Assembly: GCA_023259115.1 (NCBI GenBank)
Contig: JAHFQW010000004.1
Coordinates: 12,768-76,767 of the forward strand
Source of the DNA: an archaeon
Lineage (GTDB): Archaea > Nanobdellota > Nanobdellia > Woesearchaeales > GW2011-AR9
DNA: 64,000 nucleotides
Direction: 5' to 3'
In this document: positions 1 through 64,000 of the stretch, in pieces
How positions within the stretch are numbered: position 1 is the stretch's first letter
Layout of the letters: every line of letters starts with the position of its first letter
Made by a program: the position numbers and the translations under genes
Notes under the pieces: generated by a model
Told to the model about the DNA's origin: nothing
Seen by the model: only the letters and a program-made list of their open reading frames with translations
Databases searched by the model: none

Positions 1-527
1 AAGAAATCATACTAGAACATTTCACCCTGCGTAAACTAAAGTATTCTGATGCATCTTCTATCACAAAACACATCACAAGAGATATTGTTCGCTACGTTTC
101 AAATATTCCCTACCCCTACACAGAACAGCATGGAAAAGACTTTGTACAACGTAGCAGAAAAAACTGGAAGAATAAAACAGAACTAGTGTATGGCATTGAA
201 ATCAATAACCAGATTGTTGGAATTTGCAGTCTTACAGATATCAGTCAAACAAATCGCCATGCAACAATAGGCTACTGGCTCGCCCAAGAATATTGGGGGA
301 AGAAGATTATCACCCAAGCCGCCACAAAAATCGTGGAAATTGCTTTCATAACTTTGAACCTTCACCGTATCACTGCTGAATGCTTTGAAGAAAATCTTGC
401 CTCAAAGCACATCATCGAAAAACTTGATTTCAGCTACGAAGGAACAAAACGAGATGCCCTCTACCGAGAAAATCACTGGCATAACATCTTGTGCTATAGC
501 CTGCTAGAAACAGAATATAAAAAATAA
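1..527 (+). CDS. GNAT family N-acetyltransferase (RimJ/RimL-like). The 5' end is truncated by the window edge: the reading frame is open back to base 3.
   Basis: The frame containing ORF 186..527 has no stop upstream to position 3. GNAT motif A region YWGKKIITQAATKIVEIAF and RimL-like C-terminal motif HRITAECFEENLASKHIIEKLDFSYEGTKRD. Confidence 0.65.
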   Translation, partial: EIILEHFTLRKLKYSDASSITKHITRDIVRYVSNIPYPYTEQHGKDFVQRSRKNWKNKTELVYGIEINNQIVGICSLTDISQTNRHATIGYWLAQEYWGKKIITQAATKIVEIAFITLNLHRITAECFEENLASKHIIEKLDFSYEGTKRDALYRENHWHNILCYSLLETEYKK

Positions 528-572
528 AGAAATAGAGATAAGATAATAAAGAACTTTTACACTCTTCATTAA

Positions 573-821
573 TTATTGTGTCACATTATCTAACTCATCC
601 AAATTAATATTCTGCTCTGAATCTGCTGATATCGTATCTAAATCATTTAAATCATTAACATTCTGTGTAATCTGCTGTTCTTCTACACTCACCGCCTCAC
701 CCGTTGCCACAGCTTGCGTATTTTGCTCAGGAGATGATTGCGCTCCTGGTTTTGAACAGCCTGCAATAAGCAGTAAACCCATCAGTAATCCAATCATTGT
801 TAATAGACATAATTTATTCAT
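573..821 (-). CDS. small lipoprotein with an acidic C-terminal tail
   Basis: Internal Met start MNKLCLLTMIGLLMGLLLIAGC gives a signal peptide with a LIAGC lipobox, and a GGTGA Shine-Dalgarno lies 6 nt upstream. The longer ORF start at 878 is probably spurious. Confidence 0.5.
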   Translation of the reverse strand: MNKLCLLTMIGLLMGLLLIAGCSKPGAQSSPEQNTQAVATGEAVSVEEQQITQNVNDLNDLDTISADSEQNINLDELDNVTQ

Positions 822-842
822 AATAATCACCCGTACATTTAA

Positions 843-885
843 TAGTAAACTGCCATAGAAATCAAGTATTCTAAGCAATTTCAGT
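843..885. repeat. degenerate partial copy of family 1 (left half)
   Basis: TAGTAAACTGCCATAGAAATCAAGTATTCTAAGCAATTTC. A further fragment lies at 30659..30690. Confidence 0.4.
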
Positions 886-918
886 AAAATTAAAAATAAA
901 AATATATATAAAACTTAC

Positions 919-2178
919 TTAACCCTGCGCAGTAGCACTAACGCTGACATTGGCTTGATGTTCATCAGACTCATTCTTTTCTCCTTGTTCATCAGCTTTT
1001 TCAGACACACCTGCCTTCTGAGCCAATTCTTTGTACAAAGACAAGAATCGTCGCAAGATTTCTTTAGACTGTTCCAAATCATCTTTCACTGTTGTTTGCG
1101 CCGCATGCCATGCATCACGTGCAGAATCTTTATTTTCAGCAGCTCTCCACGCATCCAACGAACTTGTTCGGTCTGCATCTAATTTCTTCTGCGCATCCAC
1201 AAACTCCGCTTTAATCTTCTCCAAATCGGTTGTATCAACACTTTTTGATTTCAAATGATCAATTCTTGTCTGCATGGATGTCGCATATTGCGCATGATTC
1301 TCCCCCACATGCTCCATCTTCGATGTTGTCAACTCACCAATAATTTTTCGTTGCGATTCAGTCACATCTTGCCATATTTTCTTCAATTCTTTAACTGCAT
1401 CTTTGAGTTGAACATTGGTAACATTAGCACTCTGAGCTAACGTTTGTACTTTCTCTTTTTCTACCGTTAACGAAACCTCAGATGCATCAATCTGCGCTAA
1501 AACTCGAGTCTTATCTGCATCATTCAACGTAGTGGACGCTTGCACATGCGCTTTCAGACGAGCCAAAGAGCTATCAATTAGATTAATTGTATTTTCAAGA
1601 TGTTTTAAAACGCCTTTCTTAACATCATCTTTCTTGGCTTTACAATCTGCACTATCTTTAGCGCATCCTTGTGCTTCATCACGCAACTTAAGCAAATTAT
1701 TGCGCTCTGTGGTATACTCCTCACGTATTTCTTTATGCTTTTCCACCGCTGTCTTGAACTCTTCTCTATACTTCTTCACGTTCTCTTTAAACGCATCCAT
1801 TTTTACTTTTTCATCATCTTTAATAGCTTTCAATGATGCTTTTTCAGCCACACGTTCTCCTTTTGTCTGTTCCTTAATTTTTTGCAACACGCTTTTCTTA
1901 TCCTCTTTACTCAAATTACCATCTTTAACCTCTTTCACCCCATCTAACTTGCGCATCTTAATTTCTTTAATTTTCTCTTTTTCAGTATTTATTTTATCTT
2001 TAATATCCGCTTTAATCACAGCTTTCTCATCCGCACTTACCCCTATATCTTTACTATTATAATTTGTATCACTTGCCTCTCTGCTCTCATTTCCTTCCGC
2101 CACCGCCATGTTCACAATACTTAATATAAATACTGCAAACACCGCAACCATAATTAAACGTTGTAATATTTTTGCCAT
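919..2178 (-). CDS. secreted Lys/Glu-rich coiled-coil protein (hypothetical)
   Basis: N-terminal signal peptide MAKILQRLIMVAVFAVFILSIVNMAVA followed by ~380 aa of charged, heptad-like, low-complexity sequence. Confidence 0.55.
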   Translation of the reverse strand: MAKILQRLIMVAVFAVFILSIVNMAVAEGNESREASDTNYNSKDIGVSADEKAVIKADIKDKINTEKEKIKEIKMRKLDGVKEVKDGNLSKEDKKSVLQKIKEQTKGERVAEKASLKAIKDDEKVKMDAFKENVKKYREEFKTAVEKHKEIREEYTTERNNLLKLRDEAQGCAKDSADCKAKKDDVKKGVLKHLENTINLIDSSLARLKAHVQASTTLNDADKTRVLAQIDASEVSLTVEKEKVQTLAQSANVTNVQLKDAVKELKKIWQDVTESQRKIIGELTTSKMEHVGENHAQYATSMQTRIDHLKSKSVDTTDLEKIKAEFVDAQKKLDADRTSSLDAWRAAENKDSARDAWHAAQTTVKDDLEQSKEILRRFLSLYKELAQKAGVSEKADEQGEKNESDEHQANVSVSATAQG

Positions 2179-2422
2179 TGTTTTTCCCCCATTTATTTTA
2201 TCATTTATTTATTCGACCATTCATTTGATGTACTCAATTCACTTAAAAGCACATCAAACTTCAAATCTCATACATCACAAGAAGCAAATTACTTTATAAA
2301 CATACTTTCACACACCCTTTAAAATAAGACAAATTATGACTTTTTAAACTTAATAAAGCTTAATTATAGCTTATTTTAAGAAATAAAGATAAAAAAATAA
2401 AAAAACATTCTCAAAACGACTC

Positions 2423-4390
2423 TTACGTATTCACCAGCACTTCCACATCTCGCCCAAAGATATCCTTCAGATTCTCGAAAATTGGTTCTTTGATAAACAC
2501 CCGTGGAGGGAATTTCAGACGCGCAATCTCTCGCTCCATCTCTTCCACCGAACTCTCTTCCAGTGTGCCTAAACTACCATCCGATTCAATAGGAGCTTTC
2601 TCAATACGCTGCTCTTTCGCATCCACGTCATGAATCACAAACGCAATTTTATCCAACAGGAGCACTTCGCCAAATTTGTTTCCATGCTTCACTTTAATAC
2701 GCGTTCTCTCAAGCTCACGTCCACGTTTGCGCTGCAAATACTCAACTAAAAACGTAATTAAGCCACTGCTGCCTTTGCGCGCATTCTCAACACCCACTTT
2801 ATCCAGTTTCTTAGTATCGTATTTCTTCTTCGCATCCACAATCTCATTCAAATCACGTAAATAACGATCAGGGATTTTACCCGTTGACACGAGCTCTTTC
2901 TCAAACAATCCCACTATTTCCGAATCATTTGCCCGCTCAACTCCTTCGAGCTTCAATACATCACGAATAATCGTGATAATCTCATCATAGAGCACAACAA
3001 TACTCTTCTCATTGTGTCTATTCTCAATCTCTTTAAACAATTCGCCAATGCGCTTCAAAAACTTCTCCGCATTGGTAATCAACTCATCTAACTCTGTTCC
3101 CGTTAATTCTTTCTTATCCCCATGCTCGATTTTTTTGCGGATATCCACATTATTCTTCAAAATTGTAATGTACTCAGGTTCAAGCAATTTCTCTTTTTTG
3201 ACGAAAATCTCTTCCATCACTTCCGGCGTCTCTCGCGGCGTGGGTGGCGGCAGACCATATAACATAATTGCTGCCTGACTTGGCGTCAAAATCGCATAAT
3301 ACGTATCCTCCATACCCATATCTTTCAACCGCAGCTTGAGGCGTGAAATACTCTGCTCTCCCGTGCTCATGAATAAATCAATCGCTTCTCGTGAAGGCTT
3401 GATTCTGCCCATGCGCAGCAGCTGTTTCCAAGGCATAAAAATACCCCGATCATAAAACGGCACCCCATCCCGCAGCAACGTAAAAATGATGGGATTTGCT
3501 TCTTTGAGTGACTCCCAGAAATCTGTTAAGATATACACTTGAATATTTAACTTATTCTTAATTCCCGTAATCTCTCCTGCTTCCGCACCCATGCCAATAA
3601 TAATTGCGCGCAACTTATCTTTCAACTCCACACGTGTCATCTTCTTGACATCTGTATCATCAATCACAATCCACACATCAATATCAGAAGTTGCCGTAGC
3701 CCGGCCCTGTGTTAAACTGCCCGCGAGCACATAACTCAGAATATACTTCTCAAACTTTTTAATCACCATACTCTTATGAATCTCTGCAATCTTAATTGCC
3801 GCAAGCATGCCTGAATCATAAATCGGCGCCCCCAGCGCAATCATTCTATTCAAATCATACTTTGCATCATAACAATTCTGCCACAAATCTGTAAGCAAAA
3901 TACTCTGCGGTACTAAATCTTTATCCACATCTTCCCCTATCTTCTTAATAATCGTTGAAAATTTCTGATACAACTCATCTTTCGTCATCGTCTTTGATGT
4001 CGTATCATCCACCACCACAAGCACATTAATCTTTTTCTCATCAATTGGCTCTTTCTTTGCAGGTTCAGCGCTCGCCATCTCAGCGCCACGTTCTCCTCCC
4101 TCACTACCTGCTCCCTCTCTTTCTTGTGGCACTGCTTTCTCCGGAGGTAATAACGTAATTCCCACAATATAATCACCAAACTTCTCAAGCACTTTCTCTT
4201 TAAATACATCCAACTTCTCTTTGAGAACTTTAAGCTTCTTCTCTAATTCCGGTGGCAACTTAGGCATTGGCGGCATACCCGGCATTGCTGCCTGCTCTGG
4301 TAACCCACTACGAACTGCACTTCCCCCTTCCTCCTCTTGCTTTCCCACTGCTTTAATCGACTTTGGTTGCATTGATGTTTTCTTTGCCAT
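2423..4390 (-). CDS. protein with tandem nucleotidyltransferase (Pol-beta superfamily) modules and a Pro-rich N-terminus
   Basis: Canonical NTase motif LAGSLTQGRATATSDIDVWIVIDD, plus an upstream degenerate duplicate INVLVVVDDTTSKTMTKDEL. Both are followed by similar LTD(L/F)W... segments. Confidence 0.5.
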   Translation of the reverse strand: MAKKTSMQPKSIKAVGKQEEEGGSAVRSGLPEQAAMPGMPPMPKLPPELEKKLKVLKEKLDVFKEKVLEKFGDYIVGITLLPPEKAVPQEREGAGSEGGERGAEMASAEPAKKEPIDEKKINVLVVVDDTTSKTMTKDELYQKFSTIIKKIGEDVDKDLVPQSILLTDLWQNCYDAKYDLNRMIALGAPIYDSGMLAAIKIAEIHKSMVIKKFEKYILSYVLAGSLTQGRATATSDIDVWIVIDDTDVKKMTRVELKDKLRAIIIGMGAEAGEITGIKNKLNIQVYILTDFWESLKEANPIIFTLLRDGVPFYDRGIFMPWKQLLRMGRIKPSREAIDLFMSTGEQSISRLKLRLKDMGMEDTYYAILTPSQAAIMLYGLPPPTPRETPEVMEEIFVKKEKLLEPEYITILKNNVDIRKKIEHGDKKELTGTELDELITNAEKFLKRIGELFKEIENRHNEKSIVVLYDEIITIIRDVLKLEGVERANDSEIVGLFEKELVSTGKIPDRYLRDLNEIVDAKKKYDTKKLDKVGVENARKGSSGLITFLVEYLQRKRGRELERTRIKVKHGNKFGEVLLLDKIAFVIHDVDAKEQRIEKAPIESDGSLGTLEESSVEEMEREIARLKFPPRVFIKEPIFENLKDIFGRDVEVLVNT

Positions 4391-4419
4391 AATAACTTTC
4401 CCCCTTCAAATATGATTTA

Positions 4420-4510
4420 TAGTAAATTGCCCTGAAACCAAACATCCTAGGCAATTTCTATATATTGAAATTCGCAACATTTTGTTCGATTTCTTGCGAA
4501 TTTCACTATA
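4420..4510. repeat. intergenic two-hairpin repeat, copy A (family 1)
   Basis: TAGTAAATTGCC...GGCAATTT forms hairpin 1 (4424..4457). GAAATTCGCAA-cattttgttcgatttc-TTGCGAATTTC forms hairpin 2 (4467..4504). Ends CACTATA. Confidence 0.7.
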
Positions 4511-4665
4511 ATTATAGTAAACTACACAGTTACGCGTCAAACAATACCTACTGCGACAATTATATCATTCAATACATCACATGATTTCTCAACTTATAAT
4601 CTTATGCTTTATAAAGCCATCGTACTGAGACATTTTGGTCAAACTACCTTTTTCAAATTACAGTA

Positions 4666-4718
4666 ATCACTTTAAAGTAACAAAATAAACGAAACATTTA
4701 TATATAAGCCTCACTTTT
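4666..4718 (+). promoter_or_regulatory. shared promoter module, copy a (upstream motif plus BRE/TATA)
   Basis: TCACTTTAAAGTAACAAAATAAACGAAACATTTATATATAAGCCTCACTT. The TATA box TTTATATA is preceded by BRE-like CGAAA, ~80 nt upstream of the 4790 ATG. Confidence 0.6.
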
Positions 4719-4789
4719 AGGACAATATCAAGATAAAAACATCAAAATACCATAAATTATAAATACACAAAAGAGAGGTATACCCAACC

Positions 4790-5368
4790 ATGTCCGTAAC
4801 AGACTATCTTACCGCAAGGAGAACAGGAGAAGTCCTCAACGACACATTACTACACACCGCAGTAAGCGCATATGTCAAAGCAGAAGAAGCTCTCATCGGT
4901 GCAGACGGCTTAGTTGATAAATCAAAACTCAAAGATCCCTCTACTCGTAAAAATATAAGTTCTATTGTATATAGCTCATTAGTAGGATTCTCTCTTGCCT
5001 ATTTTGGTGCCACCACCGCAGACGAAACACGTCAAGAACAACTTGCATTTGGTTTATTTGGCATGAACACATCTGCCATTGGAAAATACGTGGATGACAA
5101 TCAAGAAAAAGCAGGTATTTTCGAATTCCTCAATTACGCACAGCGCAACACACCTTTTGGCTACTTCATGCGCCAAAACAGCAGTGATCGACCAAAAACC
5201 AAATTAGAAATGAGCGACGCAGATGAAGTAGTAACCATCACAAAAACAACAGGCGTAGTTGATCCTACAAAATTAACTCTTGATGAAATGGTAGAACTCT
5301 TAGATGAGCATGATACCCAAGGTGCCATTCGCCCTGCATTTTTGAAGGGCAAGCACTACGCCGTTTAA
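4790..5368 (+). CDS. hypothetical protein
   Basis: ORF with a GAGAGGT Shine-Dalgarno 8 nt upstream, preceded by the shared promoter module (4666..4718). Confidence 0.5.
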   Translation: MSVTDYLTARRTGEVLNDTLLHTAVSAYVKAEEALIGADGLVDKSKLKDPSTRKNISSIVYSSLVGFSLAYFGATTADETRQEQLAFGLFGMNTSAIGKYVDDNQEKAGIFEFLNYAQRNTPFGYFMRQNSSDRPKTKLEMSDADEVVTITKTTGVVDPTKLTLDEMVELLDEHDTQGAIRPAFLKGKHYAV

Positions 5369-5396
5369 GAACTAGAAAAAACCTAGAGGAAAAAAC

Positions 5397-6374
5397 ATGG
5401 CAACCCTCTATGGTATTCTTTCTGATTTTCATCGCACCTCACCAACCACTATAAACAGGGCTCTAGAATCCCTAAAAACCGCAGGAGCGCAATATCTGAT
5501 TCTCAATGGAGACTTAACCGGTGAACAGAACGCCCACAAGATTCCCCCTCCGCAGTACCTCGACTACCTTCTCAAAGCCGCTGCCGATACCAATTTAGAA
5601 ACCTACGCCCAATTTGGTAGCCACGAAGAATTTTTCTCAAGTGAAGAAGTCATCAGACAAAAATCCAGATTGTATGGCAACATCATCCACATCAGTAGCC
5701 AACAAACAATAAAAATCAACGATCATTATCTCTTATTTCTCCCCGGTTCCGATGTGAATAGCGGAGGTGAATATACTCTAGGTACCGATTTACCTTCAGG
5801 AGTGTATCTCAGAACAAACAAAGGATTACAACAAATAGAAAGTAAAGAACACTACGCCACCTGCCAACAACTCATCCAAAACAAACAAGCCCAAGGCATG
5901 CTCCACTATGAAAACACCAACGACCTAAAAGTCCACGCCACAGATCCAGAAAAAACAATTCTCATCTGCCATATACCTCCATTAAGTTCTGGCAAACTCG
6001 CCATCGATCGAGCCCAATTTGGCGTAGCCAAAGAATCATTCACATTAGATAAACGACCCATCCATGCAGGAAGTATTTTCCCCTATCCCACCGCCAGAGA
6101 TCTCATAGGATACGGCGCCCCTATCGAAATGAAAGATGAAAACGTCGGTAATAAAGAACTCTCAGACATCATGCAAACACTAGGAATCACCAAAGCCATC
6201 TGTGGCCACATCCACGAAGCATCGCAACGCGCCCACGACACCCAAAGCAACCCTATTCCCCAACACACCTACACTCCCTCCTTACTCTGGAACGCCAGCT
6301 GTATGGACAAATCACGAATAGGTCTCCTCACCGTCCAAGACAACCAAGTATCCTATCAAAATAGTACATTCTAA
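5397..6374 (+). CDS. metallophosphoesterase (calcineurin-like phosphoesterase)
   Basis: Motifs LILNGDLTG, ICHIPP and ICGHIHE (GDxx, GNHE-like and GHxH). GAGG Shine-Dalgarno upstream. Confidence 0.6.
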   Translation: MATLYGILSDFHRTSPTTINRALESLKTAGAQYLILNGDLTGEQNAHKIPPPQYLDYLLKAAADTNLETYAQFGSHEEFFSSEEVIRQKSRLYGNIIHISSQQTIKINDHYLLFLPGSDVNSGGEYTLGTDLPSGVYLRTNKGLQQIESKEHYATCQQLIQNKQAQGMLHYENTNDLKVHATDPEKTILICHIPPLSSGKLAIDRAQFGVAKESFTLDKRPIHAGSIFPYPTARDLIGYGAPIEMKDENVGNKELSDIMQTLGITKAICGHIHEASQRAHDTQSNPIPQHTYTPSLLWNASCMDKSRIGLLTVQDNQVSYQNSTF

Positions 6375-6472
6375 ATAATTTCTTAAACCTAGCATCGCTT
6401 AACCATCTCAAAAATCTATCTTCTCCCCTTCCGAAAAGCTTATAATACTCTCTTGCCCATCTCCCAAATTAG

Positions 6473-7111
6473 ATGGCAAAAAAAGAGGAAGAAGATAAAA
6501 CACCCTACATTACCAAGCACAAGAAACTCTACCAAAGTGCCACAAAACTTCTCGATACCATCTCCCACGCTCATACCGAGGCATACGTAACAGCCGTCAA
6601 CAAACACCTTCTTGATGAAAACGGGCAAGTTATTTACGACAAACTTCTCGACAACACCATTCAACAACAATTCACCAAAACCATGTCTGATTTTTATCTA
6701 GGCAAAGCACAGAAACATTTCAAAATTGAAAAAAATCTTGATGATTTAAGTAAAGACCTCTTAATGCAAGCATATGCCGGAGTAACCAGTAGTACACTAA
6801 AAGATCTCGTCACAAGATACAATAAACGTTTAACCCATCAGCAATTTGAGCAAGTGAAGGGCCAAATCCAACAACGCATCTCCCAACAACTCTATGGTGC
6901 AGCGGGTTCCCATCTTGAAACCTCAAACATTCCCGACATTGTCAAACACGTAGGCCTAGAAGCAAAAGTCAACAGCGATAAATTAGATATCGAAGAAGCG
7001 CGCCAACTCTTGCAAGTCTTCCATGAAGAAGGTAGTATTACCGATAATACTCTACGACAAATTCTCCCATCCTATAAAATAGGTAGCAAGAAAAAAGAAG
7101 AAAGAAAATAA
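6473..7111 (+). CDS. hypothetical protein
   Basis: 212-aa ORF with no recognisable motif. Confidence 0.4.
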   Translation: MAKKEEEDKTPYITKHKKLYQSATKLLDTISHAHTEAYVTAVNKHLLDENGQVIYDKLLDNTIQQQFTKTMSDFYLGKAQKHFKIEKNLDDLSKDLLMQAYAGVTSSTLKDLVTRYNKRLTHQQFEQVKGQIQQRISQQLYGAAGSHLETSNIPDIVKHVGLEAKVNSDKLDIEEARQLLQVFHEEGSITDNTLRQILPSYKIGSKKKEERK

Positions 7112-7141
7112 ATAAAATAGAAGTAAAACTCCTTCTTCAAT

Positions 7142-7459
7142 TCACTTCTCTCTCGGCCGAACATAAAATCTATCCACCCTACACTCATATGCACAACCTG
7201 TTGTCATAGACCACCCTTTATCCTGATAGGGTGCATATTCCCCCCTCCACCCTAACTTCGCTAAATAGTCATCTATCACCGGCAAATCATCCTGACAAAA
7301 CCCCATCAAACAGAACTCCCCTTCTAAATAAGTAATTCCCCCTATCCGTAGAGCAAAATCAATCTCCCGCTCTAATGATTGCACCTGTTTCACTCGCAAT
7401 TCTGTTGCTCTTTTCTGTTCAATATTTTGGTCTAAATCCTTGGGTAATGCAACTACCAT
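7142..7459 (-). CDS. hypothetical protein
   Basis: 105-aa ORF. Confidence 0.35.
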   Translation of the reverse strand: MVVALPKDLDQNIEQKRATELRVKQVQSLEREIDFALRIGGITYLEGEFCLMGFCQDDLPVIDDYLAKLGWRGEYAPYQDKGWSMTTGCAYECRVDRFYVRPREK

Positions 7460-7476
7460 ATTCTCAATCCTCCAAT

Positions 7477-7524
7477 TATAGAGGACTTTGAATAACCCAT
7501 ATACTCCTCAAAATTCAAAGTCCT
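7477..7524. mobile_element. related short palindromic element (variant core), immediately adjacent to the previous one
   Basis: TAGAGGACTTTGAAT ... ATTCAAAGTCCT forms a 12-bp perfect inverted repeat. A second copy lies at 62678..62726. Confidence 0.55.
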
Positions 7525-7575
7525 TCTTAGAGGGGTTTGACAAGTTTTATAGGGTTAATCAAACCCCTCTATATC
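7525..7575. mobile_element. short (~50 bp) internally deleted MITE derivative
   Basis: TAGAGGGGTTTGA...TCAAACCCCTCTA is a perfect 13-bp inverted repeat flanking CAAGTTTTATAGGGTTAA, the same internal ends as the full-length element. Confidence 0.65.
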
Positions 7576-7769
7576 TAGCATCTCAATCAACACAAAACCA
7601 AAAAAACAGAGTGCCCGCCCTCTCTTGCAAGAGAACGGACACCTTCCTTGGCGGAAGTGGAAACTATACTCACTCGCATAAATAATTGAGCAATACTTGC
7701 TCGTTCGTAATAAGCAAAGAACATATCTATTGCTCAACTATTTGTGTTCTTTGCTATAATAATAAAGTA

Positions 7770-8480
7770 TCAACTAATCTTTGGCAATTCTTTTTTCACG
7801 TAATCAAGCAACGTCACAAACCCCGCCGCTCGTAATTTTCTCCCCTCCTCACGTTCAACAATATACGGCGGATTGAGCAAAAACAATTGCTTCTTCCCAT
7901 CATAGCCTAACTCGCATAACGTCTGCGCCAAAAATTTCACATCCCTCAATTCTCGTGCCACACCCTCCGTCACCGCTGCCTCAACACGATAATCTAATCC
8001 AATAAAACCACTCTTCATATCACCCACATTAATCCAGCGCACCGCATTGCCAAACACCTGCACATTGTTCTCAGGCTCCCACATCACACCGTTAAACTGC
8101 CCATCCATCGCTTCAATATGATGTGCCGTACTGCCCGCAATCATCAGCGTTCGACCAGTCTCACGTTCTGTCACACCTTTCATAAACGACATCTCGATAT
8201 ACATATCAAACGCCCGATCATTACGTTCACAACGCATCAGCACTCGTCTGCCATCAAGATTGTATCCTAGCAAATTGCCATCAATTTTATACAACCGCTC
8301 AACTCGCTCCAATCGTCTACTACGCGAAACCTCTCCGCCTTCTATTCGTCCCACTAACGCCACCAAACGTCCTTCTTCACGCACCACCGGTGGACGATAT
8401 ATCTCTCGTGGTGGTTCATAACTCACTCCACCTCCTCGCCAATCTGATTTGAAAACCATGGTAATCTCCCCATCCGCCAA
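7770..8480 (-). CDS. hypothetical protein with a C-terminal NPPY motif (possible methyltransferase-like)
   Basis: LFLLNPPYIV resembles the catalytic motif IV of N-methyltransferases, but no clear GxGxG SAM motif is visible. Confidence 0.35.
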   Translation of the reverse strand: MADGEITMVFKSDWRGGGVSYEPPREIYRPPVVREEGRLVALVGRIEGGEVSRSRRLERVERLYKIDGNLLGYNLDGRRVLMRCERNDRAFDMYIEMSFMKGVTERETGRTLMIAGSTAHHIEAMDGQFNGVMWEPENNVQVFGNAVRWINVGDMKSGFIGLDYRVEAAVTEGVARELRDVKFLAQTLCELGYDGKKQLFLLNPPYIVEREEGRKLRAAGFVTLLDYVKKELPKIS

Positions 8481-8509
8481 AGAAAAGAGACAACACCCCC
8501 AAAAACCAA

Positions 8510-9523
8510 TTACAACCTATGCCACTCTCCTTCGCGCGCCATCTCCACATTGACTGCTCTCTTGCCTAATTTTCCCGCAATCTCAACCGCAGCTGTTTTA
8601 GCCCGCTCAAACAATCCATCATAATACATATCACTCATCTTTGGTTCATAATGTGTCAACATCAGCGTATCTACTCCTGCCATTGTTGCCATCATCAAAT
8701 CCGTATAGTAATCACTATGTCCCCACGTTGGCATAAATTTATTTTCCGTATACGGCGAACCTCGTGGCTCATATTGTGCATCTGCAACAACCAAATTTGC
8801 GCCGCGCCAAAACTCAATTACTTTCTCATCAAACCCATTCTCATCCGGTTCAAAATCTGTTGAAAACACCATCATTTTCTTTGAACCATCGTTTTTCTTC
8901 TCCGTCAATCGATACGCAATACTATTTCCCGGATGATTCAGCGCTAACGTATCAATGCTCAAATTCCCTTTTTCATATATTTTCATACCTGCAATAAAAT
9001 CATTGTACTGTTGAACTCCTCGCAGTGCTTCAAGTGGTGCCGGAAAATTTCGAAAACTCTGTTGATTCTGTAGCACTTTCTGTAAGCCCTCTCCCTCAAC
9101 ACACAACAATCCAGGAAAATAACCCGGCTGATCAGAATGCTCCCGAATAGCCGCTTCTAACGACAACTTCACCCCATCATGTACACCTCGCACTTTCGCC
9201 TCCCCAAACACCGTAATCTTATTGCCAGGAACATACGCTGGTCCAAAAAAAGGTATTCCTTGAATATGATCCCAATGTGTGTGCGTAATATACAAGTTCA
9301 ATTCTCGCCCTTGCCCATTAAACCCGCCTTGTGATGCCAAATACACCCCTAAATCTCGAATACCCGTTCCCGCATCAAGAATATGTTGCGACCCATCATC
9401 TGCCTCAACATACACGCACGTCGTATTTCCACCATATTTTGACGTCTCCACCCGTCGTTCAAACAACGTATTTCCCGTAGGTGTTGGTATAGATCCTCTC
9501 ACTCCTGCAATGCCGATTTTCAT
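8510..9523 (-). CDS. metallo-beta-lactamase fold hydrolase
   Basis: HxHxDH motif in YITHTHWDHIQGIPFFGP. Confidence 0.65.
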   Translation of the reverse strand: MKIGIAGVRGSIPTPTGNTLFERRVETSKYGGNTTCVYVEADDGSQHILDAGTGIRDLGVYLASQGGFNGQGRELNLYITHTHWDHIQGIPFFGPAYVPGNKITVFGEAKVRGVHDGVKLSLEAAIREHSDQPGYFPGLLCVEGEGLQKVLQNQQSFRNFPAPLEALRGVQQYNDFIAGMKIYEKGNLSIDTLALNHPGNSIAYRLTEKKNDGSKKMMVFSTDFEPDENGFDEKVIEFWRGANLVVADAQYEPRGSPYTENKFMPTWGHSDYYTDLMMATMAGVDTLMLTHYEPKMSDMYYDGLFERAKTAAVEIAGKLGKRAVNVEMAREGEWHRL

Positions 9524-9625
9524 AGTCGTCTCCCTCCCGCCAAGGTATAATTTTTTTTGTTTTCATATAATTTATTTTTATTTCTTGTTTGTTTCATGTT
9601 TGGTATCTCTGGTGTTGTTATTCTA

Positions 9626-9716
9626 TAGTAAATTGCCATAGAAATCGAACATTCTAGGCAATTTCTATATCTGAAATTCGCAACATTTTGTTCGATTTCT
9701 TGCGAATTTCACTATA
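9626..9716. repeat. intergenic two-hairpin repeat, copy B (family 1)
   Basis: Same termini and an identical 47-nt right half. The hairpin-1 stem AAATTGCC/GGCAATTT is conserved with a different loop. Confidence 0.7.
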
Positions 9717-9848
9717 TTTATTCTGCTTATTCCATTTGTTTCATTTCTCATAAAAACAGATAAGCATCAGAACTATATAAAACAAAACACCGCAATATTA
9801 GTAAAAAAACACAATATTTATATAATAAACCATCTTTTTTACCATAAC

Positions 9849-10862
9849 ATGCGCGTCCTAGCCCAAAAAAGTCCTAAATTATCCCTTGACATGAAAGATT
9901 GGCGTATCTTAAAAGAGCTCATTTCCAACGTCCGCCAACCTCTATCGCAAATTGCTCAAAAAACCCTGCTCAGTCGTCAATCTGTGGAATATCGTATTAA
10001 TCAACTCTATGAAAATCAATTAATCATCGGCTCACGCACCATCATTCACACTAAAAAAATCGGCTACAAATCATACCACATCTTCATCGAAGTGCACACA
10101 CCCAAAGACGAACAGCTCCTCATCACCCGCTCATTAAAAGCACAATATGTCAACGCCATCATCGTCTATAGCGGAAAATATAATTTAGAAATCTCCCTCA
10201 TGGCCCAAACAGAAACAGAATTTCTCACATTATATCATGAGCTTACATCAAACATCAACATTCGTAACGACGCCACATTAATCTTGCTTGACACCCTGCG
10301 TAGCGAAGTCCTCCCCCAAAACTACTTCCCTAAACTCAAAGAAACAAATAAATTAATCCAAGAAACCAAAACCACAACAAAATTAAAACCCGAAAAACCA
10401 CTTGACCACTTTGACACCACTCTTCTCTTTGAACTATCCAAAAACGCCACCACCACTAACATCGCCCTCGCCCATCAGCTTAAAAGCTCCAAAGACACCA
10501 TTGCCCAACACATCAAATCACTTGAACAACGACGCTACATCGTGCAATACCGTCCCGTCATTAACTACGCCGTACTTGACCTCTCCATCAACTCCGTCTT
10601 AATCAAAATCAACCCCAACCCCAAAAGCACAGAACAATTTGAACAATTCCTCAAAACCCACGGATCCATCTTATGGGCCACCAAAACATTTGGTCATTTT
10701 GACTACTTAGTCTACATCATCACCAAAAACCTCGACGAATTCCACGACGTCATCAACACCATCAAAGAGCAATTCCAAAACCTCATCAAAACATATGAAA
10801 TTTTATTCGCATTTAAAGAGATGAAATACGACTTCATGGCCGAATCCATTGTAAAGAAGTAA
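9849..10862 (+). CDS. lrp: Lrp/AsnC-family transcriptional regulator with two tandem HTH modules
   Basis: Two Lrp-type winged-HTH segments: DWRILKELISNVRQPLSQIAQKTLLSRQSVEYRINQL and DTTLLFELSKNATTTNIALAHQLKSSKDTIAQHIKSLE. A TATA box (AATATTTATATAA) lies ~28 nt upstream of the ATG. Confidence 0.7.
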   Translation: MRVLAQKSPKLSLDMKDWRILKELISNVRQPLSQIAQKTLLSRQSVEYRINQLYENQLIIGSRTIIHTKKIGYKSYHIFIEVHTPKDEQLLITRSLKAQYVNAIIVYSGKYNLEISLMAQTETEFLTLYHELTSNINIRNDATLILLDTLRSEVLPQNYFPKLKETNKLIQETKTTTKLKPEKPLDHFDTTLLFELSKNATTTNIALAHQLKSSKDTIAQHIKSLEQRRYIVQYRPVINYAVLDLSINSVLIKINPNPKSTEQFEQFLKTHGSILWATKTFGHFDYLVYIITKNLDEFHDVINTIKEQFQNLIKTYEILFAFKEMKYDFMAESIVKK

Positions 10863-10947
10863 AAAGTATACCTTCACCATTCCAAACCCCTAAATTCCCA
10901 AAAAACCAACAGACACCCTTAAATATCTCCCACAAAAAACATCTCTC

Positions 10948-11910
10948 ATGTACCCATTTCTAGACGAAACACAACTCCACCGCAACGCCGCATTCTACAC
11001 CCCCTTCGATAATGGTATCTATCAAGTCACCGCCGGCCTCCATAAACATCCAACCAACTTTGGCAACGGTATAATGGACAATCACACATTCCAAATCGAT
11101 TCATTATTCCCGCAATACCACAACGCCAAACTCGCCTGCCGAACCGAACGCATCACAAAATACGTCCAGCAACACAACCTCTCAGAAGACATCCAACACC
11201 AAATCGCCCAATACCTCATAACCACACTCACCACAGAATACCCTCACTACTTCCAACAACACAACAACACCCTCAACTGCACACTCACCCAAGAAACCAT
11301 CCACTGGTACAACAACTCCCTACTAACTCAACCCACAAAATACCTCTCCCTGCTCGACGCACTTGCTTCCCAAGTGCAAGAAGACATCTCCATTCTCTGC
11401 AAAAACAGCCACACCAATTGGATTAGCTACCTCCACTTAAGCTACCCCAACCACTGGTCCACCGAAGAAAAAATAGGCAAAACATTCCAACACGCCCACA
11501 ACCCCGTCGCCGGATTTCAAAAAGCCAATCCCCACATTGACAACCTCATCAACGCCATCATACAAAGAGGCCCCTATGTCCGCTTCGCCTGGGGAATCAC
11601 AACCGACACCAGACTAAACCATCACCCCATCCCCCCAATATTTATTCATCATCAACAATGGCCAGAACAACCATTCAACCCAGACAAACCCAAAGCCTAC
11701 CTCCGCATCGAACGCCAAACACTTCATCCTTTTCCAGAACTACAATCCTCCTTATTCACCATCCGCCCCTATCTCACACCATTACAAACATTATCAAAAG
11801 AACACAAAACGCTCCTCATACACGCCATCCAATCCATGACTCCAGAACAAAAACAATACAAACGACTACAACACTCAGAAAAATTAGTAAAGTGGTTAGA
11901 AAAAGAATAA
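10948..11910 (+). CDS. hypothetical His/Gln-rich protein
   Basis: 320-aa ORF immediately downstream of lrp. Confidence 0.4.
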   Translation: MYPFLDETQLHRNAAFYTPFDNGIYQVTAGLHKHPTNFGNGIMDNHTFQIDSLFPQYHNAKLACRTERITKYVQQHNLSEDIQHQIAQYLITTLTTEYPHYFQQHNNTLNCTLTQETIHWYNNSLLTQPTKYLSLLDALASQVQEDISILCKNSHTNWISYLHLSYPNHWSTEEKIGKTFQHAHNPVAGFQKANPHIDNLINAIIQRGPYVRFAWGITTDTRLNHHPIPPIFIHHQQWPEQPFNPDKPKAYLRIERQTLHPFPELQSSLFTIRPYLTPLQTLSKEHKTLLIHAIQSMTPEQKQYKRLQHSEKLVKWLEKE

Positions 11911-11939
11911 ATAGAAATAAAACTTCTTACAATCTAACC

Positions 11940-12542
11940 TCACTCCGCTCCCTCTCGTATCTCTCGCTCGATCTCACCTTCCATCTCTTTACGAATCTCC
12001 GATTCTGGCACGTACTTGCCCGTCTCAATCTTATACGAAGAAAATAAATTACGTATCGCACTCACCACATACGCCGTATCCTCTACCAGCTCATTTTTTG
12101 CCCCACTCTCAATAGGCCACGTATACAAATACTTATTGATCCACCCTTTCAGAAAAAATGCCACCGGCTTCATCCCCCAACGATGCTGATACTCCGTGAG
12201 CATCCACGCATCAAACACAATCTCCACATCGCCTTGCTGAAACTTCTTACGAATTCCCTTCACCTCTTCCGTCGTCTCCGTCACATGATCTAGTAAAATC
12301 TTAATTTTAATCATCTGAATTAAATAATTCGTCTTCTCTTTAAACGGCCTCAACTCAATATACGACCGTCTTCCCGCATCTGTCACTAACTCTTCTGTTT
12401 TCTTCTCCCGCTTCGTATACCCTCTATCTTCCAACGCATTATTAATAACATGAAACAGTTCATCTGCTCTAAAAATCCCTTTATACCTAAACTCCCGATT
12501 ATTAATCACTAAATTCTTTTCGTATTGTAAATCCACGTCCAT
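11940..12542 (-). CDS. hypothetical protein, paralogue A of a tandem pair
   Basis: Shares ELF..VINNALEDRGY, ELVTDAG and FDAWMLTEYQHRWGMKP blocks with the adjacent 170-aa ORF. Confidence 0.5.
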   Translation of the reverse strand: MDVDLQYEKNLVINNREFRYKGIFRADELFHVINNALEDRGYTKREKKTEELVTDAGRRSYIELRPFKEKTNYLIQMIKIKILLDHVTETTEEVKGIRKKFQQGDVEIVFDAWMLTEYQHRWGMKPVAFFLKGWINKYLYTWPIESGAKNELVEDTAYVVSAIRNLFSSYKIETGKYVPESEIRKEMEGEIEREIREGAE

Positions 12543-12578
12543 TCTTATATCACCAATAATCTTTCATAATTTATCTTT

Positions 12579-12613
12579 AACATTTTGTTCGATTTCTTGC
12601 GAATATCACTATA
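12579..12613. repeat. partial copy of family 1 (right half only)
   Basis: AACATTTTGTTCGATTTCTTGCGAATATCACTATA, between the tandem paralogues. Confidence 0.55.
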
Positions 12614-12621
12614 CATTCCTA

Positions 12622-13134
12622 CTAGTACTGATACGTATACTTAAACACATTCAAATACGTCTTAATCTTCTGATGCAAATCATCAATATCACTCTTAATC
12701 CACGTCTCAAACTTCTCATAATGTGTTCGAAAAAAATACTTCTCAATCATATAACTCATAAACCACCACAACGGCTCACTCGTCCACTTACCAAACCTAT
12801 CACTCATCACATACCCATCAAACGTAATACGCACAACCCCATGATGTAATCGCAGCTTCTGCCCGTTTTGTTCCACTTCAACCTCTTTAACATCAATCAT
12901 ATTAATCTTGATACGCACCGTCAGCTTATAATAATCAGATGAACTCTTCCAAGGCTCCAAAACCAGCTTAATTTGTTTCCCCGTCGGCGTCACAAGCTCC
13001 TGATTCATCTTCTCATACCAATCCCATCCTTTCTCATAGAAAAAACCCGCAACTAAATTATACAACTCAGACGCATTAAATAACCCTTCATACCCCAACT
13101 TCAAATGATCCACTACTAATGTACGTTCAGCCAT
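12622..13134 (-). CDS. hypothetical protein, paralogue B of a tandem pair
   Basis: ELYNLVAGFFYEKGW, ELVTPTG and FDGYVMSDRFGKWTSEP align with the neighbouring ORF. Confidence 0.5.
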   Translation of the reverse strand: MAERTLVVDHLKLGYEGLFNASELYNLVAGFFYEKGWDWYEKMNQELVTPTGKQIKLVLEPWKSSSDYYKLTVRIKINMIDVKEVEVEQNGQKLRLHHGVVRITFDGYVMSDRFGKWTSEPLWWFMSYMIEKYFFRTHYEKFETWIKSDIDDLHQKIKTYLNVFKYTYQY

Positions 13135-13426
13135 TCTATTCCCCTTTTTTCTTAACTCCCATCTCTTCTTAACAATCCCTAAAATATTAACTTTCCCTAA
13201 ATATCATATTTTCTTTCTTCTGCCCAAAGAGCACCCAGTATAAACACAAATTCCCAATAACTATTAAAAAAAGCAACAGCCAAGGGCTCATAGTAAAATA
13301 TAATCGTATAAACCTTATAAATTATTCTATTAAGATCCTCCCCCATAAACCTCCCTATACTCCATAACCAAAAACTTTAAGAACTACCCCTCCTCTCCCC
13401 CACACAGCAAAAAGCGGTGTAATCCC

Positions 13427-14065
13427 ATGGTAAAATCACTATTAAGATCAATTCTACAAAAACTAACCGCTAATCCCTTTAGTCGCAAAAGCCATGTCAA
13501 ACTCGGCTTATACGGTCCCCCAAATGGCGGAAAATCAACATTAGCCAATCGCATCTGCACCGACTGGTTAGGCGAAGAAATGTCCTCCGTCTCTCATATC
13601 GCTCATGAAACTCGCGAAATCGTCATCAAAGAACAAGTCACCATCAAAAACAAACGTGGCAAAGAATTAACCTTCTCACTCGTTGACACCCCCGGAATCG
13701 CCACCAAAATTGACTACGAAGAATTCTTACGCAAAGGCCTCAACAAAGTCGAAGCAAAAAAACGCGCCAAAGAAGCAACAAAAGGCGTCATCGACTCCAT
13801 CAAATGGCTTGACAACATGGACTCCGTTGTCGTCGTCTTAGACGCCACAATCGACCCTTACTCCCAAGTTAACATCACAATTATTGGCAACCTGCAAGCA
13901 AGAAACATCCCTGTTATCATCGCCGCCAATAAAGTCGATCTCAGAAAAGCCAACACCGACCTCATCAACGCCGCCTTCCCGCAATACCCCGTCATTGGTA
14001 TTTCCGCAAAATATGGCAAAAACGTTGAAGACTTTTATGAACAAATCTTCAAAGTCGTAAAGTAA
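13427..14065 (+). CDS. small P-loop GTPase
   Basis: G1 GPPNGGKST, G3 DTPG, G4 NKVD and G5 SAK. Confidence 0.75.
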   Translation: MVKSLLRSILQKLTANPFSRKSHVKLGLYGPPNGGKSTLANRICTDWLGEEMSSVSHIAHETREIVIKEQVTIKNKRGKELTFSLVDTPGIATKIDYEEFLRKGLNKVEAKKRAKEATKGVIDSIKWLDNMDSVVVVLDATIDPYSQVNITIIGNLQARNIPVIIAANKVDLRKANTDLINAAFPQYPVIGISAKYGKNVEDFYEQIFKVVK

Positions 14066-14199
14066 AAATCACCCGTCGCAAAATAAGAAAGATATAAATA
14101 CCATTAAAAAAACAAATACTCTCAAAAACAACATCTATTAGTAGCAAAAAACAATTAGTAACAAAAACAGATAATAAAAAAAGAGGCAAAACGTATCAG

Positions 14200-14610
14200 A
14201 TGGTTACATTTCAATTCATACCCTATCAAGACATTGATACACTCACCTCCGCCAAACGTATCAACAAACTTCTTAATATTGTCAAAGACAACCGCATTGT
14301 CATCATGGAAGGTCGCCTAACTAAACAAGAAGAAGCCGACTTAATCGAAATCACCATGGAAGAAATTGGTCCAAAATTCAAAGGCATTGAACTCAGCGTC
14401 ATCTACCCCGACAAAAACACCCAAGACGTCGGACAAAAACTCAAAAACACCTTTGCCAGCATTCTCTTAGGCGACCGTCTTGGCTTAACCATAATTGGCC
14501 CAGCATCCATTGTCAAAAAGATTGAAAAAAATCCCGATAAAATCGAATTATTCACCAAAGAACTCTCCGCCAACATCGGCCGCTTCACCAAAAAAGCCAA
14601 GTATGGTTAA
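14200..14610 (+). CDS. conserved archaeal hypothetical protein (DUF2073-like, by recollection)
   Basis: Small ORF between a GTPase and a Zn-ribbon protein. This gene order is, as I recall, conserved in archaea. Confidence 0.4.
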   Translation: MVTFQFIPYQDIDTLTSAKRINKLLNIVKDNRIVIMEGRLTKQEEADLIEITMEEIGPKFKGIELSVIYPDKNTQDVGQKLKNTFASILLGDRLGLTIIGPASIVKKIEKNPDKIELFTKELSANIGRFTKKAKYG

Positions 14611-14755
14611 TTTGAACCATCTGTATAGTAAATGTGTGAAATAATCGAATAGTAACCCATTTACTTACTAGTAATAGTAAACAAGCATTCCAAAATTATT
14701 CACCATTACTATATAAACCAACTAAATTTATATAGTACTTCACCAACCACACACC

Positions 14756-15136
14756 ATGCCCCACCAATGCGTTCGTTGCAACAACTTCTATGAAGATGGC
14801 TCTCAAGAAATTCTAAAAGGTTGTCCTTGTGGCGCAAAATTATTCTTCTACATCAAAAAACAACAACTAGACAAATCCACCAAAGAATTCATCACCAATT
14901 TCACTGACGAAGAAAAACAGCAAATTGAACACGACATCAAAGAAATCCTCCACGTCAAAGAAGAACTCGATAATCCCGTTGTCCTTGATCTAGAATCCAT
15001 CCGCGTTCTCCAGCCCGGAAAATATGAACTCGACCTCGTCCACCTATTCAAAAAAGACCCACTAATCATCAAATTAGACGAAGGAAAATATATGATTGAT
15101 CTGCCTCAGGCATTTAAAAAAGAAGAAAAGAAATGA
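14756..15136 (+). CDS. Zn-ribbon protein
   Basis: N-terminal CxxC...CPC pattern (HQCVRCNNFYEDGSQEILKGCPCG). Confidence 0.5.
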   Translation: MPHQCVRCNNFYEDGSQEILKGCPCGAKLFFYIKKQQLDKSTKEFITNFTDEEKQQIEHDIKEILHVKEELDNPVVLDLESIRVLQPGKYELDLVHLFKKDPLIIKLDEGKYMIDLPQAFKKEEKK

Positions 15137-15341
15137 ACAAACAAGTAAAAATCCCAATCACAGCAAGCTGTGGAGTATTAGACCCATTTTCATTGAATCA
15201 AAAGATTCAAACAACAAGCCCTATTAATTCCCAGAAGCGAAATGCTGAGAAGACAGCGAACTTTAGGGGCAAAGCGACGAAGAATTTTTTGTTTTTGAGA
15301 AAATATTGTATCGAACACAGTGAGTCTATAACTTAAAGCCC

Positions 15342-15761
15342 CTATCGTCTAGATAAATTCAATTCAGCAGAATCTCCAATTTCACACACACTCATAACTA
15401 CATTTGCAAGAAGCAAACCTAAATCTAGATCAAATTCAATCTTATAAGGCAAAGCACCCCATTGACCAGTATACTTTCCAGAAAAATCATCAGACTTCGA
15501 TTTTTCCAATTGATATGCCAGATTTGCTAAATTAGCACTTGGAGGATACTTAAAAAATTCTAATCTTGTAATCTCTCCAATATTTCTAATTTGACCTTTG
15601 AATATTTGTTCTGGAACTCTTGACATATGATCGGTAATTATACTTTCAAATTGACCGTTAGAATTTAATTCTATTTCTCCCGTGAGTTTTCCTCTTGCTC
15701 CATTATACAAATAGAATCCCTCAATCAGATATGTATCCATCGTCATAATGTTAGTATTCAA
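15342..15761 (-). CDS. hypothetical protein
   Basis: 139-aa ORF. Confidence 0.35.
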   Translation of the reverse strand: MNTNIMTMDTYLIEGFYLYNGARGKLTGEIELNSNGQFESIITDHMSRVPEQIFKGQIRNIGEITRLEFFKYPPSANLANLAYQLEKSKSDDFSGKYTGQWGALPYKIEFDLDLGLLLANVVMSVCEIGDSAELNLSRR

Positions 15762-15835
15762 AGGTAGTTTATAAAGTCTTTGATAGGAGCGTTATAGTTC
15801 TCAAAAACAAAAATTACAATTAACAATAATTAATC

Positions 15836-16534
15836 CTAAACAATCATTTTTCTAAATACCGTTGGCCCCGGATTCACCCAAAACCGTTCATACCTCCTTG
15901 CTTGGCATGTTTGTTCAACATCTTCTTCAAGACCTCGAGGTATATCACAAAATCGTGGTTTACCATAAAAACGATCCTGCGTAACATATAACAAACCACC
16001 TTCAACCAAAAGTGTACTCACAGAAACAAAATCCTCATAAATTTGCGCAGGTAATCTCTCAACACCCGAACCCAACACATTAGACAGATAAATTTTAGTA
16101 AACTCTCCCCTCTGCTGTCGCAAAATATCACCAACACCAAATTCCATTTTCGAAGCATTCTCACAAATAGTAGACAATTTTCCCTGAACCGAAAAATACT
16201 CCCGATTCACTGTATTTTTTTCACCACGGCCACAATCAAAAAACTGAAAAAAAGAGTGTAAATCATGCAGCCCTAACTTTTGTAAACGCCATCTCGCATA
16301 CTCCACTTGCAACCCATTTATATCAAGAGCAACCACTTCTGCCCCCCTCTCCACCATCCCAAACGGCACATCACCCGAACCACACACCGTTAACACCCTA
16401 TCCTGCGACGTAACATCAAGACCACGAACTACCGCTTCAACAACTTCATTTGTAGCTAAATAAAGAATATGTGATCTAAATTGCTCCTCCGTAAAACTAT
16501 CTAAATTCATGTAATCTCCAACACCAAAAACCAC
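15836..16534 (-). CDS. class I SAM-dependent methyltransferase
   Basis: Motif I-like RVLTVCGSGDVPFGMVERGAEVVALDIN. Confidence 0.55.
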   Translation of the reverse strand: MVFGVGDYMNLDSFTEEQFRSHILYLATNEVVEAVVRGLDVTSQDRVLTVCGSGDVPFGMVERGAEVVALDINGLQVEYARWRLQKLGLHDLHSFFQFFDCGRGEKNTVNREYFSVQGKLSTICENASKMEFGVGDILRQQRGEFTKIYLSNVLGSGVERLPAQIYEDFVSVSTLLVEGGLLYVTQDRFYGKPRFCDIPRGLEEDVEQTCQARRYERFWVNPGPTVFRKMIV

Positions 16535-16630
16535 TTCACAACCAAAGACTTTAAATCAATTTAAAACACACTTTCTAAATCATAACGATGATTAAAATAA
16601 TCCATTTTATTTATAAATTCATCTAGAATA

Positions 16631-16957
16631 TTAATCAAAGTCCAGGGGAGGATCAAAAAAAGTAGCAAACTCATCTAGGGCATCATAAGCTGATAAATAC
16701 TTTCCTTTTTTATTCGGAAAAAAAATATCTCCATAATCACCACAACCCCTCTCCCCAGAACCTTTTAAAACAACAGAGACCCATCCTAACTTCTCACCCA
16801 AAGATATATCCAAAGACCACCCAAATAATTCAACATTTTGACCAACTAAATCTTTTAAATTCATAGCTTGAAGTGTATCTAAAGAAACCGATTTATCACT
16901 TAAATAGACGGGATTATTCCCTAACTTATATTCTAAATCCAGTATTTGAGAAAACAT
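16631..16957 (-). CDS. hypothetical protein
   Basis: 108-aa ORF. Confidence 0.35.
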   Translation of the reverse strand: MFSQILDLEYKLGNNPVYLSDKSVSLDTLQAMNLKDLVGQNVELFGWSLDISLGEKLGWVSVVLKGSGERGCGDYGDIFFPNKKGKYLSAYDALDEFATFFDPPLDFD

Positions 16958-16969
16958 AGAAAGTATTAC

Positions 16970-17494
16970 CTACAACTTCCCTCTCTGCGCTTTCTCCGAA
17001 ATAATCGCACTATGCCCCGTCGGATCTTCTAAAATAATCTTCAGTGAATCTCTGCCTAACATCACATTATTCAACTTCTTAATCATCGTCTTGGCCTTCT
17101 TGCGCGCAGAATCATCATCCTCTTCCTCATCATCTGAATCAATGGAAGACTCTATTACCTTCTTCACCCGATCCAATAACCCTTCAATATTAGTGACATA
17201 CCCCTCCGATGCCGGTCCTGGTTCCATAGTAATAATATGCGGAATCTTAAGCGTCGCCTCACCAGACTTCACCACTCGAATATTCATATCTGCCTCCGTA
17301 GACACCTCAATGGTATATCGGCATGGCTCTTTCTTCTCCGCGGGCTCCACATCACCCTTGCGATAACCACACCCCTCACACTCCATTGAAAACACAAACA
17401 CTCGTCCAAAATAAGGAATATCCACCTCATCCTCTCGAAGAATCAACTTCTTCTCACCGCAAAAATGACATAATTCGCCTTTGATTTCTGACAT
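16970..17494 (-). CDS. ZPR1-type zinc-finger protein
   Basis: CHFCGEKK...IPYFG...CEGCGYRKGDVE matches the ZPR1 C4 pattern. Start moved to the internal Met MSEIKGE because a TATA-like TTTATAAAA lies only ~12 nt upstream of the 17587 ATG. Confidence 0.5.
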   Translation of the reverse strand: MSEIKGELCHFCGEKKLILREDEVDIPYFGRVFVFSMECEGCGYRKGDVEPAEKKEPCRYTIEVSTEADMNIRVVKSGEATLKIPHIITMEPGPASEGYVTNIEGLLDRVKKVIESSIDSDDEEEDDDSARKKAKTMIKKLNNVMLGRDSLKIILEDPTGHSAIISEKAQRGKL

Positions 17495-17630
17495 AACCCT
17501 AAAAAAGAATCCAGCTTTAAAAAGATTACGTTTCACAACATCCCATGAACCTAGATAACCTACAATAAATCCCACAAAAGCAAACAAAAAGCAAATTTTA
17601 TAAAGAAATCACCTCCCTAACCCCCTAAAT

Positions 17631-17799
17631 GCACCGGTTGTATAATGGCTATTATGCCGGCCTTCCATGTACGAAGGCCCGACTGCCTAACTGAGGCAAG
17701 CCGGTGATCCGGGTTCGAAAGAAGAGGTTTCGCGTAGAAAATCCAATTGGTTAGCATCCTAGATGTCGTAAAACCTGTCTCGAAAGTCCCGGCCGGTGC
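17631..17799 (+). tRNA. tRNA-Gly (anticodon TCC) with two introns. Intron 1 is at the canonical 37/38 position (17668..17698). Intron 2 is in the T-loop after position 60 (17721..17786).
   Basis: Acceptor GCACCGG/CCGGTGC plus A73. D-arm with GG. Anticodon stem CCGGC/GCCGG with loop CTTCCA|A. T-stem CCGGG/CCCGG with T-loop TTCGAAA. The 3' T-stem strand only appears 66 nt downstream. Confidence 0.7.
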
Positions 17800-17929
17800 A
17801 TCATTTTACATTCATCTATTTCTAAAAACACTCCTCTCAACAAACCTCCCCCAGATTCTTTTAAATAATACCCACTTCAGAATAAAAACAACCACATTTA
17901 TATACTAATAGTTATTACTCTTAAAAAAA

Positions 17930-18778
17930 ATGGCAGACAAAAAAATTGATATAGGCTTCGACAACAACCGCCGTGTAATTAACATCGAAGGTCAACGTGA
18001 AGGTCCTATATTAGACCAAGAAATCAGTATTAAACTTCGCCCAAGATTAATCATTAAAAGTCTTCTCATCCTCGCTTTTCTCTTAATTATTTTCTTTGCT
18101 GGTCGCTGGAGTATTGATGCACCAGACTTCAGTTTACCAGATCTTCATGTATCAGGAATATTAAGTACAACCACCAAAGCCAACACCAACACAACCTCTA
18201 AAACAGAAGTAAAAGTTGAAGCAGCAAAACCCATAGAAACAAAAACCGTGAATCAAACCCCCACCGCCGCAGTCGCCGCAAAAACCGAAGAACCAGCTGC
18301 TCCTGCTAAAGTAGAAGCAGTAAACACATCAACCTCGGCAACAACAGAATCAACATCTACCGCAGATGGCACTGACTTCAGTGGAAAATACACTAAAGTA
18401 GCCCTCTCCATTGGCAACGTCAAATTCGATTGGAAGAGTTCCTGGGGAAAAATCACCCAACTAGAATACACCATCAAAAACAACGAAGATGGCACCATTC
18501 ACCCCGACCATGTTAATATGATAGTCGAAGGCTACACTGATGAAAATGCCAAAAAAGTCGTCCCACTTCCCAATTCCGCCAAAAAGATCCTTCCAAATCA
18601 AGCCCTCTCCAGCGCCGTAAATATTCCCACGGGTTTCGCTTACAGTGAATCAACCGCTGGACGACTTGATAGTGTGAACATTAACTTCATTCTCTTTGAT
18701 AGCAAAAACCAAATGATGACCTCATATAGCAAAGAATACAACATTGGTGGCACCCCAACCCCTGCAAATTCATCATAA
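17930..18778 (+). CDS. membrane-anchored Thr/Ala-rich extracellular protein (hypothetical)
   Basis: N-terminal TM helix IIKSLLILAFLLIIFFAGRW followed by a T/A/P-rich low-complexity linker. Confidence 0.5.
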   Translation: MADKKIDIGFDNNRRVINIEGQREGPILDQEISIKLRPRLIIKSLLILAFLLIIFFAGRWSIDAPDFSLPDLHVSGILSTTTKANTNTTSKTEVKVEAAKPIETKTVNQTPTAAVAAKTEEPAAPAKVEAVNTSTSATTESTSTADGTDFSGKYTKVALSIGNVKFDWKSSWGKITQLEYTIKNNEDGTIHPDHVNMIVEGYTDENAKKVVPLPNSAKKILPNQALSSAVNIPTGFAYSESTAGRLDSVNINFILFDSKNQMMTSYSKEYNIGGTPTPANSS

Positions 18779-18882
18779 ATAAAGAATAATCAAACAGATC
18801 TATATTCTTGTTCTCGTCATCAAAAATAGTAATCTTTATATACCATCTCACAACCAACAACCACTAAAAGAGGATCATATCG

Positions 18883-21800
18883 ATGACTAAAGTTAAACGC
18901 ATAACTATCCACGGATTCAAAAGTTTTGCTCATAAAACTGACATCCCTTTTAATGATAAATTCAACTGTATTCTAGGTCCAAATGGTTCTGGCAAAAGTA
19001 ACATCGGCGACGCCCTCTGTTTCGTGCTTGGCAGACTCTCTGCAAAATCCATGCGTGTAGAAAAAGCCTCAAACCTCATCTTCAACGGCGGAAAAAATAA
19101 AAAAGCTGCCTCTACCGCCATGGTCGAGATCGTCTTCTCCAACGAAGATAAAATCTTCCCAATTAATGCAGACGAAGTTGCCGTCAGCCGAACCATCCAA
19201 GAGAATGGCAACAGCATCTATCGCATCAACGAAAAAAAGATGACCCGCACCGAAATTATCGATCTCCTCTCCCACGCACGTATCAATCCCGATGGCTACA
19301 ACATCATCCTTCAAGGCGACATTACTCACTTCGTTGAAATGTCTCCCCTAGAACGCCGTAAAATCATCGAAGAAATCAGCGACGTCTCCCTCTATGAAGA
19401 AAAAAAACACAAAGCCATGCTTGAACTGCAAAAAGTCGAAGAACAACTCAACAACGCCGAAATCATACTCAAAGAACGTAAAACCTACTTAAAAGAACTC
19501 AAAAAAGACCGTGATCAAGCTCTGCAATATAAAGAAACACTTGATAAAATTAACAGCCTCAAAGCCACTCACACCCATCACCAAATCACTCAGAGAGAAA
19601 TCATCAAACAAAAATACGACCAAGAAATCACCGCACATCAAGAAAAAATAACAGACGCCGAAACCAAAATCAAGGTACTCAAAGAAAATATAACCTCTCA
19701 CAAAACCGAAATCACAAACATCAACCATGAAATCGAACAGAAAGGCGAGAAAGAACAGCTCAAAGTTCACAAAGAAATCGAAGACCTCAAAGTCAATATC
19801 GCCAAAGACAAAACCCGCGTCTCAACCATCAAAGACGAACTAAATAAGATCCAATTGCGTCAAGACCAATTTGAAGAAGAAATCAAAGAACTCGGACAAA
19901 AAGCCAGCCTCATCAACCAGAAACAAAAAGATCTTACCCTAAATATTAACAACAAATCTCGTGACATCGCCGAAGTCGAATTGCGTATCTCCGAATTCAA
20001 AAAGAAACATAACATCGAATCATCTCAAGAAATCGAAAAAGATATCGAAGAAAAAGAAAAAATCATCGAACAATCACAAGAAGAAGTCCAACAAATTCGT
20101 CTCAAACAACAAGAATCTTTACGTGAAAAAGACAAATTAGAATTTCAACTGCAAAGCATCGACGAACGTATCAAAAAAGTACATGAAGTCGAACAAAGCA
20201 ATCAAGCCCAAGTAAAGCAGCTGCAAGAGCAAAAAACTAACTTCAAAAATGCCACCCTGCGATTAAACCAGCTTCTTGACCAAGATAGCAGTTTTGCTTC
20301 TCAATTATCAAACGCGCGAAAAAAACTCACCGAATTACAAGAACAATACGCCAAACTCAACGCCAAAAGCATGTCCATTCAAGCTGGCGTCTCTGCCAAC
20401 GAAGCCATCCGCTCCATTCTCGAAAACAAAAAGAAATTCAAAGGAGTATATGGCACCATCGCCGAACTGGGTCAAGTCAATAAAAAATATGCTCTTGCCC
20501 TCGAAGTCACTGCCGGAAACCGTATGCAAAACATCGTTGTCGAAGATGATAAAACTGCCGCCGAATGTATCGACTACCTCAAAAGCAATAAACTAGGAAC
20601 CGCCTCATTCATACCGCTAAATAAAATAAGAACACAAGAAATCACCAAAGAAGATAAAATCCTCCTCAAACAACCAAATGTCCATGACTTCGCTCTAAAC
20701 CTCATCACTTTCCAGCCAAAATACGAAAAAGCCTTTGCCCACGTCTTTGGCAATACCCTCATCGTAGAAAATATCGAAACCGCACGAAAAATAGGTATAG
20801 GCCGAATCAAAATGGCCGCCATTGATGGCAACGTCGCCGAAGCCAGCGGTGTTATGCGAGGTGGATTTATCTTCAAAAAATTATCATCTGGCTTCATGGA
20901 AAAAGACTCTTTAGAAGAACTCGGAAAAGTGGAACAAGACATTGAAGAACTGCAAAGTGTACTCCACAACATCGAAATTAAACGAGAAACCAACGAACAA
21001 GAGATCTCCGCACTTCGAACCAAAAAAGCCGAACTCGAAGGAGAAATCATCAAACTCGAAAAAACACTCCATCTTGGGACAGAAGATTTAGACGCTTCAG
21101 AAACTCTCAAAAAAGATATCGCTCAAAAACTCAAAACGATCAACGAAGACTTAAGCCAAATCAGTAAATCCATTAACCTAATCAACCACAATTTAGCCGA
21201 CATTAAAACCAAAAAACAGATCTTACGCTCTCAAGTAAACGCGCTGCGAGACCCCCGACTCTTGGCCCAGCTCAGCGCTTTTGAACAATCCAAACAGCAA
21301 TATCGTGAAGATCTGCTGCATCTCGAAAACGAGCAAAAAAATAGCCAACAGCAGATAGATCAAATGATTAATCCTGAAAAAGAAAAAATCCGCGATATTC
21401 AGAAACAACACGAAAAGGAATCCAGCCAATTCAAAGAAGAAGCACAAATTCTAGCCACATCTATCACCGAAAAAGAAACCCTCCTGGAACAAAAAGAAAA
21501 AGAAAGCCGTGAATTCTACACCAAATACAAAGAAATGTTCAACCGCCGCGAAAAACTCTCCGCCGAAATTCAAAAAGCAGAGAACGACATCGAAAACATC
21601 CGTGAAAAATCACGCACCCATGAACGAGATGCCAACTTAATCTCACTCAAAAACGCCGAAATAAAAGCCAAACTCGCAGGGCTTCAAGAAGAACTGCAAA
21701 AATACAACAATGCTGCTATCTTAGAAAACAAAAACATAGAAAAACTCCAAGAAGAAATCATTGACGCCGAAAAAATCCTCTCAGAAATGTCCGCCGTCAA

Positions 21801-22374
21801 CTTAAAAGCCCTCGAAATATATGAACAGATCGAAATTGAATACAATAAACTCATTCAAAAGAAAGACAGCCTCGAAAAAGAAAAAACTGATGTCTTAACA
21901 TTGATGAATGAAATTGAAACAAAAAAGACAGAACAATTCCTCAAAACTTTTAAACAAGCCAACGACAATTTCCAGCGCATCTTTGGCAACCTCTTCAAAA
22001 AAGGCAAGGCCTACCTCGAATTAGACAACCCCAGCCAACCTTTCGAAGACGGCTTAAGCATCAAAGTCAAATTCATTGGCAACCGTTTCTTAGACTTAAA
22101 ATCCCTCTCAGGTGGAGAAAAAACCATGACTGCTCTCTCATTTATTTTTGCCATCCAAGAATATCAACCCGCGACATTTTATATCCTCGACGAAATTGAC
22201 GCTGCCCTAGATAAACAGAATTCAGAAACGCTAGCCAAATTAATCAGCAGCTACTGTGACCGCGCCCAATACATCGTCATCTCCCACAATGACTCTATCA
22301 TCTCTGAAGCGGATACATTATTTGGCATTAGTATGGTTGATGGTGTCAGTAAAGTAACTGCTCTAAAAATTTAA
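18883..22374 (+). CDS. smc: chromosome segregation protein SMC
   Basis: Walker A GPNGSGKSN, long coiled coils, hinge GVYGTIAELGQV, C-terminal signature LSGGEKTMTALSFIFA and Walker B YILDEIDAALD. 1163 aa. Confidence 0.95.
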   Translation: MTKVKRITIHGFKSFAHKTDIPFNDKFNCILGPNGSGKSNIGDALCFVLGRLSAKSMRVEKASNLIFNGGKNKKAASTAMVEIVFSNEDKIFPINADEVAVSRTIQENGNSIYRINEKKMTRTEIIDLLSHARINPDGYNIILQGDITHFVEMSPLERRKIIEEISDVSLYEEKKHKAMLELQKVEEQLNNAEIILKERKTYLKELKKDRDQALQYKETLDKINSLKATHTHHQITQREIIKQKYDQEITAHQEKITDAETKIKVLKENITSHKTEITNINHEIEQKGEKEQLKVHKEIEDLKVNIAKDKTRVSTIKDELNKIQLRQDQFEEEIKELGQKASLINQKQKDLTLNINNKSRDIAEVELRISEFKKKHNIESSQEIEKDIEEKEKIIEQSQEEVQQIRLKQQESLREKDKLEFQLQSIDERIKKVHEVEQSNQAQVKQLQEQKTNFKNATLRLNQLLDQDSSFASQLSNARKKLTELQEQYAKLNAKSMSIQAGVSANEAIRSILENKKKFKGVYGTIAELGQVNKKYALALEVTAGNRMQNIVVEDDKTAAECIDYLKSNKLGTASFIPLNKIRTQEITKEDKILLKQPNVHDFALNLITFQPKYEKAFAHVFGNTLIVENIETARKIGIGRIKMAAIDGNVAEASGVMRGGFIFKKLSSGFMEKDSLEELGKVEQDIEELQSVLHNIEIKRETNEQEISALRTKKAELEGEIIKLEKTLHLGTEDLDASETLKKDIAQKLKTINEDLSQISKSINLINHNLADIKTKKQILRSQVNALRDPRLLAQLSAFEQSKQQYREDLLHLENEQKNSQQQIDQMINPEKEKIRDIQKQHEKESSQFKEEAQILATSITEKETLLEQKEKESREFYTKYKEMFNRREKLSAEIQKAENDIENIREKSRTHERDANLISLKNAEIKAKLAGLQEELQKYNNAAILENKNIEKLQEEIIDAEKILSEMSAVNLKALEIYEQIEIEYNKLIQKKDSLEKEKTDVLTLMNEIETKKTEQFLKTFKQANDNFQRIFGNLFKKGKAYLELDNPSQPFEDGLSIKVKFIGNRFLDLKSLSGGEKTMTALSFIFAIQEYQPATFYILDEIDAALDKQNSETLAKLISSYCDRAQYIVISHNDSIISEADTLFGISMVDGVSKVTALKI

Positions 22375-22559
22375 CGCATTCAATCACAAATCCTCTCTTC
22401 TCAAAAAATATTTGACTACATCAAAAATATAATAAGATTCACTTCTCAATGAACCTAAATATTTATAAATCATAAAAATTTACTTTTTAATACAAATAAT
22501 ACAAAAATAAAAATACAAAAGAGTAAAAAAGTAAAGCAAAGTGATAGTGGTAATATTCC

Positions 22560-22889
22560 ATGGTAAAAAAGAAAAAAATATCTAAGTTTTCAAAAAACGT
22601 AACTAGGACAAATCCTTCCCTAAAACCACTTTTTACCCCTTCCTTACGTCTAAGTCAATTTAGCTTAGCATACAGCTTTTCTATACTCTGTGCCCTCTTC
22701 ATATTTATATTAAGCCTAACCGCAAAATCAACCGCCTACGGGCAAGACGCCGTAAAGATCATCCAACCCTTCTTCTTTACATTTACCAGTCTAAGTGCAT
22801 TTAGCATCATCAGTGCCATGGCCGAAGCCGCGATTCATGGTTTAATCATTGGCTTCTTAGTAGCTTGGTTGTACAACAAGTTAAGTTAA
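22560..22889 (+). CDS. small membrane protein (hypothetical)
   Basis: Two hydrophobic segments; Lys-rich N-terminus. Confidence 0.35.
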   Translation: MVKKKKISKFSKNVTRTNPSLKPLFTPSLRLSQFSLAYSFSILCALFIFILSLTAKSTAYGQDAVKIIQPFFFTFTSLSAFSIISAMAEAAIHGLIIGFLVAWLYNKLS

Positions 22890-22938
22890 TTGTTATTTAT
22901 TCAATAATTTTAAAGAGAAATAGTTTATCTAATAATAA

Positions 22939-23070
22939 AGAGGAGCTTCACCTATAAAAATCACTTGCCTATTTGAACACTTGAAACGATTTTTAACCTT
23001 GAAAATGGTTTTTTGCATTTTCATAAAATTGGATATAGTTATTCAACCACTTTATAATATCAAAAGAAGA
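22939..23070. mobile_element. second full-length but degenerate copy of the same MITE-like element
   Basis: Cargo 22965..23035 is ~90% identical to 62899..62970. The left TIR is degenerate (AGAGGAGCTTCAC) and the right end is eroded. Confidence 0.55.
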
Positions 23071-23080
23071 TAAACAACCC

Positions 23081-23317
23081 TCACAAAAACTTCTTCGCTC
23101 TCTCCATCAGTGGCATCACTTTCTCTACTTCTTCTTTTGTCATTCGTCCAAGTTTTGCAAATGACAACTCTCCTGCCGCATTCTTTGTCTCTCGACCAAT
23201 CTGCAACTTCGGCGTACCATTATTATATGCAAACACCGCAACCGTAATCTTTGATCTCTCAAAATCTAATGATTCTGCAAATAACTCTTTATCCAAATTT
23301 TTATCAAATCCTGCCAT
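23081..23317 (-). CDS. small protein, possibly a PC4-like ssDNA-binding fold
   Basis: KITVAVFAYNNGTPKLQIGRE...GELSFAKLGRMTKEE resembles the PC4/YdbC pattern (beta-strand, IREY, KGISL). Confidence 0.3.
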   Translation of the reverse strand: MAGFDKNLDKELFAESLDFERSKITVAVFAYNNGTPKLQIGRETKNAAGELSFAKLGRMTKEEVEKVMPLMERAKKFL

Positions 23318-23365
23318 ACCTAGGCGTTTAGAGAGTGTATTTAAAAAGATTATGGAAAAATTAGC

Positions 23366-24247
23366 TCAATTTCTTGTCACAGCCAAGAAAGTACACTGTA
23401 AATTGCCCTGTACTACACATTGAGATTCTCCTTCCCAAGTATGCAAAACACCGCAATTCTTTACTTTAGACTGTTCACAAGTATATGTCACAGTCCCATT
23501 CGTATTTTGTTGATATTCACAATCTTTAAATCTAATATATTGAGTAATAGACGCAGCAAGCAGTAAAGAAAAACTCGCCAGCATCATACCGCCAAGAGCA
23601 CCACTATATAACCGATTTATGGGTTTATGTTCAACTGCAACCCTATGTCGATGTTCAATTAAATCGAGTGCCTCTCCCACATTTTGTGCAATCACAAACT
23701 GACCATGCGTTGGTAAAGTAACATACGAACTGCATCGTAACGCATTAACCACTTCACAAGCTTCTTTTACATTGGCAAAGAAAATAGGAATTGAAGTTGT
23801 CTTTGAGCAACCATATTTTAACGCATCTGCATCATGTGTATGAATCACAACATTAACCTGCGGAAACGATTTGTAAATTTGATCATGGATAAGTGTTTCA
23901 CGTGAAGGTCTTGCTTTACCTGCCATAAAATACGTCCCTTTCTCATAATCAATGTTCTGAATATAAACCAAAGAATCTTTAGACAAATCTACCTTGTTAA
24001 CCCCGCTTCCCGTTATTAAAAAACCTCCTTCAGGCACTCTAACACTATAATTACCCGTAGTAGAATACTGTCCTAATTCTTTCATAAGAGGAAAAAAATC
24101 ATCACCAAGCATTTTTCCAATCGGCCTCAAAAATTCAGAAAAATACCTATCAATCAAAGAATCAACTGTTTCATTATTCAAAGAAGAAATTTCAATCTTA
24201 TAATCTCGAGGATCGCCTAATTTCATAAGACAATAAAAATAAAGCAC
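23366..24247 (-). CDS. class II aldolase/adducin N-terminal domain protein with a C-terminal TM and Cys-rich tail
   Basis: ITGSGVNK and VVIHTHDADAL motifs. The true start may be the internal Met at 24226 (MKLGDPRDY). Confidence 0.5.
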   Translation of the reverse strand: MLYFYCLMKLGDPRDYKIEISSLNNETVDSLIDRYFSEFLRPIGKMLGDDFFPLMKELGQYSTTGNYSVRVPEGGFLITGSGVNKVDLSKDSLVYIQNIDYEKGTYFMAGKARPSRETLIHDQIYKSFPQVNVVIHTHDADALKYGCSKTTSIPIFFANVKEACEVVNALRCSSYVTLPTHGQFVIAQNVGEALDLIEHRHRVAVEHKPINRLYSGALGGMMLASFSLLLAASITQYIRFKDCEYQQNTNGTVTYTCEQSKVKNCGVLHTWEGESQCVVQGNLQCTFLAVTRN

Positions 24248-24484
24248 AGATTTAAATCTTTCTCAGAAAAAATCCTCAAACCTTCCTCAACACTAACAAC
24301 AATAACTCACCTCTCTGCCACGATATTAATACGATTTGCCTGCCGTTTTTGTTTTGCCCCTCATCAATTCAATATCACACATCCCATTAGGAATTACCAC
24401 ATATCCTTTTCCCACACCAAAACAAGTTCAGCCATACAAGTCCGAAAGTACTACTAGTAGAATGAGAGGGAGAGCTATAATAAT

Positions 24485-24529
24485 TACTAAAAAGTAACAA
24501 AATAAACCAAAGATTTAAATATAAGTGAC
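24485..24529 (+). promoter_or_regulatory. shared promoter module, copy b
   Basis: ACTAAAAAGTAACAAAATAAACCAAAGATTTAAATATAAGTGACT, followed by the leader AAAAACAAACAGAGAAAAACAAAA-ATG (24594). Confidence 0.55.
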
Positions 24530-24645
24530 TAATTTAAAGAATAATCAGAAAAAAATCATCTTAATTATTAAAAACAAACAGAGAAAAACAAAAATGACAC
24601 AACTACCCCCCCTCATTAGAAATTCTTGTAGCCTCAGATGTACAT

Positions 24646-24969
24646 TTGCTCTTGTTAGGTAGAAGTGATATTAAGACGCTTAAAGTTGGTTTTGGTAAAA
24701 TTGGAGAAGATGGAATAGAATGTTATCACATTGGACCTGTTCAAGGAAAATTAGATTTTGAGTATTCCGCCGGTAAAACTTCAGATAATTTTTCATTAGT
24801 CCAAATGATGACATTCGGTAGATTAGGATTTACAATACTATCTCTTAAGACGGGGGATAGATACGCAATTCATCAGAATACAGAATCATTACCCCAAAAT
24901 ATTTCTTACCAACAAGTTCCCACATTAGATTATATGACTAGACGCTATGAATTAACTCAAGGAAAATAA
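24646..24969 (+). CDS. hypothetical protein
   Basis: 107-aa ORF downstream of a shared promoter/leader copy. The leader's ATG (24594) is in a different frame; see findings. Confidence 0.3.
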   Translation: MLLLGRSDIKTLKVGFGKIGEDGIECYHIGPVQGKLDFEYSAGKTSDNFSLVQMMTFGRLGFTILSLKTGDRYAIHQNTESLPQNISYQQVPTLDYMTRRYELTQGK

Positions 24970-24998
24970 ATTGTTATTAATTATTTTTTGCACATATT

Positions 24999-28295
<3,297 letters not shown>

Positions 28296-28366
28296 TTATC
28301 GTCGATAAAGAACTATTATTTAGAGAAGTTTCCAGTATATAAATCTATCGGTATTCGGTGATAAAA

Positions 28367-28415
28367 ACTACTAAATAGTAATTACATTATAAGAAGATTT
28401 ATAAAGATATGGCAC
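28367..28415 (+). promoter_or_regulatory. diverged copy d of the shared promoter module
   Basis: ACTACTAAATAGTAATTACATTATAAGAAGATTTATAAAGATA, then the same leader as copy b upstream of the 28491 ATG. Confidence 0.4.
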
Positions 28416-28490
28416 ATTTGAAAAAAAAGAGATACAAAATATAAAACGATTTTTGGAGAAATAAATAAAAACAAACAGAGGAAAACAAAA

Positions 28491-28760
28491 ATGCCCATCT
28501 CCCCACGTAATCTACCCCAGACAGACTATAATTTAGATGAAAAAGTGAGACAACTAGAAGCTCAAATTGATGCAAAACTAAGTGAGAGAAAACTAGAGCC
28601 AGGTGTTCTTCGATTATTTGATCTGCCCCCTTCTTATGATTCTCAACAACTCATTGAGATAGTCATAGCAGATTATCGTGCACAAGGCTGGGAAGTCACC
28701 TATCATGAAGGAAGCGCGACAAATCCTGAATCCGCTCTAGGATTTAAATACCAATTATAG
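28491..28760 (+). CDS. hypothetical protein (first gene of a three-gene operon)
   Basis: Leader AAAAACAAACAGAGGAAAACAAAA-ATG is shared with 24570..24596. A diverged copy of the shared promoter module lies upstream. Confidence 0.45.
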   Translation: MPISPRNLPQTDYNLDEKVRQLEAQIDAKLSERKLEPGVLRLFDLPPSYDSQQLIEIVIADYRAQGWEVTYHEGSATNPESALGFKYQL

Positions 28761-28763
28761 AAC

Positions 28764-29723
28764 TTGAGAAATACTATGTCTTTAAGCAATTGGGTAACCA
28801 TGGCTTTTGACACCCATGGAAAACCATGTGATGGTTCTATCTCTTCTCAGAACGGAACTAGTGTAGAAATATACAAAAACTTCTTACAAATAGGTTTTCC
28901 AAAATATTCAAAAACAGAAGAAGCAACACCCCCATGCGAACCAACCTACGCTCAGATGTACAAAGGACATATAGAGATAGGGAGTATAACCATCCACGCC
29001 TCCCGCTATCAACAACAGGATGCTATTTTTACCTTCGTCAATGACCAGCATGATATGGACAATAGAAAAATCATGTGCGGCATTGGTTGTTCAGAAACAC
29101 TAAATAGTTTTGAATGGCTCAAAAAGTACCATGCACAGGAATACGCCAAAATACCACAAAAATGTCTTCAAGAAAACAACTGGTCAATCACCCAAAATCC
29201 TCCCAAAATCATCATCGGAAAAGAACCAGGTACAACCAAATGTATTAAAGATAATAGCTTTGACCAACTAAAATATACAAAACTACATTTTACTCAATTC
29301 GATTTAAGCGTAAATGCACCTCATCAATCCATTGTTCTAGACGAGTTTGAGATACTATTAAACTGTTCTCTCCCATCGCACGATATAAGTGTAGGAATTG
29401 AACCAGACCTCTTTGAAGCCTTCAAACAGTGGCTCGTAACATTAGATGAAAAAGAAGACCTCAACATTGGTAAGGAATACATTGAAAAACTCAAATACCA
29501 AGACGCCATTCGGTTTAACCAAGGAGACGCTTTTTTTGCAGAACACTATGGCACACCCATTCCCGCTCAAAAAGCCACTTTAGAAACAGATACCCCCTAT
29601 ACCCTACAGAGCAACAACCCATCACCACTCCTCCTAACAGAAGAAAACATCACCTCTGCTCAACAAAAATTAATTAAAATATTGAAACTCAGAAAAACAC
29701 AACTAACATCACACCACAAATGA
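28764..29723 (+). CDS. hypothetical Cys-containing protein
   Basis: 319-aa ORF 3 nt downstream of the previous gene. Confidence 0.45.
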   Translation: MRNTMSLSNWVTMAFDTHGKPCDGSISSQNGTSVEIYKNFLQIGFPKYSKTEEATPPCEPTYAQMYKGHIEIGSITIHASRYQQQDAIFTFVNDQHDMDNRKIMCGIGCSETLNSFEWLKKYHAQEYAKIPQKCLQENNWSITQNPPKIIIGKEPGTTKCIKDNSFDQLKYTKLHFTQFDLSVNAPHQSIVLDEFEILLNCSLPSHDISVGIEPDLFEAFKQWLVTLDEKEDLNIGKEYIEKLKYQDAIRFNQGDAFFAEHYGTPIPAQKATLETDTPYTLQSNNPSPLLLTEENITSAQQKLIKILKLRKTQLTSHHK

Positions 29724-30628
29724 AATATGATACCAAAAATAAAATGAAACTTTCCCATATCGCAAAATCTCTTCTCCTCACAACTCTACTCAGTACCCCC
29801 TCCCTTGCCACAACTGAAACAGAACTATATCAAGAGGCTCCTCCACTCATCAAAAAAATTGTACAACACGATATAGAGGGCAGAATAGCTGTTCTGGGAT
29901 TCAATATTACTGTGAGCTGTCTCAAAGGAGGCATCACTGCACTCCTCCGACAGGAATCATTTTGGAAAAATTGCAGCAAAGCCAGTATCGGAGGCATAAT
30001 TACATTTACCGGTGAAGAAATCGCCACCCACAACAAATATCCTTTTGTTGGTCTTGCCGGAAAACTCATTCATGACACCGGCATTTCTATCTCTGATAAT
30101 ATCATGCGCGGAGAAGAATATTTCTCGCAATACCAAACTGATTTTGGACCTATCAACTTCACATTTAGAGGAAGCTATACCCCCACTATCACCTATACTC
30201 TAACGCCTCTCTACGCCATAACCCGAAACATTATCCAACATCATTCCTTTGATCTAAAAAACTCCCTCTACAACCTCACCCCTATATTCCAAACAAACGA
30301 CGCACCAAAAATGCTTCAAACCTCGCCAGGAGAAACCATGGCCTCAACCATCGGAAACGTAACACAGTATAATCCCACCATCACAACAGAAGATACACCC
30401 CTTTATCTCTCCCATGAGAATAATCATGCCCTCTTTTGGAGTAAATTACGCTTCACGAATAATATCGGAAATAAACTTGAATTTCTAGGAGAAATCGGAA
30501 AACACTGGGATTACCAGCAAGACCTCAGTAAAGCGATCTTTAACCTGCCCGGAATATTTATGAATGACACCAATCGTGCCATTTTATCCATCCCTGAACT
30601 AGAAGCATATTCCATGCAGCGGCCTTGA
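29720..30628 (+). CDS. secreted hypothetical protein
   Basis: Signal peptide MKLSHIAKSLLLTTLLSTPSLA. ATGA overlap with the upstream gene indicates translational coupling. Confidence 0.5.
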   Translation: MKYDTKNKMKLSHIAKSLLLTTLLSTPSLATTETELYQEAPPLIKKIVQHDIEGRIAVLGFNITVSCLKGGITALLRQESFWKNCSKASIGGIITFTGEEIATHNKYPFVGLAGKLIHDTGISISDNIMRGEEYFSQYQTDFGPINFTFRGSYTPTITYTLTPLYAITRNIIQHHSFDLKNSLYNLTPIFQTNDAPKMLQTSPGETMASTIGNVTQYNPTITTEDTPLYLSHENNHALFWSKLRFTNNIGNKLEFLGEIGKHWDYQQDLSKAIFNLPGIFMNDTNRAILSIPELEAYSMQRP

Positions 30629-30917
30629 AATTGAGATTAAAATAAAAATGAGGCATAATAAATTACCATAGAAACCGAACATTAAAAAGAGACACAATTC
30701 TTTTTTAACATAACAAAAAAAGACACTTCATTCAACGGGCAATACTTCATCAACGAAGTAATCTGGCAGTTTCAACACGGCAATAGCTGGATTGTCTTTG
30801 ACGTAGAAAAAATGCTGCAAGAATTAAAAAAATACCTCTTCATTGAAGAAAAATATTTCAAACAATTATATTTCTTAAAGCCTAAAAAATAACAACAACA
30901 CCCCGCCAGAACAACCT

Positions 30918-31883
30918 TCACACTTCATCCGTTCTCCAATGCGGCTTCACCGAAATATTCCCATACGAACCACGTCGTAGATAACCTTCCCATGCAATCA
31001 TCGCCCCCTGATCACCCGCTAAATCCATAGGCACTTTAAAGAATCGCGCTCCTCGCTGAGCACACATAATATCTAACATCTCACAAAAACGTGTATTTGC
31101 ACCCACTCCCCCAACTAACAATAACTCTTTCTTTCCCGTATGCGCCATCGCCCGCTCCACCACTTCAGCCAACATCGCAAAACTCGTCTCCTGCATCGAA
31201 AAACATAAATCCTCACGCGATGCTATCCCTCGTTTAAATAATTGATCCGCTTTCGTTAAAATCCCCGAAAAAGACGCATCCATCCCCTTCACCGTATACG
31301 GCAGCTCCACATACTTCCCCCTCTTCGCCAACTCCTCAATCTTTGCACCCGCAGGAAATCCCAACCCTAAAATCCGTCCAAACTTATCCAGCATATTACC
31401 TAAACCAATATCAAGTGTCTCACCAATAATTTGATACTTCCCCTCACTCAATCGCTCCTCAACAATAATCTGCGTATTCACCCCCGACACATACAAATAA
31501 CACGGATCATCTAACTTATTCCACACTTTTCCAATACTCAAATGCGCACAACAATGATTCACCCCCACCAACTTCTTCCCCTCGGTTGAAGCCCACGCAG
31601 ACACAATTCTATAGCCCGCCCACAACGCCGGATCCAATCCAGGCCCCGCCGAATACGCAATAAAATTCACATCCTTCCAAGCTATCCCTGCAACTCGAAA
31701 TGCCTCCGCTAAAATCCGCTCCGCCACTTCTTCATGATGCTTCGCCACTTTGTCTGGAATCATCCCTCCATCCGCAGAGCTATAACTATCCTTCACATTC
31801 GCCAGCACTTCACCCTGTGAATTCATCACTCCCACACCAAACGTATGAGCCGTACTCTCAACCCCGATAAAGATCATATGCAT
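30918..31883 (-). CDS. kae1: tRNA N6-adenosine threonylcarbamoyltransferase Kae1 (t6A synthesis)
   Basis: FIGVESTAHTFGVGV N-terminus, HCCAHL metal-binding motif and ASKH-fold length. Stand-alone, not fused to Bud32. Confidence 0.9.
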   Translation of the reverse strand: MHMIFIGVESTAHTFGVGVMNSQGEVLANVKDSYSSADGGMIPDKVAKHHEEVAERILAEAFRVAGIAWKDVNFIAYSAGPGLDPALWAGYRIVSAWASTEGKKLVGVNHCCAHLSIGKVWNKLDDPCYLYVSGVNTQIIVEERLSEGKYQIIGETLDIGLGNMLDKFGRILGLGFPAGAKIEELAKRGKYVELPYTVKGMDASFSGILTKADQLFKRGIASREDLCFSMQETSFAMLAEVVERAMAHTGKKELLLVGGVGANTRFCEMLDIMCAQRGARFFKVPMDLAGDQGAMIAWEGYLRRGSYGNISVKPHWRTDEV

Positions 31884-32139
31884 CTATTTTCTCCACCAGT
31901 TTTATAAATTATGCCATTTATAATTCAAATTCATTAACAGGTAAAACCTATTTGCCAATGTACCTTGAGGCGCACGTATAAATGCAAGTGGGTTCTGCAT
32001 TTTTTCTACAACACCTAATTTACCCCACACGATACAGAGCCCAGAAGTTAAGTTTGAGTTACTAAAAGCACAAAATGGGCTGCATTTTAAAGCATTCTTT
32101 CTATTTTTATTTTTAGTAATGATAGAGTTCAAACACCTA

Positions 32140-32475
32140 TCAATCCGAATAACGTTCATAGAGGGTTCCATCAGGAGCAACTAATTTAATGGGGTGTTCA
32201 AAATTAACAAAAAGTATTGTTTCGCCAAAGCGTGTTTCTTTATTTAAAGGTAATTCTCCACAGAAACCGGTTTTTCCCCCTAGAAAAAATTCTATATGAT
32301 TGCCTCTCATCTTATAGATAGGATTTCTATCTTCGGCTTCGTAACTATTTTTATCCCAAAATCTTTTTAATTCATTATGATGACCTTGGGTTGTTTGAAT
32401 TTCTTCTTTAATTTTAATTACTTTTTTATCTCCATCCCAGAGGTCATACTCAATTAACCAAGTTTCTAATGTCAT
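32140..32475 (-). CDS. hypothetical protein
   Basis: 111-aa ORF. Confidence 0.35.
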   Translation of the reverse strand: MTLETWLIEYDLWDGDKKVIKIKEEIQTTQGHHNELKRFWDKNSYEAEDRNPIYKMRGNHIEFFLGGKTGFCGELPLNKETRFGETILFVNFEHPIKLVAPDGTLYERYSD

Positions 32476-32571
32476 ATTCTACTTAGAGAATGGTTTTTAT
32501 TTAAGTTATTGTAGTATTATTTTTAACGACAATAGAAAAGTTTAAATAGAAAATGTGCTTTAGGTAATAGA

Positions 32572-33306
32572 ATGGAGAAGATAGAAGCACTAAAACAATT
32601 TGGACTAACTGAAAAAGAAATTAAAGTATTTTTAGCTAATTTAGAGCTAGGACAGGCAACAGTTAATGAAATAGCAAAGAAGTCTAATACGTTTAGAACT
32701 TATTCTTATGATATCTTAAAATCGTTGATGGAAAAAGGATTAGTAATATATTTCATTAAATCAGGAGTTAAATATTTTGAAACAGTTAAACCTGAAAAAT
32801 TGATTGATATTTTACATGAAAGAGAAGATCAAATTAAAGCAATTTTACCTGAATTAACATTGTTAAGAGCAGAAACAACAGAGAAGCCAAAAGTAGAATT
32901 CTATGAAGGAAAAGAAGGAATAAAGACAATCCATGAGGATATTATTAAAACGAAACCAAAAGAAGTTTTGGTATATGGAAACACAGAGAAACATTATGAA
33001 GTTATGCAGTGGTATTTTCCTCGTTATATAAAAGAAAGAGTCAAGAATAATATTAACGCTAGAGTTATTACAGAAAAGACGAAATTTACAAAAGAAAGAA
33101 TAGGGGGCACTAATAGAAAAGAACTTAGAAAAACAAGATTTTTTCCAAAGGGATTTATATTTCCAACTTTGAAGTATATTTATGGTAATAAAGTAGCAAT
33201 GATTTCTTTAGGTAAAAATATTGTAGGTATAATTACAGAGAATAAAGATGTCGCACAAACAGAAGCAATGACATTTGAACTCTTATGGAAAAATGCACAG
33301 CAGTAA
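32572..33306 (+). CDS. TrmB-family transcriptional regulator
   Basis: N-terminal winged HTH LTEKEIKVFLANLELGQATVNEIAKKSNTFRTYSYDILKSLMEKGLV typical of TrmB. Confidence 0.65.
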   Translation: MEKIEALKQFGLTEKEIKVFLANLELGQATVNEIAKKSNTFRTYSYDILKSLMEKGLVIYFIKSGVKYFETVKPEKLIDILHEREDQIKAILPELTLLRAETTEKPKVEFYEGKEGIKTIHEDIIKTKPKEVLVYGNTEKHYEVMQWYFPRYIKERVKNNINARVITEKTKFTKERIGGTNRKELRKTRFFPKGFIFPTLKYIYGNKVAMISLGKNIVGIITENKDVAQTEAMTFELLWKNAQQ

Positions 33307-33430
33307 GAAAGAACGCCATCATCATTAGCCCAAACTCAATTAGACATAACTATTATTATTGTTCTAATAGTTGACTTTTCCCGTAATTGTGTAATAAAAC
33401 ATATGGTCAAAAGTAGAAAAGAGTTATTTG

Positions 33431-33480
33431 TCACTAAAAAGTAACAAAATAAACGAAACATTTATATATAAGCCTCACTT
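33431..33480 (+). promoter_or_regulatory. shared promoter module, copy c (identical to copy a over 43 nt)
   Basis: TCACTAAAAAGTAACAAAATAAACGAAACATTTATATATAAGCCTCACTT, ending 12 nt before the methyltransferase ATG. Confidence 0.6.
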
Positions 33481-33491
33481 TACATCTAAAA

Positions 33492-34109
33492 ATGACATAC
33501 GCACTAACCGTTTTAACCGACACCGCAGAAATACAAAGACGTGGAAAACAAATTGATCCAATAGGATATAGCACTATCGCCCAAATATTTCACGCCAATC
33601 TATTGGGATTAGAAGAACAAACCAACGCTCGCGTACTTGAAATCGGCGGAGCAAAATATGAAAACCTCGCTCTATATTTTCAAAAAAGAGGAGCACAATA
33701 TCATAACGTAACGCTCGATCGAGAATGTCAAAATATGCCAAATACCACCATAGACAGCTACACTAAATACTCTCCTTGCAAACCTTTTGATTTAATCCTA
33801 TCCAACGGTGTCTTTGAACAATATGCATTAGATCGTAGCCTTAGCATGGATCGTTTAGAATATCAGAACTGGATGGCAGGGATCAAATACAGAACCCCCC
33901 AATATAATCTGCAAAAACTCCAAAAACTCTACCAACTCACAAAACCGCAAGGAAGAATTATCATCAACACTATTGCCGACCCCTGTATTTTTTCAAGCGA
34001 CGAAATACGCACCGCCGGATTTCACATCGCATATCGAGAAATCAAAAACATATATAATCCAGATTCCTCATGCAGCGAAGGCGAACTACTCATCCTCCAA
34101 AAACCATAA
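33492..34109 (+). CDS. class I SAM-dependent methyltransferase
   Basis: Motif I RVLEIGGAKYENLALYF, motif DLILSNGVFE and LTKPQGRIIINT. Shared promoter module ends 12 nt upstream, so the transcript is probably leaderless. Confidence 0.6.
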   Translation: MTYALTVLTDTAEIQRRGKQIDPIGYSTIAQIFHANLLGLEEQTNARVLEIGGAKYENLALYFQKRGAQYHNVTLDRECQNMPNTTIDSYTKYSPCKPFDLILSNGVFEQYALDRSLSMDRLEYQNWMAGIKYRTPQYNLQKLQKLYQLTKPQGRIIINTIADPCIFSSDEIRTAGFHIAYREIKNIYNPDSSCSEGELLILQKP

Positions 34110-34126
34110 ACACACCACCACCAAAA

Positions 34127-34597
34127 ATGAACACCTTCCAACAATGCCTGGACCAAAAAAAAGTACAATATAGTGTCAGCGGCTCTTCATTTTATCTGCC
34201 TGCAGAAGTCAATTTAGAACAAATTCTCCAAACAATCAATGGCCGATACGAAAGTACAAGTGAATTTGCCGTAGCAGAAAAAAATACCATGGATGTATAC
34301 CGCATTACCAACCCGATTGAAACAACTGATCATGGTCTCAAAACCTCAGAGATTCAAGTTATAAACTACCTAGAAAGAGGCCGTAACCAAAGTCTTATTG
34401 ATGAAAAAGTAGGAACAGACCTAGTTGTAAAAACAGAACTAAAAATCCACGCGGGCTATGGAGTACACAGCACATTGGGAGAAAATATAGCTCTCACCAT
34501 TATGGAAGAACTTCTAAAGCAAAATATACCCGCCACCTACATCACAACCATCGATTTAGTCAGAGGAAGAATCACTGCGTATCACAAGAAACCATAA
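34127..34597 (+). CDS. hypothetical protein, tandem duplicate 1
   Basis: MNTFQQCLDQKKVQYSVSGS... ~75% identical to the next ORF. Start set to the internal Met that matches the paralogue start. Confidence 0.55.
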   Translation: MNTFQQCLDQKKVQYSVSGSSFYLPAEVNLEQILQTINGRYESTSEFAVAEKNTMDVYRITNPIETTDHGLKTSEIQVINYLERGRNQSLIDEKVGTDLVVKTELKIHAGYGVHSTLGENIALTIMEELLKQNIPATYITTIDLVRGRITAYHKKP

Positions 34598-34614
34598 ACA
34601 CACAACCACCAAAA

Positions 34615-35076
34615 ATGAACACCTTCCAACAATGCCTGGACCAAAAAAAAGTACAATATAGTGTCAGCGGCTCTTTCTTTTATTTGCCTGCAGAAGTCAA
34701 TTTAGAACAAATTCTCCAAACAATCAATGCTCAATACGAAAGGACAACTACAGAGAGTAACCGAACCATAAACGTATATCATGTTACCAACCCTATTGAA
34801 ACAACTGATCCTGGTCTAAAAACCTCACAGATTGCAATTATAAACTACCTAGAGAGAGGCCGTAACCAAAGTCTCATTGATCAAACAGTAGGAACAGACC
34901 TAGTTGTAAAAACAGAACTACAAATCCACGCGGGCTATGGAGAACACACTACATTGGGAGAAAATATCGCTCTCACCATTATGGAAGAACTTCTAGAGCA
35001 AAATATATCCGCTGCCTATATCACATCCATTGATTTAATGTTAGGAAGAATCACTGCGTATCACAAGAAAGAATAA
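34615..35076 (+). CDS. hypothetical protein, tandem duplicate 2
   Basis: Near-identical N-terminus and an identical ribosome-binding region (ACCACCAAAAATG) to the upstream paralogue. Confidence 0.55.
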   Translation: MNTFQQCLDQKKVQYSVSGSFFYLPAEVNLEQILQTINAQYERTTTESNRTINVYHVTNPIETTDPGLKTSQIAIINYLERGRNQSLIDQTVGTDLVVKTELQIHAGYGEHTTLGENIALTIMEELLEQNISAAYITSIDLMLGRITAYHKKE

Positions 35077-35108
35077 GTAAATAGAATTATGTAAAAAGAG
35101 CAATTAAA

Positions 35109-36650
35109 TCACACCTTCTTATCCCTCTCCATTCTCGCCTTCACCTTCCCCCCAATCATCGGCAGATACAACTCCAACATCAAATCTTTCTTTGCATCTT
35201 TCACAAATGGCAAAAAATCCGCAATCATCGCTAAATATCCCACCCGAAAATCTCCCCCCTCATCCAACACCCGTCGTTCAATCTCACTCACTTCACTCTT
35301 CTCAAACTGCTTTGCAAACACCACTTTATCCATTATTCGATGATAGGTTTTCTTATGATGAATCCGAATCTCTTGAAATTCATTAAAATCATTATTTATC
35401 TCATCAAAAGATTTTTGTGCAGTTCTTTTCTTTCTCAACAAACACCTAGCCTTATTTTCATCAATTCTCTCAAATCGACCATAATGTCGAAACACAGCTC
35501 GTCTATACTCTTTGACTTCATCATCTAATACATACAACTTCTCCAATCTTTCTCGTAAATACCCATCCCTCTCCGCTTCAGAAAAAACATACTCCCTATC
35601 CAAACTCGCACTCTCATACAACGTTCGCACTACTCGCATACCTCGCAACTTCTCCTGTTCCTCAACTGACAATTCTTGCCATAAACCATCAACAATATTA
35701 AGTAATGACTTTTTTTCATCATCTTCTAATTTATTCAACCCCACCACATACCGCTTCTGCGCTCGTGCCAACTTCCCAAAATGTGAATTTAATAACATAT
35801 ACTCAGACAAACCTAGTCGCACAATCGTCTTCTCCTCCTCCACAAAATTCCAATAATCATCTTTTCCAACTGCTAAACGTAATGACTTATCACAAACACC
35901 CCCCGAATCATCAAACCCTATCCGCCCATACACCACTTTATTCTGAATTCCTTTCTGTGGAATAAACACCCGAACTCTCATCGCCTTCTCAGTGTCATCA
36001 TAATAGACCATAGATTCACAAGAAACAGCATTATATCTCTCTTTGTTAAACCTCTGCCCCGCAACCAACACATCAAGTGAATCGGTAGGTGTATGCAATC
36101 GCTCCATCATCGCAGCAAATTCTTCCGCAGAATAATGTACCATTGATCTAAACTCTCGCAGAGAACTTCTATTATTAGGATAATTCCTTAATTTCATCAC
36201 ATGCCCCTCTTGTGCAGTAATCGCACCAAATTGTTTCCAAAATAAGTCACATAAATATCTCTCAGGCTTCCCCACATCTAAAATCAACGCAAAATGCGAC
36301 GCCTCCTGGAACAACTTCTGCTTCGTATCATGTTTACTGGTATCCCGCCAATCAAAAAACTGCACAATTTCCGGCTTCACCCCAAACGCTTCAAAATAAG
36401 AATACAGATAAGGGATAATCGTTGTACAATTAAACCCAGAAATATTCTTTTCCTGCATTTCATGATACCAAGGGGCATAATTCCCTGTATAAAATTGATG
36501 CGTAAATCCATAATGTATTTGTTCACGAAAACCATAATATAACATGTACGCTCTCTTCATCAAAGAATCTTTTGTACCCTGCATTTCAAAATAACGTGAC
36601 GCCATTGTTCGCGCCGTCTCCAATGATTTTTCCGGAAATGCATGTGCCAT
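35109..36650 (-). CDS. large hypothetical protein, possibly with an N-terminal transglutaminase-like Cys-protease domain
   Basis: GFNCTTIIPYLYSYFEAFGVKPEIV ... HFALILDVGK ... YLCDLF resembles the TGase-like Cys/His/Asp arrangement. Weak. Confidence 0.35.
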   Translation of the reverse strand: MAHAFPEKSLETARTMASRYFEMQGTKDSLMKRAYMLYYGFREQIHYGFTHQFYTGNYAPWYHEMQEKNISGFNCTTIIPYLYSYFEAFGVKPEIVQFFDWRDTSKHDTKQKLFQEASHFALILDVGKPERYLCDLFWKQFGAITAQEGHVMKLRNYPNNRSSLREFRSMVHYSAEEFAAMMERLHTPTDSLDVLVAGQRFNKERYNAVSCESMVYYDDTEKAMRVRVFIPQKGIQNKVVYGRIGFDDSGGVCDKSLRLAVGKDDYWNFVEEEKTIVRLGLSEYMLLNSHFGKLARAQKRYVVGLNKLEDDEKKSLLNIVDGLWQELSVEEQEKLRGMRVVRTLYESASLDREYVFSEAERDGYLRERLEKLYVLDDEVKEYRRAVFRHYGRFERIDENKARCLLRKKRTAQKSFDEINNDFNEFQEIRIHHKKTYHRIMDKVVFAKQFEKSEVSEIERRVLDEGGDFRVGYLAMIADFLPFVKDAKKDLMLELYLPMIGGKVKARMERDKKV

Positions 36651-36760
36651 ATGATCAAGTAATTATATTCACCAGTATACAAATTAACTCAGAACCTCAA
36701 AAACCACTCATAAAAAGATAAAGTAAAATAAAAAATAGATATAAAACAGAGTAATTTTAT

Positions 36761-37159
36761 CTACATCAAATCCGTCAAACTTCCCGTTCTTCCCATGGAA
36801 GGTCCAGCACCTGAAGGGGAACCTTTTTGTTCAGACACAGCTGCTTGATTCTCAACAAAATCATATACTCCTACAACTTTAAGCCGATGAACATCTGGAT
36901 TATATTCTGTAATTCCTGCAACTTCCAATGCCGATTGATACGCCCGCTCTAAGCGATTCAAAGTCACTCCATTCACAAAACTCTTGCCGCTTTTAACTCG
37001 AACTCCCACTGTATAATCCATTCCATGTACATCTATATCTTGTTTGGTAGGAAGCTGAAAATAATTTCTCTTCTCCGCCGCACCCTGCATTGTTGCATAC
37101 ATATCATCCATCGCATCCTCTAACGAATTTCCTTTTCCTTCAAATGTATATTTTGCCAT
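36761..37159 (-). CDS. hypothetical protein (dodecin-like N-terminus?)
   Basis: KYTFEGKGNSLEDAMDD pattern. Weak. Confidence 0.3.
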   Translation of the reverse strand: MAKYTFEGKGNSLEDAMDDMYATMQGAAEKRNYFQLPTKQDIDVHGMDYTVGVRVKSGKSFVNGVTLNRLERAYQSALEVAGITEYNPDVHRLKVVGVYDFVENQAAVSEQKGSPSGAGPSMGRTGSLTDLM

Positions 37160-37245
37160 AATAATTCCTCCTATTTATCGTAAAATCAATCAACTAACAC
37201 CCCAAATCGCAGTCTATTTTTAAAGCTTATCAAACAATAAAAACA

Positions 37246-38223
37246 TTAGCTTTTAACAACATACTGTAATATCTCTCGTGGAAATCCCGCATACAACGGC
37301 TGCAACTTTTCCGTCGCCTGATCTAAAACAGTAGACAATTTCTGCTCCAATTGTACCATCCCTGGAACAACTTCCGACAACTTCTCTACATTAGAAATAT
37401 CTTTAAGACATACATTATACTTAGAATTAAATTGCTCCCACCCCTGCCGTAACGAAGAAGCTTTATCCTGAACGTTTCTTGCACAAACCATCATCTCCGC
37501 AACCTCTTGCAACAATGGTGTATGCCCCTCAACAAAATGTTTCATCTCCTGCGCACATTTAATTGCTCCCTCCACACGAGACGTAAGCGGATTATCAATC
37601 AACACTCGCGAATTATCACTATAGATGTTACCTCCATAGATAAGCTGTTCGTGACCGCCTTTTTGCCAAGAAGACGTAAGTAAAATAACACTCACATCAT
37701 TCAACATAATCTTTTTCTCTTGCAGCAACGCATTAAACACGGGTTGGGTATATTTTGCCCAATATACTTTACCCTCTGAAAACGGCACAGGTGGAATATT
37801 CACAAGCGCATTAAACCGTAATCCCGTAATATCACACGTGGGATTACCACGAACATGATTAAATGAAACTTCTGTATCCAGAACTGCCTCTGCTTGTCTT
37901 GTAAAGTTCAAAATTTTTTTAGAGTCAGTAATCTCATAATCTGCAGCCATTTGTGGACGAGAAAAAGTTCTCCCAGCATACTTTTCACAATAGTTCTTAA
38001 GAACAGTATCAACACTCTGAGACAAATGTTCATAAGTAAATAAACGAGATTTCCCCCAATCATGTTTGCCAGACCCAAATGAAACAGCAGGATCAAACAA
38101 AACAGAAACTACTCCCGCACTATGAGATAGACGTGCATCAGGTACACCAGGCAACTTGCCAGAGATAAGCCATGCATCAATTCCCTCCCTATCAATAACT
38201 CCCCCTGATTGTATTGCCTTCAT
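37246..38223 (-). CDS. hypothetical protein occupying the position normally taken by EF-2 downstream of rps7
   Basis: 325-aa ORF with no translation-factor motifs. Confidence 0.4.
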   Translation of the reverse strand: MKAIQSGGVIDREGIDAWLISGKLPGVPDARLSHSAGVVSVLFDPAVSFGSGKHDWGKSRLFTYEHLSQSVDTVLKNYCEKYAGRTFSRPQMAADYEITDSKKILNFTRQAEAVLDTEVSFNHVRGNPTCDITGLRFNALVNIPPVPFSEGKVYWAKYTQPVFNALLQEKKIMLNDVSVILLTSSWQKGGHEQLIYGGNIYSDNSRVLIDNPLTSRVEGAIKCAQEMKHFVEGHTPLLQEVAEMMVCARNVQDKASSLRQGWEQFNSKYNVCLKDISNVEKLSEVVPGMVQLEQKLSTVLDQATEKLQPLYAGFPREILQYVVKS

Positions 38224-38324
38224 GTTGTTTTCCTCCCAAATAGTTCATATACCAATACCAAACAAGTAACAATTAAAACACTCAAAATCACCACACCAAA
38301 AAATAAACTAAAAACAGTAACTAT

Positions 38325-38924
38325 CTACTTACTACTCGCCGCCTGTCGCTCTAAATCCCGTTTCTTAGCCACCGCATTACTCCGTCCACTGCACTGCGCT
38401 GCAAACACAACCTCATCACAAAGCGCATCCTCAATCTTCTGTTTCTTATTAAACGACTTTGCATACGCTCCTTGTGTCATATAACGCAGAGCCAAATCAA
38501 TACGTCGCTGCGGTGCCACATCAACTGCTTTAGGATAACGCGCTCCCCCATACTCAATAGCAATCACTTCTTCACGTGGAGCAGCATTTTCAACCGCCCT
38601 AACAAGAATAGCAACAGGATTCATCTTCATCTTCACTTCAGCCTTAGCCAACGCACTCTCAACTACTGCCAAAGCTTTATTCTTCTTACCCGTATTATGA
38701 CCAGAACTCATAAAATGTTTTTTCGACTTATGACCAGAACCCATAATTTTAACAGCCAATCTCTCCACAATAGAAGTATACGACTTATGAAACCGATTAC
38801 CCGCATACCGCGCCCCTGTTTTGGGCATAAATCGCGGATTAATCGTCAAATACTTCACAAGACCTTTATCTTGTACCACCACATCTTTGGTATCCCATCG
38901 ATTAAAAAAAGTAATATCTCCCAT
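38325..38924 (-). CDS. rps7: 30S ribosomal protein S7 (uS7)
   Basis: C-terminal NAAPREEVIAIEYGGARYPKAVDVAPQRRIDLALRYMTQGA matches archaeal S7. Start moved to the Met at 38924 to avoid overlap with rps12. Confidence 0.85.
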   Translation of the reverse strand: MGDITFFNRWDTKDVVVQDKGLVKYLTINPRFMPKTGARYAGNRFHKSYTSIVERLAVKIMGSGHKSKKHFMSSGHNTGKKNKALAVVESALAKAEVKMKMNPVAILVRAVENAAPREEVIAIEYGGARYPKAVDVAPQRRIDLALRYMTQGAYAKSFNKKQKIEDALCDEVVFAAQCSGRSNAVAKKRDLERQAASSK

Positions 38925-38934
38925 AGTCTCACTC

Positions 38935-39354
38935 TTATCTTCTTGCTTTCTCCAATTTTCCATGCAATAACGCATCTAAACTCTGATCATTAACCATAAT
39001 GACCTGCCAGCGAATACAAGGTAAATCTCCTTTTGCCCGGCCCATCTTGCCACCAATACATTCAATAATAACTTCATCGTGCTCATTAATCAACTTCTGT
39101 GCACCATCACCAGGCATAAATGCCGTTATTTGCTTGCCATTCTTCACCAACTGCACACGAGCACATTTTCTCATCGCTGAGTTTGGCTGTTTTGCTTCAA
39201 CCTGAATTTTCTCAAGAACAATTGCTTTCGCCTGTGATGCTCCCGCTAACGGATCATACCGTCGCTTAAGCTTTGAACGTACACCTAACTTAAACTGTAC
39301 TCGTCGTCCACGCAACTTCTTTGCTGCTCCCAATCCTTTTGTTTTTTTACCCAT
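38935..39354 (-). CDS. rps12: 30S ribosomal protein S12 (uS12)
   Basis: [43 protein letters not shown]. Confidence 0.95.
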
Positions 39355-39413
39355 TCTTTTAACCTACAACACGATTTTCAATAAATATAGTATAAGCCAA
39401 ACATAAACCCCTA

Positions 39414-39833
39414 CTACATCACCCTCACATCAAGAGGGAAAAAACGCTTCACCGCTCGACTAATAACACGTAAATTCTTGCTATCGCGTCCTATTAATAA
39501 ACTTTTTGTTTTTTTATTACTATCCTTGATAATAAGCTCAGATCCTTGCACCACAATCTCCTCAACAACCAGAGGATAAATTACATTACGCACAAACAAA
39601 ACAACATCCTCACTATGCTCAATAATTCGCACCCGCTTGTTAAATTCCATCTGCAATTGCCGAATATTTACTCCTCCCTTGCCTATTGCTTTACCTACTT
39701 CACCTACACCAACAATAAAATAAAGTGTTTCTCCCTCATCATCTTTAAAACAATCTTTAACTTTAACATGCGTTACACGCTCCACTACAGAACTCAGGCC
39801 CAGTGCATCCGAATCTAACTTTAATCGACTCAT
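39414..39833 (-). CDS. nusA: archaeal NusA-like transcription termination factor (two KH domains)
   Basis: GVGEVGKAIGKGGVNIRQLQMEFNKRVRII and LLIGRDSKNLRVISRAVKRFF KH motifs. Confidence 0.8.
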   Translation of the reverse strand: MSRLKLDSDALGLSSVVERVTHVKVKDCFKDDEGETLYFIVGVGEVGKAIGKGGVNIRQLQMEFNKRVRIIEHSEDVVLFVRNVIYPLVVEEIVVQGSELIIKDSNKKTKSLLIGRDSKNLRVISRAVKRFFPLDVRVM

Positions 39834-39836
39834 GCG

Positions 39837-40127
39837 TTATGCGCTTATCGCTAATATGGCAACAAAAAAGTTTTTCTTACAAAAAACACCTAATTCTTCA
39901 TTGGTATAATTCATAGAAATAACCGGTATGCCCCCCAACTTAGCGTAATACTCCACATCCTCTTTTACTTTCATCGGACAATTCTTTGCCAGATACACAC
40001 TTGCCACTTGCCGTGCCTTAACACCTTTTAACACACGTTCAGCTCCAATTACTACTTTTTTATCTTGAACTTTAGAGCGTAAATCTTTAAATTCTGTTTC
40101 CATTTCTGTTTCTTGTACCATAGTCAA
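39837..40127 (-). CDS. rpl30e: 50S ribosomal protein L30e (eL30)
   Basis: KVVIGAERVLKGVKARQVASVYLAKNCP. Confidence 0.8.
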   Translation of the reverse strand: MTMVQETEMETEFKDLRSKVQDKKVVIGAERVLKGVKARQVASVYLAKNCPMKVKEDVEYYAKLGGIPVISMNYTNEELGVFCKKNFFVAILAISA

Positions 40128-40248
40128 TCCTGTTTTACATCCCCTTTAAAAACTTTGCTCTTATGAAATATGTTTAATCTCTCTTTAAATATATTTGATT
40201 GTATCAATTATCTCCAGACAAATTATTTCTTTATCGATTTACTTCATC

Positions 40249-41391
40249 TTACTTCATCTTCGTCACAAGACCAGGTAAACCCGTTCCCAGAGGCACTGGC
40301 TGGTTAATCATCACATTCTCAACCACCGACGTTAAATGGTCAACTTCTCCTTCTAGAGCCGCATTAATTAAGTGTTTGATAGGCGTCTCAAATGATGCGC
40401 GTGCAAGTACACTTGCCTTCTCGCTCACCACACCATAACGTGTAATCCCTTTCAACACGCCCGTTGCACACATGATATCCGCAACCAGCATAATATGTCG
40501 AATATCAATATTAAGACCCTGTGCTTCAATAACTTTGTATACTTCATTAATAATCGCCTGTCGTGCCGCCTCAACTCCCAGTACGTGATATACTTCATTA
40601 ATATCATTGCACGTCGTTCTCTCCGCATCAACTTCCGCAAACTCTAAAACGTCTTTCAAATTAGTTCCAGACGTCAAACAAACATATTCCTCCCCTCGTT
40701 TAACCGGAAGAACTTGTTTGATCCCCTTCAATCCTTTAATTTTCACAGATCTAATCTTCTCTTTGAGATTATACAACTCTTTAATCTCTTCTGGTTTTCC
40801 TTTGTGGACAAAAATAAGTTGATTCTCTTCAACATCCAGTGTAAACCCCTTGGACTTTGTCTTAAACAACTTAACCAATTCTTTAGTAGACAAATCATAC
40901 TCTTTCAATAATGCTTTATTCAATACGACTCGCAGCGTTTGTTCAAAAATATTAAGCGCATACTCCTCTACAAGTTCACCTAATAAAGTCTCTTTGATTT
41001 TAAGCGCAAACTTTTTGATATTATCCAGTGAATTTTGAGACGCTTTCAAATACACTTCCATCATCGGTGTTTTAATCTCTTTTTGCGCATCAAAAATCTC
41101 AATGATCCGCGGCAGACCCGTGGTAACGTTCATCTCCGAAACCCCTGCAAAGTGAAACGTGTTTAATGTCATCTGTGTACCTGGTTCACCAATACTCTCT
41201 GCACTCACAAGCCCCACACACTCACCCGCATTAACCCGCGCAAGCATATAAGCATCAAGTGTTAAATCCATAATTTTATGCAATTTCTCTTTAGTAATAT
41301 CCGCAGGCACACTTTGCTTAACCTCTTCTAAGATTGCCGCAGATAACTTATCTTGATAGCTATCAATGAATTCTTCATGTTCTTTCTTCAT
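40249..41391 (-). CDS. rpoA2: DNA-directed RNA polymerase subunit A'' (Rpo1C)
   Basis: Conserved Rpb1 C-terminal segments [29 protein letters not shown] and [14 protein letters not shown]. Confidence 0.95.
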
Positions 41392-43961
41392 TGGACATCC
41401 TCCACAACTTGCTGCACAATTCTCTTCACATCAAGTACCCCATTCTTCGTCTTGGAAACATCCATGCCATCTTCACCAAACATAAACTGTACCACTTTTC
41501 CGCTTGCATCTCTCACCGTACCATCGTATTCCACCTTCAAATCCTGCATAGCGTTAGATAACCGTCGATAAAGATATCCCGATTTAGGTGTACGCAATGC
41601 CGTATCCATTAACGCGTCTCTTCCCGTCATTGCTCCAAAAAAAAACTCATAAGGCTGCAACCCGCTTTTGAAATTATTTTTGATGAATCCTCGAGCTTTG
41701 GGACTCAAATCTTTCTCTTTAAAGTAAGGCAGTGTTCGTCCGCGATAACCCGTATCAATACGTCTTCCTCGCAACGCTTGCTGACCAACAATCGCCGTCA
41801 TCTGCGCAATGTTCAACGCATTTCCTCGCGCCCCACAACGTGCCATAATAAGCGCCGCACTATAGTGAACTTGTTTCATTGCTATATCCCCGCTCTTATT
41901 ACGTGCTTTATTCAATGATTCAAGTATACGCAGCTCCAATGTTTCCTCCAGTGTTCTTCCTGGCAGCGGCTCCAATTGGCCTTTGTGATATAACGAAATC
42001 AACTTCATTGCTTCTTCTTCAGACTTCTCAATCGTTGAATGAATCTCCTCAACCGTCTCAGCCGAGAGATCCATGTCCCCAATACCAATTGAAAACCCCC
42101 GTCGAGAAAGTACGGCAATTCCTAATTTTGAGATTTTACCCAGCAAATCCGCCGTAAACGATTCACCATATTTCTCATAAATATTACGCAGCATAAGTCC
42201 ACTTTCTTGCCCCAAATTCGACTTATCCATTGAACCCGTTTTCAATACTCCCCCCACAATCTTAACTTCATTGCCACTTTTATCTTTACCCACAAAAAAG
42301 AAATCTTTAGGCAGCAACACGGAAAACACCTCTTTGCCATCTAACTTTTCCTTGTTCGGCAATCGGCTGAAATCATCAACACCGCAAGTATAAAGCATAT
42401 CCACCGCTTCTTCACGTGATAACACTAATTCTTTGGTTAACAAATAATTCCCTGTAATCGCATCATGAATTCCACCCACCACACTCAAACCATAACGTGG
42501 ACTAATCAATTGCGTCTCAACTAACATCAAAATCCGAGCTTCAGAACGTGCTTCTTCCGTCTGAGGAATATGTAAATTCATCTCGTCACCATCAAAGTCT
42601 GCGTTATATGGATTACAAACCGCCGGATTCAATCGAAATGTACGGCCAGGCAAAACTTTCACTCGATGACACATCATACTCATTCTATGCAAACTTGGCT
42701 GTCGGTTAAACAACGCCACATCCCCATCCATTAAATGACGCTCAATGATATATCCCACTTCAATCTCTGCCAAAATTTCATCTTTAGTCTCAGAAGTAAT
42801 CGTCTTACGCTTGCCATCCGCTTTGATAATATAATTTGCCCCAGGATACTTCTTCGCCCCATTTTCCACAAACTTCTTCAAATGTTCTTTGTTCCACTCT
42901 GTCACTCTCTCAGGAATTGTCAGCGTCATTGCCATATCTTTAGGAATTCCAACTTCATTAAGGCTAATTTGTGGATCAGGACTAATAACCGTACGCGCGG
43001 AAAAATCCGTTCGCTTACCCGCCAAATTATGACGAATACGTCCTTCTTTACTATTCACCCGATTTGCCAGCGTCTTTAAAACTTGCCCGCCTCTATGTCG
43101 TGCAGGTGGCAATTGTGGCACTTCATTATCAAAAAACGTTGTGACATGATACTGCAATAAATCCCATAAATCTTCAATAATCACTTCTGGCGCTCCCGCA
43201 TTAATATTCTCAAATAATCGCTGATTGATTCGCACAATATCTCCCAATTTATGAGTTAAATCATCTTCACTTCTCTCACCAGACTCAAGCGTAATACTTG
43301 GACGCATCGTCACCGGAGGAATCTGCATAACCGTAAGCACTAGCCATTCTGGTCGAAACTCTGCCATATTAAACCCAAACACTTCCAAATCTTCATTAGG
43401 TATTTTTTCTAAACGTGCTCGAATCTCAATCGGGCTTAAACGCACTTCCCCTTCGTAAAAATTATACGGTTTTTCTAATTTCAACTTCTCTTGCTTCGTA
43501 TTACAATGTGGACAAGTCTCTTTGAGTTTATACTTTGCCACAATCTCCCTAATTTTACGTCGGCGAGATTCATATCCTTCTTCCGCCCCTAAATTATTCA
43601 GAAAAATAATATATTTCTTGATATTCTCATCAGGAATTAAAACCCGTGCACAAGATCGACAAGTAGATCGTAAAATATCATACACCTGTCGTACAAATTT
43701 AATATGAATAACTGGCCGTGCCAATTCAATATACCCAAAATGCCCTGGACACTCTTTCAACTTCTGCCCACATAACTTACAACGCAACCCTGGATCAATA
43801 ACTCCTAAACGTAAATCCATCAATCCACCATCAACCGGATACCCCTCTCGGTCATATAACTCGGGTGTCACAACTTTCGCCGCAGCACTATCTACTATTT
43901 GCTTTGGAGAAAAAATTCCAAACGAAATACTGATAATTTTCTTGTGAACTTGTGGCATCAT
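41388..43961 (-). CDS. rpoA1: DNA-directed RNA polymerase subunit A' (Rpo1N)
   Basis: Zn motif [20 protein letters not shown] and the catalytic [10 protein letters not shown] motif. Confidence 0.95.
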
Positions 43962-43970
43962 AGGGTAACC

Positions 43971-45776
43971 TCAATACTTGTTTTTCAAATTCAATTTCGC
44001 ATACAAACCTAAACTGCGAATTTCATCCAGCAGTAATTTAAACGCGTAACTAACCTCAATATCCGACATATCTGAATTCTCTCCATAGAGAGGCGAAATC
44101 GATCGGCCATTTTTGCGGAAATCGTAATAACCCATCAACCCTGACTTCTCACACACCGGCACAACAATACGATCCGCATCAAATCGCTCTTTGAGCAACA
44201 ACGACGCACCGTGTGCTATCAACGTGTCTTTCTCCATCTCTCCTAAACGTAATCCACCTTCTTTGGCCTTACCCTCAGTTGGTTGTCGTGTTAATAATTG
44301 AATTGGACCACGCGCCCGAGCCTGCATTTTATTAGCAACCATGTGTCGCAATCGCAAATAATACATATTACCAACATAAATTTTTGCCAGCATCTGCTTA
44401 CCCGTTCGACCATCAAAAAATATTTCCGTTCCATCTTCACGAAATCCTAATCCTAACAACTCTTTTCGTAAATCTGCTTCTTTTTCACCTTCAAATAACG
44501 TTCCATCCACAAATCGTCCCGCCAATGCTCCAACTTTAGCGCCAATCAATTCAATCAAATGTGAAATCGTCATCCGTGAAGAAATACCATGCGGTGTAAA
44601 AATTAAATCAGGCACAATCCCTGATGTAGAAAAAGGAATATCCTCCATAGGCACAAGAATTCCTGTAACTCCTTTCTGTCCATGACGTGACGTAAACTTA
44701 TCCCCAATCTCTGGAATTCTCTCTTCACGCAATCGCACTTGCACAAGCTTATTTCCTTCCTCATTTTCGGTTAACACAACAAAATCAGCAATACCATGCT
44801 CACCATGTTTCAAAGAAACAGAACTTTCACGTCGTACAGAGGTAGATAAATTATATTCATCCAAACTACTCAAAAATCGCGGTGGACTTGTTCGACCAAT
44901 AATAACATCGCCTTCATCTAACTTAGCTTCCGGATAAATAATACCATCTCCTTCCAAAAATCGATAATCATGCTCAGAACGATATCCTTTTACATCTTTA
45001 TCAGGAACTGATATTTCATCAATTAAGCCACCAGAATAACGCAGCTCCTCAGCGCCAACGGGTCTAAAATAAGTACTTCGCGCCAAACCTTTTTGTACTG
45101 ACGCCTTATTAAGAATAACCCCGTCCTCCATGTTATACCCATCATAACACATAACCGCAACAATCATATTTTGGCCTGACGGATGCTCATCATAATCAAC
45201 CACTTCATGAATTTTCGTCTTCACAATAGGAAAATGCGGATAATGCAGTACATTCGCATCCATATCCATACGCAAATGATAATTTGCCGCATAAAAACCC
45301 AACGCTTGCTTCTGGTTTTTACTCCCAATAATTAAACGAGAACTTTGATTATAATTTCCAAAAGGCACAAGCGATGTTGTCAAACCTAAAATCACTCCTG
45401 GAGCAATTTCCAGATGCGTATGATCTTTTGACAACTCTTCTTCACGATACGCAACAAGTGCATTCTCCTCCTCACCCGCATCAAGATACTCAATTACTCC
45501 TTGACGCACTAAATCCAACCATGTAATTTCAGAATCTTCCAATTGCTTAATATGTTTCTCTGTTAACAATGACTTGCCATCTCGTACCATAATCAATGGT
45601 CTTCGCGCACGGCCTTCATCCGAAAACAAATGAACTTCCGCCGCCGTTAAATCATAATGAACATTAAGACCCTCTGGTAATGTTCCCCTTCGACGTAAAT
45701 CTTTCACATCATCAACAAAAGATTTAATCTCTTCTACTGAACCAATAAACCGCGAATTTAAGTATACATCTGCCAT
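43971..45776 (-). CDS. rpoB1: DNA-directed RNA polymerase subunit B' (Rpo2C, C-terminal part of B)
   Basis: GDKFTSRHGQKGV, GEMEKD and the C-terminal Zn ribbon CEKSG. Confidence 0.95.
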   Translation of the reverse strand: MADVYLNSRFIGSVEEIKSFVDDVKDLRRRGTLPEGLNVHYDLTAAEVHLFSDEGRARRPLIMVRDGKSLLTEKHIKQLEDSEITWLDLVRQGVIEYLDAGEEENALVAYREEELSKDHTHLEIAPGVILGLTTSLVPFGNYNQSSRLIIGSKNQKQALGFYAANYHLRMDMDANVLHYPHFPIVKTKIHEVVDYDEHPSGQNMIVAVMCYDGYNMEDGVILNKASVQKGLARSTYFRPVGAEELRYSGGLIDEISVPDKDVKGYRSEHDYRFLEGDGIIYPEAKLDEGDVIIGRTSPPRFLSSLDEYNLSTSVRRESSVSLKHGEHGIADFVVLTENEEGNKLVQVRLREERIPEIGDKFTSRHGQKGVTGILVPMEDIPFSTSGIVPDLIFTPHGISSRMTISHLIELIGAKVGALAGRFVDGTLFEGEKEADLRKELLGLGFREDGTEIFFDGRTGKQMLAKIYVGNMYYLRLRHMVANKMQARARGPIQLLTRQPTEGKAKEGGLRLGEMEKDTLIAHGASLLLKERFDADRIVVPVCEKSGLMGYYDFRKNGRSISPLYGENSDMSDIEVSYAFKLLLDEIRSLGLYAKLNLKNKY

Positions 45777-45819
45777 AGTATTTCAAAAGAGTTTTACCCT
45801 CAATAGAGTATGTTAACTC

Positions 45820-47292
45820 CTATGCCTCCTTCAACGAAAGCGTCTTTAATTTTTCTAACACATCATGTTCATCTGCCGTTTGCGAAAGCGAACATAACAT
45901 AGCCATATTCTTACGTAACCCAATGTTTGTACCTTCTGGCGTCTCAATGGGACATAACCGACCAAGATGAGTACAATGTAACGCCCGTGCCTCAAAATTC
46001 TCCTGCGAACTCGATAATGGACTTACAACTCTCTGTAAATGAGAAACCATCGCCAGATAATTTGAACGATCCATTCTCTGAGATACACCTTGTCTTCCGC
46101 CAACCCACTCTCCCGTTGCCATAGAAGAATAAAGACGTGAAGTTAACAATTTATCGCGAATAATTACACGAATGGAAGGTAACTTACCCCGCTTGATAAT
46201 TCGCTGAAAATTGTATAAAATATCACTAACTAAAACTTTAAAATTCACACGAAATAAATCTAACAACAAATCCCCGCTCATCCTAATTCGCTTATTCATA
46301 TAATGGTCTTTATCATCTTCCGGACGTGTCCCATTACTCACTTCAATAAATTTTTTCAGCATCTTACACAAAGACTTAGCCTTTGTTAAATGATCATTTC
46401 CATCCATGCCAATATTAGGGAGCAAATATTTATCAAGTAACTCTTTTGCACGTTCCATGCGAATCTCTCTTGCCTGTGCAATACCTACACGTTTCGCGAT
46501 ATAATCAATCGCATCTTCTTCTGTCTTTATATCGACAAACTCAAATAAATTAAGTAGTAATTCCTCATACGTTTTCTCAGCCGAAATTGCTCGCATAATT
46601 TCTTCATCTTTCAATAAACCTAATGCTTTGAGCACAACCACAATCGGCATTGACTTAACCCGTGTAAACGACATATAATAAAGCCCATCTTTCTTGCGTT
46701 CAAATTCATGTGGAATCTTGTAGGAACCACGAGATGCAAAGAATCGTCCAGAAAAGTTGCCTTCTCCATCACTCTCCACCATAAACATATTACCCGCCAA
46801 ATCTTCCACATTAACAATCACTCTCTCCGTACCATTAATAATAAAATAACCGCCCGGATCCGTTGGATCTTCCCCATGCTTAATCAGATCCTCACGCTTC
46901 ATACCATCCAAATGACAATGTTTGCTCCTAAGCATAATAGGCATTTTTCCCACTTCCGTCACAAAATTTTCACGCTGCACATCATTAACATACGAGCTTA
47001 CCTCTAAATAGATAGGTGCATGATAAGAAATTTTTCGCAGTCGTGCCTCAATAGGATAAATCGGCCTCTTGCTGCCATCTGCTTCTGTAATCTCTGGCTT
47101 TCCAATCGTAATTCTCCCAAAACGAATCTTAAACTTCTCAATATTATGAGGAATAATGGTCGGTTCCGCCTCTTTATTCTCCTCAATAACTTCTTGCAAT
47201 CCTTTCTCCAACAAATGATTAAAAGATTGAATACTACTCTCAACAAATTTTTTCTCTTCAAAATATTTTTTAACTAAAATTGACCTATCCAT
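45820..47292 (-). CDS. rpoB2: DNA-directed RNA polymerase subunit B'' (Rpo2N, N-terminal part of B)
   Basis: Rpb2 N-terminal protrusion/lobe similarity; split-B organisation. Confidence 0.9.
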   Translation of the reverse strand: MDRSILVKKYFEEKKFVESSIQSFNHLLEKGLQEVIEENKEAEPTIIPHNIEKFKIRFGRITIGKPEITEADGSKRPIYPIEARLRKISYHAPIYLEVSSYVNDVQRENFVTEVGKMPIMLRSKHCHLDGMKREDLIKHGEDPTDPGGYFIINGTERVIVNVEDLAGNMFMVESDGEGNFSGRFFASRGSYKIPHEFERKKDGLYYMSFTRVKSMPIVVVLKALGLLKDEEIMRAISAEKTYEELLLNLFEFVDIKTEEDAIDYIAKRVGIAQAREIRMERAKELLDKYLLPNIGMDGNDHLTKAKSLCKMLKKFIEVSNGTRPEDDKDHYMNKRIRMSGDLLLDLFRVNFKVLVSDILYNFQRIIKRGKLPSIRVIIRDKLLTSRLYSSMATGEWVGGRQGVSQRMDRSNYLAMVSHLQRVVSPLSSSQENFEARALHCTHLGRLCPIETPEGTNIGLRKNMAMLCSLSQTADEHDVLEKLKTLSLKEA

Positions 47293-47521
47293 CGATTACA
47301 CCTCGATAATAGAAAGAAACACCCGCAGTCTTACTCTCTCTCTCTATTTTGACAATATCTCCCGACTTTAAACTCAATTTAGCGACCGCAGGATCGGTTT
47401 TAAGAATTTTTGGTAAATCACGAATTGACACAACATACTGCTCAAATAATTTAGCTTTTTCCGCCTCGCTAAGCTTTGTATGCTTAGGAACTAGTTGATG
47501 ATGATTTGTGGTAAATGCCAT
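47285..47521 (-). CDS. rpoH: DNA-directed RNA polymerase subunit H (Rpo5)
   Basis: 78 aa, HTKLSEAEKAKLFEQYVVSIRDLPKILKTDPAV. GGGAG ribosome-binding site upstream. Confidence 0.85.
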   Translation of the reverse strand: MAFTTNHHQLVPKHTKLSEAEKAKLFEQYVVSIRDLPKILKTDPAVAKLSLKSGDIVKIERESKTAGVSFYYRGVIDG

Positions 47522-47539
47522 TTTTTATCTCCCTACACG

Positions 47540-47600
47540 TTCACTCAACGTTGACTAATCTCAACATTAACTTCACTCAACTCTAACTTCTTTCACTCAA
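47540..47600 (-). promoter_or_regulatory. three direct repeats (TTGAGTGAA on the coding strand) in the rpoH upstream region
   Basis: On the plus strand, TTCACTCAA occurs at 47540, 47572 and 47592. Each is followed by a TAACTT-like half-site. Confidence 0.35.
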
Positions 47601-47682
47601 ATCTTAACTTCATTTAACTCCTCTCGACAAACTCTTCTCACCATCAAGCTAAATATTTTTTTTCCAATAAAGGAAAAATGGA

Positions 47683-47834
47683 CGGGCCGGACGGGACTGT
47701 CTCAACACGTCGCAATTGCTCCATGCTGTTTCGAACCCGCGACCGCTTGATAGCTTCTGTCTGTTATGACATCTCTGTCACAAGACCCACTTGACGTAAA
47801 AGTCAAGCGCTCTACCAAGCTGAGCTACCGGCCC
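47683..47834 (-). tRNA. tRNA-Lys (anticodon TTT) with two introns. Intron 1 is at 37/38 (47752..47796). Intron 2 is in the T-loop (47696..47728).
   Basis: Acceptor GGGCCGG/CCGGCCC plus G73. D-arm GCTC-AGCTTGGTA-GAGC. Anticodon stem CTTGA/TCAAG with loop CTTTTA|A. The intron carries GTCAAG, which can pair with the anticodon region. T-stem GCGGG/CCCGT (G-U) with T-loop TTCGAAA. Confidence 0.7.
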
Positions 47835-47837
47835 ATA

Positions 47838-47986
47838 CGCCTTGGCCGGGACTTTCACACCAACACATTAAGTGTAATAGGTATTCGAACCCGGGTCGGG
47901 GCCTTTCTTAAGCAGCATGGAAATAAGTATGAACCCTTCCACCCACCTCGACAGGGCCCCATGCTAGGCCGCTACACTACCAAGGC
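47838..47986 (-). tRNA. tRNA-Asp (anticodon GTC) with two introns. Intron 1 is at 37/38 (47905..47948). Intron 2 is in the T-loop (47851..47882).
   Basis: Acceptor GCCTTGG/CCAAGGC plus G73. D-loop AGCGGCCTA. Anticodon stem GGGCC/GGCCC with loop CTGTCG|A. T-stem CCGGG/CCCGG with T-loop TTCGAAT. Only 3 nt separate it from tRNA-Lys. Confidence 0.7.
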
Positions 47987-48490
47987 AACACTGACAGCAT
48001 ATCCCCTATCGACGAAAATCCTATGAAAAAGATAACTCGATGTAGAATAGCGTGGCCATGTTTGAACGTAAAAACGGGGGTTTACTTATAAAGCTTTCGC
48101 TCAAACATTCAAAATACATATACTGCATTATAGTAAATCCCCCCAGCGTTCAAACAAAATCATCAAATCTATCGAACATCAACCAAACAAAATTTAAAAA
48201 AGAGGAAGAGATGAAATCATCATCTTCCTCCCTGAGTCCCCCCTCCCAGAATCGAATTTCCCAAACAATACCAAATTTTTTTATTAAATTTTGTTAAAGT
48301 TTACCGGGGATCTCTCGGTCTCAGCTGACTCTTAATCATCACAGTCATTGACATATCATAAGAGTTTCTACAGCCGAGCGTTCTAGCCGCTAAACTAAGG
48401 GGGGATACTCGATAAAAACAAGAAATGATTTATAAAACTTTGTATAGAGTACTTTAAATAATTCATTATTTTATCAAAATTGAAAGTACT

Positions 48491-48542
48491 TCTTAGAGGG
48501 GTTTGAAGAATTTTAGATGGTTAATCAAACCCATTTATAGAG
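48491..48542. mobile_element. short MITE derivative with an eroded right terminal inverted repeat
   Basis: TAGAGGGGTTTGA-AGAATTTTAGATGGTTAA-TCAAACCCATTTATA. Confidence 0.5.
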
Positions 48543-48588
48543 AAGAAAACTGATTCAAAAAAAGTAAAAAGAAATTAAACCAACAGAT

Positions 48589-49575
48589 TTATTTCTTATC
48601 CTCTAAAAACGCACTCAACGCCGCCGCTCCCGACGGAACCATACTCTGCCCATACTGACTCAAAAAATCAGATATCTCAGACATTCTATGAAAAGAAAGA
48701 TTACGATGTTCAAATTTACCAGGAGCTTTCTCCCTCCAACGTTGCTCTAACTCTGATTGCGAAGCATAAATCGGAATACCGCAAATCACTTCGGGCAACC
48801 GTGACGGAATTTGTCGTATAATACCATAAAATAATGGTTCACCCATCTGTGTTGCATCCAAACCCATCTCCTCACGTAATTCCACTTTTAAATGACGTGC
48901 AATATCAATATCACGGCCATCTTTAGCCACATCAATAACCCCGCCAATCACGTGATGTACATTAGGATAAATCACCACCTTATCCGAACGCATACCAATA
49001 GGCACATAGATACTGGATTCATCTCCCAACACATTATAGCCATATAACACAGAACACACCGCCAACGCATTCGCAAAATAAAAATTAGGATCCGCACGAT
49101 CTTGCATACCACAATCCATGAGCTTTGCTCGAAATTCCGGCTCACGAATTGCCCTCTCATTTGTCCCAGAAAAATGCATATAATCCGTAACGCTCAACGC
49201 CAAATACAACTTTTTATCCTCTAGAACTGCTCTTGACAAACGATACTTCTCATTTACCCCACCTACTTGTTTCAACATACGTCCAATCTTAGATTCATCA
49301 CCCAACGCAATAGCTGAACTAAATTCTCCACTTCTCGCTATAAACATACGCTGTTGTACTGTATCCCAATACTGAAATATCCCTCGTGTAATCTCCGCCC
49401 GTTCCAGTGGAAAACTCAAGGGTTCTCCTTGCGTCACCACAACTTCTAACTCAGAAAAAGAAATAGGTGCAGCTGGTTTTACAATATATTCCCATGTCTG
49501 TTCTTCAACCATAGAAACTACTTTAAAGTGATGATATATAAATCTTTCCCTCATAACTCTGCAGAAGAATCTCAT
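48589..49575 (-). CDS. hypothetical protein with a degenerate Nudix-like segment
   Basis: IGGVIDVAKDGRDIDIARHLKVELREEMGL loosely resembles the Nudix box (REx2EExGu). Confidence 0.3.
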   Translation of the reverse strand: MRFFCRVMRERFIYHHFKVVSMVEEQTWEYIVKPAAPISFSELEVVVTQGEPLSFPLERAEITRGIFQYWDTVQQRMFIARSGEFSSAIALGDESKIGRMLKQVGGVNEKYRLSRAVLEDKKLYLALSVTDYMHFSGTNERAIREPEFRAKLMDCGMQDRADPNFYFANALAVCSVLYGYNVLGDESSIYVPIGMRSDKVVIYPNVHHVIGGVIDVAKDGRDIDIARHLKVELREEMGLDATQMGEPLFYGIIRQIPSRLPEVICGIPIYASQSELEQRWREKAPGKFEHRNLSFHRMSEISDFLSQYGQSMVPSGAAALSAFLEDKK

Positions 49576-49623
49576 TTAAAACAAAAAAATTTATTAACAC
49601 CTCGCTTTCCCCAATAGATATAT

Positions 49624-49771
49624 GCGGTAGTAGTACAGTGGTTAGTATACGGCCTTGCCATAGACTAATCTTACACAGACTACAAACAGGCTGTGACCCG
49701 AGTTCGAATATGTCACGTGAACAAAAGTAATCATAACAGATCACGCCACATCGACTGTCTCGGCTACCGCA
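49624..49771 (+). tRNA. tRNA-Gly (anticodon GCC) with two introns. Intron 1 is at 37/38 (49661..49687). Intron 2 is in the T-loop (49710..49758).
   Basis: Acceptor GCGGTAG/CTACCGC plus A73. D-arm GTAC-AGTGGTTA-GTAT. Anticodon stem CGGCC/GGCTG with loop TTGCCA|A. T-stem CCGAG/CTCGG with T-loop TTCGAAT. Confidence 0.7.
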
Positions 49772-49816
49772 TCATTTTTTTCTTGAAGAATCTAAATAAA
49801 AAAAAGTAATAATCTC

Positions 49817-50665
49817 TTAATCCAATAAAACCCATTTCTTCTCATCAATTTTCAATCTAATATCGTCATGTAACAAAGAATCATGCTTCACTAATCTTTC
49901 ATTAATACAAACTTCAAGTTCAAGACCCTCTCTCGCTACTTTTCTTCCACCATAAACTGCAACCATCGCAGCAATTGCATCTTTTGTTCTATCCATTAAT
50001 ATTGGATATTGTTCATAAAAATTCTTCCGAACATCTAAAGAAGTATACTCTGGATGTGTAACAGCCATTGCTAACCAAAAATAACTGCCCGTACAATTCA
50101 TCTTTTTTGAAAAACTTTTCCATGTTTTATTTTCAAGCGCAAAATTCGCATATTCTTTATACCCACACCAATAAACAGGTCTAGTAATCACAATATCTGC
50201 AGCTAACCACGGATCATTAATTAATTCCACTTGATTTGCAGCATAATCACTTCTTATACTATCCAAAAAATATAAACATTGTTTTAATCCACTCTCTCGC
50301 TCATCTCTCTCTAAGCTGGGATAAATCATTCCTAAAATATCCAACAGAGAACCAGTCCACTCCGGTTTAGGGCCACCAGCTAAAGACTCATAATATCGTT
50401 GAGGATTTGCCTCTCGAACTTTCTCAATAAACTCAGGTAACCGCAATACAACTTGATTTGGATTTTGTAACATCAACTGATAATATTCACAAATAACCTC
50501 ACTTGCTCGCCGCTCTATTAACGCTAATTGACTAATAACATCATCAAAACTGCATTTATTAATAGCTTCTAACTTTCGCACATACCTCTCCTTAACTGCT
50601 TTTTCAAAATCAATTAAATCGCCCATATGAAACACCAACAAACCATGAAGAACATCTATCAACAA
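49817..50665 (-). CDS. hypothetical protein
   Basis: 282-aa ORF. Confidence 0.4.
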   Translation of the reverse strand: MLIDVLHGLLVFHMGDLIDFEKAVKERYVRKLEAINKCSFDDVISQLALIERRASEVICEYYQLMLQNPNQVVLRLPEFIEKVREANPQRYYESLAGGPKPEWTGSLLDILGMIYPSLERDERESGLKQCLYFLDSIRSDYAANQVELINDPWLAADIVITRPVYWCGYKEYANFALENKTWKSFSKKMNCTGSYFWLAMAVTHPEYTSLDVRKNFYEQYPILMDRTKDAIAAMVAVYGGRKVAREGLELEVCINERLVKHDSLLHDDIRLKIDEKKWVLLD

Positions 50666-50829
50666 ATTATTACGGATTCACCATAAACTAATTAATACAC
50701 TAATTAATACTAAAATAAATCCTAGTCCTTTTATAATTTTCCCTCAAAAGAGATCAAATCAAAACTCATTTAATCATTTTTTTTCTCAATTCATAACATT
50801 TTTAAAGATTAAACAGCCATACAAATCAT

Positions 50830-51738
50830 ATGCCACAACAAATCCCGCAGCAAAAAGACAAAACAAGCTCTGCAACAACAGATATTGATCAAGAATATTT
50901 TCTTCAAAATACCATTCTTCAAACTGATTTTCTCTGCGATGCCGCAAGCCTCCTCTCACCACGTAGTACAAAAAGTCAATTTCTCGTAGGAACATTTGGC
51001 AGCGAACATCTTGAACTCCTTGTCCCTGTAACAAAAATCGATCATCTAGACCAAAAACCCATGAGCCCTGCAATCCCCTATCCCATGTATCGTGCTGACC
51101 TTGAATCAAATCTTGCATTAATGTACACAATACAAATGCACCACCCCCTCAGTCCTGCACCAAAACTTCAAGAAGAAAGAGATGAACTCCTGCGCCGATC
51201 AGAAAAACGCTTCAATGATTTAGGATGTGAATATGGTACAGTAAAAGGGTTATATTACAAAGCGATGGCAGCATATTTTCCTGCCGCCTGTTCTGCCATG
51301 CAAATAAAAGCAAAAACACAACAAGAAACAGAAGAAATGTGCAAACTACTCACTCAAGCTATAAATCTCTTTGAACAAACAGCACAAAAAGCAAAAGAAT
51401 ATCACGAATTATACCACACATTTGCATTATATAATTTAGGCCGCTCTCATTTTACCCTTGGCCAAAAAGAATTGGCTCAAACCTATTTTAACCAAGCAAA
51501 ACAAACACCTCTAATCAAAAGAATAGAGAGAGTAGAAAAACATTATGTTAATCAACTCATCAACTGGCATCTAGAAAATATTGACAGTTCATTTTGTGGG
51601 GTTGTTCTTCCAGACCAAGAAAAAATAGAAGAAAAAGTAAGAACAGAAATAAAAAATGTTTTTGTAGGAATATATGGTGGAGGAAATATTGGAGAAGAAC
51701 TCTTCAAATATAGAATAGAGACACAATATATGATATAA
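50830..51738 (+). CDS. hypothetical protein
   Basis: 302-aa ORF. Confidence 0.4.
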   Translation: MPQQIPQQKDKTSSATTDIDQEYFLQNTILQTDFLCDAASLLSPRSTKSQFLVGTFGSEHLELLVPVTKIDHLDQKPMSPAIPYPMYRADLESNLALMYTIQMHHPLSPAPKLQEERDELLRRSEKRFNDLGCEYGTVKGLYYKAMAAYFPAACSAMQIKAKTQQETEEMCKLLTQAINLFEQTAQKAKEYHELYHTFALYNLGRSHFTLGQKELAQTYFNQAKQTPLIKRIERVEKHYVNQLINWHLENIDSSFCGVVLPDQEKIEEKVRTEIKNVFVGIYGGGNIGEELFKYRIETQYMI

Positions 51739-51800
51739 AACAGAGATCACAGAAAAACAGAAAATATTATTCGCTCTATTTCAGTCTCTCATCCAGATAT

Positions 51801-52187
51801 CTACTCCAAAAACAGCACTCCTTTCTCCGACTTAAAATGCGGGTCCCCTGTAACTATTTTTCCTCCCACCCTTCTTGCTAATACTAAGACAAACGCATCC
51901 GCAAGTCCAAACCCCGGAACTTTAGCACGAGTCTGGGCATGAATTAATCCCACTTCTTTGCAAAAATCAGCATCAGCAGGAATAATTTGAGATAATCCTT
52001 GTATCGCTCGAAAAGCAGCTTCGCCATCAAAACCTTTTCTTTTTATTCGACTCACCACCTCAGCCATAGTTACCGCATGTGTGAGAATTTCATGGTTTGA
52101 AAACAGCAATCCTTTTACAATATATCCCTGAGAACTTCCTTCCAAATATTCTATCCAAGCATAGGCATCAATGACAAATTTAGTCAT
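51801..52187 (-). CDS. vapC: PIN-domain toxin VapC
   Basis: N-terminal FVIDAYAWIEYL (conserved Asp) and C-terminal DAFVLVLARRVGGKIVTGDPHF. Confidence 0.75.
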   Translation of the reverse strand: MTKFVIDAYAWIEYLEGSSQGYIVKGLLFSNHEILTHAVTMAEVVSRIKRKGFDGEAAFRAIQGLSQIIPADADFCKEVGLIHAQTRAKVPGFGLADAFVLVLARRVGGKIVTGDPHFKSEKGVLFLE

Positions 52188-52377
52188 GCGTAATCAACTC
52201 ATCTTCTGCGCTGAAACGTCCCACACCTTTAAATTTACCAAACCAGTCTTGTTTTACTTTTACTATCTCGATACGCACAACTTCATCCGACTGGATATGT
52301 TCTAGTTCTATTATCTCTGGAGGGATACGTACCATCATTGAACCCCCCACTTTTCTAGTTGTGACAAGCGCTTCCAT
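52180..52377 (-). CDS. vapB: AbrB/SpoVT-type antitoxin VapB
   Basis: TRKVGGSMMVRIPPEIIELEHIQSDEVVRIEI swapped-hairpin motif. 8-nt overlap with vapC. Confidence 0.65.
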   Translation of the reverse strand: MEALVTTRKVGGSMMVRIPPEIIELEHIQSDEVVRIEIVKVKQDWFGKFKGVGRFSAEDELITHD

Positions 52378-52477
52378 TTTTATTTACCCAAGATATAATT
52401 ATATTAACAATAAGTTATATTTAAATGTTTTGGCAAAAATTAAGAAAAATCAGTAAAAATCCTCAAAACAAACAACT

Positions 52478-54235
52478 CTACTCCACCACTGCTTTAATCC
52501 TTCGAACCCCTGCAGCACACGCTTCTTCTTTTAAAATCTTAAATGTTCCTATCTGCCCCGTATGTTCTACATGCGGACCCCCGCAAAACTCTTTGGAATA
52601 ATCCCCCACAACATACACCGACACACGATCAGGATACTTCACCCCAAACTCCGCCTGCGCACCCAACTTCTCCGCATCTGCTTTAGCCATCTCTGTACGC
52701 ACAACCCCAAGATCAAGCCCAATCACTCGATTCACCTCATTCTCAACTCTCTTCACTTCATCTGCGGTCAATTTTCGTTCAAAACTAAAATCAAAACGCA
52801 ATCGCTCCGGTGTAATATTCGAACCACGTTGATGAATATCTTTAGAAATCACCCGTCGCAAAGCCTCATTCAATAAATGCGTTGCCGTATGCATCCGCAC
52901 AACCACTTCTGAAGTATCCGCAAGTCCTCCTTTAAACTTCTTCTCCGCACCCACTCGAGATAACTCTTTATGCTTTTCATATTCTGCTAAAAACTCTTTG
53001 ACATCAACAGAAATACCCTTCTCCTGCGCCAACTCTTCTGTCATCTCCAGAGGAAAACCGTATGATTGAAACAACAAAAACGCATTTACCCCACTAATTG
53101 CACCTAACACCACCATCTTCTCAAACTCTCGCAGCCCATTCTCAAGTGTCTTCTCAAACTTCTCTTCCTCTTTATGCAACTCATCCAAAATTTGTATTTT
53201 ATTCATCTCAAGTTCCGGATACATCTCACCATAATCACAAATCACCACTTGCGCAACCTCTCTCAAAAACAATCCCGAAATACCAACCATCTTCCCATAT
53301 CGTATCATCCGTCGAATTAAACGCCGTAGAATATATCCTCGATCAACATTTGATGGCAGCACCGCATTCTCATCTCCTAACACAAACACCGCCGCTCTGA
53401 TATGATCCGCAATAATTCTCATCTCTCGTAAATATTGAGCATACTTCTTCCCACTCAACTCCTCAATTTTAAAAATCAACCCAGAAAATAAATCCGTTTC
53501 ATACGCACTCTTCTTACCATTCAATAGAGCCAATGTTCTCTCTAAACCCATACCTGTATCTACATTCTTTCGAGTAAGCGCAACAACCGACCCATCAGCT
53601 AATTTATTATAGCACATAAACACATCATTCCAAATCTCCACCCATCGAGTATCCTGCGCATCAAACTTCTCTGGCGCATCTCCTTCGCCCTTCCAGTAAA
53701 ACATCTCAGAACTCGGCCCACAAGGGCCAGTATCACCTGCAATCCAGAAATTATCTTTTCCTAAAAACGCAATTCGCTTCTCCGCCACTCCCAAAGACCG
53801 CCACATCGCATAAGATTCTTCATCACGTGACACATTTTTATCACCCTCATACACGGTAAACGCCAGCATTTTAAGTGGAATATGCAGCCACTCTTTCCCC
53901 GTCAAAAATTCAAAACTCCACATAATTGCTTCTTTCTTAAAATAATCTCCCAAAGACCAATTTCCCAACATCTGAAAAAACGTATGATGGGTATTATCCC
54001 CAATATTCTCAAAATCAACCGTACGTAAACATTTTTGCACATTCACTAACCGCATCCCTAATGGGTGAGACGTACCAGATAAATAAGGTACAAGTGGCTG
54101 CATCCCCGCCGTATTAAATAACACACTCGCATCATTGCTTGGAATCAACGACGCTGATGGAATAATCGCATGCCCTTTTGACGTAAAAAACTTCAAATAC
54201 AAATCCCGCAGCTCTTTAGCTTTCATCATAACCAT
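52478..54235 (-). CDS. alaS: alanine--tRNA ligase, short bacterial-type form (585 aa) lacking the C-Ala domain
   Basis: FTSKGHAIIPSASLIPSNDASVLFNTAGMQP, WSLGDYFK, the editing-domain HTATHLLNEALRRV motif and the CGGPHV Zn site. Confidence 0.85.
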   Translation of the reverse strand: MVMMKAKELRDLYLKFFTSKGHAIIPSASLIPSNDASVLFNTAGMQPLVPYLSGTSHPLGMRLVNVQKCLRTVDFENIGDNTHHTFFQMLGNWSLGDYFKKEAIMWSFEFLTGKEWLHIPLKMLAFTVYEGDKNVSRDEESYAMWRSLGVAEKRIAFLGKDNFWIAGDTGPCGPSSEMFYWKGEGDAPEKFDAQDTRWVEIWNDVFMCYNKLADGSVVALTRKNVDTGMGLERTLALLNGKKSAYETDLFSGLIFKIEELSGKKYAQYLREMRIIADHIRAAVFVLGDENAVLPSNVDRGYILRRLIRRMIRYGKMVGISGLFLREVAQVVICDYGEMYPELEMNKIQILDELHKEEEKFEKTLENGLREFEKMVVLGAISGVNAFLLFQSYGFPLEMTEELAQEKGISVDVKEFLAEYEKHKELSRVGAEKKFKGGLADTSEVVVRMHTATHLLNEALRRVISKDIHQRGSNITPERLRFDFSFERKLTADEVKRVENEVNRVIGLDLGVVRTEMAKADAEKLGAQAEFGVKYPDRVSVYVVGDYSKEFCGGPHVEHTGQIGTFKILKEEACAAGVRRIKAVVE

Positions 54236-54297
54236 AATTACAAACTAACATCTCAACAGATTTTTAATACTTTCGGCAAAATAATTTTTCCATACCC

Positions 54298-55581
54298 CTA
54301 AACTCTAACAAGTACCCCTCTCAACTCCATCTTCCCCCCTGGTTTAATTCTCACCGTCACAAACTCCCCTATTCGACAATTCCCCTCCACAACCACCAAC
54401 TTATACGCCGCAGTTCGTCCAATCCACTCCCTCTCATTCTTCTTGTCTGAAATAAATACTCGACCCTGCCATCCCCACCACTTCTCATTACGTAAAATCA
54501 TGCCATTATGAAACACCTCATAGAGCACCGCTGCTCGTTTACGAACCTCATCAGCATCTTTAGCCGCACTCGAAATCGTTGCCACCACCATCTCATCTGG
54601 AACTATTGCACGAATCATAGACAGCGTCTTAAAATGATCATCCTCCGTTTCATCCGGAAACCCTACCAACACAGAAGTCGAAATGACCGCATCAGAAAAT
54701 CTCCATCGAAACTTATTCACAACATCCGAAAAATCCTCCGCCCCATACGAAAATCCGCAGTTCTGCAAAATCCGCGTACTCCCACTAAACAGCGGCACAT
54801 TCCAATAACGATACAACTTCTCGCTGGTATACACATTAATTAATTCATCACCAAACCCTCGCATCCCCTCCACACTCATCCGCTCAACCAACACATTAAA
54901 ATCCCCTGGGACCCGCACCACTTCTCGCAGCAATCGCGCAAGATTTATCCCAATATCTTTGCCATACTGCGCACAATCAACCGAACTCAACATGATCTCA
55001 CGCGCCCCCGCCTCTACCGCCACTCTCACGGCATTGCAAATCTCCTCAATCGGATACGAAACAAGCTGTCTTGGCCCTCGACGTTGCGACAAAAAAACAA
55101 ACAAATCATAACATCCCCGCGTAATTGGAATTATTTCTACAAAACTCTCTTCACTCCATTTTCTCCCAAGCAACAACGACGGCATCTCATCACGCTGTAA
55201 ATAATTCAATTTATTGTCATGCAATAACTCTTCCACCACCTCCACAATATGATGAAACTTACGTGACGACACTAAACAATATCCTCGCAATCTCTCCACC
55301 TGTGTATGATCAAAACACCCAACCACAATAACCATTTTATAGGGATATTCCTTCTTTAATCTCTCAATCTGCTCAAAAAAGTCCCTCTCCGTATCCATAG
55401 TAACTAAACACACCGAATAAATCAGAACATCCGCTTTCTCAACCTCTAAAGCACACCCAAACTTTGCCTCCATAAGCAACCCCGTCATCTGCTGCGCATC
55501 CGCAATCGTATGGCTATTTCCCAGAGCCACAATCTGAAATGAAGTCATAGCCCTCTTCAAGACATCTCCATATATAAACAT
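54298..55581 (-). CDS. MiaB/MtaB-like methylthiotransferase homologue with a degenerate radical-SAM cysteine motif
   Basis: MTTase N-domain (YSVCLVT, VVGCFDH), radical-SAM core backbone (SYPIEEICNAVRVAVEAGAREIMLSS, WNVPLFSGSTRIL) and TRAM-like C-terminus. The CxxxCxxC site reads RGCYDLFVF and the first N-domain Cys is GNSHT. Confidence 0.6.
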   Translation of the reverse strand: MFIYGDVLKRAMTSFQIVALGNSHTIADAQQMTGLLMEAKFGCALEVEKADVLIYSVCLVTMDTERDFFEQIERLKKEYPYKMVIVVGCFDHTQVERLRGYCLVSSRKFHHIVEVVEELLHDNKLNYLQRDEMPSLLLGRKWSEESFVEIIPITRGCYDLFVFLSQRRGPRQLVSYPIEEICNAVRVAVEAGAREIMLSSVDCAQYGKDIGINLARLLREVVRVPGDFNVLVERMSVEGMRGFGDELINVYTSEKLYRYWNVPLFSGSTRILQNCGFSYGAEDFSDVVNKFRWRFSDAVISTSVLVGFPDETEDDHFKTLSMIRAIVPDEMVVATISSAAKDADEVRKRAAVLYEVFHNGMILRNEKWWGWQGRVFISDKKNEREWIGRTAAYKLVVVEGNCRIGEFVTVRIKPGGKMELRGVLVRV

Positions 55582-55625
55582 TTATCCACACAAGAATAAT
55601 CATATTACAATCCATAACCGTCATA

Positions 55626-57071
55626 TTGCAATCCACAAATCTTAAAAAACAAGCCCTCAAAACGAATTACATGACCCGTGGCATCATCGAAAAATGGGGT
55701 GGCACATCTCTTGCCACAGCACAACAAGACCTTCTTGCCCTAGAGCATACCCTCACCACCCACCAACCTGACAGCTACACCATTTTCGTTCCCTCCGGTC
55801 CTGGAAAAACAAATAACACCAAAGAAGGCAGAAAAGCAACCGATCACGCCTACGATATTGTCAACAACATCAACCGCGATACAGAATGGCACATCCTCAC
55901 ACAAATCCTTCAAAAAAAAATCAATGACCACAACTTGCCCAAAGAAACCCTTGACTCACTCCTAACAGAAATATCAACCATTCTCCAAAGCGCAAACATA
56001 GATCAACAAGCGCAAGCAAAAATAATTGGTGTACCCGAACGCGCCCAAGCAAAAATAATATATGAACTAGGTATCAGAAATTACCCTCAATACTCCTTCG
56101 CCCTTCTCGACTACAACCAAAATGGCATGATTGGCGATTCCTCATGTTCCTCAAATCGTGATGTACCAATAGACCACCATAACACACTCAAAACCATTGC
56201 ACAACAAATCAAAACGCACAACCTCAAAGGAAAAATCGCCATCGTCCCCGGCTTCATTGGCACAAAATCTGGCACAGATCAAATGGTCACTCTAGAACGT
56301 GGCACGTCCGATGGCACCGCCACCTATTACGGAGCAGCTTTATATGCAGACGAAGTACGTATCTTTAGCGACCAAAACGGCATTCTTCCCGTAGACCCAG
56401 ATATAATAGACAACCTCACCCCATTAAAAGAATTAACCTATCGCGAAGCTGAAGCATTTGCCGGCCTAGGCGCAAAAATCATCAACGATGTAGCCATCCG
56501 TCCTGCCAAAGAGCGCGGCATACTCGTGAGAATTCTCAACAGCCTAGATCTCACCCAGCAAGGCACAAACATTCGTGCCAACCCCTCAACCGACCACTAC
56601 GGAGTCAAAGCCATTGCGAACGTTCCCGGATACCAATTAATAACCGTACATGATATGCGCATGAACCAAAAAGGCATCGCCGCCAAAGTATCCTCCCTCT
56701 TCGCAGACTACGACCTAAGTATTGACGCTGAAAGTGATGGTGACTCTTGCCGCACGTATGCCATTATCCCAAACGACAACACCTCAAAATTAATCAACCA
56801 ACTCGCATCCCTCGAACATCGTACAACCATCATCAATCGCATGGCCCGCATCGCTCTCATTGGCGAAGGCATGGAATACATTCCTCACAGTAACGCCAAA
56901 ACCGCAGACCAAATATTACTCGAAACCCTCAAAACCCAAGGCATTCCCCTAGAAATGTATACCCACACCAAAAATTCAGTTATCCGTTCATTTTTCATAC
57001 CCCAAGAACACACCCATCAAGCCATAACCCATCTTTACCGCGCTTTTGAATTCCACAGAAATGGAAAGTGA
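55626..57071 (+). CDS. aspartokinase-like amino-acid kinase with C-terminal ACT domains
   Basis: IEKWGGTS N-terminal motif and PGFIGTKSGTDQMVTLERGTSDGTATYYGAALYADEVRIFSDQNGILPVDPDII (GFIG...LGRGGSD...TDVDG...DP pattern). Two ACT-like repeats follow. Confidence 0.6.
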   Translation: MQSTNLKKQALKTNYMTRGIIEKWGGTSLATAQQDLLALEHTLTTHQPDSYTIFVPSGPGKTNNTKEGRKATDHAYDIVNNINRDTEWHILTQILQKKINDHNLPKETLDSLLTEISTILQSANIDQQAQAKIIGVPERAQAKIIYELGIRNYPQYSFALLDYNQNGMIGDSSCSSNRDVPIDHHNTLKTIAQQIKTHNLKGKIAIVPGFIGTKSGTDQMVTLERGTSDGTATYYGAALYADEVRIFSDQNGILPVDPDIIDNLTPLKELTYREAEAFAGLGAKIINDVAIRPAKERGILVRILNSLDLTQQGTNIRANPSTDHYGVKAIANVPGYQLITVHDMRMNQKGIAAKVSSLFADYDLSIDAESDGDSCRTYAIIPNDNTSKLINQLASLEHRTTIINRMARIALIGEGMEYIPHSNAKTADQILLETLKTQGIPLEMYTHTKNSVIRSFFIPQEHTHQAITHLYRAFEFHRNGK

Positions 57072-57147
57072 CCTTATTCAATAACACGTAACAGAACACG
57101 TAGCACTTTTCAAAAACAAATATCCCGAAAACTGATATCAAATAGAA

Positions 57148-57429
57148 CTAATATCGAATAGGGCTTGTAAAATAACAATCACCTTGCGGCTCGCCACGTT
57201 TCTCATGATTAAGCGCCCAACCGAAACCTCGAAGATACTGAGAATCACCTTGAAACTCTTGTGAAGAAACACGTTCAATTCCTGTAGCAATAAGCCCCAA
57301 TTCTTGCATCCTGATCATCACCGTTTGCTCATCCGTTGCAAAACAATGAATCTCTTGCCGTGAACCCCCATCATTAACCGTAACCCGAAACGAAGAACAT
57401 CTGCCAACCAGCATATCTAAACCTGCCAT
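57148..57429 (-). CDS. hypothetical protein
   Basis: 93-aa ORF. Confidence 0.3.
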   Translation of the reverse strand: MAGLDMLVGRCSSFRVTVNDGGSRQEIHCFATDEQTVMIRMQELGLIATGIERVSSQEFQGDSQYLRGFGWALNHEKRGEPQGDCYFTSPIRY

Positions 57430-57517
57430 AACAAAAGAAAGTCATAGAAATATATAAATTCTTCGAAAAAAAAGTACGCCCAAAAGATTTATATATACAT
57501 AAACATATATATACCCT

Positions 57518-57730
57518 ATGAGCGAAATAATAAGCATATCTGATGATGTATATACAGAACTCACCAGAATCAAACAACAAGAGAGCTACTCAGTTGTCAT
57601 TCGTAAACTCCTTCATAATCAAAGCAATAAAGAAAAAATCCTCTCATTTTACGGTAAAGGCGGTATCGAAAAAGAAAAAATAAAATCACTAGACAAAGAG
57701 TGGCAACAATGGTCAAAAAAATATGTCTAG
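57518..57730 (+). CDS. vapB: VapB-family antitoxin (PF02697-like)
   Basis: ISISDDVYTELTRIKQQESYSVVIRKLL. A TATA box (GATTTATATATA) lies ~25 nt upstream, so the transcript is leaderless. Confidence 0.6.
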   Translation: MSEIISISDDVYTELTRIKQQESYSVVIRKLLHNQSNKEKILSFYGKGGIEKEKIKSLDKEWQQWSKKYV

Positions 57731-58086
57731 ATTCTGACATCATTATAAACCTCCTCCATGGAGAGCCGAAAACCAAACAACTTCTAGAAAAACTAGACGC
57801 AGAATTTTTCATGACCACCATCAACTCATTCGAAATCTGGCAAGGCCGCAAAAATAACGAACTCATCTTTGAATTTTTAGAAAGTACCCCTCTTCTTGCA
57901 TTTGATCAAAAGGCCGCATTAAAAGCCGGAGATATAACCAAAGATCTCAGAAAACAGGGCAATCCCCTTGAAATACGTGATGTGTTTATAGCCGCCATTT
58001 GCATTACGCAAAACATTGAATTACTTACCCTCAACAAAAAACACTTTGAACGATTAGAAAAATATGGATTAATACTAACAAAGTAA
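57700..58086 (+). CDS. vapC: PIN-domain toxin VapC
   Basis: KICLDSDIIINLL and DVFIAAICITQNIELLTLNKKHFERL. The true start is probably the Met at 57709; it overlaps the antitoxin end. Confidence 0.7.
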   Translation: MATMVKKICLDSDIIINLLHGEPKTKQLLEKLDAEFFMTTINSFEIWQGRKNNELIFEFLESTPLLAFDQKAALKAGDITKDLRKQGNPLEIRDVFIAAICITQNIELLTLNKKHFERLEKYGLILTK

Positions 58087-58102
58087 AAGATACCACCAAA
58101 AT

Positions 58103-60832
58103 TCACAACCCCAATCTCCCCAGAATCACATCCGCATCAAACTTCTCTAAATCTGTATACTCCTGACCTACACCTAAAAATAAGATAGGCTTCTTAATTG
58201 TATATGCAATCGATAATGGCGCCCCACCTTTCTCATCCACATCTACTTTTGTTAAAATTGCCCCATCCATCTCAACCAAAGAATTAAACTGGCGTGCCTG
58301 TTCAATACAATCATTTCCCGTAATACTCTCACCTACAAAAAGCTTCAAATCTGGCTTCACCACTCGAATAATCTTCCCCAACTCCGCCATTAAATTAGTA
58401 TTCGAATGCAACCTTCCCGCCGTATCAATCAACACCACATCAATCTTATTCTTAATCGCATACTGCACCGCATCAAATGCTACTGCCGCCGCATCACTTC
58501 CATAATCCTGTTGAATCATCTTCACTCCCAGCTTTTTCGCATGTTCACCTAACTGCTGAATTGCTGCTGCCCGAAACGTATCACACGCCGCAAGCACCAC
58601 AGAAAGACCTTGCTGCTGCAAATGATACGTCAACTTCGCAATCGACGTCGTCTTCCCCGTTCCATTGATACCAAAAAACGCAATAACATACGGCTTCTGC
58701 TTTTTCGCAGCTATCCTCTCACTCAACTCTGTAGATTCAAACGCTAATATTTCGCGTAACGTCCCCTCTAGAGTTTTATGAATCTTCTCACCCACATCCC
58801 ACGGCAACGGCTTACCTACCAATTCATGGCCCAAATCAACTTTAATTTTCTCTATCACTTCAACAGAAACATTATTCTCAAGTAACGCAAGTTCCAAATC
58901 CCAAAACAACTCCTCAAACTTCTCCGAAGAAATCGTTCGAGACGTAATCGTTTCTTTAATCTTGCCAAAAATAGTCTTCTTCTGTGGTTCTTGCAAAATC
59001 TCCCCATCAACCTCTTTAACTTTAGAATCTTTAACTTTAGACACATTAAATTCAATATCACTTTTCTCAGGGAGAGAAACTGGTTTTTCTTTTATGTTCT
59101 CTTCTTGCATCCTCTCATCAAACTCTTCCTCAACATTCTTCTTAAAAGAAAACGTCTCTTTCAACTTCCCCAAAAAACTTTTTTTCTGCTCACGAACCTC
59201 TTCTCTTTGTGCAATCCCTGAAATATCTACTGTATGTTCAATAGCATAATCCCACCCTAATTGAAATGCTCTTCGTAACCTCCAATCTTGGGCAATCGCC
59301 TGCTCCCACGTTTTCTGCTTCAACAAAACATCCAATGCCAACTGCGGTGCCTGATGCGCCACAATCGCTACATGCTTCCCATAATAATTCTCAAATAGAA
59401 AATTAACAAACTCTGCCATTCTTTTCTCTACATCATGATAACTCTCCCCGTTTGGAAATGTTTCACCAACATACTCACCCATCCTCTCTTTAAACAAACT
59501 CGCTTTCTCACCGTTAAAATCGCCATAATTTGCCTCTCTCAAACGTGCATCTTCAATAATAGGAATATTTCTGTCCGGAAACATTAATTTGGCAGAATCA
59601 ACTGCTCGTTTCAAATCAGAACAAAACACCACCTCAAAATTGTGACTTCGTAATTTTATTGCTGACTCTTTTGATTGTGTAATTCCTAATATTGAAAGCT
59701 CACCAGGATTCCAACCTGTTGCGATATCCCGTTCATTATCCGTTGTTGTACCATGAACAAAATACGTAATTTTCACACCATTGATTTCTTCAGAAACATG
59801 ATCCTCCCCCGTTTCTTTCATAGTTTCTTGACTGACATCTAATGATTTATTTTTTTGAACAACCGCTTCTTTCTTCTCACCTTTTTCTCGTTTTTCCTGC
59901 TCTCTCACCTTCGCAAAATGCTCCATCTGTTGAGCTAACACACTTTTCTTATCAGACAATTTTGAAGAATGAGTAATTTCTTTTTCTTTATGATCAAAAA
60001 CGCCAACTTTAAAATCTCGTGCAAATAATTCTTCTAAAATAGCCAATCTTTTTACACCTTCACTCTCAGTCATATGAGCATAGTTCTCAAAAACTTGAAT
60101 TTCTGCAACATCCTTGAATGAATTGATGTAAAAATCTCTTATTTCATCCGTAATCCACGGATCTTTTAGACCAAAAACAAACGCCATTTCATCTACATTA
60201 TTTTTTATTTTTTTAAAATCCAATCCTCTATCTTGGAATTCTCTAAAAACACGTAATTCCTCTGAATTCAGATTCTTCCCAAATAATTTAAAATAATCTT
60301 GAGACGGTTTTGCGCCAACGGGAGCCACCATGATTAACTTTTTTACTTTATATCTCTCGGCTAATTTTAATGCCAGTAGGCCCCCCATACTATGTCCCAC
60401 CAGATTTAAGTTATCTTTATTTGCTTGAACAATCTTTTTTTCAGCAAAAGAAAACCATTTTTCAAAAGTAGGTTTATCACTATCTGGCTGGTCAAATGAT
60501 TCAGCAACATACTCTTTTTTATGTAAATATTCTTTTAATTTTGGGATAAAACCAGATTGAGAATTATCATCCCACCCATGAAAAATTAAAACATGTTCTC
60601 TTTCCTTTTTTCCACCAGATACCCCCTCATTTTTTTTAACTGGAGCAACAACCTTCTCTTCTTTTTTGACAGATTCAACTTGTTTCACAACTTGTTTCTC
60701 AACAGTTATAGGAATCTTTTCCTCAGAAACTTCTTTCTCCACTTCCCGCTGCGTAACTTCCGCCTCTTCCTCCGCCTTGCGAGAAAAAATCGACAACGCG
60801 CTCTTCAGCTTATCTTTGAATTTACCAAACAT
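58103..60832 (-). CDS. ftsY: signal recognition particle receptor FtsY, as a single 909-aa ORF. The N-terminal ~550 aa contain an alpha/beta-hydrolase (esterase) domain and a histidine-phosphatase (PGM-family) domain.
   Basis: C-terminal NG domain: IAFFGINGTGKTTSIAKL, DTFRAAAIQQL, LIDTAGRLH and TKVDVDEKGGAPLS. N-terminal part: LIFHGW...VGHSMGGLLALKLA (GxSxG esterase) and ITYFVHGTTTDNERDIATGWNPGELSILG...VFCSDLKRAVDSA (RHG-phosphatase-like). Confidence 0.8.
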   Translation of the reverse strand: MFGKFKDKLKSALSIFSRKAEEEAEVTQREVEKEVSEEKIPITVEKQVVKQVESVKKEEKVVAPVKKNEGVSGGKKEREHVLIFHGWDDNSQSGFIPKLKEYLHKKEYVAESFDQPDSDKPTFEKWFSFAEKKIVQANKDNLNLVGHSMGGLLALKLAERYKVKKLIMVAPVGAKPSQDYFKLFGKNLNSEELRVFREFQDRGLDFKKIKNNVDEMAFVFGLKDPWITDEIRDFYINSFKDVAEIQVFENYAHMTESEGVKRLAILEELFARDFKVGVFDHKEKEITHSSKLSDKKSVLAQQMEHFAKVREQEKREKGEKKEAVVQKNKSLDVSQETMKETGEDHVSEEINGVKITYFVHGTTTDNERDIATGWNPGELSILGITQSKESAIKLRSHNFEVVFCSDLKRAVDSAKLMFPDRNIPIIEDARLREANYGDFNGEKASLFKERMGEYVGETFPNGESYHDVEKRMAEFVNFLFENYYGKHVAIVAHQAPQLALDVLLKQKTWEQAIAQDWRLRRAFQLGWDYAIEHTVDISGIAQREEVREQKKSFLGKLKETFSFKKNVEEEFDERMQEENIKEKPVSLPEKSDIEFNVSKVKDSKVKEVDGEILQEPQKKTIFGKIKETITSRTISSEKFEELFWDLELALLENNVSVEVIEKIKVDLGHELVGKPLPWDVGEKIHKTLEGTLREILAFESTELSERIAAKKQKPYVIAFFGINGTGKTTSIAKLTYHLQQQGLSVVLAACDTFRAAAIQQLGEHAKKLGVKMIQQDYGSDAAAVAFDAVQYAIKNKIDVVLIDTAGRLHSNTNLMAELGKIIRVVKPDLKLFVGESITGNDCIEQARQFNSLVEMDGAILTKVDVDEKGGAPLSIAYTIKKPILFLGVGQEYTDLEKFDADVILGRLGL

Positions 60833-60838
60833 AATAAA

Positions 60839-61246
60839 TCACCGTATGTGTTCTTCCACTTCTTTATAAACTTTCATCGCTTGATTCGTCAACTGCTGCA
60901 ATATTTCTTCTGCTTCTACCAAACGTAGTGCCAATTCTTTTTTTTGCTCTTGCAACAACTCTAACACTTGACCGGAATTCTTCTCAACCACCGTATTAGC
61001 TCCCACATTCACAAGCAGCGTTGTGCTCTCCTGTAATGTTGCTTTCATAAAAATCCCATTAGCAATTGGCGCCAACACCTCTCCCCCAACTTGCGCAATC
61101 GCCAACTCCTCAATTGCCGCAGAAGATTCCTCTAGATCAACCGTATGCTGTTGCATCAGCTCCACTTGCTGTGTAATCTGTTCAATCTGCTGCTGCAGCA
61201 TCTGGAAATAAGCATATTTTTGTTGAATCTCTTCTTCACGAACCAT
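60839..61246 (-). CDS. pfdA: prefoldin alpha subunit
   Basis: Coiled coil, central beta-hairpin VLAPIANGIFMKATLQESTTLLVNVGANTVVEKN, then coiled coil. Confidence 0.7.
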   Translation of the reverse strand: MVREEEIQQKYAYFQMLQQQIEQITQQVELMQQHTVDLEESSAAIEELAIAQVGGEVLAPIANGIFMKATLQESTTLLVNVGANTVVEKNSGQVLELLQEQKKELALRLVEAEEILQQLTNQAMKVYKEVEEHIR

Positions 61247-61303
61247 TCTCTCCTCAGAATAGAGCTATTTTATAAGATTTGTGGAGAAAATAACTCTTTA
61301 ATC

Positions 61304-62533
61304 TCATTCCACACCCAAAACCCCATTTGTACTCTTCGTAATCACAAAATCTAATTTACCAGACAACCGCTCATCTCGTTTTTTCAAAAATTCAGAAATC
61401 GACTCACCTACCTGATTACAATAAAACGCTTTAGCTAACACATAATTCAACGAAATCACGCTCATCCAATCACTATGGCTTTTATAATACCCCTCCGATT
61501 TTTCAGGCAACGTATCCGAAAACAATGTCTGAACCCCTGCTCTCCTCATCCTCTCTTCAGCAGATATTCCTCTCTTAGGACTCAGTAACGCATGGGTTGC
61601 ACAAATATAGACTTCAGCTTTCCTATCATCACGTAAATATTGCACCGGACCAATTTTATTATTCTCAAACTCTCCCACAAGCGTACTCCCCGAATCAATA
61701 ATATCATCAACCAAAATAACTTTTTTTCCTTTCACATCAGATGGTAAATAAAACTGATGTTCCGCCTCACTATGCCCTGTTCGATGCTTCTCAAGCACAA
61801 TATTTTGCACTCCTAACGCTTTAGCCAACGTTCGTGCCCTCTTTGCCCCACCTGCATCAGGCGAAATCACCAGCACATCAGCCCTGCCTGATGCAAAAGA
61901 ATCTTTAAACAAATCACGATAATACGCCGCAAAATCCGGAATCGCACTTAATTCATCCAGTGGCCCATTAAAATATCCCTGCTCTTGTTTTGCATGTAAA
62001 TCAAATGTCACAATCCGCTTCAACCGATGGCCAAATGCCGATTCCACATCATCATAAAACTTGCGTGCAGAAATAGACACTCGCCCATCATCCTTTTTAT
62101 CTTGGCGTTGATACGGTATAAAGGGTAAATATAACGTCACCGAACCAACTCCTGCTCGTTTCAACGCATCACCAAACTCCGTTAACTCCTCTTTACTCAA
62201 ATTTGGATCAGAAAATTTATGAAAATAATGTACATCTTTCTCTCGAACATTTTCTTGTACTTGTACAAAAATTTCTCTATCATTTTGTTGTTTACTAATT
62301 TTATTGACAAATCGTAAATTTGTCTTCTTCATTGCCTCAATAATCTCTTGTTCTTTATCAGTTGGTTCTTTAAACTCTTTATCAATACGTTCATGAATTT
62401 TCTCTTCCAATGATTCCTGAGAACCAGCATATGCCGAATTACTCAACAGCACCACTTTGCGTAAAGCGCCAAGCTTAAGAAACCTATCTAACTCTTCTAA
62501 TGCCCCAAAAGTCATACTCCAAGAATTATTCAA
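61304..62533 (-). CDS. prs: ribose-phosphate pyrophosphokinase (PRPP synthetase) family protein with an N-terminal insertion
   Basis: DVLVISPDAGGAKRARTLAKAL and the PRPP-binding KKVILVDDIIDSGSTLV motif. Confidence 0.6.
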   Translation of the reverse strand: MNNSWSMTFGALEELDRFLKLGALRKVVLLSNSAYAGSQESLEEKIHERIDKEFKEPTDKEQEIIEAMKKTNLRFVNKISKQQNDREIFVQVQENVREKDVHYFHKFSDPNLSKEELTEFGDALKRAGVGSVTLYLPFIPYQRQDKKDDGRVSISARKFYDDVESAFGHRLKRIVTFDLHAKQEQGYFNGPLDELSAIPDFAAYYRDLFKDSFASGRADVLVISPDAGGAKRARTLAKALGVQNIVLEKHRTGHSEAEHQFYLPSDVKGKKVILVDDIIDSGSTLVGEFENNKIGPVQYLRDDRKAEVYICATHALLSPKRGISAEERMRRAGVQTLFSDTLPEKSEGYYKSHSDWMSVISLNYVLAKAFYCNQVGESISEFLKKRDERLSGKLDFVITKSTNGVLGVE

Positions 62534-62677
62534 AACCTATATAATCATTTATCTTCCTAAAGACAATATATCTAAAACATCTATTTGAAAACACACATAA
62601 TTGATTCAAAAACACAATCACAACAGTTTCAGGGAATTAAACCCATTTTCATTGAATCAAACCTCTTCCTTTTCTCC

Positions 62678-62726
62678 ATAGAGGACTTTGAATAACCCAT
62701 ATATTCATCAATATTCAAAGTCTACC
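62678..62726. mobile_element. short palindromic element of variant type 1
   Basis: TAGAGGACTTTGAATAACCCATATATTCATCAATATTCAAAGTCTACC is near-identical to 7479..7524. Confidence 0.55.
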
Positions 62727-62877
62727 AAAAGACCTAATTTCTTATAATGATAGTTATGTCTTTTGTAGATACGAGAAAATAAGAAACAACTTATTTTCTG
62801 TACAGAAAACAAATCGTTTTTGTTTTCTTGTACAACGGACAGAACTATTGATATTATTATTTCTGTCCGTTGGTATC

Positions 62878-63000
62878 CTTCTTAGAGGAGTTTGACAAGT
62901 AAAAATCACTTGCCTATTTGAACACTTGAGGTGATTTTTACTCTTGAAAATGGTTTTTGCATTTTCATTGAGTTTTATAGGGTTAATCAAACTCCTCTAT
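62878..63000. mobile_element. full-length MITE-like element (~123 bp) with 13-bp terminal inverted repeats and a structured internal cargo
   Basis: The TIRs TAGAGGAGTTTGA (62883..62895) and TCAAACTCCTCTA (62987..62999) are a perfect inverted repeat. The cargo 62899..62970 contains the AAAAATCAC...GTGATTTTT hairpin. Confidence 0.7.
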
Positions 63001-64000
63001 AAAAACTCATCTCATCGGTCTTCTCATTAACATATATCTTTTCATTATCAGACACAATGCCTAACCCAAACTTCTCCCTCCACTCAGGATGCTCTTCCAA
63101 AAACCGCTTGCGCGTCAATTCTGGCATATAATCAATCGAACCTTTGCCCGATAACCCCGTCTGTGGTGTCTTCTTCAAATAATCATCCACTCCAAATTCT
63201 TTACCTGAATTAGCCAGCTCCGCAAAGCGAGGAAAATCAATCCATGTATACCAGCCATCTACTTTTTTAAACTTTTTCTTCGCAAACAACACCACACGTG
63301 ACGCAATATGTTCCGACATAATCTCATATTCAGGTAAAAACTTCGCAAATATAAGACAAAACGCCACCACTTCCTCATGCAACGCCATATTATCCTTGCT
63401 CAAACGCTGTTGTGACGGACCAACATGCATATATGATTTCACTTCAATAAAATCAGGACTCCCCATCTCAACAAGCCCAGCATACTTATCCAAATCAACA
63501 TCATTAATTCCTTTAATGAGAGTCATACGAATACACGTTCGCTGCTTCTTCTCAGATAAATACTTCAGAGATAAAAGCATCCGCTCCCAATAATCAGAAA
63601 ACAGCGGCACATCCACCTCTTTCAATAACTCTTTGGTTGGCGCATCCACACTGCAATACAACTGCGTAATCGGTTTCAGATTCTTAATATGTTCGGGATA
63701 CTGCGAATTCGTTACTAAAAACGTCGAAATCCCCTGTGCATGAAATCCATCAATGAGCTCATTCATCTTAGGATACGTAATCGGTTCCCCCGTCAACGAC
63801 AACGCCACATGCTTCACCTGTTTTGACTTCTCATAGGACGCCTTGTTCGCCCGATGCGACCCGCCAAACCCTACCAATAACTTATGATGCGCTCGCAAAC
63901 TCTCAGTTAAAATCATCTCTGGCTCATCAACCTTCCACATCCACTCTTTTGCCACAGGCGCTTTATACCCCCGCCAGCAAAACGTACATCTATTCGCACA
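62987..64000 (-). CDS. taw1: tRNA 4-demethylwyosine synthase Taw1/TYW1 (radical SAM). The 5' end continues past the window edge.
   Basis: The frame is open to position 64000, which encodes CANRCTFCWRG (CxxxCxxC). SLTGEPITYPK, ISTFLVTNSQYPE and QLYCSVDAPTKELLKEVD match TYW1. The last four codons and the stop lie inside a MITE terminal inverted repeat. Confidence 0.8.
   Translation of the reverse strand, partial: CANRCTFCWRGYKAPVAKEWMWKVDEPEMILTESLRAHHKLLVGFGGSHRANKASYEKSKQVKHVALSLTGEPITYPKMNELIDGFHAQGISTFLVTNSQYPEHIKNLKPITQLYCSVDAPTKELLKEVDVPLFSDYWERMLLSLKYLSEKKQRTCIRMTLIKGINDVDLDKYAGLVEMGSPDFIEVKSYMHVGPSQQRLSKDNMALHEEVVAFCLIFAKFLPEYEIMSEHIASRVVLFAKKKFKKVDGWYTWIDFPRFAELANSGKEFGVDDYLKKTPQTGLSGKGSIDYMPELTRKRFLEEHPEWREKFGLGIVSDNEKIYVNEKTDEMSFYRGV

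Follow-up and report, generated by a model that had tools for sequence, protein, structure and literature searches.

Several unrelated transcription units in the window (the whole 64,000-nt stretch of archaeal DNA analyzed here) begin behind nearly the same upstream sequence. The question raised by this locus is what that repeated sequence is, and why it stands in front of genes that have so little in common. Our preferred answer, to which we assign a probability of about 0.6, is that the repeat is a family of archaeal promoters all carrying the same operator. Judged from the letters of the DNA, the modules probably represent a reused, operator-bearing promoter family and a candidate regulon. 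A shared regulator is the best reading because the units behind the modules are unrelated genes, and in this respect an earlier interpretation made from the same DNA (the sequence-only reading) holds. What we observed directly is how the modules are built, that they are distributed non-randomly, that they recur in other genomes and that they lie in insertions.

Four copies of the module (a to d) lie on the forward strand, three of them strong (a, b and c) and one diverged (d), and each is located upstream of, and points toward, the gene that had been named for it. A 34-nt core, AAGTAACAAAATAAACSAAASATTTAWATATAAG, has exactly three matches in the window, all on the forward strand (4675, 24492 and 33439), while no match was obtained in 100 shuffles. 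Copies a and c are identical over 44 nt (4674-4717 and 33438-33481), not over 43 nt as first described, and copy a starts with ACTTTAAAG rather than ACTAAAAAG. Of the 44 positions compared with copy a, copy b shares 37 and copy d no more than 25. Scored with a PWM derived from five copies, a, b and c reached 62-66 bits and d 6 bits, and everything else stayed below 0. Because the PWM separates its members from all other sequence, the family is discrete; the idea that the module is simply the general promoter consensus was rejected, since the scan returned just four members. A search of 317 kb of Woesearchaeota DNA with nhmmer revealed no further members.

The members share one architecture, in which a 12-bp palindrome, (C/T)ACT-N4-AGT(A/G), often extended to nYACT-N4-AGTAR, is followed by an A/T-rich 10-nt spacer, a purine-rich BRE (GAAA) and a TATA box (TTTAWATA). 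The palindromes read CACT-TTAA-AGTA (a), TACT-AAAA-AGTA (b), CACT-AAAA-AGTA (c) and TACT-AAAT-AGTA (d), and in all four the left-arm ACT starts exactly 28 nt before the TATA box. Module a (4668..4717) consists of the palindrome CACTTTAAAGTA (4668-4679), an A-rich spacer (4680-4689), the BRE CGAAACA (4690-4696), the TATA box TTTATATA (4697-4704) and a conserved initiator region, GCCTCACTTT, that runs to 4717; a leader of about 65 nt then precedes the ATG at 4790. Module b (24485..24521) has the palindrome TACTAAAAAGTA (24485-24496), the spacer, the BRE CCAAAGA and the TATA box TTTAAATA (24514-24521). In module c (33432..33481) the palindrome CACTAAAAAGTA (33432-33443) is followed by a BRE (33454-33460) and a TATA box (33461-33468), and its mRNA is probably leaderless since the ATG at 33492 lies at +31 from the TATA start. 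Module d (28369..28405) contains the palindrome TACTAAATAGTA (28369-28380), a diverged spacer and, behind the BRE AAGAAGA, the TATA box TTTATAAA (28398-28405); the palindrome is shared with the divergent gyrB promoter, whose TATA box is found at 28343 on the reverse strand. Although the 10-nt spacer of copy d is ATTACATTAT and that of the other copies ACAAAATAAA, the palindrome and TATA box of d are kept in the exact 28-nt register, so that d is a true member by architecture.

The 3' part of the module had been described as a BRE and TATA promoter, and the sequence supports this description in all four copies; the other predicted promoters of the window have the same BRE/TATA consensus. Archaeal TATA boxes are centered at about -26/-27 relative to the transcription start (PMC4158304). 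The ATG lies at +30 to +32 from the TATA start in module c, at a promoter near 49.5 kb and at related loci (L013, L029, L055, L063 and L080_2), and the same spacing is found at the window promoters of the Lrp, TrmB and OapC genes. Taken together, these distances fit leaderless mRNAs, which would place the center of the palindrome near -54. From these sequence features we predict with high confidence that the modules are functional BRE/TATA promoters. As for the 5' part, AAGTAACAAAATAAAC had been proposed as the operator. An operator-like element is indeed present, but its likely core is the palindrome YACT-N4-AGTR, which overlaps just the start of AAGTAACAAAATAAAC; the A-rich remainder varies in the members that were selected by no search pattern.

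Rather than being scattered over many non-promoter sites, YACT-N4-AGTR is confined to intergenic DNA in the window. Six instances were found there against 0.53 expected (0 of 1000 shuffles reached 6), although intergenic DNA makes up 11.9% of the window, and none was found in coding DNA against 3.6 expected (27 of 1000 shuffles reached 0). Four of the six stand in the identical register to a TATA box. The fifth, TCACTTTAAAGTAG (49531-49518, reverse strand; feature 49518..49542), lies between the TATA box (TTTATATA, 49542-49535) and the start codon (ATG at 49512) of an orphan 307-aa gene whose mRNA is probably leaderless; by analogy with characterized regulators, this is a repressor-type position. 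The sixth, TTACTTACTAGTAA (14662..14673, forward strand), falls outside the 28-nt register, about 63 nt upstream of the OapC TATA box (14727). It is located inside a second repeated intergenic module (14620-14720 in the window, 6500-6570 in L078), in which the palindrome is accompanied by several phased TAGTAA half-sites, and the palindrome recurs about 470 nt to the left of the window (L078 6555-6566). For the outer copy of this second module the next annotated gene is about 460 nt away, a distance that suggests a transcript missing from the annotation. Near the fifth palindrome, a 148-nt stretch on the reverse strand (49770-49623) has ends that pair as a perfect 7-bp acceptor-like stem (GCGGTAG ... 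CTACCGC) and a tRNA-like 5' part. ARAGORN with its intron option and Rfam called nothing in this stretch, but it may be an atypical intron-containing tRNA, a kind known from DPANN archaea.

The genes behind the modules are a heterogeneous set. Unit a (4790..7111) encodes an orphan 192-aa protein, a metallophosphoesterase and an orphan 212-aa protein, and unit d (28491..30628) three orphan proteins, the last with a signal peptide. Unit b (24594..24969) is a small orphan gene of atypical composition (GC skew +0.11) in which a C7 run (24607-24613) breaks the reading frame: read from the ATG, the frame ends at 24660, and the long ORF goes on in a different one. The sequence is the same in an independent assembly (L067), and the gene could be a pseudogene, a phase-variable gene or a case of programmed frameshifting. 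Unit c (33492..35076) comprises a SAM-methyltransferase-like gene and two tandemly duplicated small orphan genes (34070-35076; 89-95% DNA identity over about 460 nt), the first of which overlaps the 3' end of the methyltransferase ORF. All four units are on the forward strand. Searches of the target genes against Pfam, PHROGs, PADLOC and PDB sequences yielded only the metallophosphoesterase, a weak SAM-methyltransferase match and a VWA-like match. The suggestion that the products form a common functional module was therefore not borne out, as they are orphan proteins without shared domains and the same promoter fronts different ORFs in relatives. Units b and d do share a second element, as had been claimed: the leader AAAAACAAACAGAGRAAAACAAAAATG occurs at 24570 and 28467, with 0 expected by chance, and the similarity extends to 31 of 34 nt. 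It forms part of a 5' leader and ribosome-binding segment that ends in the ATG of both units (24563..24596 and 28460..28493, forward strand). Rfam and tRNA searches of the window returned no known RNA family and no tRNA.

The module recurs in other genomes; the Woesearchaeota sequence covered by the comparison amounts to about 0.3 Mb. A scan of a genome collection with the pattern AGTAACAAAATAAAC-N6-TTTA gave mostly chance matches, but it also returned a relative MAG (L005, L010) and the DPANN MAGs L013 (Woesearchaeota) and L017, in which the left-arm ACT is in register though unforced by the pattern. A metagenome scan with YACT-N4-AGTAACAAAATAAAC, in which the TATA box was not forced, gave about ten loci, mostly from one marine sample series; all have GAAAG/C and then a TATA box at the same spacing, before unrelated genes. 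The genes downstream of modules in the other loci are, in general, as unrelated as those in the window. YACT-N4-AGTR was absent from about 20 kb around each of the other Woesearchaeota loci L071, L073, L081 and L082, with one looser ACT-N4-AGT plus TATA match in L082. The MAG that contains L005 and L010 (CAYSCV01) is titled 'uncultured Methanosarcinales archaeon', which is at odds with its content: L010 is syntenic with 53-59 kb of the window, with proteins 83-89% identical. The RpoA' of the window shares 78-89% identity with proteins from MAGs of Candidatus Woesearchaeota and Nanoarchaeota, which places the window in a Woesearchaeote (DPANN); the title is therefore a mislabel, and a motif spanning Methanosarcinales and DPANN was rejected.

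The palindrome has N4 spacing in every one of 16 instances across loci. However, 12 of the 16 aligned instances were retrieved by patterns that force AGTAACAAAATAAAC, or YACT as well; conservation of the spacer across genomes is thus not independent evidence, and the instances selected by no pattern are more telling. These are window copy d, L080_1, L080_2 and a second promoter in L038, and all keep the arms and the register while the spacer varies. The second L013/L038 promoter reads AACTACT-AACT-AGTAGTT, and its TATA box departs from this register by no more than about 1 nt. These members also bear on the view that the extended conserved sequence marks a class of promoters recognized by an alternative TBP or TFB paralogue instead of a classical regulator. 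An identical 10-nt spacer and BRE in several genomes would fit such a class, but the drift of the spacer in exactly those members that no pattern selected makes this very unlikely.

Two cases point to conservation upstream of orthologues, the gyrB upstream region and a methyltransferase operon, both in the close relative L080. The L080_2 module diverges from gyrB, as module d does in the window, and its ATG lies at +30. When the gyrB upstream regions of window and L080 are aligned (A1), the arms ATTACT and AGTAGTT are invariant while two of the four bases between them differ. This is supportive rather than decisive, because the whole aligned region is about 70% identical and the arms stand only modestly above that background. 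The L080_2 module drives an operon with a split homologue of the window methyltransferase (42% protein identity), and the association between module and methyltransferase operon therefore recurs at a different locus. In L010 and L080_1 two divergent promoters share a single palindrome, one TATA box being at 28 nt and the other at 31 nt. The gyrB region has features of its own. Its presumed 5'UTR contains another palindrome, TTATCGTCGATAA (28296-28308), which is conserved in L080 (A1) and may be a separate regulatory element of gyrB. The GyrB of the window (24999-28286, reverse strand) is a 1095-aa protein with an intein carrying an HNH endonuclease domain, and the GyrB of a relative is intein-free with 669 aa; gyrase is common in Woesearchaeota (PMC9348778).

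The module-bearing units sit in variable insertions between core genes, and for most copies the insertion is strain-specific. In L085 and L086, the genes for S7, the g36761 orthologue, the g35109 orthologue and Kae1 are contiguous, without the 31.9-35.1 kb block that holds the TrmB gene and unit c in the window, and no palindrome was found in 15 kb of these loci. In another relative (P0140 contig), Kae1 directly adjoins GyrB, which is followed by SMC; this adjacency indicates that units d and b are extra in the window. In L010, an insertion of 1.6 kb contains the module together with genes for a small secreted protein and an AbrB/MazF pair.

Multiple copies that are nearly identical and located in variable regions, and the presence of the repeat in several genomes, might also be expected of a MITE, a recombination site or a viral or plasmid sequence. 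We regard an origin of this kind as highly improbable. Homology between a and c ends after about 51 nt, repeat and blast searches detected neither terminal inverted repeats nor target duplications, the repeat has no Rfam match, and every copy faces a gene that lies at the distance usual for a promoter. Two scans of viral contigs returned only chance matches that lack the architecture, and a viral or plasmid origin was rejected.

The main rival to operator-bearing promoters is pure promoter reuse, in which a BRE/TATA promoter that is strong and constitutive, together with its A-rich upstream tract and in some cases a leader, was copied before newly acquired genes without a dedicated regulator, the palindrome being incidental or just a structural upstream element. 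We consider this less likely, yet it is the alternative that deserves the most attention. The phenomenon is already documented (PMC3575422), the modules are located in variable insertions, and the identity of a and c over 44 nt includes positions of no obvious function. In addition, the similarity among window copy a (W_a), L010 and L080_1 continues into the initiator region and covers most of the 5'UTR (alignment A2), so that a common promoter and 5'UTR stand before unrelated ORFs. It is possible that both this similarity and the a/c identity reflect recent copying rather than selection. However, pure reuse does not account well for the diverged members, in which the spacer drifts but both the arms of the palindrome and its 28-nt register are retained. 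It also fits poorly with the enrichment of the palindrome in intergenic DNA and its lack in coding DNA, or with its presence at 49.5 kb, where it overlaps the start site, and at 14662, where it belongs to a different repeat family. Near-identity beyond what an operator needs, as in the 44 nt of a and c and in a leader common to relatives, is itself explained by reuse of the promoter, and reuse of an operator-bearing promoter remains our preferred reading.

Which regulator would bind the palindrome? A TrmB-type factor is the best guess at the family level. The half-sites TACT-N4-AGTA (b and d) and CACT-N4-AGTA (a and c) are of TrmB type, with TACT/AGTA as in known TrmB sites, while the N4 spacing is new and matches no characterized TrmB operator (N3, N5, N7-8). 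A TrmB-family gene (32572..33306, forward strand; PF01978) lies about 130 nt upstream of module c, and it had been put forward as the regulator of the four units. Its family fits, and several facts favor the gene as well. The best relative of its protein among solved structures is T. litoralis TrmB (3QPH, E = 0.003), with the Y-D recognition pair aligned, and homologues 80-87% identical show that this protein family is highly conserved in Woesearchaeota, the carriers of the module. Nevertheless, the role of this particular protein is doubtful. In composition the gene stands apart, with a GC content of 0.28 and a GC skew of +0.27, where nearly every other gene has a skew between -0.2 and -0.55. 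The TrmB block (32497-33350) looks like a recent horizontal transfer, since gene and promoter are 85% DNA-identical to those of a GC-poor Woesearchaeote (L071), compared with 80% for rpoA' within the window's own clade. Because L085 and L086 are without the insertion that bears it, its adjacency to module c appears to be recent and coincidental. Only two close homologues of the unit c methyltransferase exist, and the orthologue that is 92% identical has a gene other than TrmB upstream.

The promoter of the TrmB gene points the same way. Between two divergent TATA boxes it contains a different palindrome, TTGTAGT-N10-ACGACAA (32509-32532, forward strand), which is conserved at TrmB promoters in L071, L073 and, twice, L075, and at no other promoter. 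This palindrome is absent from the modules, and YACT-N4-AGTR is absent from the TrmB promoter. Autoregulation is common in the TrmB family, and TTGTAGT-N10-ACGACAA is probably the autoregulatory operator of TrmB, being the more natural site for that role. No YACT-N4-AGTR was found within 10 kb of the closest TrmB orthologues, while a distant TrmB paralogue in L075 has the palindrome about 100 nt upstream. The recent horizontal arrival of the gene and the different palindrome in its own promoter thus leave the adjacent TrmB without specific support.

The sequence-only reading had also nominated the double-HTH Lrp/AsnC protein (9849..10862), which would bind the A-rich 5' part of the module. Apart from being the only other recognizable regulator among the window ORFs scanned, this protein has little to recommend it, and we consider it a most improbable candidate. 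Nothing connects Lrp to the module palindrome, and a different strong palindromic repeat, TGAAATTCGCAA-N16-TTGCGAATTTCA, present ahead of the Lrp gene and in two further intergenic locations, is the likelier Lrp-related element. The repeat family to which it belongs (837-887, 4434-4515, 9620-9721 and 12569-12618) has palindrome arms of 12 bp, and a TATAGTAAATTGCC...GGCAATTTCTATA element stands in front of the palindrome. The Lrp gene lies about 130 nt downstream of one copy, and another copy shares its intergenic region with module a.

The window contains two more repeated intergenic elements, one at 7477-7573, 48443-48539 and 62678-62722, made of two adjacent hairpins flanked by TATAGAG...CTCTATA, and one at 22939-23046 and 62884-62990; neither has an Rfam match. 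Strand asymmetry is extreme: G makes up 13% and C 26% of the forward strand. Nearly all genes, on either strand, have a GC skew of -0.2 to -0.55, and protein composition consequently differs by strand. The sign of the skew is constant across the window despite the origin-associated OapA/B/C genes at 13427..15136. Relatives of the same clade (L010, L080, L085 and L086) have an absolute skew of 0.31-0.36, and other Woesearchaeota loci 0.04-0.2.

On the reading of operator-bearing promoters, a dimeric winged-helix regulator, most likely of the TrmB family, would bind the palindrome. Bound at about -54 in modules a to d, it might aid the recruitment of TBP and TFB and so activate transcription, by analogy with TrmBL1, Tgr and VNG1451C. 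At the 49.5-kb promoter, where the palindrome lies between the TATA box and the start codon, the same factor would, by the same analogy, act as a repressor. The cassette may have been duplicated or captured before lineage-specific accessory genes, with exchange among Woesearchaeota. A bolder and rather speculative extension is that Woesearchaeota possess a portable 'plug-in' platform, that is, a horizontally exchanged operator and promoter, sometimes with its 5'UTR, behind which accessory ORFs are swapped. If this were true, new genes would come at once under one common regulator, in a manner that loosely recalls a cassette system, and genome-reduced DPANN archaea would have a dedicated route for the domestication of foreign genes.

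To our knowledge, almost nothing is known about the regulation of transcription in DPANN archaea, a group whose members are uncultured or difficult to grow. A cis-element of fixed geometry in several Woesearchaeota offers a concrete, testable handle, through which a first regulon and the protein that controls it could be identified. That the cassette is tied to strain-variable insertions bears on how newly acquired genes are expressed in genome-reduced symbionts. Even if promoter reuse alone were at work, the locus would still illustrate clearly, in an archaeon, a process known chiefly from bacteria.

Palindromic operators beside BRE/TATA elements and the reuse of promoters are both already known. 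Operators of the TrmB family have been described in Thermococcales and Halobacterium: TACT-N3-AGTA for TrmB of P. furiosus and T. litoralis, the TGM of TrmBL1 and Tgr (TATCAC-N5-GTGATA), TACT-N7-8-GAGTA for VNG1451C, and also ATAATACT repeats (PMC4158304). In these systems a site ahead of BRE/TATA mediates activation, and one at the start site repression (PMC4158304). The module palindrome resembles these operators as an inverted repeat with TACT/AGTA (or CACT/AGTG) half-sites beside BRE/TATA, and in occurring both upstream of BRE/TATA (activator type) and between TATA and start site (repressor type). It differs from them in its N4 spacing, in a TATA register fixed at 28 nt and in its DPANN host; moreover, its targets are orphan accessory genes and not genes of sugar metabolism, and the only TrmB gene of the window has a different conserved palindrome at its own promoter. 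Ptr2-type upstream activation in Methanocaldococcus jannaschii (as cited in PMC4158304) is similar in position only, in that the regulator site lies directly upstream of BRE/TATA, where it would aid TBP recruitment; Ptr2 is an Lrp-family protein with different sites.

The closest parallel to the copying of the module is the reuse of promoters, or putative mobile promoters, before non-homologous genes in bacteria (Nijveen, Matus-Garcia and van Passel 2012, PMC3575422). In both cases, highly similar upstream regions precede non-homologous genes, within a genome and across taxa, with no recognizable mobile element; here, the 44-nt identity of a and c and the 37 of 44 positions shared by a and b are found before non-homologous genes. 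Unlike the bacterial promoters, the modules are archaeal BRE/TATA promoters that carry an operator at a fixed register, sometimes together with a 5'UTR, and they are tied to strain-variable insertions. What is new here is the N4 geometry with its fixed 28-nt register, its occurrence in DPANN archaea and its coupling to variable insertions.

Follow-up and report, generated by a model that had tools for sequence, protein, structure and literature searches.

The locus discussed here raises the question whether a 64-kb stretch of archaeal DNA (the window, by which we mean the whole stretch analysed) contains tRNA genes that standard predictors do not recognise, and if it does, at which positions these genes are interrupted and by which kind of insert. 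A sequence-only reading had proposed four tRNA genes with two introns each, the second of them at one common non-canonical site in the T-loop. Our analysis suggests that these are very probably four functional archaeal tRNA genes of a DPANN Woesearchaeote, each of which carries two protein-spliced BHB introns, one at position 37/38 and one at 59/60.

Detection of the interrupted tRNA genes

ARAGORN reported no tRNA genes in the raw window, neither without introns nor when canonical introns of up to 100 nt were permitted, and lowering of its threshold yielded nothing or noise only. Rfam at gathering thresholds matched no family in the raw window, and the best hit of the tRNA covariance model under permissive thresholds reached 20.4 bits (cutoff 29), at the Lys locus and with a mis-structured alignment. 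After both inserts had been cut out by hand, ARAGORN returned perfect cloverleaves for Gly(tcc), Gly(gcc), Asp(gtc) and Lys(ttt). Independently of any predictor, both strands were searched with a structural scan, which required G53/C61, T54-Y55-C56-R57-A58 and U8, a 5/5 T-stem with at least three GC pairs and a 7/7 acceptor stem, and which allowed a T-loop insert of either 0 or 10-199 nt. This strict scan of the 64-kb window returned exactly four loci (Gly-UCC, Gly-GCC, Asp and Lys), which excludes a chance origin; it found no further tRNA gene of such architecture in the window and none with an uninterrupted T-loop. Two looser versions of the scan for interrupted tRNAs gave noise only. The proposed number of genes and the two introns in each of them are thus confirmed by ARAGORN on the spliced sequences as well as by the strict scan. 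It should be noted that the anticodon labels of the ARAGORN intron mode are untrustworthy (the Gly-UCC gene of the window, for example, is labelled Ala-UGC), and the tRNA identities were therefore re-derived by BHB-guided splicing. The exon and intron coordinates of all four genes were checked by program.

Structure of the four genes

The tRNA-Gly(UCC) gene occupies positions 17631-17800 of the plus strand and consists of three exons (17631-17667, 17699-17719 and 17787-17800), separated by a 31-nt intron at 37/38 (17668-17698) and a 67-nt intron at 59/60 (17720-17786); the length of the latter had previously been given as 66 nt. CCA is not encoded in this gene, and at both of its introns the BHB register comprises 5/5 outer and 4/4 central pairs. 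A TATA-like box, TTTTATAAAG, can be read from the sequence at 17596-17605 of the plus strand, about 30 nt 5' of the gene, and the T-run TCATTTT (17801-17807) directly follows its 3' end. On the same strand, tRNA-Gly(GCC) extends from 49624 to 49771, with exons at 49624-49660, 49688-49708 and 49758-49771, a 27-nt intron at 37/38 (49661-49687) and a 49-nt intron at 59/60 (49709-49757). Here, too, the plus strand shows a box (TTTATTAA), some 30 nt before the 5' end, and a T7 run downstream of the gene.

The two remaining genes are located on the minus strand. tRNA-Asp(GUC), at 47986-47838, has exons at 47986-47949, 47904-47884 and 47851-47838 and introns of 44 nt at 37/38 (47948-47905) and 32 nt at 59/60 (47883-47852). 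Downstream of it, after a spacer of 3 nt, lies tRNA-Lys(UUU) (47834-47683), whose exons at 47834-47797, 47751-47730 and 47696-47683 are interrupted by a 45-nt intron at 37/38 (47796-47752) and a 33-nt intron at 59/60 (47729-47697); the short spacer suggests that Asp and Lys are probably co-transcribed. The Lys gene is followed on the minus strand by a T-run at about 47678-47674, a putative terminator. From general knowledge of archaeal promoters, we take the TATA-like boxes and the T-runs to act as promoters and terminators, respectively, and all four tRNA genes are presumably expressed. Split or permuted tRNA genes were considered as well and are ruled out, since in all four genes the exons are collinear, within 148-170 nt per gene.

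Position of the second intron

Each exon-intron junction was scored against the BHB motif, in which two 3-nt bulges separate a central helix of 4 bp from the outer and the inner helix; each bulge was taken to be cut after its second nucleotide. In this register test the anticodon inserts fit at 37/38 only and the T-loop inserts at 59/60 only. The outer helix is complete (5/5) in all eight introns, and for the four T-loop introns such a 5/5 helix was found solely at 59/60. Central pairs at 37/38 amount to 4/4 in Gly-UCC and Lys, 3/4 in Gly-GCC and 2/4 in Asp; the corresponding values at 59/60 are 4/4 in Gly-UCC and Asp, 3/4 in Gly-GCC and 2/4 in Lys. The guides pairing with U54-G57 are CGAA (Gly-UCC), UGAA (Asp, with UUCG/UGAA as central helix), CGAC (Gly-GCC) and AGAC (Lys), and the bulges at this site read A58-A59^i1 and N-G^U60. 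With the introns placed at 59/60, the mature T-loop of all four spliced tRNAs is UUCGAAU.

A common non-canonical T-loop site is hence supported by the BHB register of all four genes; the junction itself, which had been placed after position 60, has to be moved by one nucleotide upstream, to 59/60, according to both the register and the intron-less alleles of relatives described below. It is correct that the inserts appear to end in AGT, AGT, AGT and TGT, but they do so because the final T is the exon nucleotide U60. Likewise, TCGAAAG does occur at both junctions of the long Gly-UCC intron (17715-17721 and 17780-17786); since TTCGAA is palindromic, the strand with which it pairs has the look of a direct repeat.

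When the T-loop introns were folded under constraint, the inner helix was flush in Gly-GCC and Lys, and in Gly-UCC and Asp it was shifted by 1 nt; in Lys it comprises 7 bp according to this folding and 6 bp according to the register test. Unconstrained minimum free energy (MFE) folding reproduced a BHB-like fold for the T-arms of both Gly genes; the central helix was not formed in the unconstrained MFE structures of the Asp and Lys T-arms. As to the folding of the junctions for BHB or relaxed motifs, which the sequence-only reading had recommended, the BHB register is present at all eight introns, but several of the motifs are relaxed rather than strict, in the window those of the Asp and Lys T-loops and of Asp 37/38 (2/4 central pairs).

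Site 59/60 is the structural counterpart of 37/38, as both arms consist of a 5-bp stem and a loop of seven nucleotides, of which the sixth and the seventh flank the intron. Mimicry of the anticodon arm by the T-arm would, in our own argument, be the reason why 59/60 is favoured. The first intron of all four window genes belongs to the canonical archaeal 37/38 type with an hBHBh' motif. The second one copies this geometry in the T-arm (5-bp stem, a central helix with four loop nucleotides, cut between 6 and 7), but its central helix is formed with the invariant T-loop and not with the anticodon, and consequently the 3' guide is nearly the same (YGAA) in every tRNA. Because the intron has to pair with a near-invariant, palindromic T-loop, its 3' motif is common to all four genes; any intron ending in YGAA-AG fits every tRNA, which accounts for one site and one junction motif in unrelated isoacceptors. 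The common 3' motif (YGAA and AG, followed by U60) and the TCGAAAG repeat are thus structural constraints and not signs of common descent.

Introns in related Woesearchaeota

For comparison, 80 related loci (about 1.2 Mb, numbered L001 and so forth) were retrieved via the RpoB' fragment that adjoins the Asp-Lys pair. This fragment of the window shares 90% identity with its counterpart in MAGs that bear the label Woesearchaeota, and the GenBank titles of the 80 loci are mixed (Woesearchaeota, Nanoarchaeota, 'uncultured Methanosarcinales'). The Asp-Lys tandem is a conserved feature of these genomes, located upstream of rpoB. It was analysed with a spliced aligner and BHB refinement, and almost all of the refined products were recognised by ARAGORN as Asp(gtc) or Lys(ttt). 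An intron at 37/38 is present in Asp of 47/57 and in Lys of 59/71 relatives; the 59/60 intron was found in 44/57 Asp and 22/71 Lys genes, and eight of the 71 Lys genes contain a D-loop intron. The introns of these orthologues measure 13-122 nt, and in one Lys gene there are three of them. All BHB-refined T-loop introns, 44 in Asp and 22 in Lys, are located at 59/60. The same site is occupied in 11/31 Gly(GCC) orthologues and, by introns of 83 and 22 nt, in the Gly(UCC) orthologues of the metagenomic loci L081 and L082. Overall, intron use in the Woesearchaeota sampled is concentrated on 37/38, 59/60 and one site in the D-arm.

The nearest relatives provide natural intron-less alleles. In L001, L002, L003 and L007 the Lys gene lacks the T-loop intron and reads GGGTTCGAATCCCGT, which is the 59/60 splice product and fixes U60 as exon sequence. 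The Gly-GCC gene of L002, the closest relative, contains no T-loop intron either and is identical over 72 nt to the predicted spliced product. In the Asp T-loop intron, the 3' 16 nt are identical in the window, L001 and L002.

In the 80 loci, ARAGORN in its canonical-intron mode detected 118 tRNA genes without a 59/60 insert, and a further 131 became detectable only once such an insert had been removed, a few of these probably being chimeric calls; roughly half of the detectable tRNA genes in the related loci carry the 59/60 intron. Among 129 non-redundant 59/60 introns, including the four of the window, the central helix is complete (4/4) in 85 and has 3/4 pairs in 34. In shuffled introns these values are reached by 2.5% and 17.6%, respectively, and the enrichment of the real introns corresponds to a binomial P of about 6e-103. 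The 3' junction most commonly reads AG^U (63 introns), AA^U (23) or UG^U (19), with U60 following 122 of the 129 introns, and the guide is TGAA in 56 and CGAA in 23 of them. The inner helix is perfectly flush in only 17 introns and offset by 1-2 nt in 60, so most of the motifs are slightly relaxed.

Covariation was analysed in 16 distinct Lys genes, all with a T-loop intron, in which 99.1% of the cloverleaf cells pair. Compensatory double changes occur in seven pairs, five in the anticodon stem and two in the T-stem, all of them across introns, and 0/500 shuffles reached the observed values. Selection therefore acts on the spliced molecule.

Intron families

The eight introns of the window do not show significant similarity to one another, the best match being a 10-nt identity (E of about 0.009 in a tiny database), and their sole external match is that of the Asp T-loop intron with its orthologues in L001 and L002. 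Similar introns in different contexts do exist in the relatives. The T-loop intron of Gly(GCC) in L042 resembles that of Lys in the same locus as well as that of Ile(UAU) in L035, and the T-loop intron of Gly(UCC) in L081 resembles those of Ile(UAU) in L024 and L045. Similarity also extends between the two sites: the 37/38 and 59/60 introns of Asp in L060 are related, as is the Asp 59/60 intron of L003 to the Asp 37/38 introns of L045, L044, L036 and L030. In this latter family the intron body is common to the members and the 3' guides are appropriate to the site, namely CGAA-AG in the T-loop and ACAG-CA in the Asp anticodon loop. Across genes whose acceptor stems differ at three or more of seven positions, 18 pairs of similar introns were found, in comparison to none in five shuffled controls. 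On a neighbour-joining (NJ) tree of RpoB', the presence of the 59/60 intron requires at least 16 changes in Lys and at least 8 in Asp; its distribution in the relatives is patchy and highly homoplastic.

The earlier proposal of a possibly mobile intron therefore does not hold for the eight introns of the window as far as mutual similarity is concerned, and gains support from the relatives, in which intron families cross tRNA genes as well as the 37/38 and 59/60 sites. We would tentatively suggest, as a possibility that still is less probable than its opposite, that Woesearchaeota harbour actively transposing families of BHB introns, for which the almost constant T-loop (UUCRAAU), by virtue of the resemblance of the T-arm to the anticodon arm, would be a landing site in every tRNA. 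The swap of a 4-nt 3' guide would then suffice for a move between 37/38 and 59/60 in either direction or into another tRNA. If this were true, a lineage that is represented by hundreds of MAGs and in which the presence of introns is often polymorphic would offer a tractable system for the mechanism by which BHB introns are gained, with EndA/RtcB reverse splicing followed by reverse transcription and recombination as a candidate route, and one could ask whether T-loop introns shield tRNA genes from integrating elements.

Alternative explanations

Placement of the T-loop intron at 60/61, with inserts that do end in AGT and a mature T-loop UUCGAAA in Gly-UCC and Lys, also restores the cloverleaf and is accepted by ARAGORN. 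For Gly-GCC and Asp both placements even yield an identical product, so that in Gly-GCC the product alone does not separate 59/60 from 60/61, and the free MFE structure of the Gly-GCC T-arm favours a register compatible with the latter. We nevertheless regard this placement as very improbable, as it costs the outer and central helices of the BHB motif in all four genes (1/5 outer and 0-1/4 central pairs remain), the intron-less Lys alleles of the nearest relatives have UUCGAAU, and the refined T-loop introns of Asp (44/44) and Lys (22/22) as well as the prevalence of U60 (122/129) point to 59/60. Even less credence, indeed hardly any, can be given to the idea that the four loci represent pseudogenes in decay, or tRNA genes bearing random insertions or scars of mobile elements, which are never spliced. 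The rejection of the raw loci by standard predictors would agree with it; however, the exons are conserved and their stems covary across inserts that vary freely in sequence and length (13-122 nt in Asp and Lys), the inserts are always located at BHB-competent registers, the two-insert form is found in 4/4 of the tRNA genes detectable in the 64 kb, and about half of the tRNA genes of the relatives are interrupted likewise.

A different matter is the origin of the inserts. That the T-loop introns of the window are recent copies of one actively mobile element, common descent being the cause of their common junction motif, seems rather unlikely to us, given the dissimilarity of all eight introns (at best the 10-nt identity mentioned above), a single external match that concerns orthologous Asp introns in L001/L002, and an end motif, YGAA-AG, for which pairing with the invariant T-loop is a sufficient explanation. 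Such copies would fit the families which in relatives spread over tRNAs and over both sites, the patchy occurrence at Lys 59/60 (22/71 relatives, a minimum of 16 changes on the tree of RpoB') and the fact that the Lys T-loop intron of the window is missing from its nearest relatives. What the analysis shows for the reading as four genes with two BHB introns each is the gene structure, the BHB register, the match to intron-less orthologues and the covariation.

Processing and the splicing enzyme

Each of the four genes would give rise to a precursor with two BHB introns, intron 1 at 37/38 and intron 2 at 59/60. In the case of the latter, the T-stem would serve as outer helix and U54-G57 (UUCG/UUCA) would form the central helix with the 4-nt YGAA guide, which ends 2 nt before the 3' end of the intron; the 5' bulge would then comprise A58-A59 and the first intron nucleotide, and the 3' bulge U60 and, before it, the final two nucleotides of the intron, which mostly read AG. 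In each bulge, the cut by EndA would follow the second nucleotide; the exons would be joined by a ligase of the RtcB type, which would restore the T-loop UUCGAAU, and CCA would be added after splicing. The enzymes involved, as well as the order of cleavage, are what we infer from the motifs. No EndA or RtcB domains were found by Pfam in the window (about 50 ORFs of at least 120 aa), and tblastn with an M. jannaschii EndA probe gave no match in the window or in the 80 loci. A splicing enzyme of relaxed specificity, as had been suggested, appears plausible, because the T-loop helices of Asp and Lys are weak or offset and the motifs of the relatives are mostly imperfect; cleavage of such motifs (2/4 central pairs in the Lys T-loop and at Asp 37/38, a flush inner helix in 17/129) would presuppose a tolerant enzyme.

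The suggestion that the long Gly-UCC intron could encode a small RNA found no support. An intron-encoded C/D box sRNA of the type known from the tRNA-Trp intron was considered and rejected: the C box (RUGAUGA) is absent from all eight window introns, the long Gly-UCC intron has neither a C nor a D box (CUGA), Rfam searches of the introns yielded no family, and nothing relevant even at permissive E-values, and the sequence is not conserved, as the Gly-UCC T-loop intron of the window matched neither of its orthologous introns (83 and 22 nt) in BLAST with word size 7.

Comparison with known systems

A lineage-specific class of introns had been suggested; the 59/60 site is, however, neither new nor restricted to this lineage, as the position is already documented (PMC4090602, PMC3239211) and listed among the known non-canonical intron positions (PMC4090602). 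In ARMAN-2 (Micrarchaeota), pre-tRNA-Cys(GCA) contains a 59/60 intron with an hBH motif, which is cleaved in vitro by the epsilon2 EndA (PMC3239211), and pre-tRNA-Pro(GGG) has introns at 53/54 and 59/60 (Fujishima et al. 2011, PMC3239211); up to three introns per tRNA gene are known (PMC3239211). The window agrees with ARMAN-2 in the use of the 59/60 T-loop site in a DPANN archaeon, in the BHB or relaxed hBH motif and in the presence of other introns in the same gene. It differs in that ARMAN-2, which possesses the three-unit epsilon2 EndA, has the 59/60 intron in few genes, whereas none of the four tRNA genes of the window lacks it and about half of those of related Woesearchaeota carry it.

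Multi-intron tRNA genes together with intron transposition have been described in Thermoproteales (Sugahara 2008; Fujishima 2010; reviewed in PMC4033280, PMC4090602). Multiple introns (up to three in one gene, at the canonical site and at non-canonical ones including 59/60) and, in the relatives, similar introns in different tRNA species with rapid gain and loss are features in common with that order, and the pattern of the relatives' intron families, as judged by sequence similarity, is the one called intron transposition there. Thermoproteales, however, belong to TACK and not to DPANN, are hyperthermophiles, have an (alpha-beta)2 EndA with the crenarchaeal loop and use many intron positions. 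For DPANN lineages, alpha4-type EndAs with an L3 loop have been reported, and in a survey that included one Woesearchaeote the L3-loop EndAs of DPANN were linked to more frequent tRNA gene disruption (Kaneta et al. 2018, PMC5829648); incomplete tRNA sets of DPANN and Asgard archaea had already been suspected to hide disrupted genes (PMC5829648).

Publications already exist on the 59/60 site, on tRNAs with several introns and on intron transposition, and the window represents a known phenomenon, well supported; the current picture of archaeal tRNA splicing is unchanged by these data. What seems little documented in the literature searched is the pervasiveness of 59/60 across Woesearchaeota. Three features known from Thermoproteales and ARMAN-2, namely the heavy interruption of tRNA genes, the use of 59/60 and intron families that span different tRNAs, are hereby extended to a large DPANN order, and a simple structural rationale can be offered for the preference of the site, a T-arm that mimics the anticodon arm and has an invariant loop. 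In practical terms, standard annotation (ARAGORN, Rfam/Infernal) finds zero tRNA genes in the 64-kb window and would miss about half of those in related Woesearchaeota, and apparent 'missing tRNAs' in DPANN genomes can be an annotation artefact rather than reduced coding capacity.

Genomic context

Origin-like repeats were sought at 31.9-32.6 kb of the window, and nothing clear was found. The archaeal core genes of the window comprise those for a split RpoB, RpoA'/A'', NusA, S12 and S7, and AlaRS, Kae1, a radical-SAM enzyme of wyosine synthesis and SMC are encoded as well. The window also encodes GyrB, which contains an intein.

tRNA intron families and a third intron site in related loci

In the related loci from Woesearchaeota-type genomes and metagenomes (designated by L-numbers), the long tRNA introns form families of similar sequence whose internal hairpins are conserved. 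These families are common to Gly, Lys, Ile, Asp, Thr and Tyr genes, and they occur at both the canonical anticodon-loop site (37/38) and the T-loop site (59/60). Members of these families are found in L042 (at ~19989 and ~9556), the Asp gene of L060, L035 (~8416), L081 (1216-1300), L024 (~1924) and L045, here on the minus strand at ~4138 and again at ~7205. One of the conserved hairpins is exemplified by GGCGGGCATAAAGCCCACC; another takes the form CAAGTGGGAT...ATCCCACGA, with CTAGGCGA ahead of it.

Some relatives use a third recurrent site in the D-arm or D-loop, where the introns measure 16-29 nt. It is occupied in the tRNA-Lys genes of L046, L065, L069, L070, L075, L076, L078 and L079 as well as in the tRNA-Gly(GCC) genes of L022, L044, L045 and L057; the tRNA-Lys gene of L079 has introns at three sites, namely in the D-loop, at 37/38 and at 59/60. 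Among the introns of the window itself, the T-loop intron of Gly-GCC (49731-49740) and the 37/38 intron of Lys (47769-47760, minus strand) share the exact 10-nt identity TCATAACAGA. With an E-value of about 0.009 against a tiny database this match is of borderline significance, and it is probably due to chance.

Strand composition and further genes of the window

The strand asymmetry of the window is extreme: counted over positions 1-64000, the plus strand contains 16,789 C and 8,357 G (GC skew -0.34), and this excess of C is present in genes of both orientations. A skew of similar magnitude (0.26-0.35, in rpoB orientation) was observed only in the nearest relatives (L001, L002, L003, L017, L020), the median across the 80 related loci being 0.09. 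The genes encoding the origin-associated proteins OapB and OapC lie side by side at 14200-15136 (plus strand), hinting at a replication origin close by; the AT-rich intergenic stretch between 31.9 and 32.6 kb was briefly searched for repeats, and nothing clear emerged.

The DNA gyrase B gene (24999-28286, minus strand) contains an intein, whose splicing domain (residues 468-891) is inserted between the GyrB and Toprim domains. Two small VapC-like PIN-domain proteins (51801-52187, minus strand; 57700-58086, plus strand) bracket the AlaRS region. In a 909-aa ORF (58103-60832, minus strand), serine hydrolase (alpha/beta hydrolase), histidine-phosphatase and FtsY/SRP54-type GTPase domains are fused, the hydrolase/phosphatase part forming an extension at the N-terminus that is unusual among SRP receptors.

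Follow-up and report, generated by a model that had tools for sequence, protein, structure and literature searches.

The 64-kb window analysed here, from a tiny archaeon of symbiotic type (Woesearchaeota), carries, on its minus strand, a gene for a protein related to the tRNA methylthiotransferases (MTTases). The longest open reading frame in the ORF list spans 54298..55581(-) and translates into 427 amino acids, but the coding sequence probably starts at the ATG at 55548 and is 416 amino acids long (54298..55548, minus strand), because relatives begin MT(T/S)FH/Q (MTTFH or MTSFH among the homologues) and because a TATA-box-like TTTATATA, read from the sequence at 55572..55579 on the same strand, lies 24–31 nt upstream of this ATG. 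TTTATATA probably acts as the archaeal promoter of the MTTase-like gene, whose transcript would then be leaderless and monocistronic. Residue numbers refer to the 427-amino-acid numbering throughout. Beside the gene, and transcribed divergently from it, is an aspartokinase-like gene (55671..57071, plus strand; AA_kinase and ACT domains by Pfam and NCBIfam; TIGR00657, 160.8 against 208.7, below the cut-off). The window also contains Kae1, for the synthesis of t6A, the substrate nucleoside of canonical e-MtaB (30918..31883, minus strand; TIGR03722, 376.3 bits against a cut-off of 375), and the radical-SAM enzyme Taw1/TYW1 (62987..64000, minus strand; TIGR03972), which runs off the window end. 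The MTTase-like gene is real and no chance reading frame, because its protein was recovered from four independent assemblies, identical in NCBI, ENA ERZ27280021 and Logan SRR14366787 and at 99.8% identity in SRR14366783.

The window protein has the three-domain layout of UPF0004, radical SAM and TRAM, in Pfam searches as well as in full-length superposition on MiaB. The UPF0004 N-terminal MTTase domain (PF00919, E 7e-12) occupies residues 16–98 (55288..55536, minus strand). It is followed by a radical-SAM-like partial TIM-barrel core at residues ~147–340 (54562..55143, minus strand), whose PF04055 score of 26.6 bits is below the gathering score of 29.5, and by the core of the TRAM domain at residues 368–427 (54301..54480, minus strand), in which R389, Y393 and G405 are kept and PF01938 matches residues 374–422 (E 4e-8). 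The AF2 model of the protein has a pLDDT of 90 and a pTM of 0.90. Foldseek matched it to MiaB (PDB 7MJV–7MJZ) with TM 0.86–0.87 (0.87 for 7mjz) and to RimO (4JC0) with TM 0.79–0.80, at 22–25% identity; further matches are MgmA, LipA, BioB, HydE and HemN. Both the model and these matches display a partial (beta/alpha)6 TIM-barrel fold, and the complete three-domain MTTase fold is predicted to be kept. The preliminary description of this DNA, made from the sequence alone, had likewise considered the backbone of all three MTTase domains conserved.

The best NCBIfam model is TIGR01578 (e-MtaB type), with 236.3 bits against a cut-off of 314.7, followed by TIGR00089 (MiaB/RimO/MtaB), with 209.9 bits against 251; neither cut-off is reached. 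Canonical Woesearchaeal relatives score 378–399 bits with TIGR00089. As a control, canonical sister proteins score 425–441 bits with TIGR01578, compared with 191–277 bits in the clade of eroded proteins described below. The window protein also matches RimO at the sequence level (E 5e-25). In a neighbour-joining tree with bootstraps it is nested among the Woesearchaeal e-MtaB proteins, beside canonical members, and these comparisons show that the gene derives directly from e-MtaB (CDKAL1 type), the tRNA methylthiotransferase of archaea and eukaryotes. That family (TIGR01578; M. jannaschii MJ0867, M. acetivorans MA1153) comprises ms2t6A/ms2hn6A tRNA methylthiotransferases, and the window protein shares its architecture and length; it differs in scoring below the family cut-off, in having lost three of the six Fe-S cysteines, and in a net charge that is acidic, not basic.

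Radical-SAM methylthiotransferases are defined by two [4Fe-4S] clusters. In MiaB and RimO these are approximately 8 Å apart and bridged by a pentasulfide (PMC5352715), whereas the ligand sets of the window protein are incomplete. Both clusters are needed for MTTase chemistry (PMC5352715; PMC10702137), and Cys-to-Ser mutants of CDKAL1 lose function (PMC5544666). At 55090..55113 (minus strand) the CxxxCxxC motif is replaced by C157-Y-D-L-F161-V-F-L164, which aligns with GCLGxCxYC of canonical e-MtaB; direct translation (CYDLFVFL) leaves C157 as the only radical-SAM cysteine, with F161 and L164 standing for the other two. In the N-terminal domain, 55507..55524(-) translates as LGNSHT, so that the first auxiliary-cluster cysteine is Asn22 and the triad reads N22/C58/C89, a departure from the CysX35–36CysX32–33Cys pattern in which only the first ligand is lost. 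One of three radical-SAM ligands and two of three auxiliary ligands therefore remain. The replaced cysteines had been noticed in the preliminary description, and its conclusion that the canonical [4Fe-4S]-SAM cluster cannot be bound agrees with ours: judging from the missing ligands, the window protein cannot hold this cluster, and one auxiliary-cluster ligand is absent as well.

The loss of Fe-S ligands is specific to this gene, because Taw1 in the same window retains an intact CX3CX2C (CANRCTFC). The full-length Taw1 orthologue at the related locus L083 carries the same motif, and Taw1 serves as an internal control, indicating that [4Fe-4S]/SAM enzymes are still produced and put to use in this organism. 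Loss of cysteines as a by-product of extreme strand bias was ruled out, as the coding strand is G+T-rich and favours TGY codons.

It turns out that the degenerate motif is common to a group of related proteins, here called group A, which consists of six 90%-identity clusters (21 sequences), all with RGCYDLFxFLS and G(N/I)SHT and with the N-domain column status NCC. The five clusters other than the window's own are 55–57% identical to it and come from other samples, and the motif is unchanged among proteins that are 45% diverged. Intact CxxxCxxC in orthologues from sister genomes had been named as the observation that would point to a sequencing error; these orthologues share the degenerate motif and none has the intact one, which upholds the proposal of a conserved pseudo-enzyme. 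The window comes from a metagenome assembly, and a sequencing or assembly artefact, or a chimeric MAG contig, would have to be considered on that ground; nevertheless, this is practically out of the question, given the same protein in four independent assemblies, the same motif in five further clusters, three separately changed codons rather than one, and the synteny of AlaRS, FtsY, prefoldin, Prs and Taw1 that the window has in common with L083.

The CX3CX2C motif of the radical SAM superfamily is absent from the window protein and all other group A members, and in a second group, group B, all three of its cysteines are gone; group B has in fact lost all six. Assemblies in which groups A and B occur are, besides that of the window, GCA_964429715.1, GCA_053530975.1, GCA_053532055.1 and GCA_030650335.1. 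Other relatives show different partial losses (YCC|SCC, -CC|CSS, KCC|CCA and NCC|C--), and P0254 has lost the first radical-SAM cysteine, its remaining cysteine calls being alignment-dependent. Altogether, at least 20 distinct 90%-identity clusters have eroded motifs, and all of them are full-length proteins. Each of the two groups forms a clade of its own in 100 of 100 bootstraps, and they are exclusive sisters in none of 100; their common clade contains canonical members in 99 of 100. Based on this topology, group B lost its cysteines independently of group A. All eroded proteins belong to one fast-evolving Woesearchaeal sub-clade. A scan of GTDB genomes with the family alignment, saturated by a peptide pattern common to MTTases in general, returned, among the matches listed, only distant homologues (27–28% identity), and a scan of metagenome contigs with the window protein returned a single unrelated match (24% identity).

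The erosion extends well beyond the cysteines. In a canonical reference of 115 proteins, 60 columns are conserved (at least 85%); group A keeps 30 of these and group B 39. In the radical-SAM core 25 of 44 conserved columns are replaced, with changes that include R231L, H261N, Q265F, M275C, R277F and D303S, and the window protein departs from the near-invariant e-MtaB motifs RxGMxNP, HxPxQSGS, MxRxY and TDxIxGFPxE. The arginine of MxRxY (R277) is lost clade-wide in the eroded sub-clade, even in members with intact cysteines.

Some of these changes could be read as remodelling rather than loss. Fourteen of the 30 replaced columns in group A are fixed to a new residue, among them F161, L164, E233, R234, S236, V237, C275, F277 and H316; the SAM-binding core keeps D202, the SGS motif, G307 and E311; and besides the three old cysteines C58, C89 and C157, two new ones, C275 and C404, are invariant in all six group A proteins. 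Radical-SAM relatives with unusual ligand arrangements exist, namely Dph2, ThiC and HmdB. The window protein might accordingly be a neo-functionalised enzyme with a remodelled pocket, which performs a cluster-independent reaction or binds a metal or cluster through non-canonical ligands (C157 with C275 or C404; C58 with C89 and another residue). We consider this unlikely, however. The fixation of 47% is no higher than the background of 41%, the arginine at 277, conserved family-wide, is gone, and the new cysteines may be compositional, since the G+T-rich strand favours TGY. Furthermore, the former cluster loop (residues 161–170) is among the least confident parts of the model, its pLDDT of 56 being the lowest of any block except the N-terminal extension (residues 1–10, pLDDT 48), and in group B, which is similarly conserved, the cysteines are absent and the replaced positions of the former active site are hypervariable (one of 21 invariant, compared with a background of 42%).

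Both groups consist of full-length proteins throughout (21 in group A, 14 in group B), and where DNA was retrieved, for six coding sequences, the reading frame is intact, with no internal stop or frameshift. Within the subclade, dN/dS of the MTTase-like gene is 0.115–0.146 (NG86) or 0.075 (YN00), close to the values of its neighbours (aspartokinase-like gene 0.10–0.15, AlaRS 0.11), although saturation of dS in most pairs and an extreme skew of codon usage make these omega values rough. Between the window and L083 the MTTase-like proteins are 57% identical, compared with 84% for AlaRS and 82% for the aspartokinase-like protein, but prefoldin diverges equally fast between the same genomes (53–54%). 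A four-fold acceleration on the window's branch, based on the identities of the aspartokinase-like protein (82/70/72%) against those of the MTTase-like protein (57/57/80%), was rejected, because the AlaRS N-terminus (87.7/86.2/90.2) and prefoldin (53/54/81) make the window lineage a plain outgroup of group A and because prefoldin evolves as rapidly; the polarised substitutions are 15 versus 9, with 54 unpolarised.

These values bear on a further alternative, that of an incipient pseudogene under relaxed selection, whose reading frame has stayed open by chance once ms2t6A became dispensable. In its favour are the loss of ligands and of half of the conserved residues, scores under every curated family cut-off and an evolution faster than that of AlaRS and the aspartokinase-like gene; moreover, M. 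acetivorans can do without the ms2 modification (PMC10702137). Yet the eroded clusters are without exception full-length, every retrieved coding sequence is intact, omega is approximately 0.1 where dS is unsaturated, the degenerate motif is identical across 45% divergence, the rate is not exceptional given that of prefoldin, and the promoter-like element is intact. A pseudogene is therefore very unlikely, and the idea of an enzyme in the process of decay, which the preliminary description had offered as an alternative, is abandoned in view of full-length proteins in both groups and a dN/dS like that of the neighbours. The cysteine-loss state is instead held by purifying selection across a Woesearchaeal lineage, and in the operational sense of a protein that has lost catalytic or cofactor residues under purifying selection, the window protein is by all indications a pseudo-enzyme.

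The basic domain with which MTTases bind tRNA is TRAM (PMC5352715), but MiaB touches tRNA with each of its three domains, according to a passage of PMC10702137 citing Esakova 2021. The TRAM core is still basic in group A (mean +2.7, pI 9.0; +6 in the window copy), as in canonical proteins, and neutral in group B. The whole proteins, in contrast, have turned acidic, with charges of -4 to -11; most of the closest canonical relatives lie between -1 and +11 (median approximately +3), and the mean of the family is +12. Retention for RNA binding or chaperoning had been suggested before; the basic TRAM core is in its favour and the acidic charge of the whole protein against it. Unchanged tRNA binding is argued against, because the protein is acidic and all three MiaB domains contact tRNA. 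Binding of tRNA through the still-basic TRAM domain is plausible, a grade limited by the acidity of the rest of the protein. Kae1 had also been pointed out, as the usual substrate-generating partner of archaeal MtaB; the gene is indeed present, but the argument is weak, since t6A is universal and the presence of Kae1 carries no information on ms2t6A.

The acidic shift of the N-terminal and radical-SAM domains would fit a new protein–protein interface, and the window protein could be a non-catalytic partner subunit that supplies substrate binding to an intact MTTase or another enzyme encoded elsewhere. Dead-paralogue partners are common among RNA-modifying enzymes (Trm6/Trm61, ADAT3/ADAT2 and METTL14/METTL3). 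The divergently transcribed aspartokinase-like gene is conserved beside the MTTase-like gene in group A and part of group B (loci L001, L083, L084, L088, L091, L085 and L086) and is absent from the canonical loci L092, L093 and L095, the canonical loci having PGM/PMM instead. However, this adjacency is also missing in L090, L087 and L097 and may be simple inherited synteny. No second MTTase homologue occurs within the 64-kb window, and neither group A nor group B assemblies could be linked to a canonical e-MtaB, the sole candidate, P0401, coming from other assemblies; one MTTase per genome is the general rule in archaea (PMC10702137). We therefore regard a partner subunit as distinctly unlikely.

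The reading that we prefer, with a probability of roughly 0.6, is that the window protein is a descendant of e-MtaB which is no longer a radical-SAM enzyme and is kept for a binding role that does not depend on the clusters and is probably non-catalytic. For want of cluster ligands the protein is predicted not to cleave SAM reductively to the 5'-deoxyadenosyl radical, and production of ms2t6A or ms2hn6A by it should be impossible. The retained role may go back to a secondary function that the ancestral enzyme already had. Its most likely form would be binding of the tRNA anticodon stem-loop via the basic TRAM domain, as a chaperone or reader, and a role as protein partner or scaffold would be nearly as likely, because the other two domains have acidified. 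The functional shift probably occurred at the root of the eroded sub-clade as a whole, since the MxRxY arginine is lost and the family-model scores collapse there, even in members with intact cysteines; after the shift, each lineage would have lost different cysteines that were no longer needed.

How a tRNA-modifying scaffold stays selected without its chemistry is illustrated by the catalysis-independent tRNA chaperones TruB and TrmA and by the dead-paralogue subunits Trm6, ADAT3 and METTL14, although none of these is a radical-SAM or Fe-S protein. The heme chaperones HemW/RSAD1 and CgdH2 provide a precedent for a radical-SAM fold that is kept for binding and transfer of a ligand, not for radical catalysis (PMC10320005, PMC10114718). 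However, HemW and CgdH2 keep CX3CX2C, and HemW its cluster (PMC10320005), whereas the window protein lacks the full motif; their family is HemN-like and unrelated to MTTases, and their ligand is unrelated, so that the analogy is one of principle only.

A broader proposal, which we put forward tentatively and with the odds somewhat against it, is that in one Woesearchaeal sub-clade the e-MtaB/CDKAL1 scaffold has been turned repeatedly and independently into an Fe-S-free protein that has its own function for selection to act on, possibly that of a t6A-tRNA reader or chaperone or of a partner of the aspartokinase-like neighbour. If this is true, canonical e-MtaB/CDKAL1 enzymes would have a second, catalysis-independent function strong enough to preserve the gene after the chemistry is lost, and the proteins would be the first described cluster-less family of radical-SAM methylthiotransferases. 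Our literature search found no relevant paper linking methylthiotransferases with DPANN, the ultra-small archaeal superphylum, or radical SAM with pseudo-enzymes. A dead MTTase under purifying selection, with parallel losses in sister lineages, amounts to a natural experiment, one which suggests that the e-MtaB/CDKAL1 scaffold has a non-catalytic role. The eroded clade also offers graded intermediates, with the auxiliary cluster lost first and then the radical-SAM cluster, for studying the dismantling of Fe-S enzymes in reduced genomes, and its proteins, small and apparently soluble, lend themselves to assays of metal content, SAM and tRNA binding and complementation.

Public annotation still calls P0392, a group B protein, a 'MiaB/RimO family radical SAM methylthiotransferase'. 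Because cluster-less proteins are named in this way, tRNA-modification and metabolic inferences for such DPANN genomes would wrongly include ms2t6A. Another protein without a CX3CX2C pattern, P0105, was considered as a further dead enzyme and rejected, since it is a MiaB from bacteria in which the motif takes the variant form CxCxxC. The His/Glu-rich helix HHIVExVEExLHxN (residues 110–123) was likewise considered, as a new metal site, and set aside, as most of it is also present in canonical relatives with intact cysteines. One of these Cys-intact proteins, the canonical sister P0398, carries HHIVEITEE but has Asn in place of the last His.

The open reading frame at 54298..55581 on the minus strand encodes a full-length, 427-residue homologue of the radical-SAM methylthiotransferases (MTTases), with a UPF0004 domain at the N-terminus (Pfam, E 7e-12), a TRAM domain at the C-terminus (E 4e-8) and a central Radical_SAM domain that reaches only 26.6 bits, below the gathering score of 29.5. 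Among NCBIfam models it scores highest with TIGR01578 (MiaB-like-B, which covers the e-MtaB/CDKAL1 type of archaea and eukaryotes), at 236.3 bits, far under the cut-off of 314.7, and the general MTTase model TIGR00089 gives 209.9 versus a cut-off of 251. Its descent from a known family is clear, yet it fails the tests by which that family is defined. Direct translation bears out both degenerate motifs of the preliminary description: CYDLFVFL (55090..55113, minus) where active enzymes have CxxxCxxC, and LGNSHT (55507..55524, minus) where they have (F/Y)GC. Numbered on the 427-residue form, the six ligand positions read N22, C58 and C89 in the N-domain and C157, F161 and L164 in the radical-SAM site. 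All relatives begin at the ATG at 55548 (MTSFQ...), which has a TTTATATA box 24-31 nt upstream of it and is the probable true start. The gene looks monocistronic, since AlaRS downstream and the divergently oriented gene upstream both possess an A/T-rich box of their own. The MTTase reaction begins when SAM on the radical-SAM cluster methylates a sulfide of the auxiliary cluster; reductive cleavage of a second SAM then activates C2 of A37. This chemistry needs both clusters (PMC5352715, PMC10702137), and CDKAL1 loses function when its cysteines are changed to serine (PMC5544666). Because only one of three radical-SAM and two of three N-domain ligands are left, and residues of the catalytic core are replaced, the window protein is very probably unable to run the methylthiotransferase reaction (probability roughly 0.9).

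Identical copies of the protein occur in NCBI, ENA and Logan assemblies, with a 99.8% variant in another run, and five more 90%-identity clusters (P0002-P0006), 55-57% identical to it, carry its motifs. The degenerate gene could in principle be an artefact, but the recurrence of the same motifs in these sister-genome orthologues speaks against sequencing error. The window protein's cluster and these five (group A, 21 member sequences from NCBI, JGI, ENA and Logan) have in common RGCYDLF(S/A/V)FLS(K/Q)R, G(N/I)SHT, SVCLV and VGC, and all the coding sequences retrieved are intact. Pairwise dN/dS (NG86) in the subclade of loci L083, L088, L089 and L090 is 0.115-0.146; L088 versus L089, the sole pair with unsaturated dS (0.57), gives 0.146 by NG86 and 0.075 by YN00. 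For comparison, three genome pairs give 0.10-0.15 for the neighbouring aspartokinase-like gene, and AlaRS, compared only between the window and L083, gives 0.11. Between the window and other group A members dN/dS is 0.21-0.32, but at a saturated dS of 1.1-1.8. The intact frames and the low subclade ratios argue against slow pseudogenisation, the "enzyme in the process of decay" of the preliminary description, and the gene appears to be neither an error nor dying. A special acceleration of the window protein, which is 57% identical to the rest of group A, was ruled out by AlaRS and prefoldin: the window lineage is the outgroup by AlaRS too, and prefoldin is equally diverged (53-54% versus 81%).

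A profile search over 1.84 billion representative proteins was combined with a second, word-indexed profile search. All six cluster cysteines (canonical, CCC/CCC, the N-domain triad preceding the radical-SAM triad) are present in 140 of the best 150 representatives, and all non-canonical proteins that can be placed in a tree belong to one fast-evolving sub-clade of Woesearchaeal e-MtaB; P0400 and P0397 were placed only in the bootstrap tree free of cysteine columns, and the fragments P0253 and P0255 only in another tree. The six clusters of group A read NCC/CFL. A second lineage of nine clusters (group B: P0007-10 and P0392-96) has lost all three radical-SAM cysteines and most N-domain cysteines, e.g. 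DHS/VAF. Other members read YCC/SCC (P0244), -CC/CSS (P0400), KCC/CCA (P0260) and NCC/C-- (P0366); P0254 (LCC/S??) has lost the first radical-SAM cysteine, the later two being alignment-dependent (SCW versus SFT). N-domain cysteines alone are lost in P0013, P0397, P0248, P0252, P0306 and P0331, and P0249 and P0347 keep six out of six. Neighbour-joining trees from an alignment stripped of the six cysteine columns recover group A and group B as monophyletic in 100 of 100 bootstraps each, as exclusive sisters in none of 100, and with canonical members inside their joint clade in 99 of 100 replicates. By this topology, the radical-SAM motif was lost on at least two separate occasions; the differing residues missing from other members suggest further events.

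TIGR01578 gives 191-277 bits for the whole sub-clade, P0249 and P0013 with their intact radical-SAM cysteines included, versus 425-441 bits for the nearest canonical sisters (P0398, P0399, P0011 and P0014), and R277, the MxRxY arginine conserved in 99% of canonical proteins, is absent from almost all sub-clade members. R277 is already gone from P0249, P0347, P0013 and P0397, which keep three radical-SAM cysteines; P0249 and P0013 score only ~237-250 bits, and the SGS region of P0347 is deleted. These low scores and the loss of R277 indicate that intact cysteines would be no guarantee of an active enzyme in this sub-clade. The simplest reading is that function shifted at the base of the sub-clade, and that cluster ligands no longer needed would have been shed piecemeal afterwards.

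An AlphaFold2 model of the window protein (64-sequence alignment) has a pLDDT of 90 and a pTM of 0.90; residues 161-170, the former cluster loop, form the lowest block (pLDDT 56) after the N-terminal extension (1-10, pLDDT 48). Foldseek aligns the whole chain with MiaB (7mjz, TM 0.87) and RimO (4jc0, TM 0.80). Of 60 columns with at least 85% conservation among 115 canonical e-MtaB proteins, 44 of them in the radical-SAM core, group A keeps 30 (19 in the core) and group B 39 (28 in the core). Only one of 21 replaced positions is invariant in group B, versus a background of 42%, a pattern that is the signature of a site freed from constraint within a still-constrained scaffold. In group A 14 of 30 are invariant, versus 41%, like ordinary positions. 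D202, the SGS motif, G307 and E311 persist in group A, which has also acquired two invariant cysteines: C275, replacing the MxRxY methionine, and C404, within TRAM. Beside these residues stands the rival reading of a neo-functionalised enzyme or a non-canonical metal site, which we rank below a binding role. In group A the TRAM core (+2.7, pI 9.0) matches canonical enzymes in its basicity, and in group B it is neutral; whole-protein charge in group A is -4 to -11, versus mostly -1 to +11 (range -9 to +34) in the closest canonical relatives and a canonical mean of +12.

Our preferred reading, by analogy, is that the window protein may have been kept for a non-catalytic binding role inherited from its ancestor, either binding of the tRNA anticodon arm via TRAM or a role with a protein partner. 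As precedents for this reading, TruB and TrmA have tRNA chaperone activity independent of catalysis, and some RNA-modifying enzymes have dead-paralogue subunits. A precedent on the radical-SAM fold itself is HemW, a heme chaperone (PMC10320005). Another rival reading would pair the protein, as a subunit, with an intact paralogue encoded elsewhere in the genome; there is no second MTTase homologue within the 64-kb window. Our literature search turned up no account of MTTase homologues that lack their clusters; group B P0392 is publicly annotated as a 'MiaB/RimO family radical SAM methylthiotransferase', and most members are nameless in their sources. Pseudo-enzymes as such are common; that a radical-SAM MTTase should be conserved after losing its clusters, and in more than one lineage in parallel, is a moderate surprise and easy to test.

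Several other genes of the window serve as controls. Taw1/TYW1 is another two-cluster radical-SAM tRNA enzyme; here the gene extends past the window end (64000), and its CANRCTFC is intact, as in the sister-genome orthologue. The organism thus still makes and employs [4Fe-4S]/SAM enzymes, and ligand loss is specific to the MTTase-like gene. Kae1, previously placed at 30918..31883, holds up, passing its equivalog cut-off (376.3 versus 375). AlaRS (52478..54235, minus) is 72-78% identical to proteins of 'Candidatus Woesearchaeota archaeon' and 'Nanoarchaeota archaeon', and RpoH/RpoB-type synteny, prefoldin and FtsY are also present; together with Kae1 they mark the source as a DPANN archaeon within the Woesearchaeales. 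This AlaRS is short (582-585 aa), with the catalytic domain and the tRNA_SAD editing motif and without the C-terminal C-Ala domain; nearly all of its best 120 relatives have 533-644 aa (most 581-608; three ~705), so a short AlaRS is the rule in this lineage.

The MTTase-like gene is divergent to an aspartokinase-like gene (AA_kinase and ACT; 55671..57071, plus) in the window, L001, L083, L084, L088 and L091 of group A and in L085 and L086 of group B; the pairing is absent from L090, L087 and L097, and canonical relatives lie in different contexts, with PGM/PMM downstream. The neighbour scores 160.8 with TIGR00657 (cut-off 208.7), far under all aspartokinase cut-offs. The window and L083 share a syntenic block of Taw1, Prs, prefoldin, the FtsY fusion, the aspartokinase-like gene, the MTTase-like gene, AlaRS and RpoH. 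The pairing falls within this block, and we take it for a lead rather than for evidence that the two genes are functionally linked. In L083, L084 and L088 the aspartokinase-like gene has a DHDPS (dapA-like) gene nearby, biosynthetic content that is unexpected for a DPANN genome. The locus has genes for PIN-domain (VapC-like) toxins on both sides (51801..52187, minus; 57700..58086, plus), and VapBC or MazE/PemK pairs occupy shifting sites among the aspartokinase-like, MTTase-like and AlaRS genes of related loci; much of the difference in synteny between window/L001 and L083 comes down to such toxin-antitoxin cassettes. The group B locus L097 (JAUSEI010000068.1), from a Nanoarchaeota MAG, has an ORF of 424 aa with Pfam Sigma70_r2, r3 and r4 (783..2057, minus) next to Cdc48 on an archaeal contig; this ORF could have arrived by horizontal transfer, belong to a virus or plasmid, or result from faulty binning.

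FtsY, the SRP receptor (58103..60832, minus; 302 bits with TIGR00064), carries a serine-hydrolase (alpha/beta hydrolase) domain joined to its N-terminus and, in the window, a histidine-phosphatase (His_Phos_1) domain as well, 909 aa in total; the hydrolase fusion recurs in L083 (4842..7103, 753 aa) and not in L090 (563 aa). DNA gyrase B (24999..28286, minus; 1095 aa) is split by an intein (Intein_splicing, residues 468-891), and a relative's SMC gene (L092) has an intein with a LAGLIDADG domain.

The GC skew of the whole window (1..64000) is -0.335, negative in all 2-kb bins and reaching -0.54, with no change of sign within the 64 kb. Third-codon-position skew is -0.72 in plus-strand and +0.72 in minus-strand genes, so the asymmetry is independent of transcription direction; amino-acid composition is visibly affected, plus-strand genes being rich in T, N, Q, H and P. 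Absolute skew is 0.32-0.39 at the loci of all group A relatives (L001, L083, L088, L090 and L091), whereas skew is weak at the loci of group B (-0.04 to -0.07) and at other loci from Woesearchaeales (0.007 and 0.14). We found no literature on such extreme strand asymmetry, which is possibly more unusual than the cluster-less MTTase homologue itself. An island at 32100..33400 (GC 0.26-0.31) has a skew of +0.27 to +0.31, opposite in sign to its surroundings, and encodes a 244-aa TrmB-like HTH regulator (32572..33306, plus) and a 111-aa ORF (32140..32475, minus); its composition would fit either an inversion or an acquisition, in both cases recent. In L088, TrmB is only 31% identical, and the skew of its gene follows that of its own genome.

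What the first reader, a model, noticed from the sequence alone, without database searches (positions are those of the whole stretch)
58103..60832. FtsY appears fused in one 909-aa ORF to an esterase-like domain and a histidine-phosphatase domain
The C-terminal ~350 aa are an unambiguous SRP-receptor NG domain. The N-terminal ~550 aa replace the usual acidic A-domain with a GHSMGG alpha/beta-hydrolase and a PGM-family phosphatase-like domain (VHGTTTDNE in place of RHGET, so possibly inactive). These are followed by Lys/Glu-rich linkers containing two FxGKxKE repeats. I am not aware of this domain architecture for FtsY. It could couple membrane targeting to a lipid or phospho-metabolite activity. 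Alternatively it could be an in-frame gene fusion peculiar to this lineage.
Basis: partly seen in the sequence, partly recalled or inferred. Interest (0 to 1): 0.65.

Follow-up and report, generated by a model that had tools for sequence, protein, structure and literature searches.

The report
SRP receptor FtsY carrying two enzyme cassettes
This archaeal gene really encodes one 909-residue protein in which the membrane-targeting receptor FtsY carries two apparently intact small enzymes (an esterase and a phosphatase) in its floppy N-terminal arm. The same enzyme cassettes turn up nested in other translation proteins of ultra-small archaea and bacteria, and the papers searched do not describe this.

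Summary
ORF 58103..60832(-) encodes 909 aa: a YdeN-like serine hydrolase (SerH, aa 80-281), a branch-1 histidine phosphatase (HisP, aa 353-531) and a bona fide archaeal FtsY NG domain (aa 623-909). It lies directly after prefoldin-alpha.

It is not an assembly artefact. A second assembly holds identical DNA, and diverged relatives keep the open frame. About 115 DPANN (ultra-small archaea) FtsYs carry HisP, about 19 SerH, 5 both, and some NUDIX.

The enzymes do not replace the A-domain. They sit as cassettes inside a conserved, mostly disordered Lys/Glu-rich scaffold, and close relatives (NG at least 83% identical) have the same scaffold with one cassette or none.

Catalytic residues are invariant: SerH S148/D224/H253, HisP H360/N366/R409/E433/H493. 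The V-for-R change in RHG marks a whole ~181-aa family that is 60-70% identical between CPR (ultra-small bacteria) and DPANN.

The same cassettes occur inside LeuRS, a class-II aaRS, uL22, eS19 and EngA. I therefore read them as autonomous passenger enzymes piggy-backing on essential translation and targeting proteins, not as a membrane-lipid device. Their physiological role is unresolved.

Verdict: new variant of a known kind, interest 0.62.

The parts
58103..60832 (-). Complete ftsY ORF, 909 aa plus a TGA stop.
   Evidence: An identical protein, P0001, is in public data. A second assembly holds identical DNA.
60764..60832 (-). N-terminal cationic amphipathic helix, aa 1-23 (MFGKFKDKLKSALSIFSRKAEEE). 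This is the first FxGKxK motif and the putative membrane-binding element.
   Evidence: AF2 predicts a helix at aa 3-23 with pLDDT about 78. The hydrophobic moment is 0.57, above the 95th percentile of this protein, with net charge +3. M1, F2, L5, K6, K8 and L9 are at least 90% conserved in 120 homologues.
60596..60763 (-). Lys/Glu/Val-rich disordered linker 1, aa 24-79.
   Evidence: pLDDT is below 50 for aa 29-73. Composition: K 19%, E 24%, V 19%.
59990..60595 (-). SerH cassette, aa 80-281: a YdeN/RBBP9-type serine hydrolase with GHSMGG, triad S148 (60389-60391), D224 (60161-60163) and H253 (60074-60076).
   Evidence: Pfam PF06821. Its alignment to YdeN 1uxo is weak (E 5.9e-4). The triad and H85-G86 are invariant in 19 of 19 fused copies. 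AF2 predicts a fold.
59882..59941 (-). Conserved scaffold helix, aa 298-317 (VLAQQMEHFAKVREQEKREK). It is also present in cassette-free relatives.
   Evidence: NLLAQQMEHFAKLKE in P0002, P0006, P0074, P0078 and L013. AF2 helix at aa 298-317.
59777..59881 (-). Acidic disordered linker 2, aa 318-352.
   Evidence: pLDDT is below 50 for aa 317-342.
59240..59776 (-). HisP cassette, aa 353-531: a branch-1 histidine phosphatase with VHG in place of RHG (V359 at 59756-59758, H360 at 59753-59755). It also has N366, R409, E433 and H493.
   Evidence: Pfam PF00300. It aligns to CobC 6nru. The five catalytic residues are invariant in 103 of 103 fused copies, and position 359 is never Arg. pLDDT is 93-98. 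The segment corresponds end to end to the ~181-aa stand-alone proteins.
59150..59221 (-). Scaffold helix aa 538-561, containing the second motif SFLGKLKETF.
   Evidence: AF2 helix at aa 538-561. The equivalent GFFGKLKKTFTFKK is conserved in relatives with and without cassettes. It is not strongly amphipathic, with a moment of 0.16-0.25.
58982..59149 (-). Disordered linker 3, aa 562-617.
   Evidence: pLDDT is below 50 for aa 560-628.
58106..58981 (-). Third motif (KKTIFGKIKETITS, at the junction with helix alphaN1) followed by the FtsY NG domain, aa 618-909. GTPase motifs: G1 GINGTGKT at aa 721, DTFRA at 751, DTAGR at 803, TKVD at 861, GVGQ at 887.
   Evidence: Foldseek matches P. furiosus FtsY 3e70 at 50% identity, TM-score (target) 0.83, E 3e-30.
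60839..61246 (-). Upstream prefoldin gene (135 aa). Its stop lies 6 nt before the ftsY ATG, in the conserved archaeal pfdA-ftsY arrangement.
   Evidence: Pfam PF02996 on the identical gene in L001. The junction sequence is shown.

Best explanation
What it is. This is the organism's genuine SRP receptor, FtsY. The C-terminal NG domain should work as in any archaeon: it pairs with SRP54 in a GTP-dependent way at the membrane. What differs is the A-region. It is usually absent or short in archaea, about 71 residues in Sulfolobus acidocaldarius. Here it is a ~620-residue, mostly disordered Lys/Glu-rich tether that starts with a cationic amphipathic helix.

The two cassettes. Two complete small enzymes have been inserted in frame into this tether. 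Each corresponds end to end to a stand-alone protein. One is a YdeN-type Ser-Asp-His esterase. The other is a ~181-aa histidine phosphatase of a special VHG subfamily.

How it most likely works. The cassettes behave as independent beads on a string. They keep their own catalysis and are made in the same amount and in the same place as FtsY.

Wider context. They belong to a small set of hydrolases (SerH, VHG-HisP, NUDIX, Ham1). In CPR bacteria and DPANN archaea these have repeatedly been nested in essential translation and targeting proteins. They are readily gained and lost.

The fusion most likely serves piggy-back co-expression and co-localisation with the translation and targeting machinery. 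It does not look like regulation of the SRP GTPase cycle, nor a membrane-lipid activity.

Shown: the anatomy, conservation, cassette behaviour and host range.
Inferred: catalytic activity, membrane binding by the N-terminal helix, and the piggy-back rationale.
For: Reality and identity of the gene.

Independent assembly and diverged orthologues keep the frame.

Beads-on-a-string model: three folded domains (pLDDT 70-98) separated by segments with pLDDT below 50.

Catalytic residues invariant in the fused state: HisP 103 of 103, SerH 19 of 19.

Cassette behaviour:
- The scaffold is colinear, with clean presence or absence of SerH and HisP among FtsYs whose NG domains are at least 83% identical.
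- Domain order is reversed in other lineages: HisP-SerH in P0004/L034, and HisP-NUDIX in P0027 against NUDIX-HisP in P0057.
- Distribution on an NG tree is patchy: 36 changes for HisP and 9 for SerH.

Stand-alone forms: the HisP family counts more than 6,500 proteins, and the best hits are ~181 aa and 60-70% identical in both CPR and DPANN. SerH stand-alone forms are ~195 aa.

Other hosts:
- SerH lies inside 31 LeuRS proteins next to the editing domain, often together with NUDIX or Ham1.
- SerH is also fused to uL22 within the L23-L2-S19-L22 operon, to eS19 and to EngA.
- HisP is fused to a class-II aaRS and to a deaminase.

A-domain background: it is variable and involved in membrane attachment, and once E. 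coli FtsY is membrane-bound, cleaving it off does not affect receptor function (PMC2572998). It is disordered and about 71 aa in S. acidocaldarius (bioRxiv 10.1101/2022.04.13.488184).
Against: - No activity, localisation or protein-level data exist.
- AF2 output gives no inter-domain confidence, so contacts between the cassettes and NG cannot be excluded.
- All identified hosts are translation-linked. That could mean a real functional tie to translation (rival 1) and not mere piggy-backing.
- Only the N-terminal helix is clearly amphipathic. The two internal FxGKxKE motifs are not.
- The trees are neighbour-joining without support values.
- The sampling of homologues was biased by the query.
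Confidence: 0.55

Rival explanations
1. Translation-linked function. The cassettes are recruited on purpose to the translation apparatus. SerH would be an esterase acting on aminoacyl- or peptidyl-tRNA or on nascent chains. HisP, NUDIX and Ham1 would clean up nucleotide by-products or RNA 2'/3'-phosphate ends. FtsY would deliver them to ribosome-SRP complexes at the membrane.
For: - Nearly every identified host is part of translation or targeting: FtsY, LeuRS (31 representatives, insertion beside the CP1 editing domain), a class-II aaRS, uL22, eS19 and EngA/Der. The exceptions are a Peptidase_S51 and a CMP/dCMP deaminase.
- SerH and NUDIX share two hosts, LeuRS and FtsY.
- Stand-alone HisP sits in an rny-HisP-ymdB operon in a Saccharibacteria genome. 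In a Parcubacteria genome it sits in a cluster of tRNA_bind, NUDIX, HD, a gene with no Pfam hit, an alpha/beta-hydrolase and HisP.
Against: - There is no biochemical evidence.
- Essential, conserved, insertion-tolerant proteins in tiny genomes are mostly translation proteins, so the enrichment may reflect opportunity.
- Cassettes are lost cleanly in close relatives.
- Other HisP neighbourhoods are uninformative.
Confidence: 0.25
2. Membrane chemistry. FtsY tethers an esterase and a phosphatase to the membrane surface to remodel or scavenge lipids or phospho-metabolites in a lipid-auxotrophic DPANN cell.
For: - FtsY is a peripheral membrane protein.
- A conserved cationic amphipathic N-terminal helix is present.
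- SerH has weak similarities to lipid esterases: monoacylglycerol lipase 6qe2 at E 4.6e-3, and LIDHydrolase below its cut-off.
- One relative, P0019, has a sub-threshold SRPBCC lipid-binding hit.
Against: - The same cassettes are fused to soluble proteins (LeuRS, a class-II aaRS, r-proteins, EngA) and are abundant as stand-alone ~181-195-aa proteins.
- The lipid-related matches are all below curated thresholds.
- The closest relatives keep the scaffold without any enzyme.
Confidence: 0.1
3. Separate products. The ORF is a polyprotein-like unit or has an internal start, so the cell contains free esterase, free phosphatase and a short FtsY.
For: - Long disordered linkers could be protease-accessible.
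- The E. coli A-domain can be cleaved off without loss of receptor function (PMC2572998).
- An in-frame ATG lies at aa 575.
- Split or truncated forms exist elsewhere: L081 and P0257.
Against: - M575 is not conserved in relatives.
- There is no conserved Met or start context before NG.
- The frame is maintained across hundreds of diverged sequences with variable linkers.
Confidence: 0.07
4. Artefact: a sequencing or assembly error has joined an upstream hydrolase gene to ftsY.
For: None found. The finding comes from a metagenome-type assembly.
Against: - A second assembly holds identical DNA.
- The same triple fusion is seen at 64% identity (P0002) and in P0003 and P0005.
- About 115 HisP-FtsY and about 19 SerH-FtsY proteins come from independent samples.
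Confidence: 0.01

Closest known systems
Archaeal FtsY (Pyrococcus furiosus 3DM9/3E70; Sulfolobus 5L3S/5L3W)
   Same: The NG domain is 46-50% identical, with a TM-score (target) of 0.75-0.92. All GTPase motifs are present. The gene sits after pfdA.
   Different: Most bacterial and archaeal receptors are reduced to the NG core (PMC2572998), and S. acidocaldarius has a short acidic A-domain of about 71 aa (bioRxiv 2022.04.13.488184). Here about 620 aa precede NG and contain two folded enzymes.
E. coli FtsY A-domain
   Same: It is a long, charged, natively disordered N-terminal region. It has a positively charged N-terminal membrane-binding sequence and a second element at the A-N junction (PMC2572998).
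   Different: The E. coli A-domain holds no folded or enzymatic domains. Here the region is Lys/Glu-rich instead of purely acidic and works as an acceptor for cassettes.
Eukaryotic SR-alpha (own knowledge)
   Same: An SRP receptor whose NG core is preceded by a folded N-terminal domain (SRX) and a long linker.
   Different: SRX is a non-enzymatic domain that binds SR-beta. It has no relation to SerH or HisP.
CobC / PhoE / dPGM histidine phosphatases (PF00300)
   Same: Same fold. The nucleophile His, the Asn, the second Arg, the Glu and the second His all align.
   Different: The Arg of the RHG motif is always Val, Ile or Ala. Scores lie far below every NCBIfam equivalog cut-off. The domain belongs to a distinct ~181-aa family found in CPR and DPANN.
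YdeN (B. subtilis 1UXO) / RBBP9 / FphH serine hydrolases (PF06821)
   Same: A minimal alpha/beta-hydrolase of about 190 aa with a GxSxG motif and a Ser-Asp-His triad.
   Different: Similarity is only distant (E around 1e-4 against PDB sequences). This subfamily is mostly known here as an in-frame insert in FtsY, LeuRS, uL22 and eS19.
Inteins and other in-frame insertions in essential genes
   Same: Self-contained modules found inside essential housekeeping proteins, with patchy distribution and different hosts.
   Different: No Hint or splicing domain was found in the ORF and no flanking repeats. The modules are ordinary metabolic hydrolases and presumably stay in the mature protein.

Membership tests
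FtsY / SRP receptor (TIGR00064) | The whole-protein score is above the curated equivalog cut-off. | tested here: met
   302.1 bits against a cut-off of 260.7.
FtsY / SRP receptor (TIGR00064) | An N helical bundle plus an SRP54-type G domain with G1-G5 and the insertion-box motif DTFRAAA. | tested here: met
   PF02881 and PF00448. GINGTGKT, DTFRA, DTAGR, TKVD and GVGQ are all present.
FtsY / SRP receptor (TIGR00064) | Three-dimensional similarity to solved FtsY structures. | tested here: met
   Foldseek match to 3e70 and 3dm9: E 3e-30, TM-score (target) 0.83-0.84, 50% identity.
FtsY / SRP receptor (TIGR00064) | GTP-dependent heterodimer with SRP54, and membrane and translocon association. | not testable with these tools
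   Needs biochemistry. Only the N-terminal amphipathic helix is predicted.
Histidine phosphatase superfamily, branch 1 (PF00300) | The domain score is above the Pfam gathering threshold. | tested here: met
   93.9 bits against 21.7.
Histidine phosphatase superfamily, branch 1 (PF00300) | An RHG motif: the Arg that precedes the nucleophilic His. | tested here: not met
   Position 359 is V in 98, I in 4 and A in 1 of 103 fused copies. It is V or A in 36 sequences that include the stand-alone forms. It is never Arg.
Histidine phosphatase superfamily, branch 1 (PF00300) | The nucleophile His, the second Arg, the Glu proton donor and the second His. | tested here: met
   H360, R409, E433 and H493 (plus N366) are invariant in 103 of 103. 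They align to CobC 6nru.
CobC, dPGM or PspA equivalogs | The score is above the NCBIfam equivalog cut-off. | tested here: not met
   TIGR03162 scores 69.4 against 162.9. NF038349 scores 53.5 against 225. NF045917 scores 55 against 350.
Ser_hydrolase PF06821 (YdeN/RBBP9) | The domain score is above the Pfam gathering threshold. | tested here: met
   38.4 bits against 22.
Ser_hydrolase PF06821 (YdeN/RBBP9) | A GxSxG nucleophile elbow and a Ser-Asp-His triad. | tested here: met
   GHSMGG with S148, D224 and H253, invariant in 19 of 19. They align to YdeN 1uxo.
Ser_hydrolase PF06821 (YdeN/RBBP9) | Esterase activity and its substrate. | not testable with these tools
Intein or mobile in-frame element (considered) | A Hint splicing domain, or terminal repeats or target-site duplications. 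| tested here: not met
   No intein family appears among the best 25 of 35 Pfam hits on the ORF. Only short, chance-like repeats were found. No relatives were found on viral contigs.

The most novel reading that the evidence does not exclude
SerH, VHG-HisP, NUDIX and Ham1 form a horizontally exchanged toolkit shared by CPR bacteria and DPANN archaea. It works physically on the translation and targeting machinery, for example in editing or rescue of ester-linked tRNA species, or in clean-up of nucleotide and RNA-end by-products. It is recruited there by in-frame nesting into FtsY, aminoacyl-tRNA synthetases, ribosomal proteins and EngA. The FtsY in this window would then be one docking platform of a previously unrecognised translation-associated quality-control system of ultra-small cells.
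Probability: 0.2. Interest if true: 0.85.

Novelty: new variant of a known kind. Interest (0 to 1): 0.62.

Why it matters
FtsY is one of the most conserved proteins in biology, and its N-terminal region is regarded as a simple membrane tether. Hundreds of DPANN lineages load that tether with apparently intact enzymes. The same enzymes are nested in aminoacyl-tRNA synthetases, ribosomal proteins and a ribosome-assembly GTPase in both CPR bacteria and DPANN archaea.

This points to a general and so far undescribed way in which ultra-small, genome-reduced cells organise small hydrolases.

It also flags a very conserved phosphatase family of unknown substrate: VHG instead of RHG, and 60-70% identity across the two domains of life. 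Both cassettes could be tested directly with recombinant protein.

Tried and rejected
- Frameshift or chimera: rejected. DNA is identical in a second assembly and the open frame is conserved.
- Pseudo-enzyme reading of VHG: rejected as decay, because the change is family-wide while the other catalytic residues are invariant.
- Mobile-element signatures: no meaningful direct or inverted repeats flank the cassettes, no intein domains in the ORF, and no relatives on IMG/VR viral contigs.
- Defence-system role: PADLOC gave only P-loop noise.
- Second copies in the window: none for SerH, HisP or NG.
- Amphipathicity of the two internal FxGKxKE motifs: not supported, with moments of 0.16-0.31.
- Gene neighbourhoods of stand-alone HisP: mostly uninformative. 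Two are suggestive.
- Literature: eight searches found no description of FtsY-enzyme fusions or of LeuRS and r-protein nesting. 'Fused signal recognition particle receptor' in JGI and KEGG labels is just the name of the FtsY orthologue group.
- Whole-model Foldseek search: it returned only FtsY NG hits and gave no information on the cassettes.
Full report
OBSERVATION. The window holds a single uninterrupted ORF at 58103..60832 on the minus strand. It runs from ATG to TGA and encodes 909 aa.

Pfam finds four domains:
- Ser_hydrolase PF06821, aa 81-270, E 1.6e-9.
- His_Phos_1 PF00300, aa 360-497, E 1.3e-26.
- SRP54_N, aa 623-675.
- SRP54 GTPase domain, aa 715-907, E 1.5e-69.

NCBIfam's ftsY equivalog TIGR00064 scores 302 bits against a cut-off of 260.7. 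All SRP-GTPase motifs are present: GINGTGKT, DTFRA, DTAGR, TKVD and GVGQ. An AlphaFold2 model of the NG part superposes on Pyrococcus furiosus FtsY at 50% identity with a TM-score of 0.83. The gene starts 6 nt after the stop of a prefoldin gene, which is the usual archaeal pfdA-ftsY arrangement. The rest of the window is archaeal: RNA polymerase A', a split B subunit and SMC.

A third copy of the last motif forms the very N-terminus, MFGKFKD.

NOT AN ARTEFACT. An independent assembly of run SRR14366787 gives a 6.9-kb contig that is identical to the window over its whole length. More tellingly, diverged proteins keep the frame:
- P0002 (953 aa, 64% identical, full coverage), P0003 and P0005 have SerH-HisP-NG.
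- P0004 and L034 have HisP-SerH-NG.

Among the 120 best database hits the architectures are:
- HisP-NG: 98
- SerH-NG: 14
- both domains: 5
- no recognisable enzyme: 3
- three of the HisP forms also carry a NUDIX domain

This sample is biased by the query. In a scan of GTDB species representatives, all 80 hits were DPANN archaea (Woese-, Nano- and Pacearchaeota). Some titles reading 'uncultured Methanosarcinales' look like placeholder names. Of these 80 FtsY genes, 13 carried a cassette and one more (L081) had SerH in a separate reading frame. The other 66 had N-terminal regions of 19-411 aa, a few cut at contig ends, with no match to either cassette.

ANATOMY. The AF2 model has a mean pLDDT of 78.5.
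- Folded domains: SerH aa 80-281, HisP aa 353-531 (pLDDT 93-98), NG aa 630-909.
- Isolated helices: aa 3-23, 298-317 and 538-561.
- Segments with pLDDT below 50: aa 29-73, 317-342 and 560-628. These are rich in Lys, Glu and Val.

The N-terminal helix is cationic (+3) and strongly amphipathic. Its hydrophobic moment of 0.57 is above the 95th percentile of this protein. The two internal FxGKxKE motifs are not amphipathic by this measure.

I aligned the N-terminal regions of the closest relatives, whose NG domains are 83-89% identical. All share one colinear scaffold:
MFGKLKDKLKSALSIFSKK - Lys/Glu linker - [SerH] - NLLAQQMEHFAKLKE - acidic linker - [HisP] - GFFGKLKKTFTFKK - linker - GLFGKIKE - NG.

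Within this scaffold the window and P0002 have both cassettes. L013 and P0006 have only SerH. L015, P0074 and P0078 have neither. The enzymes are therefore inserted in the A-region and do not replace it. Each cassette matches a whole stand-alone protein end to end.

ARE THE ENZYMES ALIVE? In 103 fused HisP domains H360, N366, R409, E433 and H493 are invariant. So are R471, R518 and three Trp residues. In 19 fused SerH domains S148, D224, H253 and the H85-G86 pair are invariant. Alignments to CobC (6nru) and to YdeN (1uxo) confirm which residues these are.

The Arg of the canonical RHG motif is Val at position 359 here. Across the fused copies it is V in 98, I in 4 and A in 1, and never Arg. 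The same holds in the stand-alone relatives. This is a fixed trait of a distinct subfamily, not decay. Activity is likely but the substrate is unknown. No NCBIfam equivalog (CobC, dPGM, PspA, GpmB) comes near its cut-off.

WHERE THE CASSETTES COME FROM.

HisP. The HisP domain alone finds more than 6,500 proteins. The best hits are ~181-aa stand-alone proteins, 60-70% identical. They occur in CPR bacteria (Magasanik-, Sacchari-, Parcu- and Gribaldobacteria) and in DPANN archaea.

On a neighbour-joining tree 118 of the 120 stand-alone sequences form a single pure clade and the fused ones lie outside it. At least 3 state changes are needed. On the NG tree the presence of HisP needs 36 changes and SerH needs 9. 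Taken together, this suggests one or a few old HisP fusions followed by many losses, and several SerH gains. These trees carry no support values.

Opposite domain orders in different lineages show independent insertions: SerH-HisP against HisP-SerH, and HisP-NUDIX against NUDIX-HisP.

SerH. An exhaustive HMMER search with SerH against 1.84 billion representatives gave 445 hits. Among the 160 SerH relatives examined the hosts are:
- stand-alone, about 195 aa: 110
- inside leucyl-tRNA synthetase, mostly just after the CP1 editing domain and often with NUDIX or Ham1 inserts: 31
- fused to uL22, inside the L23-L2-S19-L22 operon: 4
- fused to eS19: 2
- FtsY: 2 new proteins, besides the query and P0023
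- inside the ribosome-assembly GTPase EngA/Der: 1
- NUDIX-SerH fusions: 2
- SerH-Peptidase_S51: 1
- extra sequence with no Pfam hit: a few

The LeuRS hosts come from CPR bacteria (Portnoy- and Dojkabacteria) and from Nanoarchaeota. Their SerH domains are 48-57% identical to the one in this window.

A metagenome scan with HisP returned 80 loci. 66 were stand-alone and 11 were FtsY-fused. One was a NUDIX-HisP-FtsY cut off at a contig end, one was HisP fused to a class-II aaRS (L154), and one was HisP fused to a CMP/dCMP-type deaminase (L169).

I found no mobile-element signature. There are no meaningful flanking repeats, no intein domain in the ORF, and no relatives on viral contigs.

HOW IT MOST LIKELY WORKS. 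The NG domain is an ordinary SRP receptor. The long A-region is a flexible tether anchored by a cationic amphipathic N-terminal helix. This resembles the membrane-binding elements described for E. coli FtsY, whose A-domain is variable and can be cleaved off a membrane-bound receptor without loss of function (PMC2572998; bioRxiv 10.1101/2022.04.13.488184).

The two cassettes are autonomous, probably active hydrolases on this tether. They are made with FtsY and travel with it. Three facts argue for piggy-back co-expression and co-localisation with essential translation and targeting proteins:
- The same cassettes are fused to soluble translation proteins.
- They are abundant as free proteins.
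- They come and go among close relatives without any change in the scaffold.

I give this reading a confidence of 0.55. The fact that the fusion exists is near-certain.

The strongest rival (0.25) holds that the host bias towards translation proteins is functional. It draws on the LeuRS editing-domain neighbourhood, the NUDIX and Ham1 co-nesting, and the rny-HisP-ymdB operon in a Saccharibacteria genome. Separate products through cleavage or an internal start (0.07) cannot be tested here. No conserved in-frame Met precedes NG.

COMPARISON AND NOVELTY. This is a member of the FtsY family by every sequence and structure criterion I could test. The HisP cassette belongs to the histidine phosphatase fold but fails the RHG-Arg criterion and matches no named equivalog. 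SerH is a distant YdeN/RBBP9-type hydrolase.

Public records label these proteins simply 'signal recognition particle-docking protein FtsY'. Eight full-text searches found no description of the architecture or of the wider nesting phenomenon. I rate it a new variant of a known kind, with interest 0.62. The gene itself is a solid curiosity. The broader pattern it led to is the more valuable lead.

LIMITS.
- No experimental data exist.
- The homologue samples are query-biased and capped in size.
- The trees are distance-based.
- Inter-domain contacts in the model could not be assessed.
- I could not test whether genomes with a fused cassette lack a free copy, because only loci, not whole genomes, were available.

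Noticed in passing
window 1-64000: Extreme strand asymmetry. GC skew is -0.34 over the whole window. At third codon positions it is -0.64 to -0.88 on the + strand whichever way the gene points. This looks like an unusually strong mutational strand bias.
   Followed up: partly
window 24999-28286 (-): A DNA gyrase B gene of 1095 aa is interrupted by an intein: Intein_splicing PF14890 spans aa 468-891, between the GyrB and Toprim domains.
   Followed up: no
P0258-P0265, P0270, P0271, P0275-P0345 (one search hits): Leucyl-tRNA synthetases of CPR bacteria and Nanoarchaeota carry the same YdeN-like serine hydrolase in frame, mostly just after the CP1 editing domain. They often also carry NUDIX and/or Ham1 (ITPase) inserts. 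Some exceed 1,200 aa.
   Followed up: partly
L087 1659-2732; L086 7001-8005; P0358: The SerH cassette is also fused to ribosomal protein uL22 (inside the L23-L2-S19-L22 operon) and to eS19. In addition it is inserted between the two GTPase domains of EngA/Der.
   Followed up: partly
L154 (ORF from 3538) and L169 (ORF from 4447): The VHG-type HisP cassette is fused N-terminally to a class-II aminoacyl-tRNA synthetase. By eye this looks like GlyRS; Pfam gives tRNA-synt_2b plus HGTP_anticodon. In a 1.46-Mb contig HisP is fused instead to a CMP/dCMP-type deaminase.
   Followed up: partly
P0121-P0240; L002, L005, L088-L093: A ~181-aa histidine phosphatase family has an invariant ITYFVHGTTTDNE motif with no Arg before the His. 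It is 60-70% identical between CPR bacteria and DPANN archaea and has more than 6,500 members, but no assigned function. In a Saccharibacteria genome it lies in an rny-HisP-ymdB operon. In a Parcubacteria genome it lies downstream of tRNA_bind, NUDIX, HD and alpha/beta-hydrolase genes.
   Followed up: partly
L081 4821-6748; P0257: In one Woesearchaeota MAG the SerH-bearing N-terminal part of FtsY and the NG part lie in different reading frames. P0257 is a 422-aa FtsY N-terminus plus SerH with no NG. These may be frameshift errors or natural split forms.
   Followed up: no
window 57518-58086 (+): A VapB-like antitoxin (70 aa) and a PIN-domain VapC toxin (128 aa) lie immediately downstream of ftsY, convergent to it.
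   Followed up: no
window 2423-4390 (-) and 35109-36650 (-): Two long ORFs (655 aa and 513 aa) have no Pfam match at E 1e-5 or better.
   Followed up: no
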